A stretch of DNA of 64,000 bases from an uncultured delta proteobacterium. Its GTDB lineage: Bacteria > Myxococcota > Myxococcia > Myxococcales > Myxococcaceae. This document shows, piece after piece, positions 1 to 64,000 of the stretch (the first letter of the stretch is position 1; the number at the start of each line of letters is the position of its first letter). The position numbers and the translations under genes were made by a program. The notes under the pieces were generated by a model, which was not told the DNA's origin, made no database searches, and worked only from the letters and a program-made list of their open reading frames with translations. The stretch is taken from NCBI GenBank assembly GCA_963796055.1, contig CAWCKH010000005.1, forward strand, positions 160,001 to 224,000. Reading direction: 5' to 3'.

Positions 1-1116
1 GGCCTGGAGCGGCTCGAGCTCGATCGAGCGCCGGAGGTCGTCGGCGAAGGCCTCCGCGCTCGGGTACCGCCCCTCGGGCTGCTTGGCCAGGGCGCGGAGG
101 AGAATGGAGTCCAGATCCCCGGCCAGGCGCCGGCGGAGCTTCGCGGCGGTGGAGCCCCTCGCCAGGGCCGCCGCCTCGCTCACCGCCAGGCTCGGGGAGA
201 GCGGTTCGGAGGCGAGGATGGCCGCGGCGAGCTCCGGTCCGGAGCTTCCCGGGAGCTGCACCGGACGGCTGCCGGTGAGCAGCTCGAAGAGCACCACCCC
301 CAGCGAGTAGACATCGCTCGCGGTGGTCAGCGGGGTGCCGAGGATCTGCTCGGGGCTCGCGTAGCCCGGGGTGAGGGCGCGTCCGGTGGCCCGGGTGAGC
401 GGCGTGTCCAGGGCGGCCCCCTCCGGCTCGAGGAGGGTGGCCACCCCGAAGTCGAGCAACCGCACCTGTCCCTCGTCGGTCACCAGGATGTTGGAGGGCT
501 TGAGGTCCCGGTGCAGGACCAGATTGGCATGGGCGTACTGGACGGCGTCGAGCACCTGGAGGAACAGCGCGAGGCGGCCCTCGACGTCGAGCTGCCGGCC
601 GTCGGCGTAGGCGGTGACGTGCAGTCCGTTCACCCGCTCCATCGCCAGGAACGGCTGACCCTGCGCCACCCCGGCGTCGTAGAGCCGGGCGATGTGCGGA
701 TGCTCCAGCCGGGCGAGGATGTCCCGCTCGCGGGCGAACCGCAGGGCCACCTCGCGGCGACGCGAGTCGAGGAGCGGCAGCTTGAGCGCCACGTCCCGGC
801 GCAGCGCGCCGTCGTCACGCCGCGCCAGCCACACCTCCCCCATCCCGCCGGTGCCCAGCAGCTCCACCAGGAGGTAGGGACCCACCCGTTCCCCGGGCCG
901 GTGGCCGAGGACTGCCGCGCCGGGGACGGGCGGGGCGGAGGCCGTGGCCGTCTCCGCCACCCGGGCCTCGATCAGCCGGCGAACGGCGGTCACCAGCGTG
1001 GGCTCTCTCCGGGAGAGCTCGTCCAGCCACGCGGCGCGCGCCACTTGGCTCAGGGCCAGCCCCTCGTCAACCAGCTCCGCGATGCGGCTCCAGTCCTGCG
1101 ACGTGGCCATCCTCAT
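1..1116 (-). CDS. Hanks-type Ser/Thr protein kinase, 3' part beyond the window edge
   Basis: Manual minus-strand translation from ATG 1116 (or 1110) gives GTGGMGEVW, VALK, HRDLKPSN, DFG, YASPEQ and SDVYSLG kinase motifs. The frame is open to position 1. Confidence 0.93.
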   Translation of the reverse strand, partial: MRMATSQDWSRIAELVDEGLALSQVARAAWLDELSRREPTLVTAVRRLIEARVAETATASAPPVPGAAVLGHRPGERVGPYLLVELLGTGGMGEVWLARRDDGALRRDVALKLPLLDSRRREVALRFARERDILARLEHPHIARLYDAGVAQGQPFLAMERVNGLHVTAYADGRQLDVEGRLALFLQVLDAVQYAHANLVLHRDLKPSNILVTDEGQVRLLDFGVATLLEPEGAALDTPLTRATGRALTPGYASPEQILGTPLTTASDVYSLGVVLFELLTGSRPVQLPGSSGPELAAAILASEPLSPSLAVSEAAALARGSTAAKLRRRLAGDLDSILLRALAKQPEGRYPSAEAFADDLRRSIELEPLQA

Positions 1117-1159
1117 GCCCCGGCAGACACGCCCTGGGCCTCCGGTTGCAGTCTCACAC

Positions 1160-1636
1160 TCATCGGCCGGCCAGTGCCCGGAGCGCCTCCCCGTCGAGGC
1201 GGCAGGTCAACCATTCGCGGACCACCTGGGCCCCCAGGGACTCGTAGAACTCGATGCTGGGACTGTTCCAGTCCAGCACCTGCCAGACGAACCGGCCGCA
1301 GCCGGTGTCGAGCGCGGTCCGGGCGAGGAAGCGCATCATCTCCTTGCCGATGCCGCGGCCGCGGGCCTCGGGCCGCACGAAGAGGTCCTCGAGGTAGAGC
1401 GTGGGCTGCCCGCGCCAGGTCGAGTAGGCGTAGAACCAGAAGGCGAAGCCCACCGGCGTCCCGTCCCACTCGGCGATGGTCGCCTGGAACAGCGGCCGCT
1501 CGCCGAACCCGTCCCGCTCCAGCGACGCCTCGGTGGCGACGACCGCCTCGGGCGCGCGCTCGTAGGTGGCCAGCTCCCGGATGAGCGAGACGATGAGCGG
1601 CACGTCGGCGTGGACGGCGGGGCGGAGGCGGAGCAC
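1160..1636 (-). CDS. GNAT N-acetyltransferase (diamine/SSAT-like)
   Basis: YSTWRG, LYLEDLFV, RGRGIG acetyl-CoA motif and WQVLDWN..SIEFYESLGA. Confidence 0.9.
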   Translation of the reverse strand: MLRLRPAVHADVPLIVSLIRELATYERAPEAVVATEASLERDGFGERPLFQATIAEWDGTPVGFAFWFYAYSTWRGQPTLYLEDLFVRPEARGRGIGKEMMRFLARTALDTGCGRFVWQVLDWNSPSIEFYESLGAQVVREWLTCRLDGEALRALAGR

Positions 1637-1724
1637 GGGACCATCATGCCCCGTGCTCCGCCGTCATCGCTGGAACAGTCCGCCCGCCTCCCACGGACCG
1701 TTCCGTGCTGGTCCCGCCCTGCCC

Positions 1725-2102
1725 TCAGGCTCCGCAGCGCGTCACATGCGCCGCGACCGCCAGCCAGCGTCCGGCCCGGCGTGCCCAGACGTCGGTGTAG
1801 CGCCCGTGCCCGGGACGCCCCCCGTCGCGGAAGGTGGTCCGGGCATGGACCAGGGCCACATCGTCGAGCAGCCGGACCAGGATGTCGTGGGCCTCGAGCT
1901 CCGACAGCGACGAGGGGGCCGAAGCCCGGACGAGGAACGCGGCCCGATCGAGCAGCGTCCCGTCCGGGCGCGAGCAGAGGAAGTCCGGCGCCAGGTGCCC
2001 CTCGAACCAGTCCCGGTCCGAGCGCTCGGCCGCCCGGAGGTACTCGGCGTTGAGCCGGAGCAGGACCTCACCGTCCGCGGATGGCGCCGGCGGCACGGTC
2101 AT
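1725..2102 (-). CDS. NTF2-like / DUF4440 protein
   Basis: C-terminal 125 aa of ORF 1725..3320, starting at ATG 2102 which overlaps the upstream stop. Motifs LAPDF..SRPDG and GRYTDVW...GRW.AVAAHVT. Confidence 0.8.
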   Translation of the reverse strand: MTVPPAPSADGEVLLRLNAEYLRAAERSDRDWFEGHLAPDFLCSRPDGTLLDRAAFLVRASAPSSLSELEAHDILVRLLDDVALVHARTTFRDGGRPGHGRYTDVWARRAGRWLAVAAHVTRCGA

Positions 2103-3337
2103 TCGTTCTCCCTCTCGTCGTCCCCGTGCATGCCGCGGCCCGACCCACCGGCGGGAATCGCCCGGAACGCCGTCGTCGCCCCGGTGGTGGAGTCGAGGAA
2201 CTGGCCGCCGATGCGTCCGAGATCGTCGATGTCCCCTGCATTGGTGATGGTGCCGGTCATGCCAGTGAGGACGTGCGAGGTGAGGTCGATGACCTGGCCG
2301 CGCTCCCAGAGCACGCCCTGGCAGGCGCTTCCCGCGCAGGAGACGCCGACCACCTGCCGCCAGACGTTGATGCCCAGCGCCTGACCGTTGTCGTGGCCGC
2401 TCAGCAGCGGCAGCGGCTGGATCCCGTCGGACCTGGTCCAGAGGAAGGGCCGGGGCACGAACTGGTCGACGGGGGTCCCGGGCGCGTTGGCGAAGCCCAC
2501 CACGTCTCCCCAGGCGTTGATGGCCATCGGCGTGTTCCACCCCTCCCCGCCGAGGGTCCCGAGGTCGGTGATCGACCCGTCCTCCCACATCACCGCCCTC
2601 CGGGCGCTGACTCCCCCGACCGCGATGCCACAGGCGCCGGAGATTCCGATCGCCTGGCCGCGGTCGTTGATGCCCGTGGCCGCGCTGGTCGAGTCGCCGG
2701 GCAAGGGCGGCAGCTCGTGCATCTCGTCCTTGCCGGGACCCCAGAGGGCCGCGATGAACTGGCGCTTCTGCCGTCCGGTGCAGCTGGGATCGAGCACCTG
2801 GGTCTCCGCCCAACCGACGATCTGACGGAAGTTGTTGGCCGAGGTGGCGAAGCCGTTTCCCCCGCCCCAGGTGGGAAGGGCCCGGATGTTCCCGTGCTCC
2901 CAGACAACGCCCAGGCACGTCTTCCCGGTGCGGGAGGGGAAGAAGAAGCGGCAGCTCCAGGTCTCGCCGAGCGGCTGGTCCTGATTCGTCTCCGCGACCC
3001 CGGCCACCAGGCCAATGACGTTCTTGGAGGGCCAGAGCACCGCGCTGTTCGGCCCGCCGAGCGTCCCGAGGTCGGTCGGGGTGCGCCCGCGCCAGATCGT
3101 CGCGTGAACGGTCGCATTCCCGGCCTGGGCCGAGAGACCGCCGACCCATCCCAGGTCGTTGATGCTGTTCCCCTGGCTGACGGTGCCTCCGAGCGAGGGC
3201 AGCGGGATGACCACGTAGCTCCGCCCCTCGCCTTGCCCCAGCCCGGCCCCGCTCTCCGCGGTGGGCGCCGATTCCTGGCTGCAGGCCAGCGCCCCGAGCA
3301 CCAACGCCGTGCTCAACCATCTCCTCTGCACTCGCAT
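2099..3337 (-). CDS. HAF-repeat extracellular lipoprotein
   Basis: GGAGGAGGA RBS before ATG 3337, lipobox ALAC, and repeated (T)DLGTLGG and S.A.GIND.GQ.VG units. Confidence 0.85.
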   Translation of the reverse strand: MRVQRRWLSTALVLGALACSQESAPTAESGAGLGQGEGRSYVVIPLPSLGGTVSQGNSINDLGWVGGLSAQAGNATVHATIWRGRTPTDLGTLGGPNSAVLWPSKNVIGLVAGVAETNQDQPLGETWSCRFFFPSRTGKTCLGVVWEHGNIRALPTWGGGNGFATSANNFRQIVGWAETQVLDPSCTGRQKRQFIAALWGPGKDEMHELPPLPGDSTSAATGINDRGQAIGISGACGIAVGGVSARRAVMWEDGSITDLGTLGGEGWNTPMAINAWGDVVGFANAPGTPVDQFVPRPFLWTRSDGIQPLPLLSGHDNGQALGINVWRQVVGVSCAGSACQGVLWERGQVIDLTSHVLTGMTGTITNAGDIDDLGRIGGQFLDSTTGATTAFRAIPAGGSGRGMHGDDERENE

Positions 3338-3490
3338 GCGTCCTCCTCCGGGGCCTTCGCCCCTGGACTTCGTGGAGGCCTGCGAGCGTGGAGCGTCGGG
3401 GGATGGGGCGCTGTCAGCTTCTTGAACGAGGACTGTCACGGAATTCAGGTCGACGGGCGCAGGCAGCCCCGACGTCGTAGGCTTCGGGCC

Positions 3491-4363
3491 ATGACCACGG
3501 TCCGCCTCATTTCCGAGGAGCGGACGACCCCGCGTCGGGTTCGACTCCTCGAGACGCCCATCGCTCTGGTCGAGGATGTCCGCGCCGACGTGGGCGACGG
3601 GTGGGTGGGGGCGGAGGGCTTCTCTTCCGAGTTTCAGCTCGCCCTGCCTTACCAGGGCCTCTTCGTCTGGGAGGTGGGCCGGGACTCGGTGGTGGGCGAT
3701 GCGAACCAGGTGCTGTTCGTCGCCGGAGGCGAGGCGTTCCGGATGCGCAGCCCGCTGCCCGGCGGCTACGGGGAGCTGATCGTCACGCCGGGCGGGCCAC
3801 TCCTCGACGAGATCACGGGGAGCCGCGGCAGCATCGCGCGGGTACATCCCCTCTTCCGGCGCCGGAGCCGGCGAATCGACCCCGGGCTGCAGCTCGCCCG
3901 CGCTCGCTTCCTGGCCCGGGCCCGCGAGGGCGGCGAGACGCTCCAGGCCGACGAGCAGATGGTGTGGCTCCTGCGCATGGCGCTCGCCGACGAGCGCCTG
4001 AGCCGGCCGCCGGCCCGCTGCACCCAGCGGCTGGTCGACCGCGCCAAGACGTACCTCGCGTCCGAACTCGGCCGGTCGATCCAGCTGGCGGAGATCGCCC
4101 GCGCGGTGGGGGCCTCACCCGGCTACCTGACCCAGCTCTTCCGCGCGGTGGAGGGCATCCCGCTCCACGCGTACCTGACGCAGCTCCGCCTGGCGCAGGC
4201 CTTGGTCGAGCTGCCGCACGCCGAGGACCTCACCGAGCTGGCGCTGGAGCTCGGGTTCTCGAGTCACAGCCACTTCTCCGCCCGGTTCCGCCGGGCCTTC
4301 GGGCTCACCCCGTCCGACTTCCGGCGGAGCTGCCGCCTCCGCTCCCCTCCGCTACCGGTCTAG
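3491..4363 (+). CDS. AraC family transcriptional regulator
   Basis: C-terminal AraC HTH (LAEIARAVGASPGYL...LALELGFSSHSHFSARFRRAFGLTPSDFR). Divergent from the HAF gene. Confidence 0.9.
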   Translation: MTTVRLISEERTTPRRVRLLETPIALVEDVRADVGDGWVGAEGFSSEFQLALPYQGLFVWEVGRDSVVGDANQVLFVAGGEAFRMRSPLPGGYGELIVTPGGPLLDEITGSRGSIARVHPLFRRRSRRIDPGLQLARARFLARAREGGETLQADEQMVWLLRMALADERLSRPPARCTQRLVDRAKTYLASELGRSIQLAEIARAVGASPGYLTQLFRAVEGIPLHAYLTQLRLAQALVELPHAEDLTELALELGFSSHSHFSARFRRAFGLTPSDFRRSCRLRSPPLPV

Positions 4364-4391
4364 GTCAGGGTCGCCGCAGTCGAGGTCTGCG

Positions 4392-5162
4392 TCAGGGTGA
4401 AGTCAGGCGGGCTGCAGTCGGCGAGGTCAGGGCGTCCGCGGCGAGCCGGACCCTGAGCGCCTCGATCTCCGCGCGCACCCGCGCCTTGAGCGGCTCCACG
4501 TCGGCCAGCGTCATACCCGCGGTGGAGATGGCCGTGCCCACAGTGACCCGCCCCTCGGCGCGCCCGAAGCGCCAGCTGTGCTTGGGCAGCGCGGTGCGCG
4601 TCCCGGCCACCGCCAGCGGCAGGATGTCCGCCCCCGTCTCGATGGCGAGCCGGAACGCGCCGTCCTTGAAGGGGAGCAGCTGGCCGTCCTTGCTCCGCGT
4701 GCCCTCGGGAAAGAGCATCACCGGCATTCCGAGGGCGAGCCACCGGGCGCACGCGCCCATCGCCTCCCGCGCCGAGTCGCTGTCCCCGCGCTCGACCGGG
4801 ATGTCCCCCGCCATCCACATCATCCAGCCCGCCACCGGGATGCGGAACAGCGAGGCCTTTCCCAGCCACTTCATCTCCCAGGGGAGGAAGGAGACCAGGA
4901 AGGGGTCGGCGTTGGATTCGTGGTTGCTCACCACCACCGTCTTCCCCGGACTCCGCGACGGCGCCGGACCCACCACGCCAAAGCGCCAGAAGGGGTTCAG
5001 CTTCGCCGCCACCACCCCGACCAGCCGGAACGTCCGGCCGGCCACACGCCTCCGCCGGTCGAACGGAAGGCAGAGCACGAAGAGCGCCGTCTGGACGAGG
5101 AACCCCAGCAGGGCCACCCCGGCGATCTCCACCCAGGCCCAGATGGACAGCAGCGCGTTCAT
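4392..5162 (-). CDS. plsC: 1-acyl-sn-glycerol-3-phosphate acyltransferase (PlsC family)
   Basis: NHESNAD (NHxxxxD), FPEGTRS and FKDGAF motifs. Confidence 0.85.
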   Translation of the reverse strand: MNALLSIWAWVEIAGVALLGFLVQTALFVLCLPFDRRRRVAGRTFRLVGVVAAKLNPFWRFGVVGPAPSRSPGKTVVVSNHESNADPFLVSFLPWEMKWLGKASLFRIPVAGWMMWMAGDIPVERGDSDSAREAMGACARWLALGMPVMLFPEGTRSKDGQLLPFKDGAFRLAIETGADILPLAVAGTRTALPKHSWRFGRAEGRVTVGTAISTAGMTLADVEPLKARVRAEIEALRVRLAADALTSPTAARLTSP

Positions 5163-5263
5163 GGCTCGCTCGAACGTCCCCATACCGCACTGAGCAGCCA
5201 GATGCGCAGGGCGCGACTTGGGGGGCGGGCCGGCGTACTGTCTCCCCGGCCGAGGACGCTCCC

Positions 5264-5461
5264 ATGGCACCGCCGCCGGACAAGAGCCGCGCCACCGAGC
5301 CCGCGCTGTGGGCGTTCGCCGTGTCGCTGGTGCTGTTGGTGGGCCCGGCGCGGGTGCTCTGGGCCGCCCCGGGGCGCGGCTGGCTCGCCCCGTTCCTGCT
5401 CTGGGGGGTGGTGATCGCCCTCGGGGCCTGGGCCGTCCACCGCCCGAGCGCTCCGCCATGA
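5264..5461 (+). CDS. cbrX: CbrX-like small membrane protein, translationally coupled to the cbrA-like gene
   Basis: 65 aa with two hydrophobic segments and a W..PFLLW motif. Its stop overlaps the next start (ATGA 5458-5461), the arrangement known for Pseudomonas cbrX-cbrA. Confidence 0.65.
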   Translation: MAPPPDKSRATEPALWAFAVSLVLLVGPARVLWAAPGRGWLAPFLLWGVVIALGAWAVHRPSAPP

Positions 5462-8436
5462 GCCCGTCGATCGGCGTCCTGTTCGGGGTGGCCGTGGCCT
5501 ACCTCGGCCTGCTCTTCGGCGTGGCCTACGCGACGGAGCGCGGGCTGGTGCCGGCGCGGCTGGTCCGGCATCCGCTGACCTACGCGATCTCGCTCGGGGT
5601 GTACGCTACCTCGTGGACGTACTCCGGCAGCGTGGGCTTCGCCCGGAGCCACGGCTACGCCTTCCTCACCATCTACCTCGGGGTGACGCTGGCCTGCCTG
5701 CTGGTTCCGGTGCTCTGGGAGCCGGTCTTGCGCCTGTGCCGCGAGCACCAGCTCACCTCGCTGGCTGACCTCTTCGCCTTCCGCTTCCAGAGTCAGGGCG
5801 CTGGGGTGCTGGTGACGGTGTTCATGCTCGCCGGCAACCTTCCCTACCTGGCGCTGCAGATTCACGCGGTGACCGCGGCGTTCAAGGTGCTCGCCCAGGC
5901 CTCGCCCCCCAGCGGCATCGCGCTGATGTTCTGCGGGCTGGTGACCCTGTTCGCGCTGCTCTTCGGGGCACGGCACGTCACCCCGCGCGAGCGGCACGCC
6001 GGGCTGGGTGTGGCCATCGCCTTCGAGTCGCTGGTGAAGCTGCTGGCGCTGCTCACCGTGGCCCTGGTGGCGGTGACCAGCGTGTTCGGCGGCCTGGGCG
6101 GGCTGTCGCGCTGGCTGGCAGAGCACCCCGACGCGCTCGAGCGGGCCTACGGCCCGGTGCAGAGCGGGCCCTGGGCAACCCTCCTCCTGCTCGCATTCGC
6201 CGCGGCGTTCCTCCTGCCGCGCCAGTTCCACATGGCGTTCACCGAGTCGCTCGACGGGCGGGCGCTCAGGGTGGCGGCCTGGGCCTTCCCGCTCTTCCTG
6301 CTGCTGCTCAATCTCCCGGTCTTGCCGCTGCTCTGGAGCGGGACGGTGCGCTTCCCGGATGGGAACCCGGACAATCACGTGCTCGCGCTCGCCAGGAGCA
6401 GTGGACACCCCCTGGTGGGGGCGCTGGCGTTCGTCGGCGCCATCTCCGCGGCGAGCAGCATGCTCATCGTCGACACGCTGGCCCTGGCGGCGATGTGCCT
6501 CAACCACCTGGTGCTCCCCCGCACCGACCTCGCCCGCTCGGGCGACCTGTACGCGGGGCTGCTCTGGGCACGCCGGGCACTCATCGTCACCGTGCTCGCC
6601 CTCGGCTACGCCTTCAGCCGTCTGCTCGCCACCCGGCAGGGACTGGTGGAGATCGGCCTCATCTCCTTCGTCGCCGTGGTCCAGGTCCTGCCCGGCCTGC
6701 TGGCCCTCCTCTTCTGGCGCGGGGCGACACGCCAGGGATTCCTGGTGGGACTGTCGGCGGGGGTGGGGGTCTGGGCGGTCACGCTCTTCCTGCCCCTGCT
6801 GGCCCACGGGCGGCTCCTCCCGGCGGCGTTCGATCTGGCCTGGGTGTTCGGCATCCGTCCCGGCACCGAGCCGTGGAGCGCGAGCACGTTCTGGTCGCTG
6901 TTCCTCAACACCCTGCTCTTCGGCGGCGTCTCGCTCCTGACCCGCGCCACCGTGCGCGAGGAAGAGGCGGCGGTGGCCTGCACCCGCGGCGCAGCGCCCG
7001 GGCCGTGGATGCTGGAGCCGTCGAGCGCCCAGGAGTTCCAGGCGCGCCTGGCCCCGCTGCTCGGGGAGGACGCCGCCTCGACCGAGCTGACCCAGGCGCT
7101 GGCCGACCTGGACATGGTGCCCGGCGAGCGGCGGCCGGCGCAGCTGGGGAGACTGAGGGACCGCCTGCAGCGCAACCTCTCCGGCCTGATGGGGCCGCTG
7201 GTCGCCCGCTGGGTAGTGGACCGCAGCATCCGCATCAACCACGGCAAGCGGGCCCCGCTGAGCGACCGCATCCGCGCGCTGGAGGAGCAGCTCCGGGCGA
7301 GCCGGGCCCAGCTGCAGGGAGCGCCGGCCGAGCTGGAGGCCTACCGGCGCTACCTCCGGCGCGTGCTGGAGGACCTCCCGCTGGGCGTGTGCGCGCTCGG
7401 ACCCGACCGGGACGTCGTCATCTGGAACCGCGCGCTCGAGCACCTGAGCGGGCTCACCGCCCACGACGCGGTCGGTGCACGGCTCGACGTGCTGCCTGGT
7501 CCGTTGCCCGCCTCGGTCCGCGCCTTCGTCTCCGGCGCGGCGTCGCAGGAGGAGGTGCGGCTGCAGATGAGCGGCGCGAGCGAGCGCGCCTTCTCCCTGT
7601 CTCGAAGTCAGGTGCGCGAGCTGGGGAGCACCACCGGTGAGACCGCCGGGGTGGTGGTGCTGGTGGAGGACCTCACCGAGCGCAAGCTGCTGGCCGCGCA
7701 GGTGGCGCACCAGGACCGGCTGGCCTCGGTGGGTCGGCTCGCGGCCGGCGTGGCGCACGAGATCGGCAACCCGCTCACCGGCATCGCCTGCCTCGCCCAG
7801 AACCTCGTCCGCGAGCTCGGCGAGACCGACCTGCGCGACCGGGTGGGCCTCATCCTCCGCGAGACCCAGCGCATCGACGCCATCGTCCGGGTGCTGCTCG
7901 GCTACAGCCACGCCGGGGCCGCGGACGGGATGCACCAGGCCCCGGTGGATCTCCACCACTGCGTCGCGGAAGCCATCACCCTGGTCCACCTCGCGCGCGA
8001 GGCGAAGGGCGTTCCCTGTGAGAACGAGGTGCCCGCCGGCGTGTACGTCTCGGGGGACCGGCAGCGATTGATCCAGGTGTTCGTCAATCTCGTGTCGAAC
8101 GCGTGCGACGCGAGCCCGTCCGGCACCCCGGTAACGGTCGGTGCGCTCTCGACGACACAGGGCGTCAAGGTCTTCGTTCGCGACCGTGGCACTGGAATGG
8201 ACGAGTCGACCCGCGAACGGATGTTCGAACCTTTTTACACGACGAAGCCGCCGGGGCAGGGTACGGGTCTCGGGCTCCCGCTGGTCGCGGCCATCGTCCG
8301 CGAGCACGGGGGTACGCTCCGGGTGGAGAGCAGACCCGGCGCAGGGACGACGGTCGAGGTGGAGCTGCCGGGGGCGGAGGAGCCGGCGGCTCCGGGGACG
8401 AGGGTGGCCGAGGCCCTCGGGGGAGCACGCGCATGA
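5458..8436 (+). CDS. cbrA: CbrA-like sensor kinase: SLC5/SSF transporter domain, STAC, PAS, HisKA, HATPase
   Basis: LGVYATSWTYSGSVG, LPYLALQI, AIAFESLVKL and LLPRQFH in the SSF domain. PAS (LEDLPLGV..WNRALE), H-box GVAHEIGNPL, N-box QVFVNLVSNA and GTGLGL. Confidence 0.88.
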   Translation: MSPSIGVLFGVAVAYLGLLFGVAYATERGLVPARLVRHPLTYAISLGVYATSWTYSGSVGFARSHGYAFLTIYLGVTLACLLVPVLWEPVLRLCREHQLTSLADLFAFRFQSQGAGVLVTVFMLAGNLPYLALQIHAVTAAFKVLAQASPPSGIALMFCGLVTLFALLFGARHVTPRERHAGLGVAIAFESLVKLLALLTVALVAVTSVFGGLGGLSRWLAEHPDALERAYGPVQSGPWATLLLLAFAAAFLLPRQFHMAFTESLDGRALRVAAWAFPLFLLLLNLPVLPLLWSGTVRFPDGNPDNHVLALARSSGHPLVGALAFVGAISAASSMLIVDTLALAAMCLNHLVLPRTDLARSGDLYAGLLWARRALIVTVLALGYAFSRLLATRQGLVEIGLISFVAVVQVLPGLLALLFWRGATRQGFLVGLSAGVGVWAVTLFLPLLAHGRLLPAAFDLAWVFGIRPGTEPWSASTFWSLFLNTLLFGGVSLLTRATVREEEAAVACTRGAAPGPWMLEPSSAQEFQARLAPLLGEDAASTELTQALADLDMVPGERRPAQLGRLRDRLQRNLSGLMGPLVARWVVDRSIRINHGKRAPLSDRIRALEEQLRASRAQLQGAPAELEAYRRYLRRVLEDLPLGVCALGPDRDVVIWNRALEHLSGLTAHDAVGARLDVLPGPLPASVRAFVSGAASQEEVRLQMSGASERAFSLSRSQVRELGSTTGETAGVVVLVEDLTERKLLAAQVAHQDRLASVGRLAAGVAHEIGNPLTGIACLAQNLVRELGETDLRDRVGLILRETQRIDAIVRVLLGYSHAGAADGMHQAPVDLHHCVAEAITLVHLAREAKGVPCENEVPAGVYVSGDRQRLIQVFVNLVSNACDASPSGTPVTVGALSTTQGVKVFVRDRGTGMDESTRERMFEPFYTTKPPGQGTGLGLPLVAAIVREHGGTLRVESRPGAGTTVEVELPGAEEPAAPGTRVAEALGGARA

Positions 8437-9785
8437 GCCGCATCCTGGTGGTCGAGGACGAGGACATCATCCGCTCCGAGCTGGCGCGACTCCTCGCGCG
8501 GACCGGCCACGACGTGGTCGAGGCACGCTCGGTCCCGGAGGCCATGGGCGCGGGGGCCGCCGATGGATTCGACCTGGTCATCGCCGACCTGCGCCTGCCG
8601 GGCGAGCTGGGCACCACGCTCATCGACAGCTGCCGGCCGACGCCGGTGCTGGTGATGACCAGCTACGCCACGGTGCGTGCTGCGGTGGAGGCGATGCAGA
8701 AGGGCGCCGCCGACTTCGTGGCCAAGCCGTTCGACCACGACGAGTTCCTCCTGGTGATGGACCGGGTGCTGCGCCAGTCGCGCCTGCAGCGGCAGAACGC
8801 GGCCCTCAAGCAAGATCTGGAAAGGAACTACGCGGTGCACGGGATGGTGGGCAGCTGCTCGGCGATGCTCGAGGTCTTCGAGCGGGTGCGCAAGGTGGCC
8901 GCCACCGACGCCACGGTGCTCGTGCTCGGCGAGTCGGGCACCGGCAAGGAGCTGGTGGCCCGCGCCGTCCACGACCAGAGCAGCCGCCGCGACGCGCCGA
9001 TCATCGCCGTCAACTGCGCCTCGATCCCCGAGACGCTGATCGAGTCCGAGCTCTTCGGCCACGAGAGGGGCGCCTTCACCGGTGCGCACAAGGCGCATCC
9101 CGGCCTGGTCGAGGCGGCGGACGGCGGCACGCTCTTCCTCGACGAGATCGGCGAGCTGCCCCTGCCCGCCCAGGCCCGGCTGCTCCGGGTGATGCAGGAG
9201 GGCGAGGTCCGCCGGGTGGGCGCCACCGGGAGCCGGCGGGTCAACGTCCGGCTGATGGCCGCCACCCACCGGGACCTCCGGCAGATGTCGTACGACGGCC
9301 AGTTCCGGAACGACCTCTACTTCCGGCTGCGGGTGGTGGAGATCAGCCTCCCGCCGCTGCGGGCGCGCGGCTCGGACGTGCTCGAGCTCGCGGACTTCCT
9401 CCTGGCGAAGCTCTGCCGCCGGCTCAACAAGCCTCCCCTGGAGCTCACCTCGGAGGCGCGGCAGGCGATCTTCGAGCATCCCTGGCCGGGGAACGTGCGC
9501 GAGCTGGAGAACGCCCTCGAGCGCGCGGTCATCCTCTGCGACGGCGGGCAGATCACCCCCGACCTCCTGGCCATCGACGGGCCGCGCCCGGCCTCCGCTC
9601 CCGGAGCCGAGGGGGACGAGGCGAACGGCTCCGGTGCGCTCACCGAGTACTTCCGCCGCTTCGTGCTCGAGCATCAGGGGCACCTCTCCGAGACCGAGAT
9701 CGCCCGCCGGCTGGGCATCAGCCGGAAGGCGCTCTGGGAGAAGCGGGCCCGGCTGGGCATCCCCCGGGGCAAGCTCCCCGCCTGA
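8433..9785 (+). CDS. cbrB: CbrB-like sigma-54 response regulator (REC-AAA+-HTH)
   Basis: Receiver (VVEDE, DLRLP), GESGTGKE, GAFTGA, LFLDEIGE, WPGNVREL and C-terminal SETEIARRLGISRK.LWE. Coupled to the kinase. Confidence 0.88.
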   Translation: MSRILVVEDEDIIRSELARLLARTGHDVVEARSVPEAMGAGAADGFDLVIADLRLPGELGTTLIDSCRPTPVLVMTSYATVRAAVEAMQKGAADFVAKPFDHDEFLLVMDRVLRQSRLQRQNAALKQDLERNYAVHGMVGSCSAMLEVFERVRKVAATDATVLVLGESGTGKELVARAVHDQSSRRDAPIIAVNCASIPETLIESELFGHERGAFTGAHKAHPGLVEAADGGTLFLDEIGELPLPAQARLLRVMQEGEVRRVGATGSRRVNVRLMAATHRDLRQMSYDGQFRNDLYFRLRVVEISLPPLRARGSDVLELADFLLAKLCRRLNKPPLELTSEARQAIFEHPWPGNVRELENALERAVILCDGGQITPDLLAIDGPRPASAPGAEGDEANGSGALTEYFRRFVLEHQGHLSETEIARRLGISRKALWEKRARLGIPRGKLPA

Positions 9786-9861
9786 CTGAGACCGATCGTT
9801 GATGGGGGGGCCCGCAGGCCAGGGCGACCGGACCCGAGTGAAACCGGGGGCTCCGCGACCC

Positions 9862-9887
9862 CGTTACGTTCGGTAACGCCCTGTTCC
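9862..9887 (+). promoter_or_regulatory. Putative enhancer (UAS) for the CbrB-like activator
   Basis: CGTTAC-GTTCG-GTAACG palindrome at 9862-9878 plus a TGTTCC half-site 20 bp downstream. Confidence 0.7.
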
Positions 9888-9940
9888 GGAACGACACGCG
9901 CGCCCCGGGGGAAGTCCGCAACGGAACGTGAGGCGGCCCC

Positions 9941-9955
9941 TGGCAGATGGCTTGC
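9941..9955 (+). promoter_or_regulatory. sigma-54 -24/-12 promoter
   Basis: TGGCAGATGGCTTGC (GG-N10-GC with TTGC). Confidence 0.8.
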
Positions 9956-9975
9956 CTGTCGGATTGCTCTTCCCC

Positions 9976-11400
9976 GTGAGCACCCGTCTCGTCGAATACA
10001 GCCTGGAGGAGCGGCTGGAGGCCTGCCGCCGGCTCGCCGCCGAGAGCCTGGACAGCCCGCGGCGCTTCTGGCTCCGCGAGGCCGGACTCCTGGACTGGGT
10101 GCGTTCTCCGGAGGAGGCCTTCGTGGGGGAGATGAAGCACGGGGACGTGAGCTGGTTCTCCGGCGGCCTGCTCAACGCGGCCTGGAATGCGGTGGACCGC
10201 CACGCGGTCGCCTCCCCCGAGCGGACGGCGCTGGTGTGGGCCCGGCCCGAGGGTGACGTGGTGTCCTGGACCTTCCGCGAGCTGCGCCAGGCCTCCTCGC
10301 GGATGGCCCAGGTGCTCCTCTCCCAGGGCGTGCGGTGGGGCGACCGGGTGGTCGGTCACCTGCCCGAGACGCCGACCCTGGCGATGCTCCACCTCGGCTG
10401 CGCCCGCATCGGGGCGGTCCCGGTGGCGGTGCCGGTCCGGTCGGGGGCGGCGCTCGGCCGGGTGCTGCGTGCCACCCGGGGCAGGGTCCTGGTCACGGCC
10501 GACGAGGCGCCCCTGCCCGATGGACGGCTTCCGCTGTGGGAGCGGGTGGAGGACCTCCTCGGCGGCCTGGGGCGGGTGGAATCGGTCCTGGTCGAGCGGC
10601 GCACCGGCACTCCGGTGAGCCTGGTGTACGGGCGGGACCAGGAGCTGGGGACCGCGCTGGCCCGTGCCCGGCCGACCTGCTCGCTTCGCCCCTGCGACGG
10701 CGAGGACCCGCTGCTGCTCGTGCCGGGCCTCGAGGAGGGCCCGCCGGTGGTGCACGGGCTGGCGGGCTTCCTGCTCTGTGCCGCGCTCGGGCTCCGCGAG
10801 GCGGCGGGAGTCGGCCCGGGGGCCCAGGTGCTCTGCACCGAGGGGTTCTCCGGTTCACGCATCGACGTGCTCTGGGGGACGTGGGTGCTCGGCGGCGCCC
10901 TGGTGTTCGACGAGCGGGGAGATGGCGCTCAACGCCCCCGGGCGCTCGGCGTCACCCACCTCTTCGGGCCGCGGGGAGCGCTGGCGGCGGCGGGGCCGGG
11001 CGTGCTCGGGGCCTCGCTGGACGGCTCGGACGCCTCGGTGGCGCCGGTCTGGACGCCCGAGGGCGGGGGGATGCTGGCCGCGCGCTTCGGAGACCTCGGC
11101 GGCACGGCGCTCTTCGGGGTGGACCCCGTCCTGGTGGACACGGTGGGCCGCCGTGCGGGCGGGGCCGGAGCCGAGGGAGAGCTGTGCGTGAAGCGCTCCT
11201 GGCCTGCCCAGCCCCGCAGCCTCGAGCAGGACCACGCCGGGTACGTCGCCCAGCGGCTGGAGCGCTACCCCGGGCTCTACCGGACGTTGGTGCGATGCCG
11301 GCAGCTCCCCGACGGAGCGCTCGCTGCCATCGCGACTCCGCTCGGCGGCATGACCCCCAGCAACGTCTATCCCATCGAAGGCCCCATCGGACGCGCGTGA
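9976..11400 (+). CDS. Degenerate, C-terminally truncated acetyl-CoA synthetase-like protein (probable pseudoenzyme)
   Basis: Acs N-terminus is recognisable (FW..EA..LDW, WF.GG.LN..WNAVDRH, GDRV, CARIGAV). The P-loop YTSGxTGxPKG is replaced by VPGLEEGPP, and there is no GRxDD hinge or C-terminal domain. Start uncertain (GTG 9976). Confidence 0.75.
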   Translation: MSTRLVEYSLEERLEACRRLAAESLDSPRRFWLREAGLLDWVRSPEEAFVGEMKHGDVSWFSGGLLNAAWNAVDRHAVASPERTALVWARPEGDVVSWTFRELRQASSRMAQVLLSQGVRWGDRVVGHLPETPTLAMLHLGCARIGAVPVAVPVRSGAALGRVLRATRGRVLVTADEAPLPDGRLPLWERVEDLLGGLGRVESVLVERRTGTPVSLVYGRDQELGTALARARPTCSLRPCDGEDPLLLVPGLEEGPPVVHGLAGFLLCAALGLREAAGVGPGAQVLCTEGFSGSRIDVLWGTWVLGGALVFDERGDGAQRPRALGVTHLFGPRGALAAAGPGVLGASLDGSDASVAPVWTPEGGGMLAARFGDLGGTALFGVDPVLVDTVGRRAGGAGAEGELCVKRSWPAQPRSLEQDHAGYVAQRLERYPGLYRTLVRCRQLPDGALAAIATPLGGMTPSNVYPIEGPIGRA

Positions 11401-11428
11401 GGCGTGTTTCGCCGGCTCCGGCTTCCGG

Positions 11429-11466
11429 TGTTACCGAGGGCAACAAGGGGCGTTACGTTTTGTAGC
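11429..11466 (+). promoter_or_regulatory. Tandem putative enhancer sites
   Basis: TGTTAC-CGAGG-GCAACA and CGTTAC-GTTTT-GTAGC, 22 bp apart. Confidence 0.7.
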
Positions 11467-11522
11467 AGTGGTGCAGGAGCAACCGCGCTGCGTCACCCAG
11501 AGATTTCAAAGGTGAATCGGAC

Positions 11523-11537
11523 CGGTATGTCTCTTGC
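11523..11537 (+). promoter_or_regulatory. sigma-54 -24/-12 promoter
   Basis: CGGTATGTCTCTTGC (GG-N10-GC). Confidence 0.7.
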
Positions 11538-11588
11538 GGTGTGAGTGTGCTCGAGCCGAACCCCCCGCTTGCCCCGGAGAAGGGACCC

Positions 11589-11879
11589 ATGGCCGAGCTC
11601 ACCGAAGCGCAGAGGCACGAGTACTGGAATTACAACATCCGTCTCACCGTCATCCTCCTCATCATCTGGGCCTTCTTCGGGTTCATCCTCGGCGGGGTGC
11701 TCGCCGGCGAGCTGAACAACATCGTCATCGGGGGCTTCCCGCTCGGCTACTACATCGCCGCCCAGGGTTCGCTGGCGGTCTTCGTGATCGAGATCGCCGT
11801 CTACGCCCGGCTGATGAACAAGAAGGACCGCGAGTACGGACTCGAAGACTCCACCACCCCCGGCCCGAGGGTCGCGTGA
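11589..11879 (+). CDS. DUF4212 small subunit of a sodium:solute symporter
   Basis: YW..N..L...LL.IW and GFPLGYY.AAQGS..VF motifs. GGAGAAGGGA RBS before ATG 11589. Confidence 0.88.
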   Translation: MAELTEAQRHEYWNYNIRLTVILLIIWAFFGFILGGVLAGELNNIVIGGFPLGYYIAAQGSLAVFVIEIAVYARLMNKKDREYGLEDSTTPGPRVA

Positions 11880-13807
11880 TGACCACCGCCATCGCCCCCA
11901 CGCGCAAGTGGACGCTGAACAAGATCTTCGGGCTCTACACGGTCGCCTTCCTCGGAATGACGATCCTCATCGGCCTGGCCGAGAAGTTCCTCGGCCTGCC
12001 CAACCGGTGGATCGGCTGGCTCTTCATGGCACTGAGCATGGGGATCTACGTGCTGATCGGGATCCTCACCCGGACCACGGACTCGGACCAGTACTACGTG
12101 GCCGGGCGCGGGGTGCCTGCGATCTACAACGGGATGGCCACCGGGTCGGACTGGATGTCCGCCGCCTCGTTCATCTCCATGGCCGGAGCGCTCTCGGTGC
12201 AGGGCTTCAGCGGGCTCGCCTACGTGATGGGGTGGACCGGGGGGTACGTGCTGCTGGCAGTCTTCCTCGGCCCCTACCTCCGCCAGTTCGGCGCCTACAC
12301 CATTCCCGACTTCCTCGGAGCACGGTACGGCGGAAACACGGCCCGGTTGGTGGGCGTGCTCGCCGCGATTCTCTGCTCCTTCACCTACCTCATCGCCCAG
12401 GTCACCGGGGTCGGCCTGATCGTCAGCCGCTTCCTGGGGCTGCCGTTCAACGTCGGGGTCTTCGCGGGTCTCATCGGAGTGCTCTTCTGCTCGGTGCTGG
12501 GGGGGATGCGTTCGATCACCTGGACCCAGGTGGCTCAGTACATCATCCTCATCATCAGCTACCTGGTTCCGGTGGTGGTGCTGAGCTGGCAGCTCTTCAG
12601 CTTCCCGCTCCCCCAGTTCACCTACGGGCAGCTGCTGCAGCGAAACAGCGCGTCGGCGATCAAGGTGACCAACGACCCGGCCGAAGCGGCCACCCGCGCG
12701 GCCTGGAAGAAGGAAGCCGACGAGGCCGCCGCCAAGCTCAAGCAGCCGGCTCTCTCCGAGGCCGAGAGGGACAAGCTGACCGCCACGCAGAAGACGGGGG
12801 CGGCGCAGGCCAAGCCGCCCGCCGCGCCGGGGGCGACCATCGCCAACTACCTCACCGTGCCCAAGGGCGTGGGGATGTGGAACTTCCTGGCCCTCACCTT
12901 CTGCCTGATGGTGGGCACCGCAGGGCTGCCGCACATCTTGACCCGGTACTACACCACGCCCTCGGTGAGGGAAGCGCGAACCTCGGTGGGCTGGGGCCTG
13001 TTCTTCATCTTCCTCCTCTACTTTACCGCCCCGGCCTACGCCGCATTCGCCCGGTTCGTGGTCTACAGCCGGCTGGTCGGCACGCAGATCTCCGACCTCC
13101 CGCGCTGGGTGGCCTTGTGGAAACCCGCCGGCCTCTTCGACGTGGTGGACAAGATCGGCGACGGGGTGGTGCAGCTGGCGGACTTCGTCATCAAGAGCTC
13201 CGACTTCGTGGTGCTGGCGATGCCGGAGATGGCCGGGCTGCCGTTCGTGATCACCGGCCTGGTGATGGCCGGGGGCCTGGCCGCCGCGCTCTCCACCGCG
13301 GACGGCCTCCTGCTGACCATCGCCAACGCGATCTCCCATGACATGTACTACAAGGTGATCAATCCCAAGGCCCCGCTGATCGTCCGGCTCACGGTGACCA
13401 AGATTCTCCTGGTCGCGACCGCACTCATCGCCGCGGGCGTGGCCACCTTCCGTCTGGCAATCATCGTCGAGCTGGTGGCCTGGGCCTTCAGCCTCGCGGC
13501 GTCGTCCTTCTTCCCGGCACTGGTCATGGGCATCTGGTGGAAGCGGGCGAATCGACCGGGAGCGGTGGCCGGGATGCTGGTCGGCCTCGGCCTCACCCTC
13601 ATCTACATGACCGGCTCGCGCTTCTTCGGAATGTCCTGGTTCGGGACCGCCACCGTGGCCTCGGGGGTGTTCGGGATCCCCCTCGGCTTCCTCACCATCT
13701 ACGTGGTCTCGCTCCTCACAGCCGCGCCGCCCCAGCGGGTCCAGGAACTGGTGGCCGACGTGCGCTATCCCAAGGCCACCATCTCCTCGACGGAGTACGC
13801 CCACTAG
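11879..13807 (+). CDS. actP: Sodium:solute symporter, VC_2705/ActP-like (monocarboxylate/acetate permease)
   Basis: YYVAGR, NGMATGSDWMSAASF, GWTGGY, GGMRSITWTQVAQY, GTAGLPHIL and AAALSTADGLL. Confidence 0.88.
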   Translation: MTTAIAPTRKWTLNKIFGLYTVAFLGMTILIGLAEKFLGLPNRWIGWLFMALSMGIYVLIGILTRTTDSDQYYVAGRGVPAIYNGMATGSDWMSAASFISMAGALSVQGFSGLAYVMGWTGGYVLLAVFLGPYLRQFGAYTIPDFLGARYGGNTARLVGVLAAILCSFTYLIAQVTGVGLIVSRFLGLPFNVGVFAGLIGVLFCSVLGGMRSITWTQVAQYIILIISYLVPVVVLSWQLFSFPLPQFTYGQLLQRNSASAIKVTNDPAEAATRAAWKKEADEAAAKLKQPALSEAERDKLTATQKTGAAQAKPPAAPGATIANYLTVPKGVGMWNFLALTFCLMVGTAGLPHILTRYYTTPSVREARTSVGWGLFFIFLLYFTAPAYAAFARFVVYSRLVGTQISDLPRWVALWKPAGLFDVVDKIGDGVVQLADFVIKSSDFVVLAMPEMAGLPFVITGLVMAGGLAAALSTADGLLLTIANAISHDMYYKVINPKAPLIVRLTVTKILLVATALIAAGVATFRLAIIVELVAWAFSLAASSFFPALVMGIWWKRANRPGAVAGMLVGLGLTLIYMTGSRFFGMSWFGTATVASGVFGIPLGFLTIYVVSLLTAAPPQRVQELVADVRYPKATISSTEYAH

Positions 13808-13907
13808 AGGAGAACCCCGCTGACCTCCCAGGGGCCCGGGGGTCCTCGCCCGACGGCAACGGGCGCGGTCCTCCCCGGGCCTCGCCCGCTGTTGGAGGCG
13901 TTCGCCG

Positions 13908-14195
13908 ATGGCATTGCTCCCCGGCGTGCTGCTCATTCTCCGCACGGTGAGCTTCATCGCCGTCTGCTACGTGGGCCTGTACATCGCCGCGACGGGGTTG
14001 GTCCGGAATCCTCAGAGCAAGGTGCTGGCGTTCTTCGCCCTGGTTGCCGCGCCCATTCTCCGTCCCGCCCGGGCGCTGGCCGGAACTGGGGCGTCCGAGC
14101 GGCGGGTGCGGTGGGTGGCCTTCGCCCTGGTGGTCGGGGTGTGGGCGGTGGCGGTTGCGCTCGACCTCAACTTCGGAGCACGACCCCCCCGCTGA
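13908..14195 (+). CDS. Small membrane protein (YggT-like)
   Basis: 95 aa, hydrophobic helices, FF.LV..PILRP.R pattern, GGAGG RBS. Confidence 0.55.
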   Translation: MALLPGVLLILRTVSFIAVCYVGLYIAATGLVRNPQSKVLAFFALVAAPILRPARALAGTGASERRVRWVAFALVVGVWAVAVALDLNFGARPPR

Positions 14196-14239
14196 CCCGC
14201 GGGAGGTCAGGGCTGCGCGCGGCGGAGCCCGTCCTGCGC

Positions 14240-14490
14240 CAGGAGCAGGTGCTCCAAGGCGTCCATCCCCGAGCGCCGTATCGCCAGTGGACGTTGTCGC
14301 TGCCGATGCCAGTGCGCTTCTGTCTGGCCTCTTCGTCCAGGCGCTCTTCGGCTTCCAGCGCCGTACGGCCCGGGCGGCTGGGGTTGCCCGGCCGCTCAGC
14401 GGCGCCGTCGCCTTCGTCCAGCGCTTGGGCTCGGCGCTCCAGCTGACGCCCACTTCCACGTCCCCGTCCCAGAGGCCGTCTTCGAGGGGG
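14240..14490 (+). pseudogene. IS91-family (Y2/HUH) transposase remnant
   Basis: Frameshifted pieces PYRQWTLSLP..VRF / FQRR...SGAVAFVQRLGSALQLTP / HFH, homologous to 62570-62840. Confidence 0.75.
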
Positions 14491-14623
14491 TGCACTCCGA
14501 GGAGATGCGCCTGCACCCGCCGCGTCGGGCCATGGAACCCTCCGCTCCCTCGTCTCTCAGGCGGGTGGACGCGAGGATGCGGGAGGGGACTACGATGCGC
14601 CTCGCGATGGAGGGAGCGGCCAC

Positions 14624-14881
14624 TTGAAGCGGACCAACGTCAGGAACGAACGCCTGGTCGCCCTGGCCTTGTTCGGTCTGCTCCTCTTCAACTACCCACT
14701 CCTCCAGATGTTCAACGCGCCCACGCTGGTCCTGGGGTTCCCGAAGCTCTATCTGTACCTCTTCGTCGCCTGGGCGGTGCTGATCTCGGGAGCCGCCCTG
14801 ATCCTCCGGGTGAGCGAATCCGACGGGGGAGACCTCCCCGGCGGGCGGGGACGGGCGCGACGGCCGCCGTCGCTACGCTGA
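14624..14881 (+). CDS. Small membrane protein preceding an SLC5-fused kinase
   Basis: RLVAL..FG.LLFNYPLL..F and G.P.LY.YLF..W pattern. TTG start with GGAG RBS. Confidence 0.7.
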   Translation: MKRTNVRNERLVALALFGLLLFNYPLLQMFNAPTLVLGFPKLYLYLFVAWAVLISGAALILRVSESDGGDLPGGRGRARRPPSLR

Positions 14882-14890
14882 GGCGCACAC

Positions 14891-17713
14891 GTGCTCCGGG
14901 ACTGGGTCGTCATCTCCGTCGCCTGCGCCTACCTGGGGCTCCTCTTCGCGATCGCCTACTACGGTGACCGGCGCGCCGACCGCGGGCGGAGCCTCATCGC
15001 GAACCCGTACATCTACTCGCTGTCGCTCGCGGTCTACGCGACCGCGTGGACTTTCTACGGCTCGGTCGGGCGCGCCGTCTCCACCGGCATCGGGTTCCTG
15101 CCCATCTACATCGGCCCGACGCTCATGTGCCTTCTGTGGTGGATCCTGCTGCGGAAGATCATCCTCATCAGCAAGGTCCACCGGATCACGTCGCTGGCGG
15201 ACTTCATCGCTTCCCGGTACGGCAAGAGCGCCCTCGTCGCGGGGCTCGTCACCGTCATCGCGGTGATCGGGATTCTCCCCTACATCTCGCTCCAGCTGAA
15301 GGCGATCTCCACCGCTTTCACGATCGTCCACTCGCACGACGTGGCGGTCGTCGGCGCGGGCCACGGCGGGCCGTTCCTCGGCGACACCGCGCTGTACGCG
15401 GCGCTCATCCTCGCCGCCTTCACCATCATTTTCGGGACCCGCCACCTCGACGCCTCGGAGCGACACGAGGGGATGGTCGCGGCGATCGCCTTCGAGTCGC
15501 TGGTGAAGCTCGTCGCCTTCCTGGCGGTGGGCGCGTTCGTGACCTGGGGCATGTTCGACGGGTTCCGGGACGTCTTCACGCGCTCCCGCGAGCTACCCGG
15601 GGTCGAGGCGCTCTTCGTCATCGGGGGAACGGGCGACGGGCACACGGGCATCCTGGCCTCCCTCTACTCCGCGACCTTCTTCGCCATGCTCGCGATCCTG
15701 TTCCTGCCCCGGCAGTTCCAGGTCGCGGTGGTCGAGAACGTCGACGTCGACCACGTGAAGACCGCGATCTGGCTGTTCCCGCTCTACTTGCTGGTCATCA
15801 ACTTCTTCGTGCCGGCGATCGCCTTCGGGGGGATGCTCCACTTCGCCGGCACTCCGGTCGATCCGGACACGTACGTGCTCACCCTGCCGCTCTCCAGGGG
15901 CCAGAACGGGCTCGGGCTGCTCGTCTTCATCGGAGGGCTCTCCGCGGCGACCGGAATGGTGATCGTCGAGACGATCGCGCTCTCCACCATGGTCTGCAAC
16001 GACCTCGCCATGCCGCTGCTGCTGCGCTGGCGCGCGCTGCGGCTGAACCAGCGGCCGGATCTCACCGGACTCCTGCTGGGCATCCGGCGCGGGGCGATCC
16101 TGGTGATGCTGCTCCTCGGCTACCTCTACTTCCGGATAGCGGGGGAGGCCTACGCGCTGGTGTCGATCGGCCTCATCTCCTTCGCCGCGGTGGCGCAGTT
16201 CGCACCCGCCTGCCTGGGCGGGCTCTTCTGGAAGGGCGGTACGCGCGCCGGCGCCCTCGCCGGCCTCTCCGCCGGATTCCTGGTCTGGCTCTACACCCTC
16301 CTCGTCCCGGCGTTCGCGAAGTCGGGCTGGGTGCCCATGTCCATCGTCGAGGCGGGGCCGTTCGGGGTGGAGGCCCTGAGGCCCCTGCAGCTCTTCGGGC
16401 TCACCGGCCTCGACCAGATCACCCACGGGATGATCTGGTCCATGCTGGCCAACGTGGGGGCCTACATCGGGTTCTCGCTGTCGACCACCCAGAGCGCGGT
16501 CGAGCACAGCCAGGCGACGCTGTTCGTGGACGTGTTCAAGCACTCCGCCGCCGGCACCGGGTCGCTCTTCTGGCGGGGCGGCGTGTCGGTCCAGGAGCTG
16601 CGCGCGCTCCTCTCGCGCTTCCTCGGGGCGGACAAGGCCGACGAGGTGCTGGAGGGCTACGCGCGCGATCGTCGCCTGCTGTCGGCGTGGGAGGTCGACG
16701 CCGACGCGAACCTCATCCAGTTCGCCGAGACGAAGCTGGCCGGCGCCATCGGCGGAGCGTCGGCCCACGCGATGGTGGCGTCGGTCGTGAAGGAGGCCCC
16801 GCTCACCATGGACGAGGTGATGTCCATCCTCGACGAGGCCTCGCAGATCATGAAGTACAGCCGGGAGCTGGAGAAGACGTCGCGGGAGCTCACCAGCGCG
16901 TACGCGGAGCTCAGGAGCGCAAACGAGCAGCTGAAGGAGCTGGACAGGATGAAGGACGACTTCGTCTCCCACGTCTCGCACGAGCTCCGCACCCCTCTCA
17001 CCTCCATCCGCTCGGCCTCCGAGATTCTCCACGACCATCCCGAGCTCGATGCCGCCACCCGCACCAAGTACCTGTCGGTCGTCATCCAGGAGGCGGAGCG
17101 GCTCACCCGCCTGATCAACCAGGTCCTCGACCTCTCGAAGATCGAGGCCGGCCGGGTCGAGTGGCGGATCGGGGAGGTGAGCCCGCGCGAGGTGGTCGAG
17201 CACGCCGTGGCGGCGACGAGCCAGCTCTTCGCCCAGAAGGCGGCGACGCTGGAGGTCGACGTGCCGGTGGAGGCCCCGCGGATCCTCGCCGATCGGGACC
17301 GCCTCGTGCAGGTGGTGATCAACCTCCTCTCGAACGCGGCCAAGTTCTGCGCCGACCCGGGCGGCCGGGTCTCCATCTCGCTGCGCGCGGAGCCGGGGGC
17401 GGTCCGCGTCGACGTGCGTGACAACGGGATGGGGATCGCGGCGAAGGACCAGGAGCTCATCTTCGAGAAGTTCCGCCAGGGGGGCGACACCCTCACCACC
17501 AAGCCGAGGGGAACCGGCCTGGGGCTCCCGATCAGCCGCGAGATCATCCACCACTTCGGGGGGCGCCTCTGGGTGGAGAGCGAGCCCGGGAGAGGAGCCA
17601 CCTTCTCGTTCGTCATCCCGCTCCGCCGTCAGCCGGAGGTGGGCGGTGGCGACGTGCGGGACGCTCGCGCCGCTGCGCTCGGCGCGTCCGGGACGGAGGC
17701 CGGTGCCAGCTGA
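14891..17713 (+). CDS. SLC5/SSF-STAC histidine kinase (CrbS/MxtR/PrlS-related; no PAS or REC)
   Basis: YSLSLAVYATAWTFYGSVG, ITSLADFIASRYGK, LPRQFQVAVVEN, STAC (E.KLAGAIGGASA), SHELRTPLTSI, NLLSNA and GTGLGL. Confidence 0.9.
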   Translation: MLRDWVVISVACAYLGLLFAIAYYGDRRADRGRSLIANPYIYSLSLAVYATAWTFYGSVGRAVSTGIGFLPIYIGPTLMCLLWWILLRKIILISKVHRITSLADFIASRYGKSALVAGLVTVIAVIGILPYISLQLKAISTAFTIVHSHDVAVVGAGHGGPFLGDTALYAALILAAFTIIFGTRHLDASERHEGMVAAIAFESLVKLVAFLAVGAFVTWGMFDGFRDVFTRSRELPGVEALFVIGGTGDGHTGILASLYSATFFAMLAILFLPRQFQVAVVENVDVDHVKTAIWLFPLYLLVINFFVPAIAFGGMLHFAGTPVDPDTYVLTLPLSRGQNGLGLLVFIGGLSAATGMVIVETIALSTMVCNDLAMPLLLRWRALRLNQRPDLTGLLLGIRRGAILVMLLLGYLYFRIAGEAYALVSIGLISFAAVAQFAPACLGGLFWKGGTRAGALAGLSAGFLVWLYTLLVPAFAKSGWVPMSIVEAGPFGVEALRPLQLFGLTGLDQITHGMIWSMLANVGAYIGFSLSTTQSAVEHSQATLFVDVFKHSAAGTGSLFWRGGVSVQELRALLSRFLGADKADEVLEGYARDRRLLSAWEVDADANLIQFAETKLAGAIGGASAHAMVASVVKEAPLTMDEVMSILDEASQIMKYSRELEKTSRELTSAYAELRSANEQLKELDRMKDDFVSHVSHELRTPLTSIRSASEILHDHPELDAATRTKYLSVVIQEAERLTRLINQVLDLSKIEAGRVEWRIGEVSPREVVEHAVAATSQLFAQKAATLEVDVPVEAPRILADRDRLVQVVINLLSNAAKFCADPGGRVSISLRAEPGAVRVDVRDNGMGIAAKDQELIFEKFRQGGDTLTTKPRGTGLGLPISREIIHHFGGRLWVESEPGRGATFSFVIPLRRQPEVGGGDVRDARAAALGASGTEAGAS

Positions 17714-17724
17714 ACGGAGCCAGC

Positions 17725-18096
17725 ATGAAGAAGAGAGTCCTGATCGCCGACGACGAGCCGAACATCGTCATGTCACTCCAGTTCCTCATGGAGTTCGAGG
17801 GGTACGAGGTGCGGACCGCGGCCGACGGGGAGACGGCCCTCCAGATCCTCCGCGACTTCCGTCCCGACCTGGTCCTGCTCGATGTGATGATGCCAAAGCG
17901 AAACGGCTACGAGATCTGCCAGGCCGTGCGCGAGACGCCCGCCCTGGCGGGCATCAAGGTGGTGATGCTGACCGCGAAGGGGCGTGACATCGACGCCGAG
18001 AAGGGCCTCGCCCTCGGCGCCGATTCCTACGTCACGAAGCCGTTCGCCACGAAGGAGCTGGTGGCCACGGTGAAGGCGTTGCTCGGCGACGCGTGA
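17725..18096 (+). CDS. Stand-alone response regulator receiver
   Basis: IADDE, LLDVMMP, MLTA and YVTKPF motifs; no output domain. Confidence 0.9.
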   Translation: MKKRVLIADDEPNIVMSLQFLMEFEGYEVRTAADGETALQILRDFRPDLVLLDVMMPKRNGYEICQAVRETPALAGIKVVMLTAKGRDIDAEKGLALGADSYVTKPFATKELVATVKALLGDA

Positions 18097-20288
18097 TGGC
18101 GAGGCTCGCCAAGGCCAGGTTCGCGCTCGTCCTCGTGGGCTCCCAGGCCCTGGCGATCGTCGCGGCCGCGCTGGTCTGCGCAGGGGTGTGGGCCGCGCTC
18201 GGGCCCGACGAGCGTTCCGCCCTCGCCGCCGGCGTGGCGGAGCGGGCCCCGCTGCTCGTCGGTCTCGGGATCGGCCTGCTCGCCGGCCACTGGCTCCTGG
18301 TGTGGGTCCTCGTCCAGCAGCACGTGGCCGCCCCCCTCGCGCTCGCGCAGGGGACCCGCCTCGTCACCCACGGGAACGCCTCCCACCGGCTCGAGCCACT
18401 CGGCGGAGCGGAGCTCCGTGAGCTGGCGGACGCGATCAACGCGCTCGCCGGCGAGCGCGAGACGCTCCGCGGCGAGTTCGAGGCGAGGGTGGCGGAGGCG
18501 CAGCAGCGGCTGGGGGAGGAGCGCGATCGGCTCGCCGCGATCGTCGCCGAGTCGTCGCAAGCGGTGCTCGTCTGCAACCTCGAGGGGCGTATCCTCCTCT
18601 ACAACATGAAGGCGCGGGAGCTCCAGGGCAGGGCGACCGACGGGACGTCGCCGGACGGCGGAGCCGGCCTGGTGGGGCTGGCGCGGTCGGTGTTCGTGAT
18701 CCTCGAGCGGGCCCTGGTCGCCCACGCCCTGGAGACGATCCAGGCACGCCTGGAGAAGGGGACACAACATCCCGTGGCGAGCTTCGTCACCGCCGGCGGC
18801 GATCGGCTCCTGCGCGTCCACGTCTCACCCGTCCTGCGCGGCGGGCGCGCGACGCAGGACGCGGACGACCCCGCCCCGCGCGGCGCCGGGACGAGCGCCA
18901 TCACCGGGTTCGTTCTCCGCATCGACGACGTCACCCGGCAGCTCCAGGCGGGGAGCCGCACCGAGGCCGCCCTTCAGGCGCTCACCGACGCGAGCCGGCG
19001 CGCGCTCGCCAACATCCGCGCGGCGGTGGAGACGCTCCTCGCCCACCCGGGCCTGGAGGCCGAGCGGCGGGCCGGGTTCGTCGGGGTCATCCACGACGAG
19101 GCGTCGGCCCTCTCGGCCACCCTCGACCGCGCCGCACCCGAGCTCACCTCGCTACGGGCCGAGTTGCTCCTCGAGAACATGCAGGGAGCCGACCTCCTCT
19201 CGGCGGCGCGCTCGCGCATCGAGGGCATTCTCGGCCTGTCCACGACCCTCGACGAGATCGATCCCGGGCTCTGGCTCAAGGTGGAGAGCTACTCCCTGGT
19301 GCGGGCCGTCACCTCGATCGGGAGCCGGCTCCAGCGCCGGGGCGTCCGGGAGCTGCGGCTGGCGCTCGGGCGGGCCGGCCCGCGGGCGCACCTCGACGTC
19401 ACCTGGTCCGGCGCCGACGTGCCGACCGAGGTCCTCGCTCGCTGGGAGGACGAACCCCCCGACGTCGACGGGGAGCCCATGCCGCCCACGCTCAGAGCGG
19501 TGGTCGAGCGCCACGACGGAGCGGTCTGGTCCCAGGGGGACCGTCCCTCCGCGCCCGGATTCATCCGGCTGGTCCTCCCGGTGGCGGAGGCGGAGCAGGC
19601 GCCGCTCGCCTCCCCCCTCACGCGCGGCCGGCCCGAGTTCTACGATTTCGACCTGTTCCACCAGGCGGGGCAGACCCCGGAGCTGGACGAGCGGAAGCTC
19701 ACGGCGCTCGAGTACACCGCCTTCGACACCGAGACCACCGGGCTCTCCCCCTCCGGCGGCGACGAGATCATCTCCATCGGCGCGGTGCGCATCGTGAACG
19801 GGCGGCTGCTCCACCAGGAGGCCTTCGAGCAGTTCGTGGACCCCGGGAGGCCGGTGTCGCCGGAGACGGTCCGGATCACCGGCATCGATCCTGCGCTCCT
19901 CCGGGGCAAGCCGCCGATTGGGGAGGTCCTCCCCCGGTTCCATCGCTTCTGCGAGGGCACCGTGCTCGTCGCGCACAACGGCGCCTTCGACCTGCGCTTC
20001 CTCCAGCTGAAGGAAGAAGTGGCCGGGGTCCGCTTCACGCACCCGGTGCTCGACACCCTGCTCCTCGCCGAGCTGATCCAGCCGGACCTCCCCCCCACCG
20101 GGCTCGAGGGCATCGCCGAACGGTTCGCCGTTCCCGTGCTCGGGCGGCACACCGCGCTCGGCGATGCGATCATGACCGGCGAGATCTTCCTCAGGATGGT
20201 CCCCCTGCTGAGGGCGCGGGGCATCGAGACGCTCCGCGAGGCCAGGGAGGCGTCGCAGCGGACCTGGGCCGCACGCCTGGAGTACTGA
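18093..20288 (+). CDS. Membrane-anchored HAMP/PAS/pseudo-histidine-kinase fused to a DEDDh 3'-5' exonuclease domain
   Basis: Two TM segments, HAMP (ELRELADAINAL), PAS (V.VCNLEGRILLYN) and a kinase-like region lacking the H-box His. C-terminal FDTETTGL, HNGAFD and HTALGDA. Confidence 0.85.
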   Translation: MMARLAKARFALVLVGSQALAIVAAALVCAGVWAALGPDERSALAAGVAERAPLLVGLGIGLLAGHWLLVWVLVQQHVAAPLALAQGTRLVTHGNASHRLEPLGGAELRELADAINALAGERETLRGEFEARVAEAQQRLGEERDRLAAIVAESSQAVLVCNLEGRILLYNMKARELQGRATDGTSPDGGAGLVGLARSVFVILERALVAHALETIQARLEKGTQHPVASFVTAGGDRLLRVHVSPVLRGGRATQDADDPAPRGAGTSAITGFVLRIDDVTRQLQAGSRTEAALQALTDASRRALANIRAAVETLLAHPGLEAERRAGFVGVIHDEASALSATLDRAAPELTSLRAELLLENMQGADLLSAARSRIEGILGLSTTLDEIDPGLWLKVESYSLVRAVTSIGSRLQRRGVRELRLALGRAGPRAHLDVTWSGADVPTEVLARWEDEPPDVDGEPMPPTLRAVVERHDGAVWSQGDRPSAPGFIRLVLPVAEAEQAPLASPLTRGRPEFYDFDLFHQAGQTPELDERKLTALEYTAFDTETTGLSPSGGDEIISIGAVRIVNGRLLHQEAFEQFVDPGRPVSPETVRITGIDPALLRGKPPIGEVLPRFHRFCEGTVLVAHNGAFDLRFLQLKEEVAGVRFTHPVLDTLLLAELIQPDLPPTGLEGIAERFAVPVLGRHTALGDAIMTGEIFLRMVPLLRARGIETLREAREASQRTWAARLEY

Positions 20289-20308
20289 GTCTCTCGAGCG
20301 ACGGCAGC

Positions 20309-21772
20309 TCACCAGGAGAGCTGGGTGCGGAACCGGTCGGCCAGTCCCCGCTGGAACCAGCGAATGGTCCGGAAGGCCTGGCGGAGGGCGGCGCGGTCGA
20401 TGGCGTCGAGGCGGGAAGGGTCGACCTGGGTCGAGGGAGGCCGGACTTCCATGGCCGCGCCCAGCTCGGTATCGAGGCGGGCCCGGAGCAGCGTCTCCAG
20501 GGCGTGAGTCAGGTCGCGGCCCTCCTCCGCGCCCAGGGCCCCGGCGTCCACCGCGCGGGCGACACGGGCGGAGGTGCCGGTGTCCTTCATGCCAAGCTGC
20601 ACCGCGTAGGCCCGCATCCCGTGCACCAGAGGGAAGAGCCCCAGCGCCTTGACGTCGAAGCGCCCCCGATGGGGGCCATGGCGGGCAACCCGGAAACGGC
20701 CGAAGAGCCCCAGAGGCGGATCCCGCCGCAGGGCTTCGCGCGCCAGACGCTGGTGGAAGGGCGCGTACCGGGGAGCCTGCGTGCACGCCCAGGTCCACAC
20801 TTCGCTCGCCACCGCCTCGTCACCGGCGACGAACCGCCAGTCGAAGAACACGCTCGCCTCGACCAGGGCATCGTCCTCCGGACGTTCCATCCACTCGAGA
20901 AATCGCTCCTTCCACCGCCCGACGTCGAGGCGCCACCGGGGGTTGGTCGCCATGAAATTCCCGGGACAGTGGGGAACGCCAAGTGCCGCCAGTCTCTGGG
21001 CGATGCCCTCGGCCAGTCGAGTGAAGTACTCCCTGGCCGGGCCGTCGTCCGCGCCGAGGGCGTACACCAGCCCGTTGTCCTGGTCGGTGACCATGGTCTG
21101 CTCGCGGCGGCCTTCGCTGCCTCCCACCACCAGGGCATACGGCACCGGCGGTCGTCCGTGCCCCTCGGCAGCCAGCGCTTGCTCGGCAAGCTGCGTCACC
21201 CGGCGCAGGGTCCGGCTGTGGACCTCGGCGACGAGCTCGGTCACCTCGATGGCCGGGAGGCCGGCGCGGACCAGGCCCCGAACCAGCGGAGGGAGCCGCG
21301 ACTCGGCGGCGCGAATCCCGTCCAGGGAGGCCGCGGCGTCCACCGCCTGGGTGAGCGAGGCCGGATGCCCCGCTTCGAGCGGAACGAAGTCGTCGGTGAA
21401 GAGCACGCCGATCAGCTGACCGTCCCCGTCAACCACCGCCAGGTGGTGGAGCGCCGTGCGAGTCATCTCCCGGAGCGCGGTGAAGGCCCAGTCCTCGCCG
21501 CGCACCGTTTTCACCGGGGCGGACATGATCCCCGAGACCGGTCCCGAGGGTGGATACCCGCCGGCGACGACCTTGGAGCGAAGGTCCCGGTCGGTGACGA
21601 TCCCGATCGGGGTTCCTTTGTTCGCGACCACCGCCGCGCCGGTGTGTCGCTCGGTCATCGCCCTGGCCACGGCCGCCACGGCCTCGGTCGGGGCTGCGGT
21701 CACCAGCGGGCGACTCAGCAGCTCGCGGGTCCGGAGGCGGTGCAGCCAAGTCTGCAGGCGAGCGTCGGGCAT
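20309..21772 (-). CDS. CBS-CBS-DUF294 putative nucleotidyltransferase (copy 1)
   Basis: GIVTDRDLR CBS pair, GSEGRREQT..TDQDNGL Pol-beta-type NTase motif, CPGNFMA.NP.W, FFDWR and FDVK. Confidence 0.9.
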   Translation of the reverse strand: MPDARLQTWLHRLRTRELLSRPLVTAAPTEAVAAVARAMTERHTGAAVVANKGTPIGIVTDRDLRSKVVAGGYPPSGPVSGIMSAPVKTVRGEDWAFTALREMTRTALHHLAVVDGDGQLIGVLFTDDFVPLEAGHPASLTQAVDAAASLDGIRAAESRLPPLVRGLVRAGLPAIEVTELVAEVHSRTLRRVTQLAEQALAAEGHGRPPVPYALVVGGSEGRREQTMVTDQDNGLVYALGADDGPAREYFTRLAEGIAQRLAALGVPHCPGNFMATNPRWRLDVGRWKERFLEWMERPEDDALVEASVFFDWRFVAGDEAVASEVWTWACTQAPRYAPFHQRLAREALRRDPPLGLFGRFRVARHGPHRGRFDVKALGLFPLVHGMRAYAVQLGMKDTGTSARVARAVDAGALGAEEGRDLTHALETLLRARLDTELGAAMEVRPPSTQVDPSRLDAIDRAALRQAFRTIRWFQRGLADRFRTQLSW

Positions 21773-21904
21773 CCTCGGGAGCGCGCGGTTGGGCCGAGCA
21801 GGTTTTCAGATTCCTCCCACTCCCGCCATCCGGTGGCAGGGGTTGAACCCATCGGAGGCGCCTCTGGGGTGGCCCCGACCTCGGAATCTCTTGAGGATGG
21901 CATT

Positions 21905-23371
21905 TCAGGAGAGCTGGGTGCGGAACCGGTCGGCCAGTCCCTGCTGGAACAGGCGAATCGTCCGGAATGCCTCGCGGAGGGCGGCCCGATCGATGGCGTC
22001 GAGACGGGAGGGGTCGACCTGGCTCGAGGGAGGATGTCCTTCCATCGTCGCGCCCAGCTCTGCATCGAGGCGCGTGTGGAGCAGCGTTTCCAGAGCGTGA
22101 CTCAGGTTGCGGCCCTCCCCCGAGGGCAGGGCCCCCGCCTCCACCGCGCCGGCGATGCGGGCTGAGGTCCCGGTGTCCTTCAGACCGAGCTGCACCGCGT
22201 AGGTCCTCATCCCGTGCACCAGGGGGAAGAGCCCCAGCGCCTTGACGTCGAAGCACCCCCGATGCGGGCCGCGGTGGGCCACCCGGAAGCGGCCGAAGAG
22301 CCCGAGCGGCGGATCCCGGCGCAAGGCTTCGCGTGCCAGGCCCTGGTGGAAGGGCGCGTACCGGGGAGCCTGCCCGCAGGCCCAGGTCCACACCTCGCTT
22401 GCCACCGCCGCGTCGCCGGCGACGAACCGCCAGTCGAAGAACACGCTCGCCTCGACCAGGGCGTCGCCCTCCGGCCGTTCCATCCACTCCAGAAAGCGCT
22501 CCTTCCAACGCCCGACGTCGAGGCGCCACCGGGGGTTGACCGCCATGAAATTTCCGGGACACGGGGGAACGCCCAGCGCCGCGAGCCTCTGGGCGATGCC
22601 CTCGGCCAGTCGGGTGAAGTACTCGCCGGCCGCGCCTGCGACATCCTCGGCGACGGGGGTGTAGACCAGCCCGTTGTCCTGATCGGTGACCATGGTCTGC
22701 TCCCGCCGACCCTCGCTGCCCCCCACCACCAGGGCATACGGCACCGGTGGTCGTCCGTGCCCCTCGCTGGCCAGGCCCTCCTCGGCAAGCTGAACCACCC
22801 GCCGAAGTGTCCGGTCGTGGACCTCGGCCACCAGCTGCGTCACCTCGATGGCTGGGAGGCCTCCGCGGATGAGCCCCCGCACCATCCCGGGGAGGCGGGC
22901 TGCCGCAACCCGGAGCGCATCCGGCGAGGTCGCGGCGTCCACCTCCTTCACCACCGAGGCCGGATGCCCCCTCTCGAGTGCGAGGAAGTCATTGCTGGAG
23001 ATGACCCCGAGGAGCTCGCCTTCCCCATCGACCACTCCCAGGTGATGGATGGCCGAGCGGGTCATCTCCCGGAGCGCGATGAAGGCCCAGTCCTCGGCGC
23101 GAACGGTCTTCAGCGGCGCGGACATGATTCCCGACACCGGCCCCGAGGGAGGGTAGCCGCCAGCGACAACCTTGGAGCGAAGGTCGCGATCGGTCACGAT
23201 TCCCACCGGCGTCCGGCCGGTGGCGATCACCGCCGAGCCGATGCGGCGCTCGCTCATCGCTCGGGCGACGGCAGCGACGGCTTCGGTCGGCGCGGTGAGG
23301 AACGGGGGCCGGGTCACCAGCTCCCTGGCCCGCAGGCGGTGCAGCCCGGTTTCGAGGCGAGCGTCCGGCAT
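21905..23371 (-). CDS. CBS-CBS-DUF294 putative nucleotidyltransferase (copy 2)
   Basis: Same motifs as copy 1. ATG 23371 aligns with the copy-1 start (MPDARL). Confidence 0.9.
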   Translation of the reverse strand: MPDARLETGLHRLRARELVTRPPFLTAPTEAVAAVARAMSERRIGSAVIATGRTPVGIVTDRDLRSKVVAGGYPPSGPVSGIMSAPLKTVRAEDWAFIALREMTRSAIHHLGVVDGEGELLGVISSNDFLALERGHPASVVKEVDAATSPDALRVAAARLPGMVRGLIRGGLPAIEVTQLVAEVHDRTLRRVVQLAEEGLASEGHGRPPVPYALVVGGSEGRREQTMVTDQDNGLVYTPVAEDVAGAAGEYFTRLAEGIAQRLAALGVPPCPGNFMAVNPRWRLDVGRWKERFLEWMERPEGDALVEASVFFDWRFVAGDAAVASEVWTWACGQAPRYAPFHQGLAREALRRDPPLGLFGRFRVAHRGPHRGCFDVKALGLFPLVHGMRTYAVQLGLKDTGTSARIAGAVEAGALPSGEGRNLSHALETLLHTRLDAELGATMEGHPPSSQVDPSRLDAIDRAALREAFRTIRLFQQGLADRFRTQLS

Positions 23372-23467
23372 CGTTGATCGCGGTCTCGGCCGGCCGAGGT
23401 TCCCAGGTTCCACCCCCCCGCGCCATGCCGATGGAGCAGCGGCCACGCCCCGGCTAACCTCCGGCGG

Positions 23468-24796
23468 ATGCACCGTCCGCTCGTCGTGGCGGTCACCTCG
23501 ACCTCAGAGCTCGGCCACCGCTTCCCCGCCTGGAGCGTCATCCCCTTTGCCCTGATGCTCCTTGCCATCGCCGTCCTGCCGCTGGTCGCCGGCCGGTACT
23601 GGGAGAGGAACCGCAACAAGGCCGTCCTCAGCGTGGTGCTCGGGGCACCGGTGGCGATCTGGACCGCGCTGCTCGACAGCGGAGCCTTGCTGCACACGGC
23701 GACCGAGTACCTGGCCTTCATCGTCCTCCTCGGGGCCCTCTTCGTCATCGCTGGGGGGGTGGTGGTCCGCGGTACACTGGCCGGGACGCCCGGTGTCAAT
23801 GCCGTGCTGCTCGGTAGTGGCGCCGTCCTGGCCTCGCTGATCGGAACCACCGGCGCGTCGATGGTTCTCATCCGTCCACTTCTCCGGGCGAACTCCATCC
23901 GGCTGCGAAAGTCGCACGTGGTGGTCTTCTTCATCTTCGTGGTGGCCAACGCCGGTGGGCTCCTCACGCCGCTGGGGGATCCGCCACTGTTCCTCGGCTA
24001 CCTTCGCGGCGTCCCGTTCACCTGGACCCTCGGGCTCTGGAAGGCGTGGCTCGTGGTCAACGGCGCCCTGCTGCTCGTCTTCTACATCGTCGACTCCACG
24101 GTCTTCCGCCGGGAGGATCTGCAGCGCCCGGGGGACCTCGACGAGATCGCCGTGGCCCACCAGATCCCCATCCACATCGCCGGCTGGAGGAGCCTGGGCT
24201 ACCTGGGCGGGCTCCTGGCGGTGCTCGTGGTGTCGGGCACCCTGCGGCTCCCGGTGCTGCTGCAGACCGGAGCGATGCTGATGGTGACCGCCCTCTGCTG
24301 GCTGACCACCCCGCGCACGCTCCGCACCGAGAACGCCTTCAGCTGGCACCCCATCGTGGAGGTGGCGATCCTCTTCGCCGGGATCTTCGCCACGATGATT
24401 CCTCCGCTGGCCATCCTCAATGCGCGCGGGGGAGAGCTCGGGCTGCAGCAACCGTGGCAATACTTCTGGGCCACCGGCGCGCTCTCCTCCTTCCTGGACA
24501 ACGCGCCCACCTATCTGGTGTTCGCCTCTGCGGCCAGTGGCCAGGTGGGCACCGATGCCGCCAACCTGGGTCAGCTCGTGGCGAGCGAGCGCGGCGCGCA
24601 GCTCCTCACCGCCGTGTCCCTGGGCGCGGTCCTGATGGGAGCGAACACCTACATCGGCAACGGGCCCAACTTCATGGTGAAGGCCATCGCCGAGCACGCC
24701 GGCGTCCGGATGCCAGGATTCTTCCGGTACCTCGGCTACAGCGCGGTCACGCTCCTGCCCCTCTTCTACGCAGTGAGCCAAGCCTTCCTGGATTGA
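23468..24796 (+). CDS. Sodium:proton antiporter / IT-superfamily transporter
   Basis: GTTGASMVLIRP, N.GG.LTPLGDPPLFLG, SSFLDNAPTY and GANTYIGNGPNFMVK. Exact start uncertain. Confidence 0.85.
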   Translation: MHRPLVVAVTSTSELGHRFPAWSVIPFALMLLAIAVLPLVAGRYWERNRNKAVLSVVLGAPVAIWTALLDSGALLHTATEYLAFIVLLGALFVIAGGVVVRGTLAGTPGVNAVLLGSGAVLASLIGTTGASMVLIRPLLRANSIRLRKSHVVVFFIFVVANAGGLLTPLGDPPLFLGYLRGVPFTWTLGLWKAWLVVNGALLLVFYIVDSTVFRREDLQRPGDLDEIAVAHQIPIHIAGWRSLGYLGGLLAVLVVSGTLRLPVLLQTGAMLMVTALCWLTTPRTLRTENAFSWHPIVEVAILFAGIFATMIPPLAILNARGGELGLQQPWQYFWATGALSSFLDNAPTYLVFASAASGQVGTDAANLGQLVASERGAQLLTAVSLGAVLMGANTYIGNGPNFMVKAIAEHAGVRMPGFFRYLGYSAVTLLPLFYAVSQAFLD

Positions 24797-24870
24797 CGGA
24801 CTCGGCGAGCGGGGGACCCATCCACCGAGAGCGCCTCCTGCAGCCGAGTTGCAGTGAGACTGCGCCTCTG

Positions 24871-24896
24871 TGTTACCGAAGGTAACGGACTGTTAC
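24871..24896 (+). promoter_or_regulatory. Putative enhancer sites
   Basis: TGTTAC-CGAAG-GTAACG plus a TGTTAC half-site 20 bp downstream. Confidence 0.75.
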
Positions 24897-24957
24897 CGAT
24901 CGGGGCAGACCGAGCCACCTGGTGACGCTCTGCCAACGGATTACGAGGCGTGCAACT

Positions 24958-24972
24958 TGGCTTGAAAGTTGC
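24958..24972 (+). promoter_or_regulatory. sigma-54 -24/-12 promoter
   Basis: TGGCTTGAAAGTTGC. Confidence 0.8.
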
Positions 24973-25016
24973 GGTCTGCGGAAGTTGCCCACCCGTCTTC
25001 TGAAGGAGGCAGACCG

Positions 25017-26651
25017 ATGGCCGTCGCCGCGTCGTCCCTGCCCATGATCGACAAGAGCGAAGAGCGTCGCGTCATCTTCGCGTCGAGCCTGGGTACCGTC
25101 TTCGAGTGGTACGACTTCTACATCTACGCCGTGCTGGCGCCCTTCTTCGCCAGCGTGTTCTTCCCCCCGGGGAACCAGACGACGGCCCTCCTCAATGCTT
25201 TCGTGAACTACGCGGCAGGCTTCCTGGTCCGCCCGTTCGGGGCGCTGTTCTTCGGCCGGATCGGCGACCTGGTCGGCCGCAAGTACACCTTCCTCGTCAC
25301 CATCACGGTCATGGGTCTGTCCACGGCGCTGGTCGGCTTTCTCCCCACCTACTCCTCGGTCGGCATGCTCGCGCCGCTGCTGCTGCTCCTGCTCCGGCTG
25401 GCGCAGGGCCTGGCGCTGGGCGGTGAGTACGGCGGTGCGGCCACCTACGTGGCCGAGCACGCCCCGGAGAACAAGCGTGGCGGCCACACCGCCTGGATCC
25501 AGACCACCGCCACGGTGGGTCTGCTGCTGGCGCTGGTGGTGATCCTGGCGTGCCGCAGCGGGATGACCACCGCGGACTTCGCGAGCTGGGGCTGGCGCAT
25601 TCCGTTCATCCTCTCGATCATCCTCCTGGTCATCTCCATCTACATCCGGCTCAAGCTGAACGAATCGCCGATGTTCCGGCGGATGAAGGAAGAGGGCAAG
25701 GGAAGCAAGGCCCCGCTGTCCGAGAGCTTCGGGCAGTGGAGCAACCTCAAGATCGTGATCCTCGCCCTCCTCGGCGCGACTGCCGGACAGGGCGTGGTCT
25801 GGTACACCGGCCAGTTCTATGCGCTGTTCTTCCTCCAGACGACGCTGAAGGTCCCGTTCGAGACGGTGTACATGCTCATCGCCATCTCGCTGATCATCGG
25901 CACCCCGTTCTTCCTCGTCTTCGGCCGGCTCTCGGACCGGATCGGCCGCAAGTGGATCATGATGGCCGGGTGCCTGCTCGGCGTGCTCACCTACTTCCCG
26001 CTCTTCAAGGGGCTGACCCACTACGCCAACCCGGCGCTGGAGGCGTTCAACGCCAGCAACAAGATCACGCTGACCGCCACCAACTGCCAGACGCACATCT
26101 TCGCCCTGCCCACCACCAAGTACAGCGAGTGTGATCGCGTCCGGAACATCCTCGGCTCGAGGAGCGTGAACTACGACAACATCGAAGGCGCTCCAGGCTC
26201 CATGCCGGTGGTGCGGATCAACGACAAGGAGATCAGCTCTCCGGCCTCGATGGACGCGGCCGGGATCAAGGCCTTCGAAGGGCAGATCACCGGTGCCCTC
26301 ACTGCCTCAGGCTATCCGGCGAAGTTCGACCCGGCGGGCCTGAACTGGCCGATGGTGCTTCTCATCCTGCTGATCATGGTGATCTACGTCACCATGGTGT
26401 ACGGCCCCATCGCCGCGTTCCTGGTGGAGCTGTTCCCCACCCGGATCCGGTACACGTCGATGTCGCTGCCGTACCACATCGGCAACGGATGGTTCGGCGG
26501 CATGCTCCCTCTCACCGCGTCGGCCCTGGTGGCGGCGAACGGGGACATCTACTTCGGCCTCTGGTACCCGATCATCGTCGCGGCGATGACCTTCGTGATC
26601 GGCTCGCTCATGATCAAGGAGACCAAGGACCACAAGATCGGCGTGGTGTAG
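25017..26651 (+). CDS. MFS metabolite:H+ symporter (MHS family)
   Basis: ASSLGTVFEWYDF, RPFGA..FG.IGD.VGRK, QGLALGGEYGGA, WGWRIPF and ELFPTRIRY. GAAGGAGG RBS. Confidence 0.93.
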   Translation: MAVAASSLPMIDKSEERRVIFASSLGTVFEWYDFYIYAVLAPFFASVFFPPGNQTTALLNAFVNYAAGFLVRPFGALFFGRIGDLVGRKYTFLVTITVMGLSTALVGFLPTYSSVGMLAPLLLLLLRLAQGLALGGEYGGAATYVAEHAPENKRGGHTAWIQTTATVGLLLALVVILACRSGMTTADFASWGWRIPFILSIILLVISIYIRLKLNESPMFRRMKEEGKGSKAPLSESFGQWSNLKIVILALLGATAGQGVVWYTGQFYALFFLQTTLKVPFETVYMLIAISLIIGTPFFLVFGRLSDRIGRKWIMMAGCLLGVLTYFPLFKGLTHYANPALEAFNASNKITLTATNCQTHIFALPTTKYSECDRVRNILGSRSVNYDNIEGAPGSMPVVRINDKEISSPASMDAAGIKAFEGQITGALTASGYPAKFDPAGLNWPMVLLILLIMVIYVTMVYGPIAAFLVELFPTRIRYTSMSLPYHIGNGWFGGMLPLTASALVAANGDIYFGLWYPIIVAAMTFVIGSLMIKETKDHKIGVV

Positions 26652-26690
26652 CGCCCGTTCCCTTCGAGTCCGGGGATCCGTCCCCGACCG

Positions 26691-26744
26691 CCGGCCGGCC
26701 CCGTCCCTCCCCCCCGGGACACGGGTGCCGGCCGGGTTTTTTTT
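26691..26744 (+). terminator. Intrinsic terminator
   Basis: GC-rich stem (ccggccggc...gccggccgg) followed by a T8 run, between convergent genes. Confidence 0.75.
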
Positions 26745-28254
26745 AGGGTGCGAACAGGCTGGGGCAATGGCCCGGCTGGGCGGGCGACCCGGAGATGGCC
26801 CCGCCGCGGGGGATGCACTGGCTGGGCGGAAGCGCCTGACCGTGCTCCACCCGGTTCACCAGGAGGTCGAAGGCCCGCTGCGCGTGCGGCTCGATGTACT
26901 CGAGCTGGGGGAAGGTCACCTTGAACGTCTCGATGTGGTTCCCGTTCTGGACCTCGTAGAGGCGGAAGTCCGGGCGGCGGTGGTCGTGCCTTCGCTCGCC
27001 GTGCCCATCGTCGTCACCGTCGTCCCCGTCGGCGAGGGCCGCCTCCACCTTTCGCGCGTAGGCCCGGGCGTGCCGGTCGATGGGCAGCAGGCCGTCCATG
27101 GTGCCGGCGACGGTGATCAGCGGCCGCTGGATCCGTCCGGAAGTGGCGAAGCTCGCGACCTGCGCCCCCACGCCCGACTCCGAGAGACGGGCGTAGTAGT
27201 TGTAGGTGCCGGTGCCCTGGGCGTAGGTGTCGTAGCCGGGGTCGAGCCGCTTCTGCCACTGGCAGTGGGTCACCTCCCAGAACTGGGCCCAGTAGCTGGT
27301 CCAGAGCGAGGCCGTCCCGCTCACGATGTCTGGCGGATACCCGGCGGCGCGGATGTTCTTCGCCGCGGTGCTGTTCGGGTCCAGCCCCGAGGCAACGTAG
27401 TCGGGGTAGTTCAGGATGGCCGGCGGGAGGTCGGTGAGGAGGTTGGGGCCGGCCGGGTCGACCTCCGTCCCCTCCCAGTCCACGCCGCCATCGAAGAGAC
27501 CGGGGAAGAGCTCCACCGCGCGGCGGACCTGGTAGCCGCCGTTGGAGGTACCGACCGCGTAGGTGAAGCGAGGGCCGCGGCCGTAGCGCGCCTCCACGCC
27601 CTGCTGGGCGAGCCGGGCCGCGTCGCCCATGAAGAGCGCCCAGCGGACGAAGGGCTGACCCGGATCGTTGTCGTAGAAGTTCACCCAGAACTGGGAGCCG
27701 GGGCCGGGGTTCAGCCGGCAGGCGAGCTCGTTCGGCGGGGTGGGACTGGAAGGGTTGGTGATGCGGAGGTTCAGCACCCCCTTGTTCTGCGAGGCGTAGG
27801 CGTAGCCCTTCTGGACGACGTAGTCGCTCCAGGCAAAGTCGCCGTTGAACTCGCTCCGGGTGCCGGAGGCCCCGGCGACCACCAGCCGGCCGTTCCAGTC
27901 GTCGGGCAACCGGAGCAGGAAGCGCGCCTGTCCCTGGGGATCGCCGGCGATCCGGCCGTCGATCTGGACGCCCGGCACCGCCTTGAAGATGGGCGTCCGG
28001 TCGGGGGCCGCCGGGGCGATGACGTTGCGGTCGGTGCTGGGGGTGAAGGCGCCCACCGGAAGGCCAGCAAGCGAATTGTCCGGCGGGGTGGTGGCCGGGT
28101 TGGCGGTGGTGAGATCCGGACTCTCGACGCACGTCGCGTCGACCAGCCGATCTCCGAGCCAGTGAAGCGCCTGGTCGCACTTGCTCCCCGCCCCGGCAGC
28201 GAGCGGCGCCAGCAGCGCGATCAGCATCGAGGAACGCAGCGTGCATTCGAGCAT
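26743..28254 (-). CDS. Secreted alpha/beta hydrolase (tannase/feruloyl esterase- or 3-hydroxybutyrate-oligomer hydrolase-like)
   Basis: Signal peptide, RLPDDWNGRL, nucleophile elbow GTSNGG, GTMDGLLP and NGNH. Confidence 0.75.
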   Translation of the reverse strand: MLECTLRSSMLIALLAPLAAGAGSKCDQALHWLGDRLVDATCVESPDLTTANPATTPPDNSLAGLPVGAFTPSTDRNVIAPAAPDRTPIFKAVPGVQIDGRIAGDPQGQARFLLRLPDDWNGRLVVAGASGTRSEFNGDFAWSDYVVQKGYAYASQNKGVLNLRITNPSSPTPPNELACRLNPGPGSQFWVNFYDNDPGQPFVRWALFMGDAARLAQQGVEARYGRGPRFTYAVGTSNGGYQVRRAVELFPGLFDGGVDWEGTEVDPAGPNLLTDLPPAILNYPDYVASGLDPNSTAAKNIRAAGYPPDIVSGTASLWTSYWAQFWEVTHCQWQKRLDPGYDTYAQGTGTYNYYARLSESGVGAQVASFATSGRIQRPLITVAGTMDGLLPIDRHARAYARKVEAALADGDDGDDDGHGERRHDHRRPDFRLYEVQNGNHIETFKVTFPQLEYIEPHAQRAFDLLVNRVEHGQALPPSQCIPRGGAISGSPAQPGHCPSLFAP

Positions 28255-28397
28255 CGTGGAGGCCCTCACCCTGGAATTGGAGCGGCGGAGTCTGGGCCGT
28301 CCGGGAGGGTCTCCGGAAGCGACAAGTGGGTCAAAGAAGGGCGGTGAACGGCCGGGCGCGCCCGCGGGCCAGGGGAATTCCCGATGCAAGAACAGGA

Positions 28398-28431
28398 CGG
28401 CGGGCGCCCTCGAACCCGAGGACGCCCGCCG
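28398..28431 (-). terminator. Hairpin, probable terminator of the porin gene
   Basis: CGGCGGGCG...CGCCCGCCG stem followed by TCCTGTTCTT on the minus strand. Confidence 0.45.
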
Positions 28432-28461
28432 CGCACGGTCCCCAGAGAGTGGAGCCCGGGG

Positions 28462-29649
28462 CTAGAAGCCGACCTGGAACTGCAGGAAGCCCTGCCACTG
28501 CGTGTTGCCGACTTCCCTGTCGGCGTAAATGAACTCGGCCGTGACTTTGTAGGTGTTCTGCAGGACGTACCACGAGAGGCCGCCATGGTAGGCCCGCGTC
28601 CAGCCACCGGCCGCGTTCCCGCTGTAGACGAAGCCGTCCGGAATCGCCCAGTCGAACGCCACGAACGGGCCGATGACCCCGAAGCGCATCGACACCAGCG
28701 CATCGAGCTGCTTCTTGGAGAGGTTGCTGTCGGAGCCTGCCCAGATCCGCCAGGCCGCGATGTCAACGCTGAGCTCGAGGTCGTCGCTGAACGGAATGTC
28801 GGCGAAGACGTCGAAGGCGAAGGTCGTCCAGCTCGTCATGCCGGTCGGTACCGCGGTCCCGCCGGCGGCGCTGGTGTACCCGGTCGTCCGGACTGAGTTG
28901 GTCTGGAAGTCACCCAGCACGCCGATGCTGACGATCGGGGACTTGGCGAAGCAGACCTGGCAGAACGCGTAGCCGTCCTCCTTGCCCGCGATGTTGAAGC
29001 GCAGAGTTCCAGCGAACCGCGGCGCGTCGCCCGGGTTGATTCCCTCCGCGGCGGGGGTGGTCGCGATCGTCTGCTCTCCATTGAAGACGCCGAGGCGGTA
29101 GTAGAGCCGGTCGTCCAGGAGGAGCCCGCGGAGCTCGACGCCCACATCGCGGGTGCCCCGCTGGCTGTTCGGCGCGTAGGCGGTCGGGAAGAGGCTCACG
29201 CTCGCGAACTTCGCACCCGAGGTCAGCGGGTTGTGCAGGTTCGGGAGGAGCATCAGGCCGGCGTCGATGAGCAGCGCCTTGCTGACCTTGTAGGTGGCCA
29301 GCGCATCGAGGAGGTAGAGGTTGTTGTTCCAGGAGACGCCGTCGGCGTTGGCCCCCGTCGGCGGGCCACCCTTCACCACCGCGCCGTAGCTGATGTCGGT
29401 TTCGATGAAGAACCCGATGTTTTCGTTGAACTGGCCACCGAGCAGGATGCGCGCCCGCCGGAGCAGAAAGTCGTTCGACGGGTCGCTCCCCGAGCCGGCC
29501 CCGTCCTGCGTGATGCGGTACTGCGCCTGAATCAGGGCACCGACGTCGACGAAGCCCTTCTCGCTGAACGAGATCTTCGCAGCGTTCGCCGTGCCCGCTG
29601 CCATCAGGCACAGCACTCCGAGACACGACTTCCAGGTTTGTGACCTCAT
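28462..29649 (-). CDS. Outer-membrane porin (OprO/OprP-like or short-chain amide porin)
   Basis: Signal peptide (ANA-A), FLLRRARI, RDVGV, YRLGVFNG and C-terminal beta-signal LQFQVGF. Confidence 0.8.
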   Translation of the reverse strand: MRSQTWKSCLGVLCLMAAGTANAAKISFSEKGFVDVGALIQAQYRITQDGAGSGSDPSNDFLLRRARILLGGQFNENIGFFIETDISYGAVVKGGPPTGANADGVSWNNNLYLLDALATYKVSKALLIDAGLMLLPNLHNPLTSGAKFASVSLFPTAYAPNSQRGTRDVGVELRGLLLDDRLYYRLGVFNGEQTIATTPAAEGINPGDAPRFAGTLRFNIAGKEDGYAFCQVCFAKSPIVSIGVLGDFQTNSVRTTGYTSAAGGTAVPTGMTSWTTFAFDVFADIPFSDDLELSVDIAAWRIWAGSDSNLSKKQLDALVSMRFGVIGPFVAFDWAIPDGFVYSGNAAGGWTRAYHGGLSWYVLQNTYKVTAEFIYADREVGNTQWQGFLQFQVGF

Positions 29650-29736
29650 TCGTCCCCTCTCCACGTGAATGCTGCCCCAGGGCACACGATGACCTAGCGC
29701 CAGTCGGCGACCAACTTTTTTTTGGCCCCGCTGTAG

Positions 29737-29751
29737 GCAATCCACGTTCCA
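29737..29751 (-). promoter_or_regulatory. sigma-54 -24/-12 promoter of the porin gene
   Basis: Minus strand TGGAACGTGGATTGC. Confidence 0.75.
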
Positions 29752-29815
29752 GGGGCCTGCCCCTGCGTAGCTCAAGGACTTGCGCGCAGGGGGACCGCTC
29801 CCGGCGTGTGGATGG

Positions 29816-29841
29816 GTAACGGAGCGTTACCAACGGTAACG
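29816..29841 (-). promoter_or_regulatory. Putative enhancer sites
   Basis: CGTTAC-CAACG-GTAACG palindrome plus a GTAAC half-site 20 bp toward the promoter. Confidence 0.75.
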
Positions 29842-29987
29842 TCCGCGGGCGTTCACTGAGCCTGGAACGTCCGGGAATTCCAAGGGATTTGAAACCCGTT
29901 GGCGACGGCGGCGTCACCAATCCGTCACCCGATCCGGGCGGCCGGAGACGGAGACGGCGGCACGCAGGATCACGTGCCGCCGTCAGT

Positions 29988-30060
29988 TGAGAGCGGAGGG
30001 AATCGAACCCACAACCTATGGATTAAGAGTCCATTGCTCTGCCAATTGAGCTACGCTCCC
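29988..30060 (-). tRNA. tRNA-Lys(CTT)
   Basis: GGGAGCG TAGCTCAATTGGCAGAGC ATGGA-CT-CTT-AA-TCCAT ... GGTTCGATTCC CGCTCTC-A; 73 nt; CCA not encoded. Confidence 0.93.
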
Positions 30061-30087
30061 GCTCGCCTGGCTGCGCGAGGGTCCGCG

Positions 30088-30117
30088 CGTATAACCGCCC
30101 GTGCTGCCATGAGTCAA
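30088..30117 (-). promoter_or_regulatory. Probable sigma-70 promoter of tRNA-Lys
   Basis: TTGACT-N18-TATACG on the minus strand. Confidence 0.5.
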
Positions 30118-30222
30118 CGGCTGCGTCCTGGCACCCGACGGCTGCGTGATTGGCCTGTCGCCTCCTCCCGGACCTAGACTCGTCACAGGTTGCGTTCGGA
30201 GGGGAGTGGTCGGAGGAGTCCC

Positions 30223-31401
30223 GTGGTGGCCAAGTCGCTGGCCGTCGCCGTGGTCCTGGTCCTCGCCTTGGGGTGCGCCACCCCTGCCGCCAGCCGGCAT
30301 TCACTCGCCGAGAGCTGGATCGAGGAGGCCCGGGCCACCGACGGCTTGGTGCTCGAATCCCCGCTGACCGTCTCGCCGCAGGTCCGCTCGCTGGTCCGCG
30401 AGAAGGTGGGGTACGCGGGGACCGAGAAGTCCCGTCTCCTCAAGCTGGTGCGCTTCCTGTCCGAGGTGGACGGCCTCGGCTTCCAGTACCAGACCCAGAG
30501 CTCGCTTACCGCCGAGAAGGCCTTCGTCGCCCGCCGCGGCGACTGCATGAGCTACGCCAACCTCTTGGTCGCCCTGGCGCGGACGCTCGACGTGCCGGTG
30601 CGCTTCGTGCGCATCACCCAGCTGCCGGTGACCTGGGAGGCCGGCGGACGGTTCTTCGAGTCGTCGCACATGGCGGTGGCGCTGGGGCGCAATGCCTCGT
30701 GGGACCAGGCGGTGGTGGTCGACTTCGGCAACGTCCACACCTCGCCCTGGCGCTTCGCGCTCTACGACGATGTCTCGGACGACGAGGCCTTCGTCCTCTT
30801 CCAGAACAACGTGGCGGTGCAGCGGATGCTGGCCGGCGACGTGGGCACCGCCGAGCGCATCCTCCGCATCCTGCACCACCATGCGCCGCGCACTCCGGAG
30901 GTCCCCAACAATCTGTCGCTGGTGCTGCTCCAGACCGGGCGGGAGAGGGAGGCGATGGACCTGCTCGAGGTCTCGGTGGAGCAGTTCCCGCGCTTCCGGC
31001 CCCTGTTCGCCAACGCGGTCCACGCGGCGCGCCGGCTGGGAGACGAGGAGCTGGCCAGGACCCTCGAGGTCCGGGGACGGGAGCTGCTGGAGGACGAGCC
31101 GGCCTGGAACTTCAACGAGGGAATGCGCTCGTACCATGCCCGCGCGTACTCCACCGCCGCGCTGCGCTTCGAGAAGGCCCTCTCGGCGGACCCGGACAAC
31201 GTTCGCCTCCTCGCCTGGAGCGCCCGGGCCCACCTCGCCGCGGGCAATCTCCGCCGCGGGCTGGAGCAGGTGGAGCGCATCCGCTCCGGCCCACCCTCGG
31301 AGGCCCGCTCCCAGCTGCTGGAGGACCTGAGGAACGCCTTCCCGCAGCTCGACTCGCCGGCGCCCCTTCCGCCACCGCCCGTCGCCGAACGCAAGCCCTG
31401 A
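30223..31401 (+). CDS. Lipoprotein with transglutaminase-like and TPR domains
   Basis: Lipobox ALGC, triad-like GDCMS / SHM / VVDF and C-terminal TPR helices. Confidence 0.75.
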   Translation: MVAKSLAVAVVLVLALGCATPAASRHSLAESWIEEARATDGLVLESPLTVSPQVRSLVREKVGYAGTEKSRLLKLVRFLSEVDGLGFQYQTQSSLTAEKAFVARRGDCMSYANLLVALARTLDVPVRFVRITQLPVTWEAGGRFFESSHMAVALGRNASWDQAVVVDFGNVHTSPWRFALYDDVSDDEAFVLFQNNVAVQRMLAGDVGTAERILRILHHHAPRTPEVPNNLSLVLLQTGREREAMDLLEVSVEQFPRFRPLFANAVHAARRLGDEELARTLEVRGRELLEDEPAWNFNEGMRSYHARAYSTAALRFEKALSADPDNVRLLAWSARAHLAAGNLRRGLEQVERIRSGPPSEARSQLLEDLRNAFPQLDSPAPLPPPPVAERKP

Positions 31402-31428
31402 GACCCCTCCCCGGGGGAGCCGCCGCCT

Positions 31429-33372
31429 CTACCGCGCCTCCCTCGGAGCGAGGACGCGCTGCACGGCCTCCAGCAGCTCGAGGTGGGTGAACGGCTTCTG
31501 CAGGAAGTTGGTGCCCGGGTCGCGGCGCAGCTCGGGGTCCATCTGGCCCTCGCCGTATCCGCTCACCACCAGGACCCGCGCCGAAGGATGGCGCTGGTGG
31601 ATTGTGCGGTAGGCGGCGATGCCGCTGAGGCCCGGCAGCACCGCGTCGAGGATGACCAGGTCCACCGCCACGCCCGCGAGCAGGGCCAGGGCCGACTCGG
31701 CGTCGTCCGCGGTCAGGGCCCGGAATCCGCTCCGCTCCAGCAGCCGCGCCAGGCCCTGGCGGACGGCGGCATCGTCCTCGACCACCAGCACCGTGCCGCC
31801 GGTGCGAGGGGCGGGAGTGCGGGAGCGCCGCTCGGCCTCGAGCGGGAGCCCCTCGATGGCGGGGAGGAGAATCTCGAAGGTGGATCCCCGGGCCGGCGCG
31901 CTCGACACCTCCACCACGCCCTGGTGCTGGCGGACGATGCCGTGCACCACTGCCAGGCCCAGCCCGGTTCCGCGTCCCGGGGCCTTGGTGGTGAAGAACG
32001 GCTCGAAGATGCGCTCCAGAGTGCCGGCAGGGATGCCCGCCCCGGTGTCCTTCACCGAAAGCTCGACCATCCGCTTGCCGGGCACCGTCCCGTGGCGGGC
32101 GGCGAACTCGGCGTCCACCTCGATGTTGCGCGTCCGGACGGTGAGCGTTCCACCCTCGGGCATGGCGTCGCGGGCGTTCACGCAGAGGTTCATCAGCACC
32201 TGCTCGAGCTGCGCCGGGTCGCCGGAGATGGTCCAGAGATCCTCCGCCAGCTCGGTCACCAGCTTCACCGGCTCGCCGATGACCCGGCGGAGCAGGCTCT
32301 CCACGTCCAGCACCACCTGGTTCACGCTGAGCGAGCGCTGGGCGAGCGGCTGGCGGCGGGCGAAGGCAAGGAGCTGGCGGACCAGCGCTCCGGCCCGCTG
32401 GCATTGCCGCTCGATCTCCGCCAGATCGCTCTGGGCCGAGTGGTCCACCGGGAGGTCGAGGCGCGCCAGCGCCGCCGCGCTCTGGATGCCGGTGAGGACG
32501 TTGTTGAAGTCGTGCGCCACACCCCCGGCGAGCATGCCCACGGTGTCCATCTTCTGGGTGCGCTGCACCTCGGCCTCGAGGCGCTTGCGCTCGGTGACGT
32601 CGCGCACGCTCACCACCAGCCGCTGGTCGCCGCCCGGGACCTCGGCCACCGCCAGCTCGAGGTGGACCATGGTGCCGTCTCGACGGCGGGCCTCGCTGGA
32701 GCGACTCCCCTGCCCCACGTAGCCCTGGAAGCCCGGGGGGAGGATCTCGTCCGCGGGGCGACCCACCACCTCCGAGGCATCGACGCCGAAGATGCGCTCG
32801 GCGGCGGGGTTCATGCTGACCAGCAGCCCTCCGGCGCTCACGGTGAGGAGCCCGTCTGGCACGTGCTCCATGACCGCCCGGAGGTCCATCTCGCTCCGGC
32901 GCAGCGCCGCATCGGCCCGGCGGCGGGCGGCGCGCTGCGCGGCCTCGGCGCACTCGCGTTCCACCGCCGGCGCGAGGCGGGCGAGGTTGTCCTTCATGAG
33001 GTAGTCGTGCGCGCCGGCCTTCATCGCCGCAACGGCGTGCGCCTCGTCCACCGTGCCGGAGACCAGGATGAAGGGCACGTCCAGGCCGCTTCCCTGGAGC
33101 CGGCCCAGCGCCTCGAGAGCGTCGAACTGCGGCATCCGGTGGTCGGAGACGATGACGTCCCACGGCGCGGAGAGGAGCGCCTCCTGGAAGGCCTCGGCAG
33201 TGTCCACGCGGTGGAAGCGCACCAGCCGCCCCTCGGTCTGGAGCGCGTGCACGATGAGGGTCGCGTCGGCCTCGGAGTCCTCGACCAGGAGGACGCGGAG
33301 CGCGCTGCGGGTGGAAGCCGGAGAAGGTCTCACGAGGCCGGGATGCGGATCTGAACGCCCCAGGGTGGACAC
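31429..33372 (-). CDS. Hybrid histidine kinase (REC-PAS-HisKA-HATPase-REC)
   Basis: [46 protein letters not shown] and a second receiver. Start uncertain. Confidence 0.9.
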
Positions 33373-33446
33373 AACAAGGTGGCTTCGTTGCGCAGGCGAG
33401 GCGCCGCTGTGTGCGCGCCGAAGGCAACGTGGTACGTGCGGTGTCG

Positions 33447-34814
33447 ATGCAGACCTGGGACGCGCTGGTCGTCGGCTCCGGTCAAGCGGGCGTTCCGCTG
33501 GCGGTCGCGCTCGCCCGCGCAGGGCGGCGGACGGCGATCGTCGAGCGGGCCGAGGTGGGCGGAACCTGCATCAACGTCGGGTGCACCCCGACCAAGACAC
33601 TGGTGGCCAGCGCCCGCGCGGCAACTCTGGCCACCCGCGCCGCCGAGTACGGGATCGACACCGGCCCGGTGCACGCCCGCTGGCCGGCGGTGCGCGAGCG
33701 CGAGCAGGGCGTCGTTCGGCAGTTCCGGGCGGGAAGTGAGCGGCGGCTGCGCGAGGCCGGCGTCACCCTGCTGCGGGGCGAGGCCCGCTTCGTGGGGCAG
33801 CGCCGGCTCGTCGTCACCGGAGCGGACGGCGCCTTGGAGGAGCACCGGGCACCGGTGGTGGTGCTCGACACCGGAGTGCGCCCCCGCCGGCCCGAGCTGC
33901 CGGGGCTGGACTCGGTCCCGGCGCTCGACTCCTCCTCAATCCTCACCGTGCCCGAGCTCCCCCGACGGCTCCTGATGCTCGGGGGCGGCTACATCGCGCT
34001 CGAGCTTGGGCAGGTGTTCCGCCGTCTCGGCGCGGAAGTGACGGTGGTGGAGATGGCGCCACGGCTCGCTTCGCGCGAGGACGAGGACATCTCGCAGACG
34101 CTGGCCGAGGTGCTGGGCGCCGAGGGCATCGCCCTCCACCTCGGCGTCCGCGCGACGGGGGTCGCGGAATCCTCCGGCGGCATCCGGCTGGAGCTCGCGG
34201 GGGGGCCGACGCTGGCGGGGACGCATCTGCTGGTCGCGGTGGGCAGGACGCCGAACTCGGACGCGCTGGACTGCCCGGCGGGCGGCGTCGCGCTCGACGA
34301 GCGCGGCTTCATCCGGGTGGACGATCGGCTCCGGACGTCGGCAGAGGGCGTGTACGCCACCGGCGACGTCACCGGCGCGCCACAGTTCACCCACGTCTCG
34401 TACGACGACTTCCGGGTCCTCCGCGCCGAGCTGCTGGGCGGGGCGCCCCGGTCCCCGGTGGGACGGCTGATCCCCTACACCCTGTTCACCGATCCGCAGC
34501 TCGGCCGGGTGGGCCTCACCGAGGCCGAGGCGCGGGCCCGTGGGCTACCGATCCGGGTGGCGAAGCTGCCGATGAGCAGCGTCGCACGGGCCATCGAGTC
34601 GGGCGAGACGCGAGGGGTGCTGCGGGCGGTGGTGCACCAGGAGACCGATCGCATCCTGGGGTTCGCCGCGCTCGGGTTCGAGGGTGGCGAGCTGGCCTCG
34701 GTGGTGCACGTCGCCATGCTCGGGGACCTGCCCTGGACCGTCCTCCGCGACGGCATCTTTCCCCACCCCGGCCTGGCCGAATCGCTGAACAACCTCTTCG
34801 ATTCCTGGGTCTAG
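33447..34814 (+). CDS. Pyridine nucleotide-disulfide oxidoreductase (MerA/RclA-like family)
   Basis: GSGQAG, GGTCINVGCTPTK, GGGYIALE and C-terminal HP..AE. Confidence 0.88.
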   Translation: MQTWDALVVGSGQAGVPLAVALARAGRRTAIVERAEVGGTCINVGCTPTKTLVASARAATLATRAAEYGIDTGPVHARWPAVREREQGVVRQFRAGSERRLREAGVTLLRGEARFVGQRRLVVTGADGALEEHRAPVVVLDTGVRPRRPELPGLDSVPALDSSSILTVPELPRRLLMLGGGYIALELGQVFRRLGAEVTVVEMAPRLASREDEDISQTLAEVLGAEGIALHLGVRATGVAESSGGIRLELAGGPTLAGTHLLVAVGRTPNSDALDCPAGGVALDERGFIRVDDRLRTSAEGVYATGDVTGAPQFTHVSYDDFRVLRAELLGGAPRSPVGRLIPYTLFTDPQLGRVGLTEAEARARGLPIRVAKLPMSSVARAIESGETRGVLRAVVHQETDRILGFAALGFEGGELASVVHVAMLGDLPWTVLRDGIFPHPGLAESLNNLFDSWV

Positions 34815-36244
34815 AGGGGGCGGTAGTCCTCGCAGCGCCAGGCGCGGAAGCGGCGGACGATGCGCTCCCCCCGGCGGACGAGCAGTGGCGGCTCCTCCAC
34901 CACCCGGCCACAGCGCGCGAGCAGAGACGACGGGGGCCGGCCGGAGGGTGCGTCGTCGAAGCGGCGCGGATCCGAGTCGAGGAAGAGACCGGTGCGACCG
35001 GCCAGGCCCCGGACGTCGACACCCACGAAGTCGAACTGGAGCGCCGGCTCCCCCAGGAGATTTCGTCCGTAGGCCTCGATGCTCCCGTCGAGCAGCAGCT
35101 CGGCGGTGGTCTTGTAGTCGTCGGCGGAGAAGGCGAACTCCGAGCGCCCGAGCCGGGCCCGCGTCTGCTCCCGGACAGAGCGCCATCCCACCCAGGTGTC
35201 GTCGCCGAGCCGGACCGGATAGGCGAACAGCTCCACCAGCACCAGCGCGTGCACCAGCGCCGAGGCGACGACGTTCCAGCGCAGCAGCAGCGGACCGGAC
35301 CGCCGCGCCGCCCACAGCGTCCCGGCGATCCACAGGGGAAAGGGCCAGTTGGGCTTCACCACCGCGCCGAGGCTGACCAGGAGAAGAACCATCGCGGGCA
35401 CGAGCGAGAAGACGGCGAGGAACAGCTCCTCTGGCTCGAGCGTCCGCCGCAGCATCCCCGGCACGGCCCGGAGGGCCGCGCGCCCCCACGCCACCAGCAG
35501 CGGCGGAAGCACCAGCACCAGCTGCGAGCCCACCAGCCCGAGCAGGTTCCACGGCGACAGCCCGCGGGCGTGCTCCACCCGCCCTGCGGTCTGGTAGAGG
35601 AACGAGGCCCAGTCGTGCTCGGCGTTCCAGATCCACACCGGGGCCGTGGTGAATGCCGCGAGCAGCAAGCCGAGCCATGGCCAGGGCGAGGCCAGCGCCC
35701 GGCGTCCCCGCGGAAGCGCGAGCAGCAGCAGACCCGCGCCGAGGAAGAGGAACGCCGCGCTGTACTTGGCATCGAACGCCAGCCCCGCGCACAGCCCGGC
35801 GGGCAGCCACGCCCTCGGGCGTCCGTCGAGGAGCGCCTCGGCCAGAAAGCAGAGCGTCCACGTCCAGGCCGCGACCAGCGGCCCATCGGGCAGCGCCACC
35901 ACGCTCAGGATGCTGAACGCCCCGGTGGTGGCCAGCAGCAGCACCGCCCGGCCGGGCGCCCCGGGCACCAGGCGGCGCGCGAGCCGGATCATCCCCACCA
36001 GCGTGACCGCGGAGAAGGCGAGCGGGACGAGGCGGACCAGCACCGGCGGGGGGGGATGGAGCTGCGCGACTGGTGCCAGCGCCCAGGCGAGGGCTCCCGG
36101 GTGGTCGAAGTAGGAGAGCGCCGGATGGCGGGCGTAAAAGAGGTAGTACGCCTCCTGCGGTACCAGCTCGAACAGCGCGCCGACGAGGAGCCGCAGCAGC
36201 TGGAGCACGAGGAGCACCCGCACCCAGGACCAGGTGCGGCTCAC
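34811..36244 (-). CDS. GT-C glycosyltransferase (ArnT/PMT_2, family 39/83-like)
   Basis: QEAYY, SYFDHP, PD, AKY and P..IWN..HDW.SF.YQ motifs; multiple TM helices. Confidence 0.85.
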   Translation of the reverse strand: MSRTWSWVRVLLVLQLLRLLVGALFELVPQEAYYLFYARHPALSYFDHPGALAWALAPVAQLHPPPPVLVRLVPLAFSAVTLVGMIRLARRLVPGAPGRAVLLLATTGAFSILSVVALPDGPLVAAWTWTLCFLAEALLDGRPRAWLPAGLCAGLAFDAKYSAAFLFLGAGLLLLALPRGRRALASPWPWLGLLLAAFTTAPVWIWNAEHDWASFLYQTAGRVEHARGLSPWNLLGLVGSQLVLVLPPLLVAWGRAALRAVPGMLRRTLEPEELFLAVFSLVPAMVLLLVSLGAVVKPNWPFPLWIAGTLWAARRSGPLLLRWNVVASALVHALVLVELFAYPVRLGDDTWVGWRSVREQTRARLGRSEFAFSADDYKTTAELLLDGSIEAYGRNLLGEPALQFDFVGVDVRGLAGRTGLFLDSDPRRFDDAPSGRPPSSLLARCGRVVEEPPLLVRRGERIVRRFRAWRCEDYRPL

Positions 36245-36468
36245 GCCCGTTCCTCGCTTTCTTCGGGCGATTCGCTGCACGGGGGTGCAACGGGTGCAGC
36301 GAGCGGTGTCCCGCACGCAGCGAGCACTGTGCCGGCACCATTGTCACAGTTCTGTGGTTGCCGTGTCTGAAAGTGGGACGCAATCAACCGACCGGCCGCT
36401 CCGTACGAGCAGCCGGAAGGGGCCACTGCGGTGGGCTCGTCCGCGTTCACTTTCCTCTGGGAGATACC

Positions 36469-36879
36469 GTGAAGCCAGTCATCGCAGCACTCGTGTTCCT
36501 CGGCGCCGTCGCCTGCGCCACCTCCGGTTCCGGCGTCGATCCGCGACTGGAGTACACCTACAACAGCTCCGTGACCGGGGTGATCGTCGTCCCGGACGCC
36601 ACCGCCGGCTCGGACGTGTGCAGCAATCTCTCGGTGATGGCGACGGTGGGCGAACAGCAGGTGGGCCGCCCGTCGCTCCACTCGAGCAAGGGCCGCTGCT
36701 CGTACCAGATCGACAACCTGCCCTCGGACAAGGAGGTGACGGTCAAGGTGCAGCCGGCCGCCGACCTCAAGTGCCAGGACGGCTCGCCGATGGCCTTCGT
36801 CTCGGACATCCAGGGCCCGGTAAAGCTCGAGCCGTCGCAGGGCAAGCTCCAGGACTTCCGCGCCCAGTGCGGCGCGTAG
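36469..36879 (+). CDS. Hypothetical Cys-containing lipoprotein
   Basis: GGAGA RBS, GTG start, lipobox AVAC, four further Cys and coding-like codon usage. Confidence 0.7.
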   Translation: MKPVIAALVFLGAVACATSGSGVDPRLEYTYNSSVTGVIVVPDATAGSDVCSNLSVMATVGEQQVGRPSLHSSKGRCSYQIDNLPSDKEVTVKVQPAADLKCQDGSPMAFVSDIQGPVKLEPSQGKLQDFRAQCGA

Positions 36880-37313
36880 TTCCCGAGGGGACAACGTTCA
36901 CCGGAGGTCAGCAGCGGGTCGGCGCGTGGCGGACTCCCGCGCGCCGTCCTCGTTTGCGGGCCTGACCGCGGGCTCATGCCCGAGCCCCTTCCGGTGACCG
37001 CGCCGGTCTGCTCGCCGGGCGTGGACGGAGAGCTGGTGGGCGAGACGCCCGCCGAGAGCTGACCGTGCTCCCCGCACCGCGAACCTCCCAGCCTGAGCCG
37101 GCGCCCACTCCCGACCGGCGAGGCTGTATGCACGTATCCTGCTCGGTGAGTCGCTGCGAAGTCGCGTCGCCGCCGTCGAGCATCCGCATGCGGAAACCTC
37201 GGACTGAGGTGGCTGGCCCCTGGGGGACGCCCTGCGCCGAGTCGAAGCCTCTGGGACCGCGCTCGCCGAGCTCGAAAACGCGCGGACGCCGGCCGGTCGT
37301 TCCAAAAAAAAAC

Positions 37314-37370
37314 AACTTGCTTCCTGCACGCAAGTATTTTCGAGAACTGTTTGCATGCAGGAAGCAAGTT
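37314..37370. repeat. 20-bp inverted repeat in an AT-rich intergenic patch
   Basis: AACTTGCTTCCTGCACGCAA - 17 nt - TTGCATGCAGGAAGCAAGTT (one mismatch), flanked by A9 and T5 runs. Confidence 0.85.
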
Positions 37371-37620
37371 TCGATTTTTGAACCTGCCCCTGGTTCACTC
37401 GTCCCGCCCGGGATCGGTGTGTCTCCCGAATTCCCCCCGCGACAACCTGGCACCCCTCGAAGTGAGGCCAGCGTCGTCCCGGCACCCTCACCCCAACCGG
37501 CTGCGAAACCTCGCCTCTTCTCAGGGCAGCCGTTCCGGTGCGGACCGGCCACGTCGACCGGTGCACGCCGGCAGCTCGACCGTGCGCCGAGACGGCTCAG
37601 CCTCCGGTACCCTTTCTGCC

Positions 37621-38019
37621 GTGCGCCCCCTACCCTTCGCCGCCGCTGTCGCTGCTTGCCTTCTCCTCGTCGATGCCCCCGTCGGTGGCCAGCCGGCACC
37701 CCCTCCGAAGGACGCGGGGCAGCTGATGCTGACCGTCTTCCTCCGGCACGATCAGTCCAGGACGCTGGGGGAGATCCGCGCCCAGCTGGAGAAGCAGGGC
37801 TACTTCCAGAAGTTCCCGCCGGCCGGCACCGAGGTCGTCTCCTGGTACGTGATGATGGGCGTGGGTCAGGTGGTGACCCTGCGCTTTCCGGCCGAGCGGC
37901 TGCGTGAGGTGAACGTGGCGCTGGAGCAGAGCGCCTGGGGCGCGTTCCGCACCGAGTTCTACCCGACGTACGACTACAAGCCGATCGCCGAGGCCGAGCG
38001 GAAGAAGGCGCGCCCCTGA
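37621..38019 (+). CDS. Exported hypothetical protein
   Basis: Signal-like N-terminus, then LTVFLRHDQS..FPP.G.EVVSWYVMMGVGQVVTL..AWGAFRTEFYPTYD; coding-like composition. Confidence 0.7.
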   Translation: MRPLPFAAAVAACLLLVDAPVGGQPAPPPKDAGQLMLTVFLRHDQSRTLGEIRAQLEKQGYFQKFPPAGTEVVSWYVMMGVGQVVTLRFPAERLREVNVALEQSAWGAFRTEFYPTYDYKPIAEAERKKARP

Positions 38020-38020
38020 C

Positions 38021-38806
38021 CTACCGCTCGAGCAGCCACCAGCGCCGGCGCATTGGCCGCGCCGAGCTGAGCCCGAACCTGTGCAGGGCCACGTCGCGGA
38101 CGTACTCCGCGGCCTCCTCGGGCGAGTCGGTGAGCAGGAAGCGATCGACGTCGGCCGCGTCGATGGTCCGCGCCGGCACCAGCCGCTCGCGGAGAAACTC
38201 CACCAGGGGACGCCAGTACTCGACGCCCAGCAGCACCAGGGGGAAGTCCCGCATCTTCCCGGTCTGCACCAGCACCGCCACCTCGAACAGCTCGTCGAGG
38301 GTGCCCAGACCGCCCGGAGCGGCGACGAAGGCGTAGGAGTACTTCGCCAGTACCACCTTGCGGACGAAGAACGAGCGGGTCTCCACCCAGCGGTCCAGGT
38401 AGGCGTTGGGCTTCTGCTCCACCGGGAGCACGATGTTGCACCCCACCGAGACGCCCCCGGCCTCCTTCGCGCCACGGTTGGCGGCCTCCATCAGCCCCGG
38501 GCCGCCACCGGTCATCACGGTGAATCCGACCCGGGCGAGCGCCGCTCCCATCCTCAGCGAGAGCGCGTAGGCCGGATGCCCCTCCGCGTAGCGTGCCGAG
38601 CCGAAGACCGTCACGCAGGGGCCCAGGAAGTGCAGCTGCCGGAAGCACTTCAGGAACTCGCCCGCGGTGCGGAGCACCCACAGCAGCTCGAGCGGGCGGT
38701 TGCGCGGCCCTTCGAGGAACGCGTTCTCCGCGGTCCGTGGCGGGGCCTTGCCCCAGTCCTCGGCACCCCGCTCCGCTGGCCGCGCGACCAGCTCGGTGGA
38801 GGTCAC
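38021..38806 (-). CDS. LOG family (TIGR00730) nucleotide monophosphate nucleosidase
   Basis: VTVFGSAR, TGGGPGLMEAAN, FFVRK and PGG.GTLDE. Confidence 0.9.
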   Translation of the reverse strand: MTSTELVARPAERGAEDWGKAPPRTAENAFLEGPRNRPLELLWVLRTAGEFLKCFRQLHFLGPCVTVFGSARYAEGHPAYALSLRMGAALARVGFTVMTGGGPGLMEAANRGAKEAGGVSVGCNIVLPVEQKPNAYLDRWVETRSFFVRKVVLAKYSYAFVAAPGGLGTLDELFEVAVLVQTGKMRDFPLVLLGVEYWRPLVEFLRERLVPARTIDAADVDRFLLTDSPEEAAEYVRDVALHRFGLSSARPMRRRWWLLER

Positions 38807-39336
38807 TTCTTCTGTGCGCCAAAGGGCTGGTAGCCGAACTTCTGCCCGCCCACGCTCGCCTCGTACATGAGCCCGGACTTTGTGGCGACGAAGATGGCCA
38901 CCCCGTTCTCGTAGTTGGCGCTGGCTGCTGCACCAGCCGACAGCGCCACGGCCGAGGCCTGCGCCGCCAGGGCGAAGTTGCCCTTCTTGAAGTCGTTGAG
39001 CGTCGAGGCGTCCTTGAAGAAGACGATCTCCGAGAAGCTCTCGCCGCCGAGCTGGAAGCCTACGCTGGCCTGACCCAGCGAGGCCTTTCCCACCGGCTGG
39101 CCACCGACGAAGAGGATCCCGTCGCCGCCGGCCCCGCCCACGATGAAACCCCCCTTGATGATGTTGGGGAACACCGCGTAGCCCGCGGCGGAGGAGAGGA
39201 ACTTCTCGACGTTCGCGTCCTTCTTCTTGAAGTCCTGGACCACCGCCCGGGAGCTGGAGATCAGGTCGTCGTCGCCGGCCCGGGCCGCGGTTGCGGCCAG
39301 AACCACGAGTACGGGAAACACGGTTGAAAGTCTCAT
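38803..39336 (-). CDS. Ysc84/SYLF-domain exported protein (paralog 1)
   Basis: Signal peptide, VFP...KGG..VGG, SVGFQLGG and GLMYEASVGGQKF. Confidence 0.85.
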   Translation of the reverse strand: MRLSTVFPVLVVLAATAARAGDDDLISSSRAVVQDFKKKDANVEKFLSSAAGYAVFPNIIKGGFIVGGAGGDGILFVGGQPVGKASLGQASVGFQLGGESFSEIVFFKDASTLNDFKKGNFALAAQASAVALSAGAAASANYENGVAIFVATKSGLMYEASVGGQKFGYQPFGAQKK

Positions 39337-39445
39337 TCCGAGAGCCTAGTCGGTCCCCGGCGCAGCAGCCCCCGGAACGTCAGGCCTGGCCGGCGCAGCG
39401 CAGGATGGCGGACACCGAGCGGGCCCGTCGCCCGCCGGACCAGCG

Positions 39446-39973
39446 TCACTTCTTGAACGGCTCGTAGCCGAACTTCTGGCCGCCCACGCTGGCCTCGTAC
39501 ATCAGGCCGCCCTTCGTCGCGGTGAACACCGCCACCCCGTGCTCGTACTTCGCATTGGCCGACGCTCCTGCCGCCAGGGCCACTGCCGAGGCCTGCGCCG
39601 CCAGCGCGAAATTCCCCTTCTTGAAGTCACTCAGCGCCGACGGGGTCTCGAAGAAGATGATCTCCGAGTACGTCTGACCGCCGAGCTGGAAGCCGATGCT
39701 GGCCTGTCCCATCGACGACCTTCCTATCGGCTGGCCCCCCACGAAGAGGACGCCGTCGCCGCCGGCCCCACCCACCCCGACGGCTCCCTTGGCGATGGTG
39801 GGGAACACCACGTAGCCGGCAGCCGAGCCGAAGAACTTGTCCAGCTTCGGGTCCGTCTTCTTGAAGGTCGCGATGGTGGCCTTGGCTTCGGAGGTCAGCG
39901 CCGCGTTGTCGGCGGCGAGGGCGACCGAGGCCGCCAGGAGGGACACGACCAGCAGGGGGGCGAGGGTGCGCAT
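39446..39973 (-). CDS. Ysc84/SYLF-domain exported protein (paralog 2)
   Basis: Same motifs as 38803-39336. Confidence 0.85.
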   Translation of the reverse strand: MRTLAPLLVVSLLAASVALAADNAALTSEAKATIATFKKTDPKLDKFFGSAAGYVVFPTIAKGAVGVGGAGGDGVLFVGGQPIGRSSMGQASIGFQLGGQTYSEIIFFETPSALSDFKKGNFALAAQASAVALAAGASANAKYEHGVAVFTATKGGLMYEASVGGQKFGYEPFKK

Positions 39974-40031
39974 GCCGCGGACCCTACCCCTTCCGACCGG
40001 GGCGGTTAACAGAAACGGCTCGCCCGAAGGA

Positions 40032-41420
40032 TCAGGCCCTCCCGGCGCAGCGGAGGATGGCGGAGACCGACCGGTCCACGTCCTCCTCGGTGGTGTTCCA
40101 CCCCGAGACGCTGATCCGCATCACGTCCTGCTCCTTCCACCTGCTCCCCCCGAGCCAGCAGGTCCCATCGGCCTGCACCCGGGAGATGACCTCGCGGGTG
40201 AAGGCGTCCGCATCCCCGCCGCCCGTAGGCTCGAACCGCACCAGCACCTGGTTGAGCACCACCTCGTTCAGCACCCGGACGCCGGGGGCCCGTCTCAGCT
40301 GCTCGGCGAAGCGCCGTGCCCGGGCGCAGCAGCGATCCACCAGCTCCTCCACCCCGCGCCGGCCGAGCGCGCGGAGCGCGGCGTACACCGCGGTGCCGCG
40401 CCCGCGCCGGCTGAACTCGGGGACGAAGTCCACCCCGTCGCGCTGCTCACTGGACTTCACCAGGTAGCTCGCCGAGGTCCCCATCGCGCGCCGGAGCACC
40501 TCCGCATCCCGGACGATGGCCACTCCCGAGTCGTAGGGGACGTTGAGCCACTTGTGGGTGTCCACCGCCCAGCTGTCCGCCGCCTCCACGCCGCGCAGGA
40601 GTTTTCGGGTGGCCGGGCTCGCCGCGCCCCACATTCCGAAGGCGCCATCGACGTGCACCCAGGCGCCGTGCGCGTGGGCCGCGGCGACCAGGGGCTCCAT
40701 CGGGTCCACCGCCCCGGAGTTGACGTTCCCCGCCTGCAGACAGACCAGGGTGGGTCCCTTGCAGGCGGCCAGCACCGGACCGAGCGCCTCCGGTTCCATT
40801 CGCCCCTGGGCGTCGGCGCGCACCCGCTTCACCCGGGCCTGTCCCAGCCCAAGGTAGCGCAGGGAACGGAGGACGGTGACGTGCACCTCCTCGCCGACCA
40901 CCACGTGGATCTCCGGAGCGCCGTAGAGCCCGTGGTCCGACACGTCCCAGCCCACCCGGCTCAGCAGCGCGTGGCGCGCGGCCGAGAGCCCGGTGAAGTT
41001 GGCCATCTGTCCGCCGGTCACGAAGCCCACCCCGGCGTCGACCGGGAGCCCGAGCAGACCGTTCAGCCACCGCCCGGCGATGTCCTCGAGGACGGCGACC
41101 GTGGGGGAGAGGATGTACAGGCCGCAGTTCTGATCCCAGGCCGAGGTGAGCCAGTCCGCACCGAGCGCCACCGGATGGCTCCCGCCGATGACGAAGCCGA
41201 AGAACCGCGGGCCCGCGGTGGCCATCAGCCCCGCCTCGCCGGCCCGGGCGAGCAGGTCGAGGACCTGGGCCGGATCCTCTCCCCGCTCGGGCAGCGCACC
41301 GCCGAAGGCCGCCTGCAGCGCGTGGAGCGACGCGGTGGGCCGCACCGGGCGCTTGCCGAGGGAGCCGATCCAGAAACGGGCGTGCGCGAGCGCGCGGTCC
41401 AGCGGGGCGAGAGGGTCCAT
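40032..41420 (-). CDS. Group II PLP-dependent amino-acid decarboxylase
   Basis: PRFFGFV, GGQMAN, WVHVDGAFG, ADSWAVDTHKWL (PLP lysine) and SRRGRG. Confidence 0.9.
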   Translation of the reverse strand: MDPLAPLDRALAHARFWIGSLGKRPVRPTASLHALQAAFGGALPERGEDPAQVLDLLARAGEAGLMATAGPRFFGFVIGGSHPVALGADWLTSAWDQNCGLYILSPTVAVLEDIAGRWLNGLLGLPVDAGVGFVTGGQMANFTGLSAARHALLSRVGWDVSDHGLYGAPEIHVVVGEEVHVTVLRSLRYLGLGQARVKRVRADAQGRMEPEALGPVLAACKGPTLVCLQAGNVNSGAVDPMEPLVAAAHAHGAWVHVDGAFGMWGAASPATRKLLRGVEAADSWAVDTHKWLNVPYDSGVAIVRDAEVLRRAMGTSASYLVKSSEQRDGVDFVPEFSRRGRGTAVYAALRALGRRGVEELVDRCCARARRFAEQLRRAPGVRVLNEVVLNQVLVRFEPTGGGDADAFTREVISRVQADGTCWLGGSRWKEQDVMRISVSGWNTTEEDVDRSVSAILRCAGRA

Positions 41421-41512
41421 GGAGGGCGCACCGTGCCCCCATCGCCGCCCTCGCAGCAAGCACAGGGCGCCGCCGATGCAGCCGGAACAGCGCCCGACGA
41501 AGCAGGCCCGTG

Positions 41513-42115
41513 TCAGTCCAGACGCCGGTAGCTCAGGGTCACGTCCACCGGCGCCGAGAGCCGACCGCTCTGCATCAGGCGGCGGACGCGGAGGGTGCGG
41601 CCGTCCGTGGATGGGGTGAAGACCGTCTCGCCGGATCCGTCGGCGCCCTTCCCCGCCTCCACCAGCGCGCCCTCCCGGAGCCGGAAGGTGGTCTGGCTCT
41701 CGTCGCCGAAGCGGTCGGTGACGTCGACCGGTGGACCGCCCACCTCGCCCCGCTCGGTCGGGTGGTCGGGCGAGGCGATGCTCACCGTCGAGCCCTCGAA
41801 GCTCAGGGTGTAGGTCGGTCGTGGACTGGCACGGGCCCGCAGCGCCTCGGCCGCGAAGCCACGGGCGAGGAATCCCATGTCCGCCGTTGCGCGCTCCACT
41901 GCCTCCTCCACCTGCGCCAGCTCGGCGTCACCGCCGGCATAGACCCAGGTACCGGCGAGCGCCGAACGTTCGGCCTCGGAGATCTGCGTCCCTCCGGCCG
42001 GCGGTGCGGCAGCTGATGGCTCGGCGGGAGGCGGCGCGTGGGCGCAGGCGGCGAGCGAGAGCAGAACGAGGGTCGGCGCCAGGCAGAGGTGCGGTGATGC
42101 TCGGCTCGGGCGCAT
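41513..42115 (-). CDS. Hypothetical lipoprotein
   Basis: Lipobox LAAC, Pro/Ala linker, then a beta-rich domain starting LAGTW. Confidence 0.6.
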   Translation of the reverse strand: MRPSRASPHLCLAPTLVLLSLAACAHAPPPAEPSAAAPPAGGTQISEAERSALAGTWVYAGGDAELAQVEEAVERATADMGFLARGFAAEALRARASPRPTYTLSFEGSTVSIASPDHPTERGEVGGPPVDVTDRFGDESQTTFRLREGALVEAGKGADGSGETVFTPSTDGRTLRVRRLMQSGRLSAPVDVTLSYRRLD

Positions 42116-42171
42116 CGGACGGGAGCTACCCACGAGCAGTCCTCGGCGCAACCGCCGGCCAGGGCCGCTTC

Positions 42172-42453
42172 CTAGAGCGGCAGGGCCAGCGCGGCCCGGG
42201 GCACGAGGTAGCGGAGCATCCGCTCGTGGTGCGCGTTCAGGCCCACGAACGAGACCGGACCGCGGTGCCGATCCACCACCCACTCCAGGACCTCGGCCAG
42301 CGCGTGGTCCGAGAGGTCCACGGTGCGGGTGAAGTCCACGCGCACCGGTACGCGGGCTCCGAGCTCGGTGAGGCGCTGGCGCAGCTCGGCAGCCTCGGTC
42401 ACGCCGAACTCCCGGCCGGCGCGGAACTCCGGTCCTTCTTCCCTCGTGCCCAT
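42172..42453 (-). CDS. STAS-like small protein
   Basis: F...EA.EL, VRVDF......D.ALA and V..VGL..H..R.LRYL pattern. Confidence 0.6.
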   Translation of the reverse strand: MGTREEGPEFRAGREFGVTEAAELRQRLTELGARVPVRVDFTRTVDLSDHALAEVLEWVVDRHRGPVSFVGLNAHHERMLRYLVPRAALALPL

Positions 42454-42518
42454 CCAGGCAACCTCGAATGCCCGACCCATGATGACGTCGCCTCCGCCAG
42501 GGGTGCGTGGAGGGGACG

Positions 42519-42534
42519 TGCACCTGCCGTACCG
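42519..42534 (-). promoter_or_regulatory. Possible sigma-54 promoter of the STAS-like gene
   Basis: Minus strand CGGTACGGCAGGTGCA (GG-N10-GC). Confidence 0.4.
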
Positions 42535-42657
42535 GCTGCGGATCGATCATCAGAGCGGACGGATGGCTCCGAGCAGTTCTGCTGTCGGAGCCGACGCGTC
42601 GCGCATTGCCGACGAACGATGTGCGCTCCGCGAAGCGTGCTGCGCCCGGAAAGATCG

Positions 42658-42672
42658 TGGCTCGGAAAATGC
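42658..42672 (+). promoter_or_regulatory. sigma-54 promoter of hsp20
   Basis: TGGCTCGGAAAATGC. GCGCA/TGCGC half-sites lie at 42601, 42622 and 42641. Confidence 0.6.
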
Positions 42673-42719
42673 TCGCTCCCCCGGCGGCCCGAGCAGACAG
42701 CGGGCCAGTGGAGGCTGTC

Positions 42720-43202
42720 ATGAACGACGTGATCGTACGCAGGACCCCCGAGCTACCGACGCTCGCCCCGTTGCATCCGCTTCGCTCGCTGCGCGAGCTG
42801 CTCGCGTGGGACCCGTTCCAGGAGATGGCGCCGCTGTTCCCGGTGGAGATGCACCGGGTGATTCCTCCGTTCGAGGTGCGAGAGACGAAGGACCGCTTCG
42901 TGTTCCAGGCGGATCTGCCCGGCGTGGAGGTCAAGGACATCGAGATCTTCCTCACCGGCAACCGGCTCACCATCAACGGGACGCGGATCGACAAGGTGGA
43001 GAAGGGCGAAGAGGGCGAGTACTACGCTCGTGAGCGGACCTACGGCGGCTTCAGCCGTTCGTTCACCCTTCCCGAGGGCGCGGATCTGAGCGCGGTTCAG
43101 GCGAACCTGACCAACGGCGTGCTCACCATCGTGTTCCCGAAGCTGGCCGCGGTGCAGCCGAAGAAGATCCCGGTGACGGTGGAGAAGGCCGCCCGAGTGT
43201 AG
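42720..43202 (+). CDS. Hsp20/alpha-crystallin small heat-shock protein
   Basis: WDPF, FEVRET, ADLPGV, ERTYGGFSRSFTLP and L.NGVLTI..PK. GGAGG RBS. Confidence 0.93.
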   Translation: MNDVIVRRTPELPTLAPLHPLRSLRELLAWDPFQEMAPLFPVEMHRVIPPFEVRETKDRFVFQADLPGVEVKDIEIFLTGNRLTINGTRIDKVEKGEEGEYYARERTYGGFSRSFTLPEGADLSAVQANLTNGVLTIVFPKLAAVQPKKIPVTVEKAARV

Positions 43203-43457
43203 CTCCAGCAGTCCAGGGAGTCTTCAGCAATCTGCCGGGGCCGCAGCGGTTGCGTTCCGGGGCCCGTGCACTGCAATCGGTGCACCCCCTCCGAACTGCC
43301 GACCCCGGCAGCGCCCACGAGTTCTCAGTCACTTCCTCGGGCGTGCACAGCCGATGTACGCCCCTCGCCACGAAGACATCGTGGAACCCCCGTGGCCGGG
43401 GGGAGGGCGGGGCGGTGCAGCCGAACGGCCGTCCCGCCCGCTTTCCGTTCGCGGACC

Positions 43458-44867
43458 TCAGCTCTCTGGGCCGTTCCCCGGGCTGGGGCCGGGTTGCGCC
43501 GCGCTCTCCTCGCGTTCCTGCGCATACTGCTTGAGCCGGTACTGGATGGTGCGGGTGCTGATGCCCAGCATCGCCGCGGCGCGCGAGGTGGAGCCGCCGA
43601 CGACCTCCAGCGTCCGGAGGATCGCCTGCTTCTCGATCTCCTGCCACGTGCCGCCGGGGATGAGGCTGCTCATCGGCCGGTCGGAGGGGCGTGCGCCGAG
43701 GACGGTGGGCGGCAGATCGTCGGTGGTGAGGTACGGGCCCTGGGCCAGCACCACCGCGCGCTCGATGGAGTTCTCGAGCTCGCGGACGTTGCCCGGCCAG
43801 TCGTGACGGAGCAGGGCCTGGAGGGTGCCCGGGGCGAGCCCCTGGATCTTCTTCCCGTGGAGCTCGGTGAAGCGCCGGAGGAAGTGCGAGACCAGCGCCG
43901 GGATGTCCCCCTTGCGTGCCCGGAGCGGGGGCAGGGTCACCGAGATGACGTTCAGCCGGTAGAACAGGTCCTCGCGGAAGTGGCCGGCGGCGACCTCTGC
44001 GGCGAGGTCCTTGTTGGTGGCGGTGAGCAGCCGGACGTCGACCTTCAGGGTCTCGGTGCCACCCACCCGCTCGAACTCGCGGGTCTGGAGCACCCGGAGC
44101 AGCTTCACCTGGACCGACGGGGAGACGTCGCCAATCTCGTCGAGGAAGATCGTGCCCCCGTCAGCCCGCTCGAAGCGGCCCTCGCGCCGGGACACCGCGC
44201 CGGTGAAGGACCCTCGTTCGTGGCCGAAGAGCTCGGACTCGAGGAGCGTCTCGGTGAGCGCTCCGCAGTTCACCCGGACGAAGGGGCGGTCCTTCCTTGG
44301 AGACAGCTCGTGCAGGGCCTGGGCGATGAGCTCCTTGCCGGTCCCCGACTCGCCGAGGATGAGCACGTTGGCGCGGGTGGGAGCGGCCCGCTGGACGACC
44401 TCGAACACCTCGCGGAGCGCCGGGCTGTCGCCGACGATGTTGTCGAAGTGGACCCGCTCGCGCACCCGGGCGCGCAGGCTCGCCGCTTCCTGGACCAGAT
44501 GGCGCTTCTCCAGGGCCTTCTCGATGACCACCAGGACCGCCCGCTCGTCGAGCGGCTTCACCAGGAAGGTCTCCGCCCCGGCCTTCATCGCCTCCACCGC
44601 CATCTCGATGGAGCCGAAGGCGGTCATCACCACGAAGACGGAGTCGATGCCGCTCTCCCGTGCCTCGCGCAGCAGGGTGAGCCCATCCATCCGCTGCATC
44701 CGCACGTCCGCCAGGACCACGTCGGCCCCGGCGCTGCGGAGGACCGCCAGGGCCTCCACCCCGTCGCCGGCCTCGCTGACCGCGTAACCCTCCTCGGTCA
44801 GGATGGTCCGCAGCGCACCGCGGGCGTTCGGCTCGTCGTCCACCACGAGGATGCGCGCTGACGCCAT
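43458..44867 (-). CDS. sigma-54 NtrC-family response regulator (NmpR-like)
   Basis: REC, GESGTGKE, GSFTGA, FLDEIG, WPGNVREL and HTH AAAMLGISTRTIQYRL. Confidence 0.9.
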   Translation of the reverse strand: MASARILVVDDEPNARGALRTILTEEGYAVSEAGDGVEALAVLRSAGADVVLADVRMQRMDGLTLLREARESGIDSVFVVMTAFGSIEMAVEAMKAGAETFLVKPLDERAVLVVIEKALEKRHLVQEAASLRARVRERVHFDNIVGDSPALREVFEVVQRAAPTRANVLILGESGTGKELIAQALHELSPRKDRPFVRVNCGALTETLLESELFGHERGSFTGAVSRREGRFERADGGTIFLDEIGDVSPSVQVKLLRVLQTREFERVGGTETLKVDVRLLTATNKDLAAEVAAGHFREDLFYRLNVISVTLPPLRARKGDIPALVSHFLRRFTELHGKKIQGLAPGTLQALLRHDWPGNVRELENSIERAVVLAQGPYLTTDDLPPTVLGARPSDRPMSSLIPGGTWQEIEKQAILRTLEVVGGSTSRAAAMLGISTRTIQYRLKQYAQEREESAAQPGPSPGNGPES

Positions 44868-44951
44868 GTGTGGGTCGGCACTTTAGCAAAAGCCGGGCCG
44901 GCCCGTGTGTCGCCTTTTCCAGTGGATCCGGACTATCTGTGCGTCCAGCGC

Positions 44952-46094
44952 ATGACAGGGTTCTTCGTCGAGCTGCTGGACTACGTGGGGTTCGGGCACG
45001 CGGACCAGGTGATCCTGCGCGCTCTGCACCCCGGCCTGGCGCCGGAGTTCCCCGAGGTCTCGGAGGTCTTCTATGCCCGCATCCTCGAGTACCCCCCGGC
45101 CCGCGCGGTGCTCGAGCGAGGGGAGAGCTCGGTGGGCCGGCTCAAGCACTCGCTGGTGGCATGGATGGACGGGCTGTTCCAGGGGCCGTGGGACGGGGCG
45201 TACGTGGAGCGGCGTGCGCGGATCGGCCGGGCGCACGTCCGCATCGGGCTCCCGCAGCACTACATGTTCGGGGCGATGAACGTGCTCCGCCGCGAGCTCT
45301 CCGCCCGGATCTCCCGGCTGGTGCCCCCCACCTCCGCCGAGCACCACGTGGCGCAGAACGCGCTGTCCCGGATGCTGGACCTCGAGCTGGCGATCATGCT
45401 CCAGACCTACCGGGAGGACCTGGAGGCGCAGAAGGCCCGCACCGAGCGGCTCTCGACCTTTGGCCAGGTGGTGGCGAGCATCGGCCACGAGCTGAGAAAC
45501 CCGCTGGGCGTCGCCGAGTCGTCGGTCTTCCTCCTGGAGAAGCGCGTGGGAGGAGACCCCAACGCCCGGAAGCATCTGCAACGCATCGGCGAGCAGATCG
45601 CGGTCGCCAACGGCATCGTCGGGGCGCTGCTGGACCTGGTGCGCGACCGGCCCATGGACGCCCAGCCGCTGATGCTGTCCGAGCTGGTGGAGAGCGCGGT
45701 GGACCGGGTTCCCCGGCCGGAGGGGATCACCGTGGAGGTGAGGCCCCTCGACACGCTGCGCGTCCTGGGCGACGCTGCCCAGCTCCGGCAGGTATTCGTG
45801 AACCTGGTCCAGAACGCGGTCGACGCGTGCGGGCAGACCGGGCGGGTGACGGTGGAGGCCCGGAGCGTGGAGGGGAAGGTGGAGGTCGCGGTGGAGGACA
45901 ACGGACACGGTCTGGACGCCTCGATCAAGGCCCGGCTCTTCGAGCCGCTCATCACCACCAAGTCCAAGGGCGTCGGCCTGGGCCTGGCGCTCGTCCGGCG
46001 CATCGTCGAGCGGCACGGCGGCACCATCGCCCACGTGGCCCCTCCCACCCGTGGGGCGCGCTTCGTGCTCACCCTCCCGGGGGTGAGGTCATGA
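44952..46094 (+). CDS. Globin-coupled (protoglobin) sensor histidine kinase (AfGcHK/NmpU-like)
   Basis: YVGF, FYARIL (distal Tyr), RIGRAHVRIGLPQHYMFGAMN (proximal His), LDLELAIML, GHELRNPL and GVGLGL. Confidence 0.9.
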   Translation: MTGFFVELLDYVGFGHADQVILRALHPGLAPEFPEVSEVFYARILEYPPARAVLERGESSVGRLKHSLVAWMDGLFQGPWDGAYVERRARIGRAHVRIGLPQHYMFGAMNVLRRELSARISRLVPPTSAEHHVAQNALSRMLDLELAIMLQTYREDLEAQKARTERLSTFGQVVASIGHELRNPLGVAESSVFLLEKRVGGDPNARKHLQRIGEQIAVANGIVGALLDLVRDRPMDAQPLMLSELVESAVDRVPRPEGITVEVRPLDTLRVLGDAAQLRQVFVNLVQNAVDACGQTGRVTVEARSVEGKVEVAVEDNGHGLDASIKARLFEPLITTKSKGVGLGLALVRRIVERHGGTIAHVAPPTRGARFVLTLPGVRS

Positions 46095-46735
46095 CTGCGG
46101 CGGGGGCACGGCGATACCTGGTGGTGGACGACAACCAGCCGCTTGCCGAGAACCTGGCGGAGATCCTCGAGACCAGCGGCGCCGAGGTGGACGTCGAGCT
46201 CGACTCGCGGGTGGCGCTCGGCCGGCTGCAGGCGCGGCGGTACACCGCGCTGGTGACCGACATGCGGATGCCGGGGCTGGGTGGCGCCGAGCTGCTCGCC
46301 GCCGCCCGTGTCTCCGACCCTGGCCTACCGGCCCTGGTGGTCACCGCCTTCATCGGCGATGCGGAGCTGGCGCGGGTGGAGCGGATGGGCGTGCTGGCCA
46401 CTCTGCCGAAGCCGGTGCCGGTGGAGACCCTCCTCCAACGCCTGGAGCACGCCCGTCGGGGCGCGGTGGTGTGGGTGGTGTGCGGCGCCGCCGACCGGGT
46501 CAGCCGGTTGATGGAGTTCGTCCGCGACCACGGGTGCACGCCCCTGCCGTTCGCCGCGGCCGAGGCGACCCCCACGGGCCCCACCCCGCTCCTGGCGGTG
46601 CTGGCCGACGCGCCGGAGGCCGAGGCCTGGGCCCGGGCCCATCCGGAGGTGCACGTGGTTCGCCTTCCGACGTCGCTCGAGGCTCTGGCCACCGCGCTCG
46701 ACGCGGGCCTCGCAAGGTTCGAGGAGGGTGGGTGA
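46091..46735 (+). CDS. Response regulator: receiver plus a degenerate second receiver (NmpT-like)
   Basis: VVDDN..LAENLAEIL, TDMRMP and KPV. The second half lacks the acidic pocket. Confidence 0.8.
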   Translation: MTAAGARRYLVVDDNQPLAENLAEILETSGAEVDVELDSRVALGRLQARRYTALVTDMRMPGLGGAELLAAARVSDPGLPALVVTAFIGDAELARVERMGVLATLPKPVPVETLLQRLEHARRGAVVWVVCGAADRVSRLMEFVRDHGCTPLPFAAAEATPTGPTPLLAVLADAPEAEAWARAHPEVHVVRLPTSLEALATALDAGLARFEEGG

Positions 46736-47814
46736 GCCAGGGGCGCATCCTCCTCGTCGACGACAACGTCGACCTGGTCGACAACCTGGGTGAGATCCTC
46801 GAGGACGAGGGGTACAAGGTGCTGCGCGCCACGAGCTGCGCCACCGCCCGGGCCCGCGCCGCCGAGGGGTTCGACGTGGCGCTGGTGGATCTCCGGTTGC
46901 CGGACGGAGACGGCACCGAGCTCGCCGCCGAGCTGCACCAGACGGTCCACGGGGCCGAGGTGGTGCTCCTGACCGGATTCGCGAGCGTGGAGTCCGCGGC
47001 GGCGGCCATCCGCGCCGGCGCCTGCGCCTACCTGGTCAAGCCGTGCGCGGTGCCCGAGCTGCTGCTCACCGTGGGCCAGGCCCTCCGGCAGGTCCGGCTC
47101 CAGGCCGAGCGCGAGGAGCTGACCCGGCGCGCCCAGCTGGCGGAGAAGCTGGCCGCGGTGGGCCGGTTGACGGCCGGGCTCTCGCACGAGATCAGAAACC
47201 CGCTCAACGCTGCGGCGCTCCAGCTCTCGGTGCTCGAGCGGCGGGTCCGCAAGCTCCCCGAGAACGCTCAGTCTGCCCTGCTCGAGCCGCTGGTCCTGGT
47301 CCGCGACGAGATCCGACGGCTGGACCAGACGCTCCAGGACTTCCTCCTCTTCTCCCGTCCGCGGGAGCTGGTGCGCCGGCCGGTCTCGCTCGAGGGGCTG
47401 CTTCGCAAGGTTGCCGATCTCCTGTCGGGCGACGCCGAGGCTCGCCTGGTGCAGCTGGCGGTGGACGTGGCGCCCGGCACCCCGGCGGCCGCCGCGGATG
47501 AAGGTGTCCTCCGGCAGGTGCTGCTGAATCTGATCCTCAACGCGCTGGACGTGAGCCCGCGTGGCGGTCGGGTCCTGCTGCAGGGGCGCGGGATGGAGGA
47601 CGGGGTGGAGCTGGTGGTCGCGGACGAGGGTCCGGGCATCCCGCCGGAGGTCCGCGACCGGCTGTTCGAGCCGTTCTTCACCACCAAGCCCAATGGGACT
47701 GGGCTCGGGCTGGCCATCGTGCACAGCCTGGTGGACCAGCACGGTGGTCGGGTGTGGGTCGACCGGGCGGCCTCGAACGGAGCGGCGTTTCACATCCGGC
47801 TTCCGCGGGCCTGA
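46732..47814 (+). CDS. Receiver-histidine kinase hybrid (NmpS-like)
   Basis: LVDDN, VDLRLPD, SHEIRNPL, NLILNA and GTGLGL. Confidence 0.88.
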   Translation: MSQGRILLVDDNVDLVDNLGEILEDEGYKVLRATSCATARARAAEGFDVALVDLRLPDGDGTELAAELHQTVHGAEVVLLTGFASVESAAAAIRAGACAYLVKPCAVPELLLTVGQALRQVRLQAEREELTRRAQLAEKLAAVGRLTAGLSHEIRNPLNAAALQLSVLERRVRKLPENAQSALLEPLVLVRDEIRRLDQTLQDFLLFSRPRELVRRPVSLEGLLRKVADLLSGDAEARLVQLAVDVAPGTPAAAADEGVLRQVLLNLILNALDVSPRGGRVLLQGRGMEDGVELVVADEGPGIPPEVRDRLFEPFFTTKPNGTGLGLAIVHSLVDQHGGRVWVDRAASNGAAFHIRLPRA

Positions 47815-47826
47815 GCGACGCGCCTG

Positions 47827-47930
47827 CCGCAACCCTTGCGCGCCCGCGACCGCTGACCGCAGACCCTGCACCCGAAAGGGCAGTGCGGGAACCGGATCAG
47901 AGTGAAGACCCCCGTCGGCGCGACCATTGC
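47827..47930 (+). promoter_or_regulatory. Two CCGCA-N5-TGC(G/A)C sites and a sigma-54 promoter
   Basis: CCGCA-ACCCT-TGCGC (47827), CCGCA-GACCC-TGCAC (47857) and CGGCGCGACCATTGC (47916-47930). Confidence 0.65.
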
Positions 47931-47947
47931 TGACGTCCCGATCGACG

Positions 47948-48214
47948 ATGGGACTCACACCGGCGGAGACGCGGGCGCGGAACCGCTTGCTAATGCGGCG
48001 AGCGGTTCTGGCCCGAGCAGGGCAGAACCGAACCGAGGATCCCGAGGCGGAGCTGAACCGGATCGAGGCGGCCCTCCGGCGCATCGAGGAGGGCCGCTAC
48101 GGGATCTGCGACGACTGCGGCGCAGCGATCGGAGCCCAGGTTCTCCTCACCAATCCGGCCTCTCCGCTCTGCGCGGCCTGCGCATCGCGCCCCGACCGGC
48201 ACCACGGCGCCTGA
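47948..48214 (+). CDS. TraR/DksA C4 zinc-finger protein
   Basis: IEAALRRIEEGRYGICDDCG..I.......P...LCAAC. Confidence 0.8.
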   Translation: MGLTPAETRARNRLLMRRAVLARAGQNRTEDPEAELNRIEAALRRIEEGRYGICDDCGAAIGAQVLLTNPASPLCAACASRPDRHHGA

Positions 48215-48287
48215 GGGGCCGCCGATTGGCCAGGACTTGACGCATCGCGACCTCGGCGTGTGTGCTCTCCGTGGGGGCTGCCCTCGC

Positions 48288-48302
48288 GGGCGCGCCCGAT
48301 GC
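48288..48302 (+). promoter_or_regulatory. Possible sigma-54 promoter of the USP gene
   Basis: GGGCGCGCCCGATGC(A). Confidence 0.4.
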
Positions 48303-48327
48303 AAGATTCCGCCAGGGGAGGAGCGCC

Positions 48328-48765
48328 ATGTACAAGCACATCCTGGTCCCGACCGATGGCTCCGAGCTCTCCGACCGCGCCGTGGGTGAGGCGGTCACCT
48401 TCGCCAAATCGCTCGGGGCCCGGATGACCGCGGTCATCGTGTCGCCGCCCTTCCACCTGACGGGTTACGACCCCTTTCTCATCACCGTGACGCCGACACA
48501 GTACGAGCGCGCGCACGAGAGCCGCGCCCGCGAGGTGCTGGGCGACGCGCGGTCCAAGGCCGCCTCGGCGGGCGTGCCCTGCGAGGTGGTCTCGGTGGTG
48601 AGCGACGCGCCCTGGCAGGCGATCATCGAGACAGCGCAGCGAATGGGCTGTGACCTGGTCTTCATGGCCTCGCACGGGCGGCGGGGCGTGGCGGGGATGC
48701 TGCTGGGCAGCGAGACCCAGCGGGTGCTCACCCACTGCAAGGTGCCGGTGCTGGTCTACCGCTGA
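48328..48765 (+). CDS. Universal stress protein (UspA family)
   Basis: MYKHILVPTDGS, DLVFMASHGRRG and LLGSETQRVL. Confidence 0.93.
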   Translation: MYKHILVPTDGSELSDRAVGEAVTFAKSLGARMTAVIVSPPFHLTGYDPFLITVTPTQYERAHESRAREVLGDARSKAASAGVPCEVVSVVSDAPWQAIIETAQRMGCDLVFMASHGRRGVAGMLLGSETQRVLTHCKVPVLVYR

Positions 48766-49979
48766 GCGCCGGGGCCGCTCCGGCGCGCTGCCCGCAGGAA
48801 GAGCGGGGCCGCCACGAGCTGGGCGACCACCGCGAGGACGACCATCGCCGGCCGTGAGCGATCATAGAGCCAGCCCATCGTCGCGCTCCCCACGAACCAG
48901 GCGACCCCGAACACCGCGAAGAAGACGCCGTACGCCCTCCCTCGCTCGGCCTGCGGGACGAAGCGCGCCACCGCCGCCTTGTAGACGGACTCCTGGGCGC
49001 CCATCGCCACCGCCCACAGTGCGGCGCCGGCGAGCAGGGCGCTGGCCGAGCCTCCCAGGAACACCAGCGGGGCGGCGCCCGCGCCGACGACGCAGGACAG
49101 CGCCAGCACCCCGGGCCCGCGCCGGTCGAAGGCGTGGCCGAAGGCGAGTGCAGCGACCGCATCCACCGCCATGGCCCCGGCATAGAGCAGCGGCACCAGG
49201 CCCAGCGCGACCAGCCCCGAGCGACCGGCGTGGAAGGCGATCAGCGCCCAGTCTGCGAAGCCGAGGCCCACCAGGGAGGCCGCGGCCACGTGCAACCGGA
49301 AGGAGGCGCCGAGCGGGGCGGCGACGGGCGGAGCGGGTGGCTCCAGCTCCTCGGGAGCGGGGAAGGCGCGCCGCGCTCGGAGCACGAGCAGGAGGGTGAT
49401 CAGCGCCGGGACTCCGAGGATCAGGAAGGCGAAGCGGTACCCCCCGAGGGGGTTGTCCGCCGGACGTGCCGCGATGGCGAGGGTGGTGAGCAGCGGGCCG
49501 GCCACCGCGCCGACCTGGTCCAGCGCCTCCTCCAGGCCGAAGCTCCTCCCCTCGCCGGCCCGTCGCGCGGCGTGGGACACCAGGGTGCTCCGCGCCGGCG
49601 AACGGATGGCCTTCCCCACCCGCTCGGCGATGACCAGCACCACTGCCATCTCCCAGCTGCTCACCAGGGCCAGGCCGGGGACGACGATCAGGTTGAACGC
49701 GTAGCCGAGGATGGTCAGGGGCCAGTGCGCCCGGGTCCGGTCGGCGACCCAGCCGGTGAGGAGGCGCAAGGTGTATCCGGCCAGCTCGCCGGCGCCGGCG
49801 GCGATGCCCACCGCGGCCGCCGAGGCGCCGAGCAGCCCGAGGTAGGGGCCCACCAGGCCGCGCGCGCCCTCGTAGGTCATGTCGCCGAAGAGCGCGACCA
49901 CGCCCATGGTGACGACGAAGCTCCGCGCGCGCCGCACCAGGTCGGCGTCGGTTCGAACGGGCCCGGCGTCGGCAGCCAT
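48756..49979 (-). CDS. MFS transporter
   Basis: GDMTYEGARG, ERVGKAIRSPAR, DQ.GA..GP and R.RG.AYG.F; about 12 TM segments. Confidence 0.88.
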   Translation of the reverse strand: MAADAGPVRTDADLVRRARSFVVTMGVVALFGDMTYEGARGLVGPYLGLLGASAAAVGIAAGAGELAGYTLRLLTGWVADRTRAHWPLTILGYAFNLIVVPGLALVSSWEMAVVLVIAERVGKAIRSPARSTLVSHAARRAGEGRSFGLEEALDQVGAVAGPLLTTLAIAARPADNPLGGYRFAFLILGVPALITLLLVLRARRAFPAPEELEPPAPPVAAPLGASFRLHVAAASLVGLGFADWALIAFHAGRSGLVALGLVPLLYAGAMAVDAVAALAFGHAFDRRGPGVLALSCVVGAGAAPLVFLGGSASALLAGAALWAVAMGAQESVYKAAVARFVPQAERGRAYGVFFAVFGVAWFVGSATMGWLYDRSRPAMVVLAVVAQLVAAPLFLRAARRSGPGAQR

Positions 49980-49985
49980 CGGCCT

Positions 49986-50780
49986 CTACACGATGGCGCG
50001 GACCACGCCGCCGTCCACCCGGAGCGCGGCGCCGTTCACCGCCGAGGCCGGGCCGCTGGCGACGAAGACCGCGAGCGCGGCCACCTCCTCCGGCGTCGCG
50101 AAGCGCTGGAGCAGCGAGGTGGGGCGGGCGGTGGAGAAGAACTCACGCTCCACCTGCGCCGCTGACACACCCTGCTGCGCGGCGAGCCCCTCCACGAAGC
50201 CCTCGACGCCCTCGCTCCGGGTGGGTCCGGCGAGGATGGCGTTCACCGTCACCCGGGTGCCGCGGGTGGTCTCGGCGAGCCCGCGCGCCACCGCCAGCTG
50301 CGCGGTCTTGGTGGTGCCGTAGTGGATCATCTCCACCGGGATCTGCAGCGCGCTCTCGCTGGAGATGAAGAGGATGCGCCCCCAGTTGCGGGCCTTCATT
50401 CCCGGCAGGTAGGCCCGGGCGAGCCGCACGCCGCTCAGCACGTTCACCTCGAAGAAGCGCGACCACTCGGCGTCGGGGATGTCCTGGAACGGGACCGCGG
50501 CGAAGATGCCGAGGTTGTTCACCAGCACGTCCACCTCGGGCAGCTGGCGCACCACCAGCGCGCAGCCCTCGGTGGTCCCGAGGTCGGCAGCGATCCCGCG
50601 CACCCGCGCTCCCGGGTGGCGGGCGCGGACCTGGGCCATGGCCGCCTGCACCCGGGCCTCGGTGCGGCCATTGAGCACCACCTCGGCGCCCTCGGCCGCG
50701 AGCCCGGCGGCGATGGCCCAGCCGATGCCTGCGGTGGAGCCACTCACCAGAGCGCGCTTCCCATCCAGCTCGAGCTTCAT
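49986..50780 (-). CDS. SDR family oxidoreductase
   Basis: SGSTAGIG, VNNLGI, ISSES and YGTTK. Confidence 0.92.
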   Translation of the reverse strand: MKLELDGKRALVSGSTAGIGWAIAAGLAAEGAEVVLNGRTEARVQAAMAQVRARHPGARVRGIAADLGTTEGCALVVRQLPEVDVLVNNLGIFAAVPFQDIPDAEWSRFFEVNVLSGVRLARAYLPGMKARNWGRILFISSESALQIPVEMIHYGTTKTAQLAVARGLAETTRGTRVTVNAILAGPTRSEGVEGFVEGLAAQQGVSAAQVEREFFSTARPTSLLQRFATPEEVAALAVFVASGPASAVNGAALRVDGGVVRAIV

Positions 50781-50794
50781 GGCCGCCGTTGCTA

Positions 50795-52282
50795 TCAGCG
50801 CGGCGCCTCAGCGTCGAACGCGGCGGCGAAGGTTCCGTACTCCTGGCCCAGAGCTCGCCCGAACGCGACCGCGAACGGTGCACCCTTCGACACCTCGGCC
50901 AGGAGTGAGCGAACTCCCCGCTCGCCATGCCGCTCGATGACCCGCTCCACCGCGTGCCGAGCCTCGAGGTAGGCGTACCAGGCGGCATGGCGACCCAGGG
51001 CCTGGAAGCTTCCCTCGAGGGACCGAAGCGGGAAGCTGTGGGCGTCCAGCCGGCAGAGGACCGCCGGGCCATTGTCGGCCCGACGCCGCGCCACCTCGGC
51101 GAAGCCCTCGTTCAACCAGGCGGGCACGCTCTTGCCGCCGGTGGCCCGGTGAAGGAGCGCGTGGGCGTACTCGTGGAAGAGCGTCCCCTTGAAGGCGAGC
51201 GAGTGCACATCCGCGCCGGCGGCGGGAAGGCGGATCTTCCCGTCGTAGACAGCGGCCGACCACGCGGCGTGGCCCTCCTTGTCGAAGGACCGCTCGGGGT
51301 AGAGGACGATCGGGATGGGGCCGTCCGGGTACAGCTCGAAGAGACCGCCGACGTCGCGATAGGCGGCCTCCATGATCTCCAGGCTGGCCCGGGCCGCGGG
51401 GACGTCCGCCCGGCCGTCGAAGGCGATGACGAAGTGCTCGGACGAGACCCGCTCCAGGCCGCCCAGCCGCTGCGACTCGGCGCGGCCACGCTCCAGCCGC
51501 CGCGTGAGCGCCGGGTCGCCCGGGGTGACGCGGAGCCCGCGCTCCCAGGTGTCGATGGCCCCGGACAGGTCGTTGTCCTGGAACTGGTACTCGCCGAGCG
51601 CGAGGTAGGCCTCGGGGGTGGCCTCGTCGAGGGCGAGCGCGGCACGCGCCTGCAGCCGGGACCGCTCGGGCTGGCCGGCCTTCGCCGAGGCGAGGGCGAC
51701 AGTGGCCAGCGCCCGCGCGACCGCGGAGCGGGCGGCCGACTCGGAGGTGGGCAGTTCCTGCAGTCGCGGCAGCAGCGGCTCCACCTTGGCCAGCGCGCCG
51801 GCCCGCGCCCGGTTCCGGACGGCGACGGCGACCTGCTCGAGCGCCGGCTCCGCGGCCGCCGAGTGCGCGCGGTACAGCGCATGGACCTGCTCCAGCGCCG
51901 CAGCCAGGTCGTCCTCGGCCAGGAGAGCGGCCACCGGCGCGAGCTCCCCGCGCGCCGACGGTGGGACGCCCGCGCTGGTCGCCGAGCCGACGGCCGCAGA
52001 GAGACCGCCCGCGTCGGGGAGGAAGTCCGCGACCTGGCGGCCGGCATCTGTCCGCCCACGAGCGGCGCGGGCCTCCTCGTCGGCGCGGCGCTTGGCATCG
52101 GCGAGCCGCGCCATGCTGGCGGCGAACACCTCGTCGTCGGTGAGCCCCGCGTCGGATGACTCCGATGGCCCGGCGACCGGCGCGGGAGCCGGAGGAGGCG
52201 CCGCGGCGGGACGACGGAGCACGACCACCGCCACCGCACCGGCGGTCACCAGCACCGGGACGAGGAGGAGCGACCAGCGCAC
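50795..52282 (-). CDS. Membrane-anchored TPR + peptidase MA-like metallopeptidase
   Basis: N-terminal TM, TPR, YDGKIR, HEYAH (HExxH) and P.WLNEG.AE. Confidence 0.8.
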   Translation of the reverse strand: MRWSLLLVPVLVTAGAVAVVVLRRPAAAPPPAPAPVAGPSESSDAGLTDDEVFAASMARLADAKRRADEEARAARGRTDAGRQVADFLPDAGGLSAAVGSATSAGVPPSARGELAPVAALLAEDDLAAALEQVHALYRAHSAAAEPALEQVAVAVRNRARAGALAKVEPLLPRLQELPTSESAARSAVARALATVALASAKAGQPERSRLQARAALALDEATPEAYLALGEYQFQDNDLSGAIDTWERGLRVTPGDPALTRRLERGRAESQRLGGLERVSSEHFVIAFDGRADVPAARASLEIMEAAYRDVGGLFELYPDGPIPIVLYPERSFDKEGHAAWSAAVYDGKIRLPAAGADVHSLAFKGTLFHEYAHALLHRATGGKSVPAWLNEGFAEVARRRADNGPAVLCRLDAHSFPLRSLEGSFQALGRHAAWYAYLEARHAVERVIERHGERGVRSLLAEVSKGAPFAVAFGRALGQEYGTFAAAFDAEAPR

Positions 52283-52426
52283 GAAGGGTTCTCCAGTTTG
52301 CCCGAGGGCCGAGCCAGCCGCACCGGGCGCTGCCGGACGCACACCTGCCGCTTCCGGATTGCGCTGCTGCGGAGGAGTGACCCCCACAGCTGTGGCGCCC
52401 GGGTCCGGCCGCGCGCTCCGGTCGCT

Positions 52427-52516
52427 GCGCACGGATTGCGCGCCAGGGCCGATGTGCTCGCCCCGGTTCAGCGTGCGCCGCGGCCCGTGCGCGCCTGACG
52501 CTGGTACGTCGATTGC
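52427..52516 (+). promoter_or_regulatory. GCGCA-N5-TGCGC site and sigma-54 promoter of the molybdo-enzyme operon
   Basis: GCGCA-CGGAT-TGCGC (52427-52441) and TGGTACGTCGATTGC (52502-52516). Confidence 0.75.
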
Positions 52517-52608
52517 GATGCCCTCGCTCGATCGGCGGCAGCCAGAGACGTCCGTTGACCCACCTTGGATCACCCGAAGTCAGTGCGGCGGCGCGGCGTG
52601 CGCGGGGG

Positions 52609-53445
52609 GTGCTCCAGCCCTGGGACGTGACGCCTCGGGGAGCTCGCGCCTACCAGCGGATACGCCGGGCGGTGCTGGCAGTGAGCGTGCTGACGGTGGT
52701 GGGCACGCCGTTTCTCGCCGCGCGCTTCGCGGATCGGACCTGGCCCGCGGGCATCTTCGTCGGCGCCACCGGCGCGGCACGGGCGCTCGGCGTGGAGCTC
52801 CTGGACCCGCTGATGTCCGCGGGCGTGGTGCTCGCCGGTGGGGCCCGGCCGGGGCTCCTGGCCGCGGTCCTGCCCGTCTTGCTGCTGGTGGTGGTGCTGG
52901 GGCGCTTCTTCTGCGGCTGGCTCTGTCCCTACCTTCCGCTTCTCACCCTGAGCAACGCGGTCCGCTGGGGCCTCGGACGGCTGGGCATCCCGACCTTGGA
53001 CCTGCGGCTGCCCGGGTGGGTGCGCTTCGCGGTGCTCGGTGGAGTGCTGGGCGGCACGGCGGCGCTCGGGGTCCAGCTCGCGGTGCTGGTGTACCCGCCA
53101 GCCCTGCTCGCCCGGAGCGCGTACCGGCTTGCCTTCGGGCTCGGGCTCGGCAGCGGTGCGGCGATCCTGGCCGGGGTGTGGCTCTTCGACACCACGGTGT
53201 CGCGGGCCGGCTTCTGTCGCTCGCTCTGCCCCGGCGGGGCGCTGTTCTCGCTGCTCGGAGCGCGTTCGCCCGTCGGCGTCCACCGCGTGGCGAGCCGGTG
53301 CACCGGCTGCACCGTCTGTGACGTGGTGTGCAATCTCGGGCAGCAACCGATGAGCGACGGGGCTGGCCCGGGCTGCGAGCGGTGCGGGCGGTGCGTCGCC
53401 TCCTGCCCCACGGAAGCGCTCTCCCTCGGGGGGAAGCGGCCATGA
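52609..53445 (+). CDS. NapH/MauN-like membrane polyferredoxin
   Basis: GRFFCGWLCP, FCRSLCPGG, CTGCTVCDVVC and CERCGRCVASCP; TM helices. Start uncertain. Confidence 0.85.
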   Translation: MLQPWDVTPRGARAYQRIRRAVLAVSVLTVVGTPFLAARFADRTWPAGIFVGATGAARALGVELLDPLMSAGVVLAGGARPGLLAAVLPVLLLVVVLGRFFCGWLCPYLPLLTLSNAVRWGLGRLGIPTLDLRLPGWVRFAVLGGVLGGTAALGVQLAVLVYPPALLARSAYRLAFGLGLGSGAAILAGVWLFDTTVSRAGFCRSLCPGGALFSLLGARSPVGVHRVASRCTGCTVCDVVCNLGQQPMSDGAGPGCERCGRCVASCPTEALSLGGKRP

Positions 53446-54011
53446 ACCGCCGGGGCGTGCTCGCGCTCGCGGCCGGCGCGGTGTCCGGCCTGCTGGTCCG
53501 ACGTCCCCACGCCGCGGCGGCCGAGCTGCGCCCGCCAGGAGCCCTGCCTCCCGGTGCGTTCGAGCGGGCGTGCATCGGCTGCTTCCGCTGCGCCGAGGTG
53601 TGTCACACGCGGGCGATCCGCTTTCCGTCCGGTGCGGGGCTCGACGCAGGGCATCCCTTCCTCGCGCTGCGCGAATCACCCTGTGTGCTCTGCATGGCCT
53701 GCACCGGGGTGTGCCCGACCGGCGCCCTGGCTCGCATCGAGCCGATTCCGGCGCGGGTGGCGACCGAGGTCCACATCGGTGTTCCGGTGCTCGACCGAAA
53801 GTCCTGCCTCCCCTGGAGCGGCCAGGGCGTGTGCCGGCTCTGTGCCTACGTCTGTCCGCTGGGCACCCGGGCGGTGGAGCTGGTCGGCCCGCAGCAGGCG
53901 CCGCTCTTCCACGCCGAGGGCTGCGTCGGCTGCGGGCTGTGCGAGGAGGCCTGTCCCGAGGAGGCCCGGGCGATCCGCATCGCCGCACCGGCGCAGGCGG
54001 GTGGCGCATGA
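53442..54011 (+). CDS. NapG/MauM-like periplasmic ferredoxin (4 x 4Fe-4S)
   Basis: Tat-like NRRGVL, LRPPGA, CIGCFRCAEVC, CVLC..C..VCPTGAL, CRLC..VCP and CVGCGLCEEACP. Confidence 0.88.
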   Translation: MNRRGVLALAAGAVSGLLVRRPHAAAAELRPPGALPPGAFERACIGCFRCAEVCHTRAIRFPSGAGLDAGHPFLALRESPCVLCMACTGVCPTGALARIEPIPARVATEVHIGVPVLDRKSCLPWSGQGVCRLCAYVCPLGTRAVELVGPQQAPLFHAEGCVGCGLCEEACPEEARAIRIAAPAQAGGA

Positions 54012-56101
54012 GCCGGCGCCGCCGACTCTCGCGCCGGGACCTGCTCCGCGCAGCGCCCATCGCCGGTGCGGGCGTGGCGGCGGTGGCCACCGCGGTGGTG
54101 GCACGCGCGCCGCCGCCGACGCGGGTGCGGCGAGGCGAATGCCACTTTTGCCTGCTCCACTGCGACCTTGCGGCCCGGGCGTCCGGGAGCACGCTCCTCC
54201 GCGTGGATGGAGATCCGGCCGGCGAGAGCCGCGGTTTCCTCTGTCACCACGGGCACGCGCTGCCCTCGGTGGTGCACTCCCCGGAGCGTGTTCGCCGCCC
54301 GCTGGTACGCCACGGGGACCGGCTGGTGGAGACGTCCTGGGACGGAGCGCTGGGGCTCATCGGTGAGCGGATGGCCGCGGTGCGGGCGCGCTTCGGTCCC
54401 GAGGCGGTCGCCTTCCAGACCGGGTGGCCGCTCGTCCGCCACCCGCTGATGGACTGGATCCACCGGCTGGCCCGGGCGTGGGGAACGCCGAACGTGGTGT
54501 CGGTGGCGAGCCTCTGCGAGACCGCCGGCCGGATGGGCCAGGCGCTGACCGTGGGCAGCAAGTACCGGCACGACCTCCGCCGGACGCGAACCCTGGTGCT
54601 CTGGGGCGCAAACCCGACGCACAGCACGCCGCTGCTGGCGCACGTGGTGGCGCGCAAGGCGACGGAGGGTCGGCTGGTGGTGGTGGATCCGGTCCGTACC
54701 GAGCTGGCCGCGCTGGCGACGGAGCACCTCGCGGTGCGGCCGGGCACCGACGGCGCGCTCGCGCTGGGGCTGGTGCGGGTGCTGGTGCACGAGGGGCTGG
54801 TGGACAGGGCGTGGCTGGAGCGCGAGACGGTGGGCTTCGAGGCGCTCGCCGGGCTCGCCCGGGCGTACACTCCCGAGCGGGTCGCGGGCCTCACCGGCGT
54901 CCCGCCCGAGCAAGTGGTGCGCGCGGCGCGCTTGCTGGGGACCGAAACGCCGACCGGCATCTGGTCCGGCCTCGGGGTGGAGCACCACGAGAACGGAGTC
55001 CAGACGGTGCGGGCCATCGCCGCGCTCGAGGCGCTGTGTCGACGGAGCGGCGAGCCGGAGATCCGCCAGGACCTCACGCCGGTGGCGACGGCCGACGTCA
55101 CCGGCCCCCTGCCCGCGCTTCCTCGCTTTCACACCCCGGAGCCCGTGCCGCCGCCGGTCGAGGCAGTGCCGGTGGGCTCGGAGGAGCATCCGCTCTTCGA
55201 GATGTTCAACCGCGAGGCGCAGGGAACCCTGCTCGCCCGGGCCATCCTGGAAGACCGGCCGTACCCGGTGCGCGCGCTGGTGCTGGTGGCGTCCAACGCG
55301 CTGGTGACCTCACCGGGAAGCCCGGCGCTCTCGCGGGCGGCGGAGCGGCTCGAGCTGCTGGTGTCGGTGGACCCCTTCCTCACCGCGAGCGGCCGCCGCG
55401 CCCACGTGGTGCTTCCGGCCGCCACCTTCGCCGAGTCGGAGGGGGTGGCGCCGCTGCAGCACGAGGCCTGGCCGGACTGGAAGGTGGTGTTCGGGCTTGC
55501 CCGGGCGATGGGCCTCGGGGCCTGGTTCCCGTGGGGGACGTGGTCGGAGGCCGAGCGCGCGCCCCGCGTACCCGTGCCCGCCCCGCCGGAGCTGGCGCCT
55601 GGTCTGGAGCCCGGTTCCGGGCTGCCACGGGTGGGGACTCCATCAGGGCGGATCGAGCTCGCCTCGGGGCTGCTTGCGCGCGCCGGTCAACCTGCCCTGC
55701 CCGAGTGGACGCCGCCGTCGCTGCGTCCGTCGGCCGAGTTCCCGCTGATGCTGGTCACCGGCCCGCGGACCCGGGCGTACATCAACTCGCAGTTCCGGCA
55801 AGTGGCGCGCATCCGGCTGCTCGAGCCGGAGCCGCTGGTCCGGGTGCACCCCGAGGCGGCGCGCGCGGCTGGACTCGGGGACGGCGCCCGCGTTGCCATC
55901 GTCTCGCCGGTGGGGCGGGTGGAGATGCGGCTCGCGGTGACCACCGACGTGCGGCCGGACGTGGCGGTGATGCCCGCCGGCTGGGAAGAGGCGAACGCGA
56001 ACCTCCTCATCGATGGAAAACGGCTCGATCCGATCTCGGGGTTCCCGGCGTTCCGGTCGGGCGTGTGCCGGCTCGAGCCGGTGGTGGCGGTGCACGGCTG
56101 A
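54008..56101 (+). CDS. Tat-exported molybdopterin (DMSO reductase superfamily) oxidoreductase
   Basis: SRRDLL, FS0 motif CHFCLLHC..C, WGANP, VVDP..TE.A, RPGTDGALAL, HVVLPAA and VHP..A; C-terminal molydopterin-binding domain. Confidence 0.88.
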   Translation: MSRRRRLSRRDLLRAAPIAGAGVAAVATAVVARAPPPTRVRRGECHFCLLHCDLAARASGSTLLRVDGDPAGESRGFLCHHGHALPSVVHSPERVRRPLVRHGDRLVETSWDGALGLIGERMAAVRARFGPEAVAFQTGWPLVRHPLMDWIHRLARAWGTPNVVSVASLCETAGRMGQALTVGSKYRHDLRRTRTLVLWGANPTHSTPLLAHVVARKATEGRLVVVDPVRTELAALATEHLAVRPGTDGALALGLVRVLVHEGLVDRAWLERETVGFEALAGLARAYTPERVAGLTGVPPEQVVRAARLLGTETPTGIWSGLGVEHHENGVQTVRAIAALEALCRRSGEPEIRQDLTPVATADVTGPLPALPRFHTPEPVPPPVEAVPVGSEEHPLFEMFNREAQGTLLARAILEDRPYPVRALVLVASNALVTSPGSPALSRAAERLELLVSVDPFLTASGRRAHVVLPAATFAESEGVAPLQHEAWPDWKVVFGLARAMGLGAWFPWGTWSEAERAPRVPVPAPPELAPGLEPGSGLPRVGTPSGRIELASGLLARAGQPALPEWTPPSLRPSAEFPLMLVTGPRTRAYINSQFRQVARIRLLEPEPLVRVHPEAARAAGLGDGARVAIVSPVGRVEMRLAVTTDVRPDVAVMPAGWEEANANLLIDGKRLDPISGFPAFRSGVCRLEPVVAVHG

Positions 56102-56578
56102 CTTCGGGTACCCGCGTGGGCAGCGACCTCGCGGTGCGGGACGCACTGGTGCGACGCATTGGCCCAGGGCGGAAGCCGGGCTCGATGCTCACGATCGCAT
56201 CCGGGCGTCCGGACGGCCTGCGCGCCTTCCGAGCGCTCAGGGAAAGCACGGGGATGGACGCCGGAGTCTGGAGGCGACTGGTCCGCCGCCGGCGTCTGCT
56301 GCCCGACCGGTTCGGTATCTGGAACACGCTTCCAGGCACAAAATCGGTCGCCCGACGGCCGGCAGCTTCCGGGCCCCGCGCTCACCCACTCGCTGCGGAC
56401 CCCGCGGGCCACTCGCTTCGGCGGCCCTCGCACCGGGGTTGCCGGCGTCCCCTCGGGGCGATCCCTCGCGGTGCGATGCAGCCCCAACGCCGGGACCCGA
56501 GCTCAACGGACAAAGCCCGCCCGGTCTCCCGGCGCCGCCCCGTCGACGCCTCGCCCGCAGAGGGCGACAGACGCGCCG

Positions 56579-57190
56579 TCAGCCGACCTCCGCCTCCACG
56601 GAGGGCTCCGCCATCTCCTCCAGCGCGAGCCGCATCCCGGCGAGGATGTGTCCGTGGATCTCGTGCGTCAGCCGCCGCTCGAGCGGACGGAAGATCACCC
56701 GGGGACGGAGGTGACCGCGGTACCTGGTGGTGAGCGCCACCTCGGAGCCGGCCGGGATCGCCCGGATCTCGTAGACCCCATCGCTGAGCGACAGACAGCG
56801 CTCGAGCCCGAGCCGCTGCTCGAGCACCTCGAACCGAAGCAGGCTCGGGGGCTCGGTCGAGGTGGTGCGCTTGAGCACGTACCCACCCTCGTACACGCAG
56901 CGGACGGTGCCTCCGACCCGCAGCTTGTCGCCCTCGGAGCGCACCGGCGCCGGCAGACCGATCCGGAGCAACGCTCCCGGGCGCGACGGGACCTCCTCGT
57001 AGAACTTCAGCGAGCTCCAGACGCGCTCGGGTGGCGCTGGCAGCTGCACTCGCGTGGTGATCTCCTCCACCGCGGCGCTCGGTGCGAAGAGCCCGCCGTA
57101 CCAGTCGAGGAGCGTGCGAACGACTCCGGAGAAGGGCGGCGCGTCCGCGGCCCGCGTGGCGAGATCGGCACGTTGCATGGGGGGCCCCAT
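56579..57190 (-). CDS. SRPBCC/START-like protein (start uncertain)
   Basis: TT.V...APPERVW..L, G.P.PVR, EPP..LRF.V and T.Y...LRP......LE....H.IH..IL pattern. Confidence 0.6.
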   Translation of the reverse strand: MGPPMQRADLATRAADAPPFSGVVRTLLDWYGGLFAPSAAVEEITTRVQLPAPPERVWSSLKFYEEVPSRPGALLRIGLPAPVRSEGDKLRVGGTVRCVYEGGYVLKRTTSTEPPSLLRFEVLEQRLGLERCLSLSDGVYEIRAIPAGSEVALTTRYRGHLRPRVIFRPLERRLTHEIHGHILAGMRLALEEMAEPSVEAEVG

Positions 57191-57282
57191 CGTGCACGCA
57201 CTGCGCCAAACCTGGAAGCGCGCAATGGCAGGAGCCCGCGACGCAACCCATGCGGGACCGAACCCGGGGCTTCCTGCCAGGT

Positions 57283-57478
57283 CATTGGCGAGCAGCGCGT
57301 GGACGAGTTCGGTACTGCCCTGGGTGACGAGGTTCGGGCCGTCTTCCTGCTTCAGGCGCTTCACGTCGGCGATGTCGCGCAGGAGCACTGAGCCCGCCCA
57401 GCTCGTATCGACCTCGCCTGAGCGCGAAACCGCGTACTTCTTGATGTCCTTGAACAGCTTGGCGATGCCGCCATGGGT
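57283..57478 (-). pseudogene. Dihydrofolate reductase (RibD-C family) internal fragment
   Basis: IAKLF..IKKYAVS...TSW.GS....D...V.RLK.EDG..L..QGS.ELV..LL..DL, lacking both termini. Confidence 0.65.
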
Positions 57479-57913
57479 CGAGATTTGTAGAAGAACCGCA
57501 GCGTTCTCCCCGATTGGCTCGGGTTGGTCCCTCCCGCTGAGGCGTACGCGAGGTGCTCGCGGTAACCCCTTACGCATGCTAGGGAATCTGTTGTCTGGCT
57601 CCGTAGCTCATCTGGATACCACGACGCAGATCCACGCGCGTCCAACGAAGTCCAGGGGAGTCCAGAGCAGAGTGCTTCCGGCGAGATCGCGCCGCGGGAT
57701 GGCTCACCGACCCCTCCGCAGAGTCCCTCGAAGTCCATCGAAGACCGCTCCAATCGACCCAAATCGAGCACAGACCTCGTCCCGGTGCCGCTCCTGGAGG
57801 ACCCGGGGATCGCGATCTTGCTCACCCCCGAGGAGCTGGAGCTGGTTCTGCGGCACCGCCGGGAGAAGAAGACCGCGCCGACCTAGAAGGAGCGGGACCG
57901 CTAGGCCTCCGCT

Positions 57914-59372
57914 CTGATGATCCTACACATGTCAGGGGGCTGTGATCGCGTCGAGGGATGCCGCCGAGCCAGCATGCCGCAGCCCTTCCTACGCTGTCGT
58001 CCGAGCTCGGCGATGCCGACTTGGGCGATGCCCGCCTGACTCGACGACTCGGAAGGCTCGCCGACAGAATCGCTGACCAGCCCGGGGAGAGTTTCCCCAA
58101 CGTTTTCGATGATGCCGACCTCGAGGCGGCGTATCGCTTCTTTGGCAACGAAGGGGTCGGCCCCGACGCGATCCTCGCCCCGCACTTCCGGCAGTCGGCC
58201 CGGAGGGCAGCGGGGCTACCGCGAATCATCGTCGCCCATGACACCACGGCGTTCGAGTTCGGCGGCCAAACGAAGCGTGCGGGTCTTGGCCATCTGATAC
58301 GCCCGTCGGCACAGGGCTTCTTCGGGCACTTCTCTCTCGGCATGAGTGCTGATGGGGAGCGCACCCCACTGGGGCTGTTGGCGATGGAGACGGTATTCCG
58401 TCTCCAGGAGTCCATCGGCCACAAGGAATGGTCGCGCGAGCAGAGCCTCGGTGAGTCGGCCCGTTGGCTTCGTTCCGTGGAAGCGGTGGAAGCTCAACTG
58501 GAAGGCCGCGTTGAAGCCATTCACGTCATGGATCGTGAAGGCGATCAATACGAACTCCTGGCGGCACTCGCCGAGGCAGTTCGGCCATTCGTCATTCGGT
58601 CGTTCCAGGACCGCCGTCTTGTGGGAGAGGACGAGGCTCGTCTTCGAGCCGCTGCCTGCACTGCCAAGGTGACGCTCCAACGGGATGTTCCTCTATCCCC
58701 ACGGCCCCACCTCAAAGGCCCGAAGGGCGAGCGCCATCCGGCGCGACGCCATCGCATCGCGAGGCTGAGTTTCGCTGCCTCCACAGTGGAGTTAGTGCGA
58801 CCGTCGGACGCAGGGAAGGTGCACGCTCCGACCCTGAGATTGAACGTGATCCACGTTTTCGAGCGCAGACCACCAAAGGGTGAGCCTCCGGTCGAGTGGT
58901 ATCTGCTTACCAACCTTCCAACCGACTGCGACGACGCGATCGCTTTTGCTGTCGACTGCTACCGAGCGCGCTGGGTGGTCGAAGAGTTCTTCAAGGCTCT
59001 GAAAACGGGTTGCCAGTTCGAGCGGCGCCAGCTCGAGAGCGCTCCCGCCCTCCTGAATGTGCTCGCAGTACTGGCACCGGTCGCCTGGCGGCTTCTCCTC
59101 CTCCGGCACCTTGCCCGCTCGAAAAGGACAGCTCCGGCCTCGAGTGCGTTGACGCCGAAGCAACTGGAAGTGCTTCGTGCTGTCGCCAAGAAACCGCTCC
59201 GCGCACGACCAACTGCTCGTGACGCCATGCTCGCTGTCGCCTCCCTCGGCGGCCATCTCGCCAGCAACGGCGACCCCGGTTGGCTCGTCCTTGGCCGCGG
59301 CATGCACGATCTGTTGCTTCTAGAGCTCGGTTGGCGCGCGCGGGAACAGGCCGAGATGTGATCAATCATGAG
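57914..59372 (+). mobile_element. IS4-family (IS50/Tn5-like) insertion sequence, 1459 bp, with 11-bp target duplication
   Basis: Ends CTGATGATCCTACACATGT and (rc) CTCATGATTGATCACATCT. AGGCCTCCGCT occurs at 57903-57913 and 59373-59383. Confidence 0.93.
57958..59361 (+). CDS. tnp: IS4-family (Tn5-type) DDE transposase
   Basis: LGDARL..RL, AYRFF.N, HDTT, ES.RW, VMDREGD, WYLLTN, Y..RW.VEEFFK.LKTG and LGG.L....D..PGW. Confidence 0.95.
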   Translation: MPPSQHAAALPTLSSELGDADLGDARLTRRLGRLADRIADQPGESFPNVFDDADLEAAYRFFGNEGVGPDAILAPHFRQSARRAAGLPRIIVAHDTTAFEFGGQTKRAGLGHLIRPSAQGFFGHFSLGMSADGERTPLGLLAMETVFRLQESIGHKEWSREQSLGESARWLRSVEAVEAQLEGRVEAIHVMDREGDQYELLAALAEAVRPFVIRSFQDRRLVGEDEARLRAAACTAKVTLQRDVPLSPRPHLKGPKGERHPARRHRIARLSFAASTVELVRPSDAGKVHAPTLRLNVIHVFERRPPKGEPPVEWYLLTNLPTDCDDAIAFAVDCYRARWVVEEFFKALKTGCQFERRQLESAPALLNVLAVLAPVAWRLLLLRHLARSKRTAPASSALTPKQLEVLRAVAKKPLRARPTARDAMLAVASLGGHLASNGDPGWLVLGRGMHDLLLLELGWRAREQAEM

Positions 59373-59569
59373 AGGCCTCCGCTAAGACCTCCGCTAGGCC
59401 CGGCAACGACGGCACCCAGCTCAGCCGGTCGAGGATAGCGTTCGCGGTGCGGAAGGACTTGGATGGCGCGCTCGAAGGTTCCGTCCGTGCCGCACTGCAG
59501 GAACCAGCCGAAGATGTTCCCTCGATGGGGTCTGCGTCGGGCGCGAGATAAGGCGCATTCTCGGTGGCG

Positions 59570-59645
59570 TCCCGGATCTGCGCCGCGAGGGATCGACGAG
59601 CTCCTGCCGGACCACTGGAACCCACCCACCCCGAACACGTCCTGA
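59570..59645 (+). pseudogene. Possible IS66 transposase C-terminal remnant
   Basis: RGIDELLPDHW resembles the IS66 TnpC end (I.ELLPW.W). Confidence 0.35.
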
Positions 59646-59707
59646 GCGATCAGCACACCCGGTGATCCAGGGTCGATCTGTCACCACTGCGAGATTCGGG
59701 ATTTCGT

Positions 59708-59755
59708 TGGGCGACCAACCGGGATTGAACTGGTAACCCCCGGAGCCACAGTCCG
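59708..59755 (-). repeat. 3' fragment of tRNA-His(GTG), att-like copy 1
   Basis: rc CGGACTGTGGCTCCGG..GTTCAATCCCGGTTGGTCGCCCA covers the anticodon arm to the 3' end; the 5' half is absent. Confidence 0.8.
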
Positions 59756-59924
59756 AAAAGAACCACCCACTGACCTGAAGCGTCCGTCAAGACTCTTGAC
59801 AAGTCTAAGCGATTCCTGGCTTCGACCTGACCACCACCCGGACGAACGCGGATTGCGTCGTCAGGGATTGAGGGAGCGCCAACTCCCTCAATCTTCCCTC
59901 AATCACCTCCCGCGGGGCTGCTTA

Positions 59925-60103
59925 CCGATTCGCGCGGCGCTCGAGCACCGTCACCGTCCGCTCTCCAACCACCCAGGCCCCTCCCTCTCGCCCCGGCCAC
60001 CTCCCCGCCCCAGCTCGGCTTCTGGTGAGTGCCGTCCGAGGTTCGAGACTCACCCCCCTGACGCCAGGCTCGGGACTGCTCTACACTCGGCTGCGGTGAG
60101 CAC
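59925..60103 (+). repeat. IS91-like transposase 3' end/terminal remnant (copy 1)
   Basis: Homologous to 63700-63883 (ccccagctcgg..tctggtgagtgccgtccgaggttcgagac ... tgctctac.ctc.gc.gcggtgagcac). Confidence 0.6.
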
Positions 60104-60252
60104 CTCCGCCGAGGCCTCTGGGCACCGTCGCTCCGCCCCTCGCCGGCCGAAGCCACACGCTCCCGACCCAGGCCTCGGTTCGCAAACCCGGGTTGTACTT
60201 CCTTGGATCCGACCCCATCCGGCTCACAGGAATCGGGGCTTCAGGCCGCCCG

Positions 60253-62301
60253 TCACTTGGTCCGGGTAAAGGTGTAGTTCGACTCGATGTAGAAGTCGCC
60301 GAAGTGGTCATAATCGCGATACTTCCCAGCGATAGACCTTCGGTCTGAGCTGACCGCGCTGGCCTCATCGGGCGCCAATAAGAGCCAAGGGGTGTTCGCC
60401 CGTTTGGTGAACATCGACGTGTCTCCGGAACAGTCTGCGGTGACCTCAAACTCGGGCCCATACGTATAGATCGACCCATAGTACTGGACTGGGTTGACCG
60501 TGGTGTTGAAGACCAGCTCGGAGTCGCGCGAGATCTCCTGGGTCACCTCGAAGGTGATGGACGTGGCCGTGAAGGTACAGAACACCCCCGGGGAAGGCGT
60601 ATCGTCGTATTTCACGCTGCCGCCGGTGACGACGTACCTGGGGTGTGGCTCCGACACCGCCTGGCCCGGCGCGAACTTGAGGGTCAAGTGGGTGGTGGAG
60701 GACCACTCTGTTTTAGGAATGTTTTTGGTAAACCCGGCCGTGGCTACCGCGTCGAGCTGCCACTCGAAGCCCATGATGGGTTCCGAACCGGTGAGCGTTG
60801 CGCCCGACTCGTGTTTGCTCTCACCCCCGTCGTGCAGGTTTACCCAGGCGCGGAACTGTACCGGGGCTGCCTGCTTGAGGTCGTAGGACAGCGGCAGAAT
60901 GCCGCTCAGGGTCCATTGGTCCTCGTCGTTGCGCTGGCCGCTGGCGAGGGCCACCGGCACGGTCTCTTTACCGTCGATTGAGACATGAACCATCATATCG
61001 GCGGCCAGCTCCTGCTTGACCCCATCGATTCGGACCAAGAATGGTGCGGCATCGGGCGTCCCGTCGTTTTCGGTACCCTGGATCTCCACCAAGTCTGATG
61101 GCGTGAGGATCTGACCGGTAGCGGGGTTTAGCAGGTAGACCACTTCGCGAATCCTGAGGTCACCCCCTTCGGTACGGCCGGCCAGGAGCAAGGTGGGAGC
61201 GCTCCGACCGGGTGCCGCCGTACCAACCTTGAGTGTCCCAAGCTGGTCGTAGGCAACCTGGGCAGGATACCCACGCTCCGCCAGAGCATCGTACAGCGCA
61301 ACGGCGGCAGCGGCAGCATCATCCGAATCGACCGTCTCGGTCCAACCAAACACCACGCTCGTACTTCCTTTGATGGCATCGACCAGGTCGGTGGCCTGAG
61401 GTCCGAAGGATTGGCAGGCGTTGAGGAAGACCAACGTGTTCTTCAGCCCGGCCGGGTAGTGAGCCCGAAAGAAGTCCGCGTCGAGCGTCAGATACTCGGT
61501 CTTTGGCCCCTTGGCGTAAGTCACACCCTCGAGGGTCAGCGCACGCAGCTTCTCGGCTTTGGTTCCGGGACCGGCGGGAAGATGGTTGTTGAGCACGCCT
61601 CCTATCAGCATCGCCTTGCACTGCCCCTCGTGGCAGATACGTGTTCCGTGACTGGAGACGTGGACGACCTGGTAATCGTTCCAATGCATGAAGCTCTCCG
61701 GACCGACGTTCTTCGAGCTCTGCTGCGCATTTTCTTGATACGTGACCCCGCTCTCGTATCCGCGGGTCCCCGAGAGGATCGCGGCCACGGCCGAGGATTC
61801 ATCGGAGTCGGGCCAATTCCAGTGGAAGGGCGAGAGGACCAGAGCCTTCTTCTTGGCTGCCTCGGGGCCCGCGGCGACCCACGAGGCGGTCCGCGGGATA
61901 CGAGCTGGGGAAGGGACAGGGGGCACGCCCGAGAAGGACTCAGGGCTGAAGGCCCCTTTCCCCAGGATCCAAATCCCGGTCCCTCCTTTGGGTCGGAACC
62001 AGATGCCGGTCTCATCCCACCTCACTTCCGCCACGTCGGACTGGCCAGCGAGGAACCCCGCGACGTCGCTGGTCGGGGCGCCACCCTCCAACCGTGCCAG
62101 CGCTTCATCGCCGAGTGCATCCCCGCGCTCCAGGACCGCGATGGGAACTTCCGAGAGGGAGCAGGGATAACCGCGAACCTGGCACTCCAGAGGACCGGTC
62201 CGCCCCGGGGCCGGCCCCGATGGCGAAGCAGAGCCGCACGAGGCGGTCGTGACAGCAATTCCTGTAGCGAGGAGGAGCGAAGATACTTGCAGCGACTGCA
62301 T
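60253..62301 (-). CDS. Large lipoprotein with a caspase/CHAT/gingipain-like (clan CD) His-Cys dyad
   Basis: Lipobox TASC, VVHVSSHG and LVFLNACQS motifs; lower GC than the core genes. Confidence 0.7.
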   Translation of the reverse strand: MQSLQVSSLLLATGIAVTTASCGSASPSGPAPGRTGPLECQVRGYPCSLSEVPIAVLERGDALGDEALARLEGGAPTSDVAGFLAGQSDVAEVRWDETGIWFRPKGGTGIWILGKGAFSPESFSGVPPVPSPARIPRTASWVAAGPEAAKKKALVLSPFHWNWPDSDESSAVAAILSGTRGYESGVTYQENAQQSSKNVGPESFMHWNDYQVVHVSSHGTRICHEGQCKAMLIGGVLNNHLPAGPGTKAEKLRALTLEGVTYAKGPKTEYLTLDADFFRAHYPAGLKNTLVFLNACQSFGPQATDLVDAIKGSTSVVFGWTETVDSDDAAAAAVALYDALAERGYPAQVAYDQLGTLKVGTAAPGRSAPTLLLAGRTEGGDLRIREVVYLLNPATGQILTPSDLVEIQGTENDGTPDAAPFLVRIDGVKQELAADMMVHVSIDGKETVPVALASGQRNDEDQWTLSGILPLSYDLKQAAPVQFRAWVNLHDGGESKHESGATLTGSEPIMGFEWQLDAVATAGFTKNIPKTEWSSTTHLTLKFAPGQAVSEPHPRYVVTGGSVKYDDTPSPGVFCTFTATSITFEVTQEISRDSELVFNTTVNPVQYYGSIYTYGPEFEVTADCSGDTSMFTKRANTPWLLLAPDEASAVSSDRRSIAGKYRDYDHFGDFYIESNYTFTRTK

Positions 62302-62460
62302 GGAGAACCCCCCGACAGCACCAAGGTAGCGTTAGGTGACGCGACCGTCCAGACACTGCTGTCCGCCCACTGGTGGGCGGTCGGCGACACACCGGGAGGG
62401 AAGCAGGCGAGTGGTGGGGTGCCAGGAACTGGTGGATTACACTCCAGGACGGGGGACAGT

Positions 62461-63205
62461 TGTACAGACTGCTACGCCGAGGTGCTGGTCCCCATCTCCT
62501 GCAAGTCACGCGGGGTGTGCCCCTCCTGCAACGCCTGCCGAGAGCACGACACGGCCATCCACCTCGTTGAGCGGGTGCTTCCCCGGACTCCGGACCGCCC
62601 GTGGACGCTCCCACTCCCCATACCCGTGCGCTTCGCTCTGGCCAGGAATGCCCGACTCCTCTCGCTAGTGCTGGGACTCTTCGTCCGTGCGCTCTTTGCC
62701 GTCCAGCGCCGGACGGCTAGGCGGCTCGGGGTGTCCCGGCCGCTGACCGGCGCCGTGGCCCTCGTCCAGCGCTTCGGTTCGGCGCTGCAGCTGACGCCCC
62801 ACTTCCACGTCCTCGTCCCCGAGGCCGGCTTCGAGGAGATGGACGAGGGGAGCTGCGGCTGGACCTCTACCGCGGCCCACCGACGCCGAGGTGGAGACGC
62901 GTCGCCGTCCCCGTCGCCCGGCGCGCCCTCGCGCTGTTCCGTGGCGCGCGGGGTGCTCGAGGAGGAAGCCATGCCGGACGGAGCGCTCGATGTCCTGCAG
63001 CTCGAGAGCCTCCAGGTGCTGGCCGCTTCCGCCCGCCGTGCGTCCGATCCGCCGGACTGCCTTCGTCGACGGCTTCTCGCTCCACGCCGACACCTGGCTT
63101 CACGAGAATGACGTCGTTGGCCTCGAGCGCCTGTGCAACTACGGCGCCCGAGGGCCACTGTCGCTCGAGCGACTCTCCGCCTTGCCTGACGGACGGCTCG
63201 CTTGC
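62461..63205 (+). pseudogene. IS91-family transposase pseudogene
   Basis: Zn finger C..C..SCKSRGVCPSC, QRFGSALQLTPHFH (HUH) and GFSLHA..LERLCNYGAR.PLSLERL, split by frameshifts. Confidence 0.85.
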
Positions 63206-63476
63206 CGCGGCGACAGCTTGAATGGACCCGCGGAAATTTGGATCTCTCCTCGTAGCCCTCACCATTCCCTCATTCGTCGCCAATGCATCGGAACTACTCA
63301 GGTGATATTGGCGAACCCCCGGATGCTCGGTCCGGCGCTAGCCGCCGGTTTTCGCAACGATTCAGGCGTCTTCGAACGTAGCTCCGTAGCGCTGCCGACT
63401 CGCGCATCCTGACGATTTCCCGCAGCACACGTGGGATGTGTCGGACGAGCTACCGGCGAAAAGGCGTGTAATTTCC

Positions 63477-63524
63477 TGGGCGACCAACCGGGATTGAACC
63501 GGTAACCCCCGGAGCCACAGTCTG
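63477..63524 (-). repeat. 3' fragment of tRNA-His(GTG), att-like copy 2
   Basis: Near-identical to 59708-59755; no 5' half follows. Confidence 0.8.
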
Positions 63525-63699
63525 GGCAGGCGGGTTGAGCAAGAACGGTACCAGCGCCGTACTACTTAAGAATGTTCGATAGACGCACCGACCCTCGGCG
63601 ATCATCGAAGTTCCATTCTTCGGATTGGGGGCATCTGAGCCCCCAGCGGTGCCCCCACGGGGCTTGATCAGAAGGGTGGAGTGGCTGGGCTCGGTTGCC

Positions 63700-63883
63700 G
63701 TTGTCCTCCGTTCCGCCACTGCCCGGGCCATCCTGGAGCATCTGCGGCTCCCCTCCAGGCCCCTCCTCTCGCGCCGGCCCCCCCCGCCCCAGCTCGGCCT
63801 CTGGTGAGTGCCGTCCGAGGTTCGAGACGTGCCCACCCCGACGACGGGCCACGCAGTGCTCTACCCTCAGCAGCGGTGAGCAC
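63700..63883 (+). repeat. IS91-like transposase 3' end/terminal remnant (copy 2)
   Basis: Encodes ATARAILEHLRLPSRP..PPPQLGLW*, typical of IS91-like C-termini; repeats 59925-60103. Confidence 0.6.
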
Positions 63884-64000
63884 TCCTTCCGACTGCCTCC
63901 TGCCTTCGTCGTCTCAGCGCCAGGTCATGGCGCGGGAGGCAGCAACTCACGGACGGTTGCCACACCCTGAACCGCTCCGCTGCGTCGGCCTCCGGTAAGA

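Follow-up and report, generated by a model that had tools for sequence, protein, structure and literature searches.

The window analysed here, a 64,000-nucleotide stretch of DNA from an uncultured delta proteobacterium of the Myxococcaceae, raises the question of why a homologue of acetyl-CoA synthetase (Acs) that has lost its catalytic motifs is kept as an open gene behind cbrA and cbrB, the genes of a two-component system best known from Pseudomonas. A sequence-only reading of the region had placed this gene in the position of crcZ and had proposed a selected pseudoenzyme that might act as an acyl-CoA or ligand sensor, as a scaffold for the permease ActP or as a regulator of the true Acs.

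The gene (9976..11400, + strand) is an open frame of 474 codons without an internal stop, running from a GTG at 9976 to a TGA ending at 11400. In its product, Pfam recognizes ACAS_N (19–72) and AMP-binding, the latter over positions 2–100 only, which is its first quarter, and AMP-binding_C was not found by Pfam in the 474-residue protein. The best sequence matches among solved structures are all acetyl-CoA synthetases; the TIGR02188 model scores the window protein at 164.7 bits and protein P0039 at 238.1 bits, versus an equivalog cut-off of 724.95 bits. The P-loop reads EDPLLLVPGLEEGPP and YRTLV stands in place of Y.TGD, exactly as had been read from the letters. An AlphaFold model, whose underlying alignment included 9 full-length Acs rows, has a pLDDT of 87.7 and a pTM of 0.89, with values below 50 only at residues 1–6 and 457–474; a model built from rows of the truncated family only has a pLDDT of 70.7. 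The former was compared with Salmonella Acs (PDB 1pg4) and retains the fold of the N-terminal domain (Z 43.4, rmsd 2.4, 451 residues aligned), so that the claim of about 474 uninterrupted codons with the Acs N-terminal fold is confirmed by the frame, by Pfam and by the model. Since the model covers residues 13–520 only of the Salmonella enzyme, the C-terminal domain with its catalytic Lys is absent, and the window protein is, as modelled, the N-terminal domain of Acs cut at the hinge and followed by a short tail of low confidence that ends in a GPIGRA-type motif. Its Lys content is 0.42%, the 6th percentile among the long ORFs of the genome; this was considered as a signal and rejected, the genome being GC-rich and the percentile only the 6th.

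The window protein belongs to a family of similarly truncated proteins. A protein search returned 67 matches, 57 of which are missing the C-terminal Pfam domain; the full-length members of the family are 469–551 residues long with 49–92% identity, and a profile search placed just three representatives above 330 bits, followed by full-length Acs. Four genomes with an Acs that scored unusually high on the family profile were rejected as carriers, three of these proteins having intact core motifs and the fourth, from G335, a damaged C-terminal motif. A genome search recovered 17 related loci, from records titled Myxococcaceae, Myxococcota or uncultured delta proteobacterium MAGs, in two clades that are 82–91% and 50–53% identical to the window protein. 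The gene is present in 10 of 12 other genomes of the window's genus, the two without it being 68% and 75% complete and missing the cbrB orthologue as well, and members occur in the genera g1 and g50 only among 401 genomes drawn from the phylum; the genome sets overlap, and their counts are not additive. The ESM Atlas returned AMP-binding clusters only, of which the first, a 100-member Myxococcota cluster, may be the truncated family. Truncated orthologues next to cbrB thus form a conserved family at 17 loci in two Myxococcaceae genera, and this family is a real, undescribed pseudoenzyme of narrow distribution.

Motifs were compared in an alignment of 50 family proteins, 41 intact Acs and 5 full-length dead Acs. 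Besides the window protein and P0069, the 50 include 48 of the 57 truncated matches, 9 partial or frameshifted-looking ones being left out; the intact rows were partly selected for carrying the motifs, so that their motif counts are partly so by construction. Equivalents are named by their Acs residue numbers. The canonical ATP-binding P-loop, YTSG(S/T)TGxPKG, occurs in none of the 50 members, the sequence that occupies its place varies within the family, and the equivalents of Thr264, Thr268, Lys272, Trp413, Gln415 and Asp500 are each found in 0/50. At the TGD position the family consensus is YRTG(L/E)R, the ribose-binding Asp of (S/T)GD being retained in no member; the proteins stop 35–42 residues past this point, and the C-terminal domain with the catalytic and acetylated Lys (PKTRSGK) is missing in 50/50. 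The reported loss of the GRxDD hinge and of the C-terminal domain is therefore borne out for the domain and for the DD pair (0/50), but the hinge Arg (TGR) persists in 22 of the 50. The GEPIN segment is gone through an internal deletion of 23–30 residues; the GWITGH pocket wall and the adenine-site residues are lost too. Within the first 110 residues, 13 of 15 invariant columns are retained; at 63 positions the family is conserved to 95% or more but unlike most intact Acs, and a GPIGRA-type motif stands at the C-terminal end, after a variable linker, in 48/50. The 63 family-specific positions and this terminal motif fit a new binding role.

The gene is under purifying selection, and simple decay is rejected. 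Values of dN/dS, computed by the Nei-Gojobori method, are 0.123 in clade 1 (n=10) and 0.175 in clade 2 (n=7), far from 1, with a pairwise range of 0.08–0.21 and no pair above 0.21, although the pairs are non-independent and dS is large; in clade 1, L030 was left out for frameshifts and L023 was used to codon 440. These values are similar to those of CbrA (0.127 and 0.088 in clades 1 and 2) and to the 0.100 and 0.096 of the two intact Acs paralogues that the genus carries, which argues against decay; those of CbrB are 0.100 and 0.055. The truncated gene varies mostly at third codon positions, in 81–89% of columns versus 15–30% at second positions, and the reading frame is kept across clades that are about 50% identical. 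Frameshifts occur in a few copies: L023 has one near the 3′ end, four of the dropped database proteins appear frameshifted, and L030 has several in a stretch where its neighbours are frameshifted too, which suggests assembly errors. The combination of lost motifs, a retained (predicted) fold and purifying selection is that of a pseudoenzyme, and the proposal of a selected pseudoenzyme rather than a decaying gene is supported by both the conserved truncated family and these ratios.

The gene lies behind cbrA-cbrB at 17/17 related loci, although at L027 only the end of cbrB is on the contig and a small inverted porin-like gene lies in between. In myxobacteria, the slot behind cbrB often holds an intact acs (2/12 regions, 7/20 in a second set and more in further sets), which is often preceded by a porin gene and followed by actP or an MFS gene. 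In the tree, the truncated clade (100/100) is nested among these cbr-linked enzymes (98/96), away from housekeeping Acs, on a stem of 2.13 changes per site, a length that makes its exact sister unsure. No intact cbr-type acs was seen in the window's genus among the genome-search matches examined, and the genome has two intact Acs-type genes elsewhere, unlinked, of which the C3 paralogue did not match the TGD search pattern. By position and phylogeny, the dead gene is a descendant of the intact acs that the slot ancestrally holds in myxobacteria; it is the cbr-type orthologue itself that died, while the two unlinked Acs-type genes keep their motifs. Because the slot carries an intact acs in many myxobacteria, from which the dead gene is derived, a link to CrcZ is unsupported, and nothing points to a replaced crcZ. 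The crcZ gene does sit behind cbrB in Pseudomonas (PMC8871633, in part), and to that extent the earlier comparison stands, but as a description of a slot that ancestrally held an intact acs it is misleading. The adjacency of the dead gene to cbrAB is inherited from the ancestral cbrAB-acs cluster and is by itself no evidence of contact.

Death of the slot enzyme has occurred in other forms. At L038 and L228, the gene behind cbrA-cbrB encodes a full-length Acs whose P-loop is broken and whose catalytic Lys is replaced by Arg; DUF4212 and an ActP-like permease come next. In a careful tree, the full-length dead clade groups with the intact proteins P0221 and P0225 (92/98), apart from the truncated clade, and the tree favours separate origins of the truncated and full-length dead forms, although a single clade of all dead forms is not rejected by the AU test (p 0.244). 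A first quick tree that united all dead forms joined them through long branches and was not trusted. In G335, the slot Acs is without its catalytic Lys, which shows a third, early case of a slot acs dying. The gene may also be missing altogether: G293 (90% complete), G031 (96%) and G202 (100%) have cbrAB and the MFS gene but lack a family member, so that the truncated protein is not required for the system, and no acs was found within the fetched stretch behind cbrAB in G326, G317, G261 and G249. This repeated loss and damage shows that the slot enzyme is dispensable, and makes a hidden function shared by all of its forms less necessary.

The genes upstream are, as judged from their sequences, genuine CbrXAB homologues. 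A CbrX-like two-helix membrane peptide (5264..5461, +), with a weak pairwise match to an Amphritea peptide (E 0.005), overlaps the start of cbrA and is present at 17/18 loci inspected. It is followed by the CbrA homologue (5458..8436, +), an SLC5-STAC-PAS-histidine kinase, and by the CbrB homologue (8433..9785, +), a REC-AAA+-HTH sigma-54 activator. The kinase matches residues 6–593 of PDB 10ED (E 2e-151), the structure of P. putida CbrXA (PMC13022988, in part); among the pocket residues, Y51, W55, F71, Y75, K196 and F406 are kept, and S53, A56 and F248 differ. CbrAB has been called unique to the Pseudomonadaceae in the sections of PMC8871633 that are drawn on here, and the present system is a CbrXAB outside that family, which by prediction controls an acetate-type uptake module instead of CrcZ.

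A predicted CbrB enhancer (9863..9897), detected by a palindrome scan, consists of a perfect GTTAC-N5-GTAAC palindrome (9863–9877) and a degenerate second site (9883–9897), and is followed by the sigma-54 −24/−12 box of the dead acs (9941..9955, +). The gene's own enhancer and sigma-54 promoter, both noted before, are thereby confirmed, and palindrome and box are kept at 17/17 family loci. Their distance is 62–63 bp in clade 1 and 73–75 bp, one helical turn more, in clade 2. The GTG start lies 17–21 nt past the box in all family loci and a Shine-Dalgarno-like word is missing before it in 16/18 loci; the mRNA is predicted to be near-leaderless. The half-sites resemble the Pseudomonas CbrB consensus TGTTAC-N12-14-GTAACA (PMC8871633, in part), with a shorter spacing (N5). 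A second enhancer pair (11430–11444 and 11452–11466) with a sigma-54 box (11523–11537; together 11430..11537, +) is predicted to drive, apart from the dead acs, the genes for DUF4212 and a VC_2705-family (ActP-like) sodium/solute symporter, the SSS permease (11589..13807, +), which are local to the window and L023 only. Further downstream, an enhancer (24872) and a sigma-54 box (24958) precede an MHS-type MFS transporter gene (24872..26651, + for the whole unit), which in relatives usually follows the dead acs, and a porin-like gene on the opposite strand (28462..29840, −), homologues of which lie between cbrB and the intact acs in other myxobacteria, has the same palindrome upstream (29826–29840). 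With at most one mismatch, GTTAC-N5-GTAAC has only 9 sites in 5.5 Mb, 5 of them inside the window, where two precede DUF4212-ActP and one each the dead acs, the MFS gene and the porin gene; 4 of the 9 have a downstream sigma-54 box versus 0.22 expected, and all 4 are in the cbrAB locus. The genome scan gave no site at the two intact Acs-type genes elsewhere. On this basis, control by CbrB is predicted for the palindrome-marked promoters. The stretch 9700–11700 showed neither an intrinsic terminator nor a sigma-70 promoter, and Rfam matches in 5000–31000 were limited to a tRNA. The reported absence of CrcZ-type motifs holds, the AANAANAA motif being found on neither strand of 9786–11600.

We infer that the dead Acs acts by binding a protein, and our preferred reading, put forward tentatively, is that of an accessory protein, induced by CbrB, that would bind the CbrA/CbrB pair and adjust its output. 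CbrA would phosphorylate CbrB, as in Pseudomonas, and CbrB would activate the four sigma-54 promoters predicted from the shared palindrome, those of the dead acs, the MFS permease, the ActP-like permease and the porin. The folded Acs N-domain, translated from its predicted near-leaderless GTG start, would attach to CbrA or CbrB and serve as a subunit for feedback or co-sensing, and acetate activation itself would fall to the intact Acs paralogues elsewhere in the genome, as their motifs predict. CbrA/CbrB is favoured as the partner because the two dead forms share no neighbours other than the cbrXAB genes, whereas the transporter changes, and because kinase feedback has a precedent: regulon members may be co-sensors of their own kinase, as in DctA/DcuS (PMC6978683, in part). 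A role of the STAC domain in protein contacts, moreover, has been proposed speculatively (PMC9100948, in part). Neither CbrA nor CbrB showed a co-evolving surface; their carrier-specific invariant residues number only 4 and 1, respectively, and the changes in these proteins in G293 are mostly at variable sites. Complex prediction for the cytoplasmic part of CbrA (residues 505–975) with the dead Acs gave a score of 0.00, which was counted neither for nor against binding.

In a broader version of this reading, possible but doubtful, the SLC5-STAC kinase would have an inherent co-sensor in the Acs encoded behind cbrXAB. When intact, this enzyme would moonlight as a subunit, reporting acetate activation to CbrA/CbrB, and this job would have outlived catalysis, once in the full-length form that retains the CoA site and once in the truncated form.

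It is rather unlikely that the protein instead assists, as an accessory subunit, the co-regulated machinery of carboxylate uptake (the MFS or ActP-like permease and the porin), being a remnant of transporter-coupled acetate activation with a present role in regulating or stabilizing a permease. The remaining predicted regulon does consist entirely of uptake genes, intact acs-MFS pairs exist in G238 and G318, and the next gene downstream of the dead acs is an MFS gene at 14 of the 17 loci, the other three showing a putative antiporter followed by MFS, DUF4212-ActP and the contig end, respectively; in L028 and the window, an MFS homologue lies within the cluster, though not directly next. However, the permease gene is preceded by a separate enhancer and promoter, the MFS gene is kept without the dead acs in G293, G031 and G202, and the full-length dead form accompanies a different transporter family. 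As a general role, the scaffold for ActP or partner of DUF294 proteins suggested earlier finds no support, since the ActP/DUF294 block follows the gene in just 1/17 related loci and the window.

A stand-alone sensor or buffer of a small ligand (a carboxylate, an acyl-adenylate or a CoA thioester), with a remodelled pocket and a partner outside the locus, is unlikely. The equivalent of the acyl-pocket Trp414 is kept in 50/50 members and that of Glu417 in 44/50, new conserved charged residues (R295/D297 and R436/R440) flank the old site, and in the full-length dead lineage 5/5 proteins retain the equivalents of Arg191, Phe163 and Gly165. In the truncated family, however, the canonical CoA residues are lost, the equivalent of Phe163 (FxGFS loop) being present in 0/50, that of Gly165 in 7/50 and that of Arg191 in 3/50, with Arg584 deleted together with the C-domain, and neither the adenine-site residues nor the GWITGH pocket wall remain; Trp414 may be kept for packing, and its equivalent is missing in 2/5 full-length dead proteins. 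An acyl-CoA sensor that uses the canonical site, as first proposed, is accordingly not supported. The roles of Arg191 and Arg584 in CoA binding and of Trp414 in the acyl pocket are those given in PMC10455477 (in part).

Two further functions are improbable. The first, control of the intact housekeeping enzyme, or of the machinery that acetylates it, through a prozyme-like heteromer, was also among the original suggestions. Dead paralogues commonly regulate active ones, and intact Acs paralogues are present in this genome, but they are unlinked, distant (29–32% identity to the dead protein) and on a separate branch of the tree; moreover, acetyltransferases recognize the C-terminal domain of Acs, which is missing here, and bacterial Acs is generally monomeric. 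The second, judged no more probable, is a new non-adenylating enzymatic activity on the Acs N-domain: the long stem (2.13) followed by slow evolution and the 63 newly fixed residues fit any neofunctionalization, but no recognizable catalytic constellation was found and the former P-loop is variable within the family. Highly improbable is a decaying pseudogene or a locus that matters only as RNA, a CrcZ-like decoy, a reading to which the loss or damage of the slot in several lineages and the few frameshifted copies might lend themselves, but which is largely refuted already by the dN/dS of 0.12–0.18 and is opposed by the concentration of variation at third codon positions, by the frame kept between clades about 50% identical, and by the failure to find either the A-rich Hfq/Crc motif (AANAANAA) or an Rfam match.

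The locus can be compared to several known systems. With AcsA (TIGR02188; Salmonella Acs, PDB 1pg4/2p2f), the dead protein shares the N-domain fold, the ACAS_N region, the Trp414 equivalent and common descent, but it is without the P-loop, FxGFS, GWITGH, GEPIN, TGD, GRxDD, the C-terminal domain and the catalytic Lys. The Pseudomonas cbrX-cbrA-cbrB-crcZ locus has homologous CbrX, CbrA and CbrB, a separately transcribed sigma-54 target behind cbrB (here predicted) and GTTAC/GTAAC half-sites; in the myxobacterial locus, however, the target is an acs-derived protein gene rather than an sRNA, the half-site spacing is N5, the predicted CbrB regulon is small and uptake-centred, and the host lies outside the Pseudomonadaceae. 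Unlike an sRNA of the CrcZ/CrcY type, the window slot has no A-rich AANAANAA and no Rfam match, and it is under protein-level selection. The CrbS/R (MxtR/ErdR) acetate switch, in which an SLC5-STAC kinase controls acs and actP, is similar in having such a kinase near acs, an ActP-like permease and CBS/nucleotidyltransferase genes, but the window kinase is of the CbrA type with a sigma-54 activator and the Acs of its regulon is dead; no accessory protein of the dead-Acs type is mentioned for CrbS/R in excerpts of PMC5715377, the source of this comparison.

Non-enzymatic reuse of the acyl-CoA-synthetase fold is seen in mL69, a kinetoplastid mitoribosomal subunit that the dead protein matches in sequence (7aih and 6hiv; E 2e-6 and 4e-5), but mL69 is distant, eukaryotic and structural, and stands outside any bacterial two-component regulon. 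Pseudoenzymes of the Acs fold are a known kind; searches of literature listings, mostly of openly available papers, gave no description of a dead Acs beside cbrAB or in the CbrAB regulon. What SLC5-STAC kinases respond to, and what STAC does, are left open in the portions of PMC5715377, PMC9100948 and bioRxiv 10.64898/2026.09.07.749794 on which we draw. The signals and tuning of CbrA and CrbS/MxtR are described as unresolved in the literature used here, and a selected non-catalytic Acs under predicted CbrB control is a concrete candidate for an accessory protein. If it does act as a co-sensor, the dead family would be a natural separation-of-function variant exposing how a target enzyme tunes transceptors of the CbrA/CrbS type. 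Many proteins of the family are labelled "acetyl-CoA synthetase" in databases, and an acetate-activating step would thereby be wrongly counted in these genomes.

A complete cbrX-cbrA-cbrB system is present in the window (5264-9785) and at the related loci L021-L038, L163-L173 and L213-L227. A CbrB orthologue was identified in 90 of 208 genomes, and cbrX-cbrA-cbrB is common across Myxococcaceae, where it is wired to porin-acs-actP/MFS. CbrAB is described as unique to Pseudomonadaceae in a review (PMC8871633), whereas the system reported here is found in Myxococcaceae; it also occurs on an Amphritea plasmid, in the gene order dksA-gluQ-...-pcnB.

A second family of dead Acs homologues, which are full-length (proteins P0217-P0220 and P0070), occupies the same slot behind cbrB (L038:9941-11827; L228:6001-7800). 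In these proteins the P-loop is broken, both Lys residues of the catalytic PKTRSGK motif are replaced by Arg, and Trp309 is changed to Cys; the residues of the CoA site are retained. As a possible CoA/acyl-CoA sensor, this family is a stronger candidate than the truncated window protein. The Trp-to-Cys change is shared by the cbrB-linked acs of genome G335 (L311:5439-7271), in which the catalytic Lys motif is altered to LPKTPSGT and which possibly represents a third, recent inactivation. The P-loop is also damaged in the Acs homologues P0071, P0072, P0073, P0074 and P0090, one of which (1273 aa) consists of two synthetase units in tandem, the second with an altered P-loop, and another of which carries an additional domain of unknown type fused at its C-terminus.

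In the truncated family, all seven clade-2 loci (L031-L037) read ATGTGA at the beginning of the gene, where the GTG start codon is overlapped by a start-stop pair (ATG-TGA), an arrangement that could tune translation. Many of the database entries P0005-P0056 are named “acetyl-CoA synthetase”, and many of the gene calls in this set begin at an ATG or GTG within the sigma-54 box (N-termini MAC..., MAW...), probably as mis-starts.

Two of the nine palindrome matches in the source genome derive from an intergenic tract of short imperfect repeats (G000:C4:1031370-1031660; units GTAACGAGGTGTC(T/C)GGCACC-like), at which a sigma-54 target was sought and none was found.

Among the family loci, the block following the ActP-like permease (window 14891-23473), which encodes a second SLC5-type kinase, a lone receiver, a HAMP/PAS-DEDDh exonuclease-domain protein and two CBS-DUF294 nucleotidyltransferases, is present only in the window and L023. 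A tRNA gene (window 29988-30060, minus strand) lies just upstream of the porin promoter.

Follow-up and report, generated by a model that had tools for sequence, protein, structure and literature searches.

Which process could call for a membrane-anchored exonuclease next to an SLC5-type histidine kinase, a receiver without output domain and two nucleotidyltransferases? This question is raised by six genes in the window, the 64,000-nucleotide stretch of DNA that we analysed, with the following features.

14624..14881, + strand: small two-helix membrane protein, 85 aa (transmembrane helices 11-29 and 42-60)
14891..17713, + strand: SLC5-STAC histidine kinase with intact catalytic boxes and neither PAS nor receiver domain (Pfam HisKA, HATPase_c)
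17725..18096, + strand: single-domain receiver without output domain (Asp53 and Lys105 intact)
18093..20288, + strand: 2TM-HAMP-PAS-pseudokinase-linker-DEDDh exonuclease, 731 aa (profiles, alignment columns, model)
18945..19583, + strand: dead histidine-kinase core of the exonuclease, residues ~285-497, with DHp hairpin and degenerate ATP-binding fold (profile match, columns, model)
19629..19658, + strand: linker motif RPE[FY]YDFDLF, residues 513-522, directly before the nuclease (conserved columns)
20309..21772, - strand: CBS-CBS-DUF294-DUF294_C nucleotidyltransferase, distal copy, without cNMP domain (Pfam; model)
21905..23371, - strand: CBS-CBS-DUF294-DUF294_C nucleotidyltransferase, proximal copy (Pfam; ATG at 23371)

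The first-pass annotation had read these genes as a writer/eraser module, in which the DUF294 proteins nucleotidylate a transporter or make a small nucleotide and the exonuclease reverses this under phosphorelay control. Open reading frames and alignments place all six genes where it had put them, with the nucleotidyltransferase motif and all DEDDh residues intact. Its view of a kinase without DNA-binding output also holds, as a DNA-binding regulator is absent from the operon and the regulator neighbouring the kinase is the lone receiver, although the kinase may cross-talk to a regulator encoded elsewhere. The stop of the receiver overlaps the start codon region of the exonuclease (open reading frame coordinates 18096 and 18093). 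The head-on layout is present in the window and is a local feature, because DUF294 is co-oriented with the exonuclease at 51 of 63 loci and opposite at 12.

Together with the VC_2705 symporter and the two DUF294 genes, the cassette makes up a single indel block of 13.4 kb, which is missing in 4/4 tested congeners without the exonuclease. Its further features are listed here.

11428..11437, + strand: left-hand boundary repeat of the block (10 bp, direct), probably also part of a CbrB-like activator site
11589..11879, + strand: DUF4212 small symporter subunit (Pfam PF13937 and TIGR03647, both over cut-off)
11876..13807, + strand: VC_2705-family sodium/solute symporter (TIGR03648, 717 bits against a cut-off of 321)
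13908..14195, + strand: three-helix membrane protein, 95 aa, outside known families (also in loci L120 and L121)
23468..24796, + strand: putative citrate transporter (CitMHS_2), transcribed away from the DUF294 genes (Pfam PF16980, E 1e-148)
24870..24879, + strand: right-hand boundary repeat of the block (10 bp, direct; congener comparison)

A CbrB-like motif is present upstream of the symporter; TGTTAC and GTAACA are the subsites of CbrB-type activator sites (PMC6296734). Sigma-54 promoter patterns do not exceed chance (19 found, 16.6 expected). The VC_2705 symporter is likely the regulated transporter.

The co-occurrence check suggested earlier was run, and the gene order recurs at 80/80 fetched GTDB loci with the exonuclease, so that the association is not due to chance. 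Around these loci we found the receiver 66 times, DUF294 63, the SLC5 kinase 58, the small protein 52, the VC_2705 symporter 44 and Acs 20 times; where 6.5 kb were available on both sides of the fusion, the symporter was seen in only 23 of 42. Three loci carry the fusion without DUF294 in the fetched stretch. Seen from DUF294, a DEDDh gene lies within ~6 kb at 19/20 alphaproteobacterial and 16/20 same-class loci and an SSF symporter nearby at 17/20 and 12/20, respectively, and at 4 of 23 alphaproteobacterial loci DUF294 and DEDDh share a single polypeptide. Adjacency and fusion in relatives, together with the GlnE/DrrA fold and the published knock-out pattern described below, support the pairing of a writer with an eraser. 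The shared indel block and the SSF symporters at DUF294 loci speak for the association with a symporter of carboxylate type.

The sensory end of the cassette keeps its conserved residues. In the SLC5 kinase, His697 of the H-box is present along with intact N, G1 and G2 boxes, and the H-box His is kept at 57/57 related loci. Residues 8-477 match PDB 10ed_A (E 4e-68), which, judged by size and sequence type, is probably a CbrA construct; a search with the Pfam SSF family gave no match in this kinase. The LGxxxA motif of the STAC domain, given in PMC4834066, has a counterpart in LGADKA at 578, by motif match only. The window's second SLC5 kinase is 35% identical to this one. By position and topology the 85-aa protein would be a CbrX-like sensor-kinase subunit; it is found in 51/63 loci with 4 kb upstream, and its profile found nothing in the PDB. 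In the receiver, Asp53 and Lys105 are invariant in 65/65 aligned sequences, and the tail past KPF spans 14-22 residues in 64/66.

The exonuclease holds the main finding. The TM-HAMP-PAS-exonuclease architecture assigned earlier stands in its named parts and leaves out a dead kinase core of 210 residues that separates PAS from DEDDh. The membrane helices span residues 10-28 and 56-74, HAMP is matched by Pfam below cut-off (E 4e-4), and the PAS-like region matches the WalK PAS chain 4mn5 by profile (E 4e-4), with no PAS match in a Pfam search. The dead core itself matches VicK (4i5s, E 1.6e-14), ThkA and HK853 by profile, and Foldseek places WalK, VicK and LOV-kinases on top, with DivL 4q20 among the matches listed. 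In 115 homologues the phospho-His column holds Glu in 81, Asp in 22 and Gln in 12, and His in none; Asp299 occupies this position in the window. The phospho-His is likewise missing in 81/81 dead cores of a second alignment, the N and G boxes are missing from the 115 homologues, and the phosphatase positions H+1 and H+4 are lost.

The closest of 45 genomic kinase DHp segments to the dead core is that of the operon's SLC5 kinase (score 63, the next 37), and HMM comparison with the genome gives E 7.7e-13 for this kinase and E 0.011 for the next. The dead core is thus, by sequence comparison, a paralogue of the operon's own SLC5 kinase core, a relationship visible by profiles only, as BLAST run directly between exonuclease and kinase gave no match. 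The joining of a dead kinase core to an intact nuclease is, whatever its target, a genuine signalling architecture that is widespread and mis-annotated. In open-access main texts (subscription papers lay outside the search) we found no description of such a pseudokinase-nuclease fusion, nor of a biochemical activity of DUF294.

Phosphorelay control gains a candidate physical route through this core. Its least variable pseudo-DHp positions lie on the outward, receiver-facing side and not in the dimer core: H+3 is Arg and H+12 Ala in 115/115 homologues, H+7 is Ala or Gly in 115/115, H+11 is Ala in 113/115 and H+29 is Arg in 107/115. Relative to the kinase, key docking positions have changed (H+7 from T to A/G, H+8 from S to N, H+12 from F/L to A). 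Pseudo-DHp identities are 12.61 with the own-locus kinase and 12.60 with those of other loci, and we saw no covariation of the pseudo-DHp with the kinase DHp from the same locus, a comparison of low power given the high conservation of both. A predicted complex of the receiver with two copies of dead-core residues 281-530 scored 0.49, while the best of 3 controls scored 0.00; at least 96% of contacts agree between runs and partner pLDDT is at least 85. The mark for this score is reached by 116/157 solved and 2/215 mismatched pairs, and 18 of the 157 solved pairs and both mismatched ones reach it with scores of at most 0.60. As kinase-receiver complexes have already been solved, the pass may reflect mere likeness, and the model hints only weakly at receiver binding to the dead core.

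A precedent for such docking is offered by DivL of Caulobacter crescentus (PMC4211667). DivL is likewise a membrane PAS-DHp-CA protein without phospho-His and with Arg at H+3; it has been proposed to read a single-domain receiver in its phosphorylated state via the canonical docking face, and the offsets conserved in our dead core are those where DivL binds DivK~P. In that account DivL signals via its PAS domains to CckA and retains a reactivatable ATP-binding domain, whereas the dead core lacks the ATP boxes, is a paralogue of its cognate kinase and carries an enzyme fused to its C-terminus.

The attached nuclease keeps its catalytic residues. Residues D545, E547, D633, H686 and D691 are intact (Pfam RNase_T, E 2e-32), and the Exo I-III residues D, E, D, H, D are kept in 115/115 homologues and 81/81 of the second set. 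The linker before it is equally constant, with R513, P514 and D518 in 115/115 and Y517 in 114/115. Tyr517 as a universal target was set aside, because the linker motif was not seen in any of 13 stand-alone partner nucleases.

Both DUF294 proteins carry GSEGRREQTMVTDQDN and are ~81% identical to each other; two congeners retain both copies. The GS-x2-R-x-E...D-x-D motif is found in 76/77 homologues, the exception being a truncated open reading frame, and K375 and R387 in 77/77. The proteins begin at the CBS pair, with no cNMP-binding domain by Pfam, and end in a helical C-terminal domain (DUF294_C). The model of the distal copy (pLDDT 94) has GlnE 1v4a as its top fold (Z 26.9, rmsd 3.3, 327 aligned), followed by GlnE 3k7d (Z 26.8, rmsd 2.9, 307 aligned) and DrrA 6yx5 (Z 25.7, rmsd 3.9, 301 aligned), all well above the next rows; the adenylyl-removing domain of GlnE is tied with the adding domain as best fold. 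Sequence searches were less informative: the catalytic part gave spurious matches only in the PDB, all 60 profile matches listed were CBS domains, and an Atlas search returned only DUF294 clusters. When long proteins with a fused DUF294 were looked for, in a weak search, only 2 came up, both lacking DEDDh. Like GlnE, GlnD/PII and DrrA, the DUF294 proteins combine a two-domain fold with a Pol-beta-type motif, and as putative writers they are paired with a putative eraser, which some relatives carry in the same chain. Unlike these, they have a DEDDh eraser and CBS input, at 10-16% identity; the erasers of GlnD and GlnE are HD or second transferase domains. Between the two branches left by the earlier reading, the fold favours nucleotidylation of a protein and lends less to a small nucleotide.

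The enzyme pair itself is already in print; the pseudokinase fusion was not found there. PP_0354/PP_0353 of Pseudomonas putida KT2440, together with Pflu5625, belong to the MxtR/ErdR = CrbS/CrbR regulon (PMC9927547, PMC5715377, bioRxiv 10.64898/2026.09.07.749794), and a transferase acting as protein modifier has been proposed for DUF294 relatives (PMC5715377; bioRxiv 10.64898/2026.09.07.749794). Likened by domain make-up, both systems link a CBS-nucleotidyltransferase and an RNase T-like nuclease to an SSF carboxylate symporter. PP_0353 is a stand-alone nuclease, and a DNA-binding regulator governs transcription of the pair, whereas the block's nuclease sits at the membrane as part of a dead-kinase-core protein that has a kinase and a lone receiver of its own, and its operon lacks such a regulator; PP_0354/Pflu5625-type transferases carry an N-terminal cNMP domain, while those of the block lack it and are duplicated. 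The block also resembles CbrX-CbrA/CbrB, CrbS/CrbR and RpuS/RpuR in having a small helical-hairpin gene before an SLC5-STAC kinase in a carboxylate-transport setting, but those systems work through transcription factors (PMC13022988, PMC9100948, PMC4834066), and the block's kinase has neither PAS nor fused receiver and adjoins a lone one.

We tentatively favour, at somewhat less than an even chance, a scheme in which a phosphorelay gates the removal of a nucleotide tag carried by the symporter; this would make the block a reversible tag switch and not a control of gene expression. The SLC5 kinase would sense a solute at the membrane and phosphorylate the receiver, both having intact residues; the receiver would dock on the dead kinase core as in DivL and thereby alter how active the nuclease joined to it is. 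The CBS-DUF294 enzymes, whose CBS domains likely let adenine nucleotides tune them, would put an NMP on a protein tyrosine, on the symporter this tag would shut uptake, and the membrane-tethered DEDDh domain would hydrolyse the phosphodiester and restore it. Symporter transcription would be handled separately by an upstream CbrA/CbrB-like pair. Across 55 neighbouring symporters no exposed family-specific tyrosine stood out; Y74, Y171 and Y382 are near-invariant and may be structural. Also weighing against the scheme are the changed docking positions of the dead core and its lack of a preference for the own-locus kinase, the loci that have DUF294 or the fusion but not both, the incomplete presence of the symporter around the fusion, and the tie between the two GlnE domains. 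We know of no precedent for a DEDDh protein de-nucleotidylase, and to our knowledge the known DEDDh enzymes act on nucleic acids, not on protein-NMP bonds.

This chemistry lends some appeal to control at the RNA level, in which the nuclease would trim RNA 3' ends (transporter mRNA, sRNA or tRNA) and the nucleotidyltransferase extend or protect them, setting transporter expression post-transcriptionally. Trimming of nucleic acids from 3' to 5' is established DEDDh chemistry, PolC, DnaQ, DinG, ExoX and RNase T domains are the closest structural relatives, and both genetic papers speculate along these lines. We consider it unlikely, as the DUF294 fold resembles the protein-modifying GlnE and DrrA, no CCA-adding enzyme or poly(A) polymerase appears among its top matches listed, which CBS domains crowd, and Pfam shows no RNA-binding domain in either enzyme. 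Some DEDDh enzymes degrade dinucleotides, and a small linear or cyclic nucleotide made by DUF294 and degraded by DEDDh could act on the transporter or on CBS/cNMP domains. A weak profile match of the DEDDh domain to 9qrf, 'ancestor of diDNase' (E 0.012), the nucleotide binding by CBS domains and a DUF294 relative fused to a PHP phosphoesterase (P0121) point this way; with no cGAS/DncV-like fold among the top matches listed for DUF294, no dedicated nucleotide-receptor gene recurrent among screened neighbours and an eraser whose tether would better suit a membrane target than a diffusible one, we regard such a messenger as quite unlikely. That the exonuclease serves as proofreader of DNA polymerase III in an incidental neighbourhood is effectively refuted and retains hardly any probability, even though databases name it 'DNA polymerase III subunit epsilon' and no other RNase_T-family gene turned up in this genome, which is 98.5% complete: its dnaQ_proteo score is 96 bits where the cut-off is 222.7, all 5 tested fusion-carrying genomes encode another DnaQ that passes the cut-off, it is missing in 4/6 congeners, and it is membrane-anchored.

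The remaining alternatives retain the enzymes and change target or wiring. In the published work on Pseudomonas, deletion of the nuclease gene PP_0353 impairs growth on pyruvate as does deletion of actP-I or yjcH, while loss of PP_0354 has little effect; on propionate each of the PP_0353 and PP_0354 deletions reduces growth and that of actP-I does not. A simple on/off switch on ActP does not account for the propionate pattern, and this ActP-independent phenotype speaks for tagging of another protein: acetyl-CoA synthetase, given Acs at 20/80 loci, the sensor kinase, or Tyr517 in the fusion's own invariant linker, which is modelled at low confidence. Acs is, however, much less constant than the symporter, stand-alone partner nucleases lack the linker motif, and amtB operons indicate transporters as the common factor (PMC3412718), so that we rate another target as distinctly improbable. 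The dead core could also serve as heterodimer partner or scaffold of the SLC5 kinase, with the receiver acting on the CBS-DUF294 writer, an arrangement combinable with any target. Its paralogy to the kinase core and its altered docking residues would fit, as would five loci with small protein, kinase, receiver and DUF294 but no fusion, where the receiver directly precedes CBS-DUF294. Against this wiring, which we find rather unlikely, stand the conserved outward face, the receiver's place directly upstream of the fusion even where the kinase gene does not adjoin (59 against 54 of 63 loci with room) and, with its caveat of likeness, the complex score.

More doubtfully than the symporter-tag switch itself, bacteria might have a general, so far unrecognised system to gate transporters of leaky solutes, monocarboxylate symporters as well as AmtB, by reversible protein nucleotidylation, with a DnaQ-like de-nucleotidylase and a two-component relay running through an inactivated kinase-core copy and without transcription. 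Table 1 of PMC3412718 has 8 Bacillales in which amtB is co-operonic with genes for DUF294 and dnaQ, and for 6 of these it lists no glnK. The amtB link draws on this table alone, since no Amt transporter was seen in 61 of 62 membrane open reading frames scanned at 40 loci (one over-long frame was left out).

The symporter-tag switch would, if true, give a function to the very common pair of DUF294/COG2905 and its neighbour mis-annotated as 'DNA polymerase III epsilon', and a new reaction to the DEDDh fold. It would provide a second worked example of a pseudokinase that reads a receiver, here with an enzyme as its direct output, and would place carboxylate uptake under a valve that acts after translation. 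Unexplained published phenotypes in Pseudomonas and Shewanella would become addressable by epistasis. In published data, DUF4212 is cofit with the nearby RNase T-domain gene.

The module in the window is real, widespread and mis-annotated. Six open reading frames had been assigned to it in the first-pass annotation, and their strands and catalytic motifs were all confirmed in the source genome (5.5 Mb, completeness 98.5%). The genes discussed here are as follows (coordinates within the window):

5218-9785 (+), SLC5 kinase with PAS and sigma-54 activator (CbrA/CbrB-like pair)
9928-11400 (+), Acs-like gene, 490 aa, with degenerate P-loop and C-terminal part lost
11876-13807 (+), VC_2705-family symporter
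14624-14881 (+), small membrane protein
14891-17713 (+), SLC5 kinase
17725-18096 (+), receiver
18093-20288 (+), exonuclease fusion, 731 aa
20309-21772 (-), distal CBS-CBS-DUF294 transferase
21905-23371 (-), proximal CBS-CBS-DUF294 transferase
29988-30060, tRNA-Lys(CTT)

Intact motifs are directly supported in all four enzyme and relay components. The SLC5 kinase displays His697 plus N, G1 and G2 boxes, and the receiver, which lacks an output domain, keeps Asp53 and Lys105 in 65/65 aligned sequences. Nuclease residues D545, E547, D633, H686 and D691 are kept in 115/115 sequences; the alignment combines the window protein with 114 of 120 matches listed (of 317), six short or partial ones being excluded. 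Among named homologues, the one nearest to the exonuclease (93% identity) carries the source label Myxococcaceae. Both DUF294 proteins contain the transferase motif, kept in 76/77 homologues. Cys269 in a CxGxxMA motif (window 20309-23371, residue 269) is likewise conserved in 76/77 DUF294 proteins. The exonuclease C-terminus (window 20268-20288) forms a conserved helix with a terminal tyrosine, of YARLxY type; neither the stand-alone nor the fused partner nucleases showed this ending.

The domains and motifs previously named for the exonuclease hold, while a dead kinase core at residues ~285-497 had been overlooked. This region gives no useful Pfam match. With the family profile, matches to VicK (E 1.6e-14), ThkA and HK853 emerge. 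The model (mean pLDDT 80, pTM 0.49, domain placement uncertain) displays a helical hairpin and then an alpha/beta sandwich; its top Foldseek ranks go to WalK, VicK and LOV kinases, and DivL is among the matches listed. In the 115 aligned sequences the phospho-His position is taken by Glu (81), Asp (22) or Gln (12), and the N and G boxes are missing; the phosphatase residues at H+1 and H+4 have gone as well. Because of these losses, the core is predicted to be neither a kinase nor, probably, a phosphatase. Of the 45 kinase DHp segments that the genome yielded, the one it matches best belongs to the operon's kinase two genes upstream (63 vs 37; 15 identities, others at most 11), which the dead-core profile finds at E 7.7e-13, the next match following at 0.011. 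Judged by sequence, the dead core is an inactivated duplicate of its cognate transmitter.

The least variable positions of this paralogous core outline a conserved docking face: H+3 Arg (115/115), H+7 Ala/Gly (115/115), H+11 (113/115), H+12 Ala (115/115) and H+29 Arg (107/115). According to PMC4211667, DivK~P binds DivL at R553, T557, G561, Y562 and H579, residues that occupy these same offsets, those beyond the loop being approximate. At H+7, H+8 and H+12 the core departs from the kinase's own residues, and no locus-specific covariation between core and kinase was found, both of which count against a simple copy of the docking site. When the receiver was modelled with residues 281-530 in two copies, the prediction was weakly supportive (0.49, against 0.00 for the best of 3 controls), with contact agreement of at least 96% and partner pLDDT of at least 85. 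Passes this low occur for 18/157 solved pairs; of 215 mismatched pairs 2 passed, both at this low level. Likeness to known structures may explain the score, since kinase-receiver complexes have already been solved. We consider docking of the receiver on the dead core, and the sign of its effect, somewhat more likely than not.

The model of DUF294 (pLDDT 94; built from 73 sequences, with five of 72 ORFs excluded as awkward) directly supports a GlnE/DrrA fold, matching both GlnE domains and DrrA with Z 25.7-26.9, far above the remaining matches. GlnE and DrrA enzymes move AMP onto or off protein tyrosines. In DUF294-centred loci picked from top-scoring matches (20 + 20; two in the window's class overlap), a DEDDh gene lies within ~6 kb in 19/20 of an alphaproteobacterial comparison set and in 16/20 of the window's class, and an SSF symporter is found in 17/20 (one weak partial) and 12/20, respectively. 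Within 1.5 kb of DUF294, DEDDh occurs in 17/23 and 13/30. In 4/23 loci DEDDh, CBS pair and DUF294 form one reading frame with all five DEDDh residues, apparently the layout of a bifunctional writer/eraser.

From 600 candidates with 471 relatives, 80 GTDB loci were retained, with titles from Beta-, Gamma- and Alphaproteobacteria, Chloroflexi and Desulfobacterales; kin among them are not independent. Neighbours of the fusion in these loci are the receiver (66), DUF294 (63), SLC5 kinase (58), small protein (52), VC_2705 symporter (44), Acs (20) and DUF4212 (18). Where at least 4 kb upstream is available (n=63), the receiver is present in 59, the kinase in 54 and the small protein in 51; with 6.5 kb on both sides (n=42), DUF294 is present in 34 and the symporter in 23. 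The fusion occurs in 7/251 genomes of the window's class. Modularity of the cassette shows in five loci that carry small protein, SLC5 kinase, receiver and CBS/DUF294 but no fusion, and in three fusion loci whose fetched stretch contains no DUF294. In twelve loci a short CBS-less DUF294 (~356 aa, motif intact) lies between the fusion and a longer one; tandem writers are common.

Co-inheritance with the symporter is seen directly in six congeners, two with the fusion and strong DUF294 matches and four with neither. In each of the four that lack both, the MFS gene promoter (24870-24950) follows directly on the Acs-like gene's end (window 11403). The intervening 13.4 kb block, bounded by a 10-bp direct repeat, holds DUF4212, the VC_2705 symporter, a 95-aa membrane protein, the four-gene cassette, both DUF294 genes and a CitMHS_2 transporter, and was gained or lost as one unit. 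By their identities the two DUF294 copies predate the species split, because each shares 86-96% identity with its counterpart in two congeners and 78-82% with the other copy. One congener is 95-96% identical over window 14483-21772 and 83-88% in both flanks and the symporter, which suggests that the signalling core and the distal DUF294 were recently exchanged between species. After the block, window 24969-30060 carries an MFS metabolite symporter, a 3-hydroxybutyrate-oligomer-hydrolase-like gene and an ExtI-like porin; GC falls to 0.66-0.69 here and at 12000-18000.

A near-palindrome containing the block's repeat precedes the Acs-like, symporter, MFS and porin genes (9863, 11430, 24872, 29826; 0.11 expected, for a pattern drawn from these very sites). 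It contains TGTTAC/GTAAC half-sites that resemble those of CbrB (PMC6296734). By sequence likeness, the genes at 5218-9785 are a CbrA/CbrB-like pair outside Pseudomonas, a system called exclusive to pseudomonads in one paper. Given these sites and this pair, symporter transcription is likely under its control, which would leave the cassette kinase free for a non-transcriptional job. CbrX is described in PMC13022988 as binding the SLC5 domain of CbrA. The Acs-like gene reads LVPGLEEGPP at its P-loop vs YTSGSTGKPK in two intact Acs genes and is kept in 5/5 congeners at 83-84% DNA identity, as a conserved pseudo-enzyme would be, behind a CbrB-like site and possibly acting as an acetate/CoA sensor.

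In the mechanism we tentatively prefer to four rivals in target or chemistry, a signal at the SLC5 kinase would make the receiver dock on the dead core and alter the nuclease, so gating removal of a nucleotide tag that DUF294 would add to the symporter. That DUF294 writes and DEDDh erases the same tag appears likely; that the tagged protein sits at the transporter is plausible, a little short of even. The enzyme pair is already known genetically: in PMC9927547 and bioRxiv 10.64898/2026.09.07.749794, PP_0353 (nuclease) and PP_0354 (transferase) are MxtR/ErdR targets, nuclease deletion impairs growth on pyruvate as do actP-I and yjcH deletions, transferase deletion has little effect on pyruvate, and either deletion lowers growth on propionate. 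Protein modification by the transferase is proposed in that preprint and in PMC5715377. An inhibitory tag would predict that eraser loss resembles transporter loss and writer loss is silent, and the pyruvate pattern matches. In open-access literature we found no description of the pseudokinase-nuclease fusion, its wiring or DUF294 activity. What the locus contributes is an indel block that cleanly links the module with the symporter, and a separate transcriptional pair; its analysis adds the exonuclease-less variant, DEDDh-DUF294 fusions and an amtB lead.

The same enzymes wired differently, whatever the target, is an unlikely alternative, against which the weak complex score and the conserved docking face count. 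RNA trimming by the nuclease is unlikely; Price et al. (10.1101/072470) report cofitness of DUF4212 with a neighbouring RNase T-domain gene and speculate on an expression role. A tag on another protein is slightly less likely again. A small nucleotide as product is decidedly unlikely and is disfavoured by the GlnE/DrrA fold. Proofreading is highly improbable for this membrane-anchored nuclease. For 8 Bacillales, Table 1 of PMC3412718 places amtB in one operon with DUF294 and dnaQ; on our reading of the table, no glnK is listed for the 6 that have a single amtB.

A 1235-aa PHP-Cache-PAS-CBS-DUF294 fusion (P0121, one cluster only) joins another phosphoesterase to the same writer. The single-chain DEDDh-CBS-CBS-DUF294 proteins of loci L141, L148, L151 and L154 lie beside SSF symporters and are the best constructs for biochemistry.
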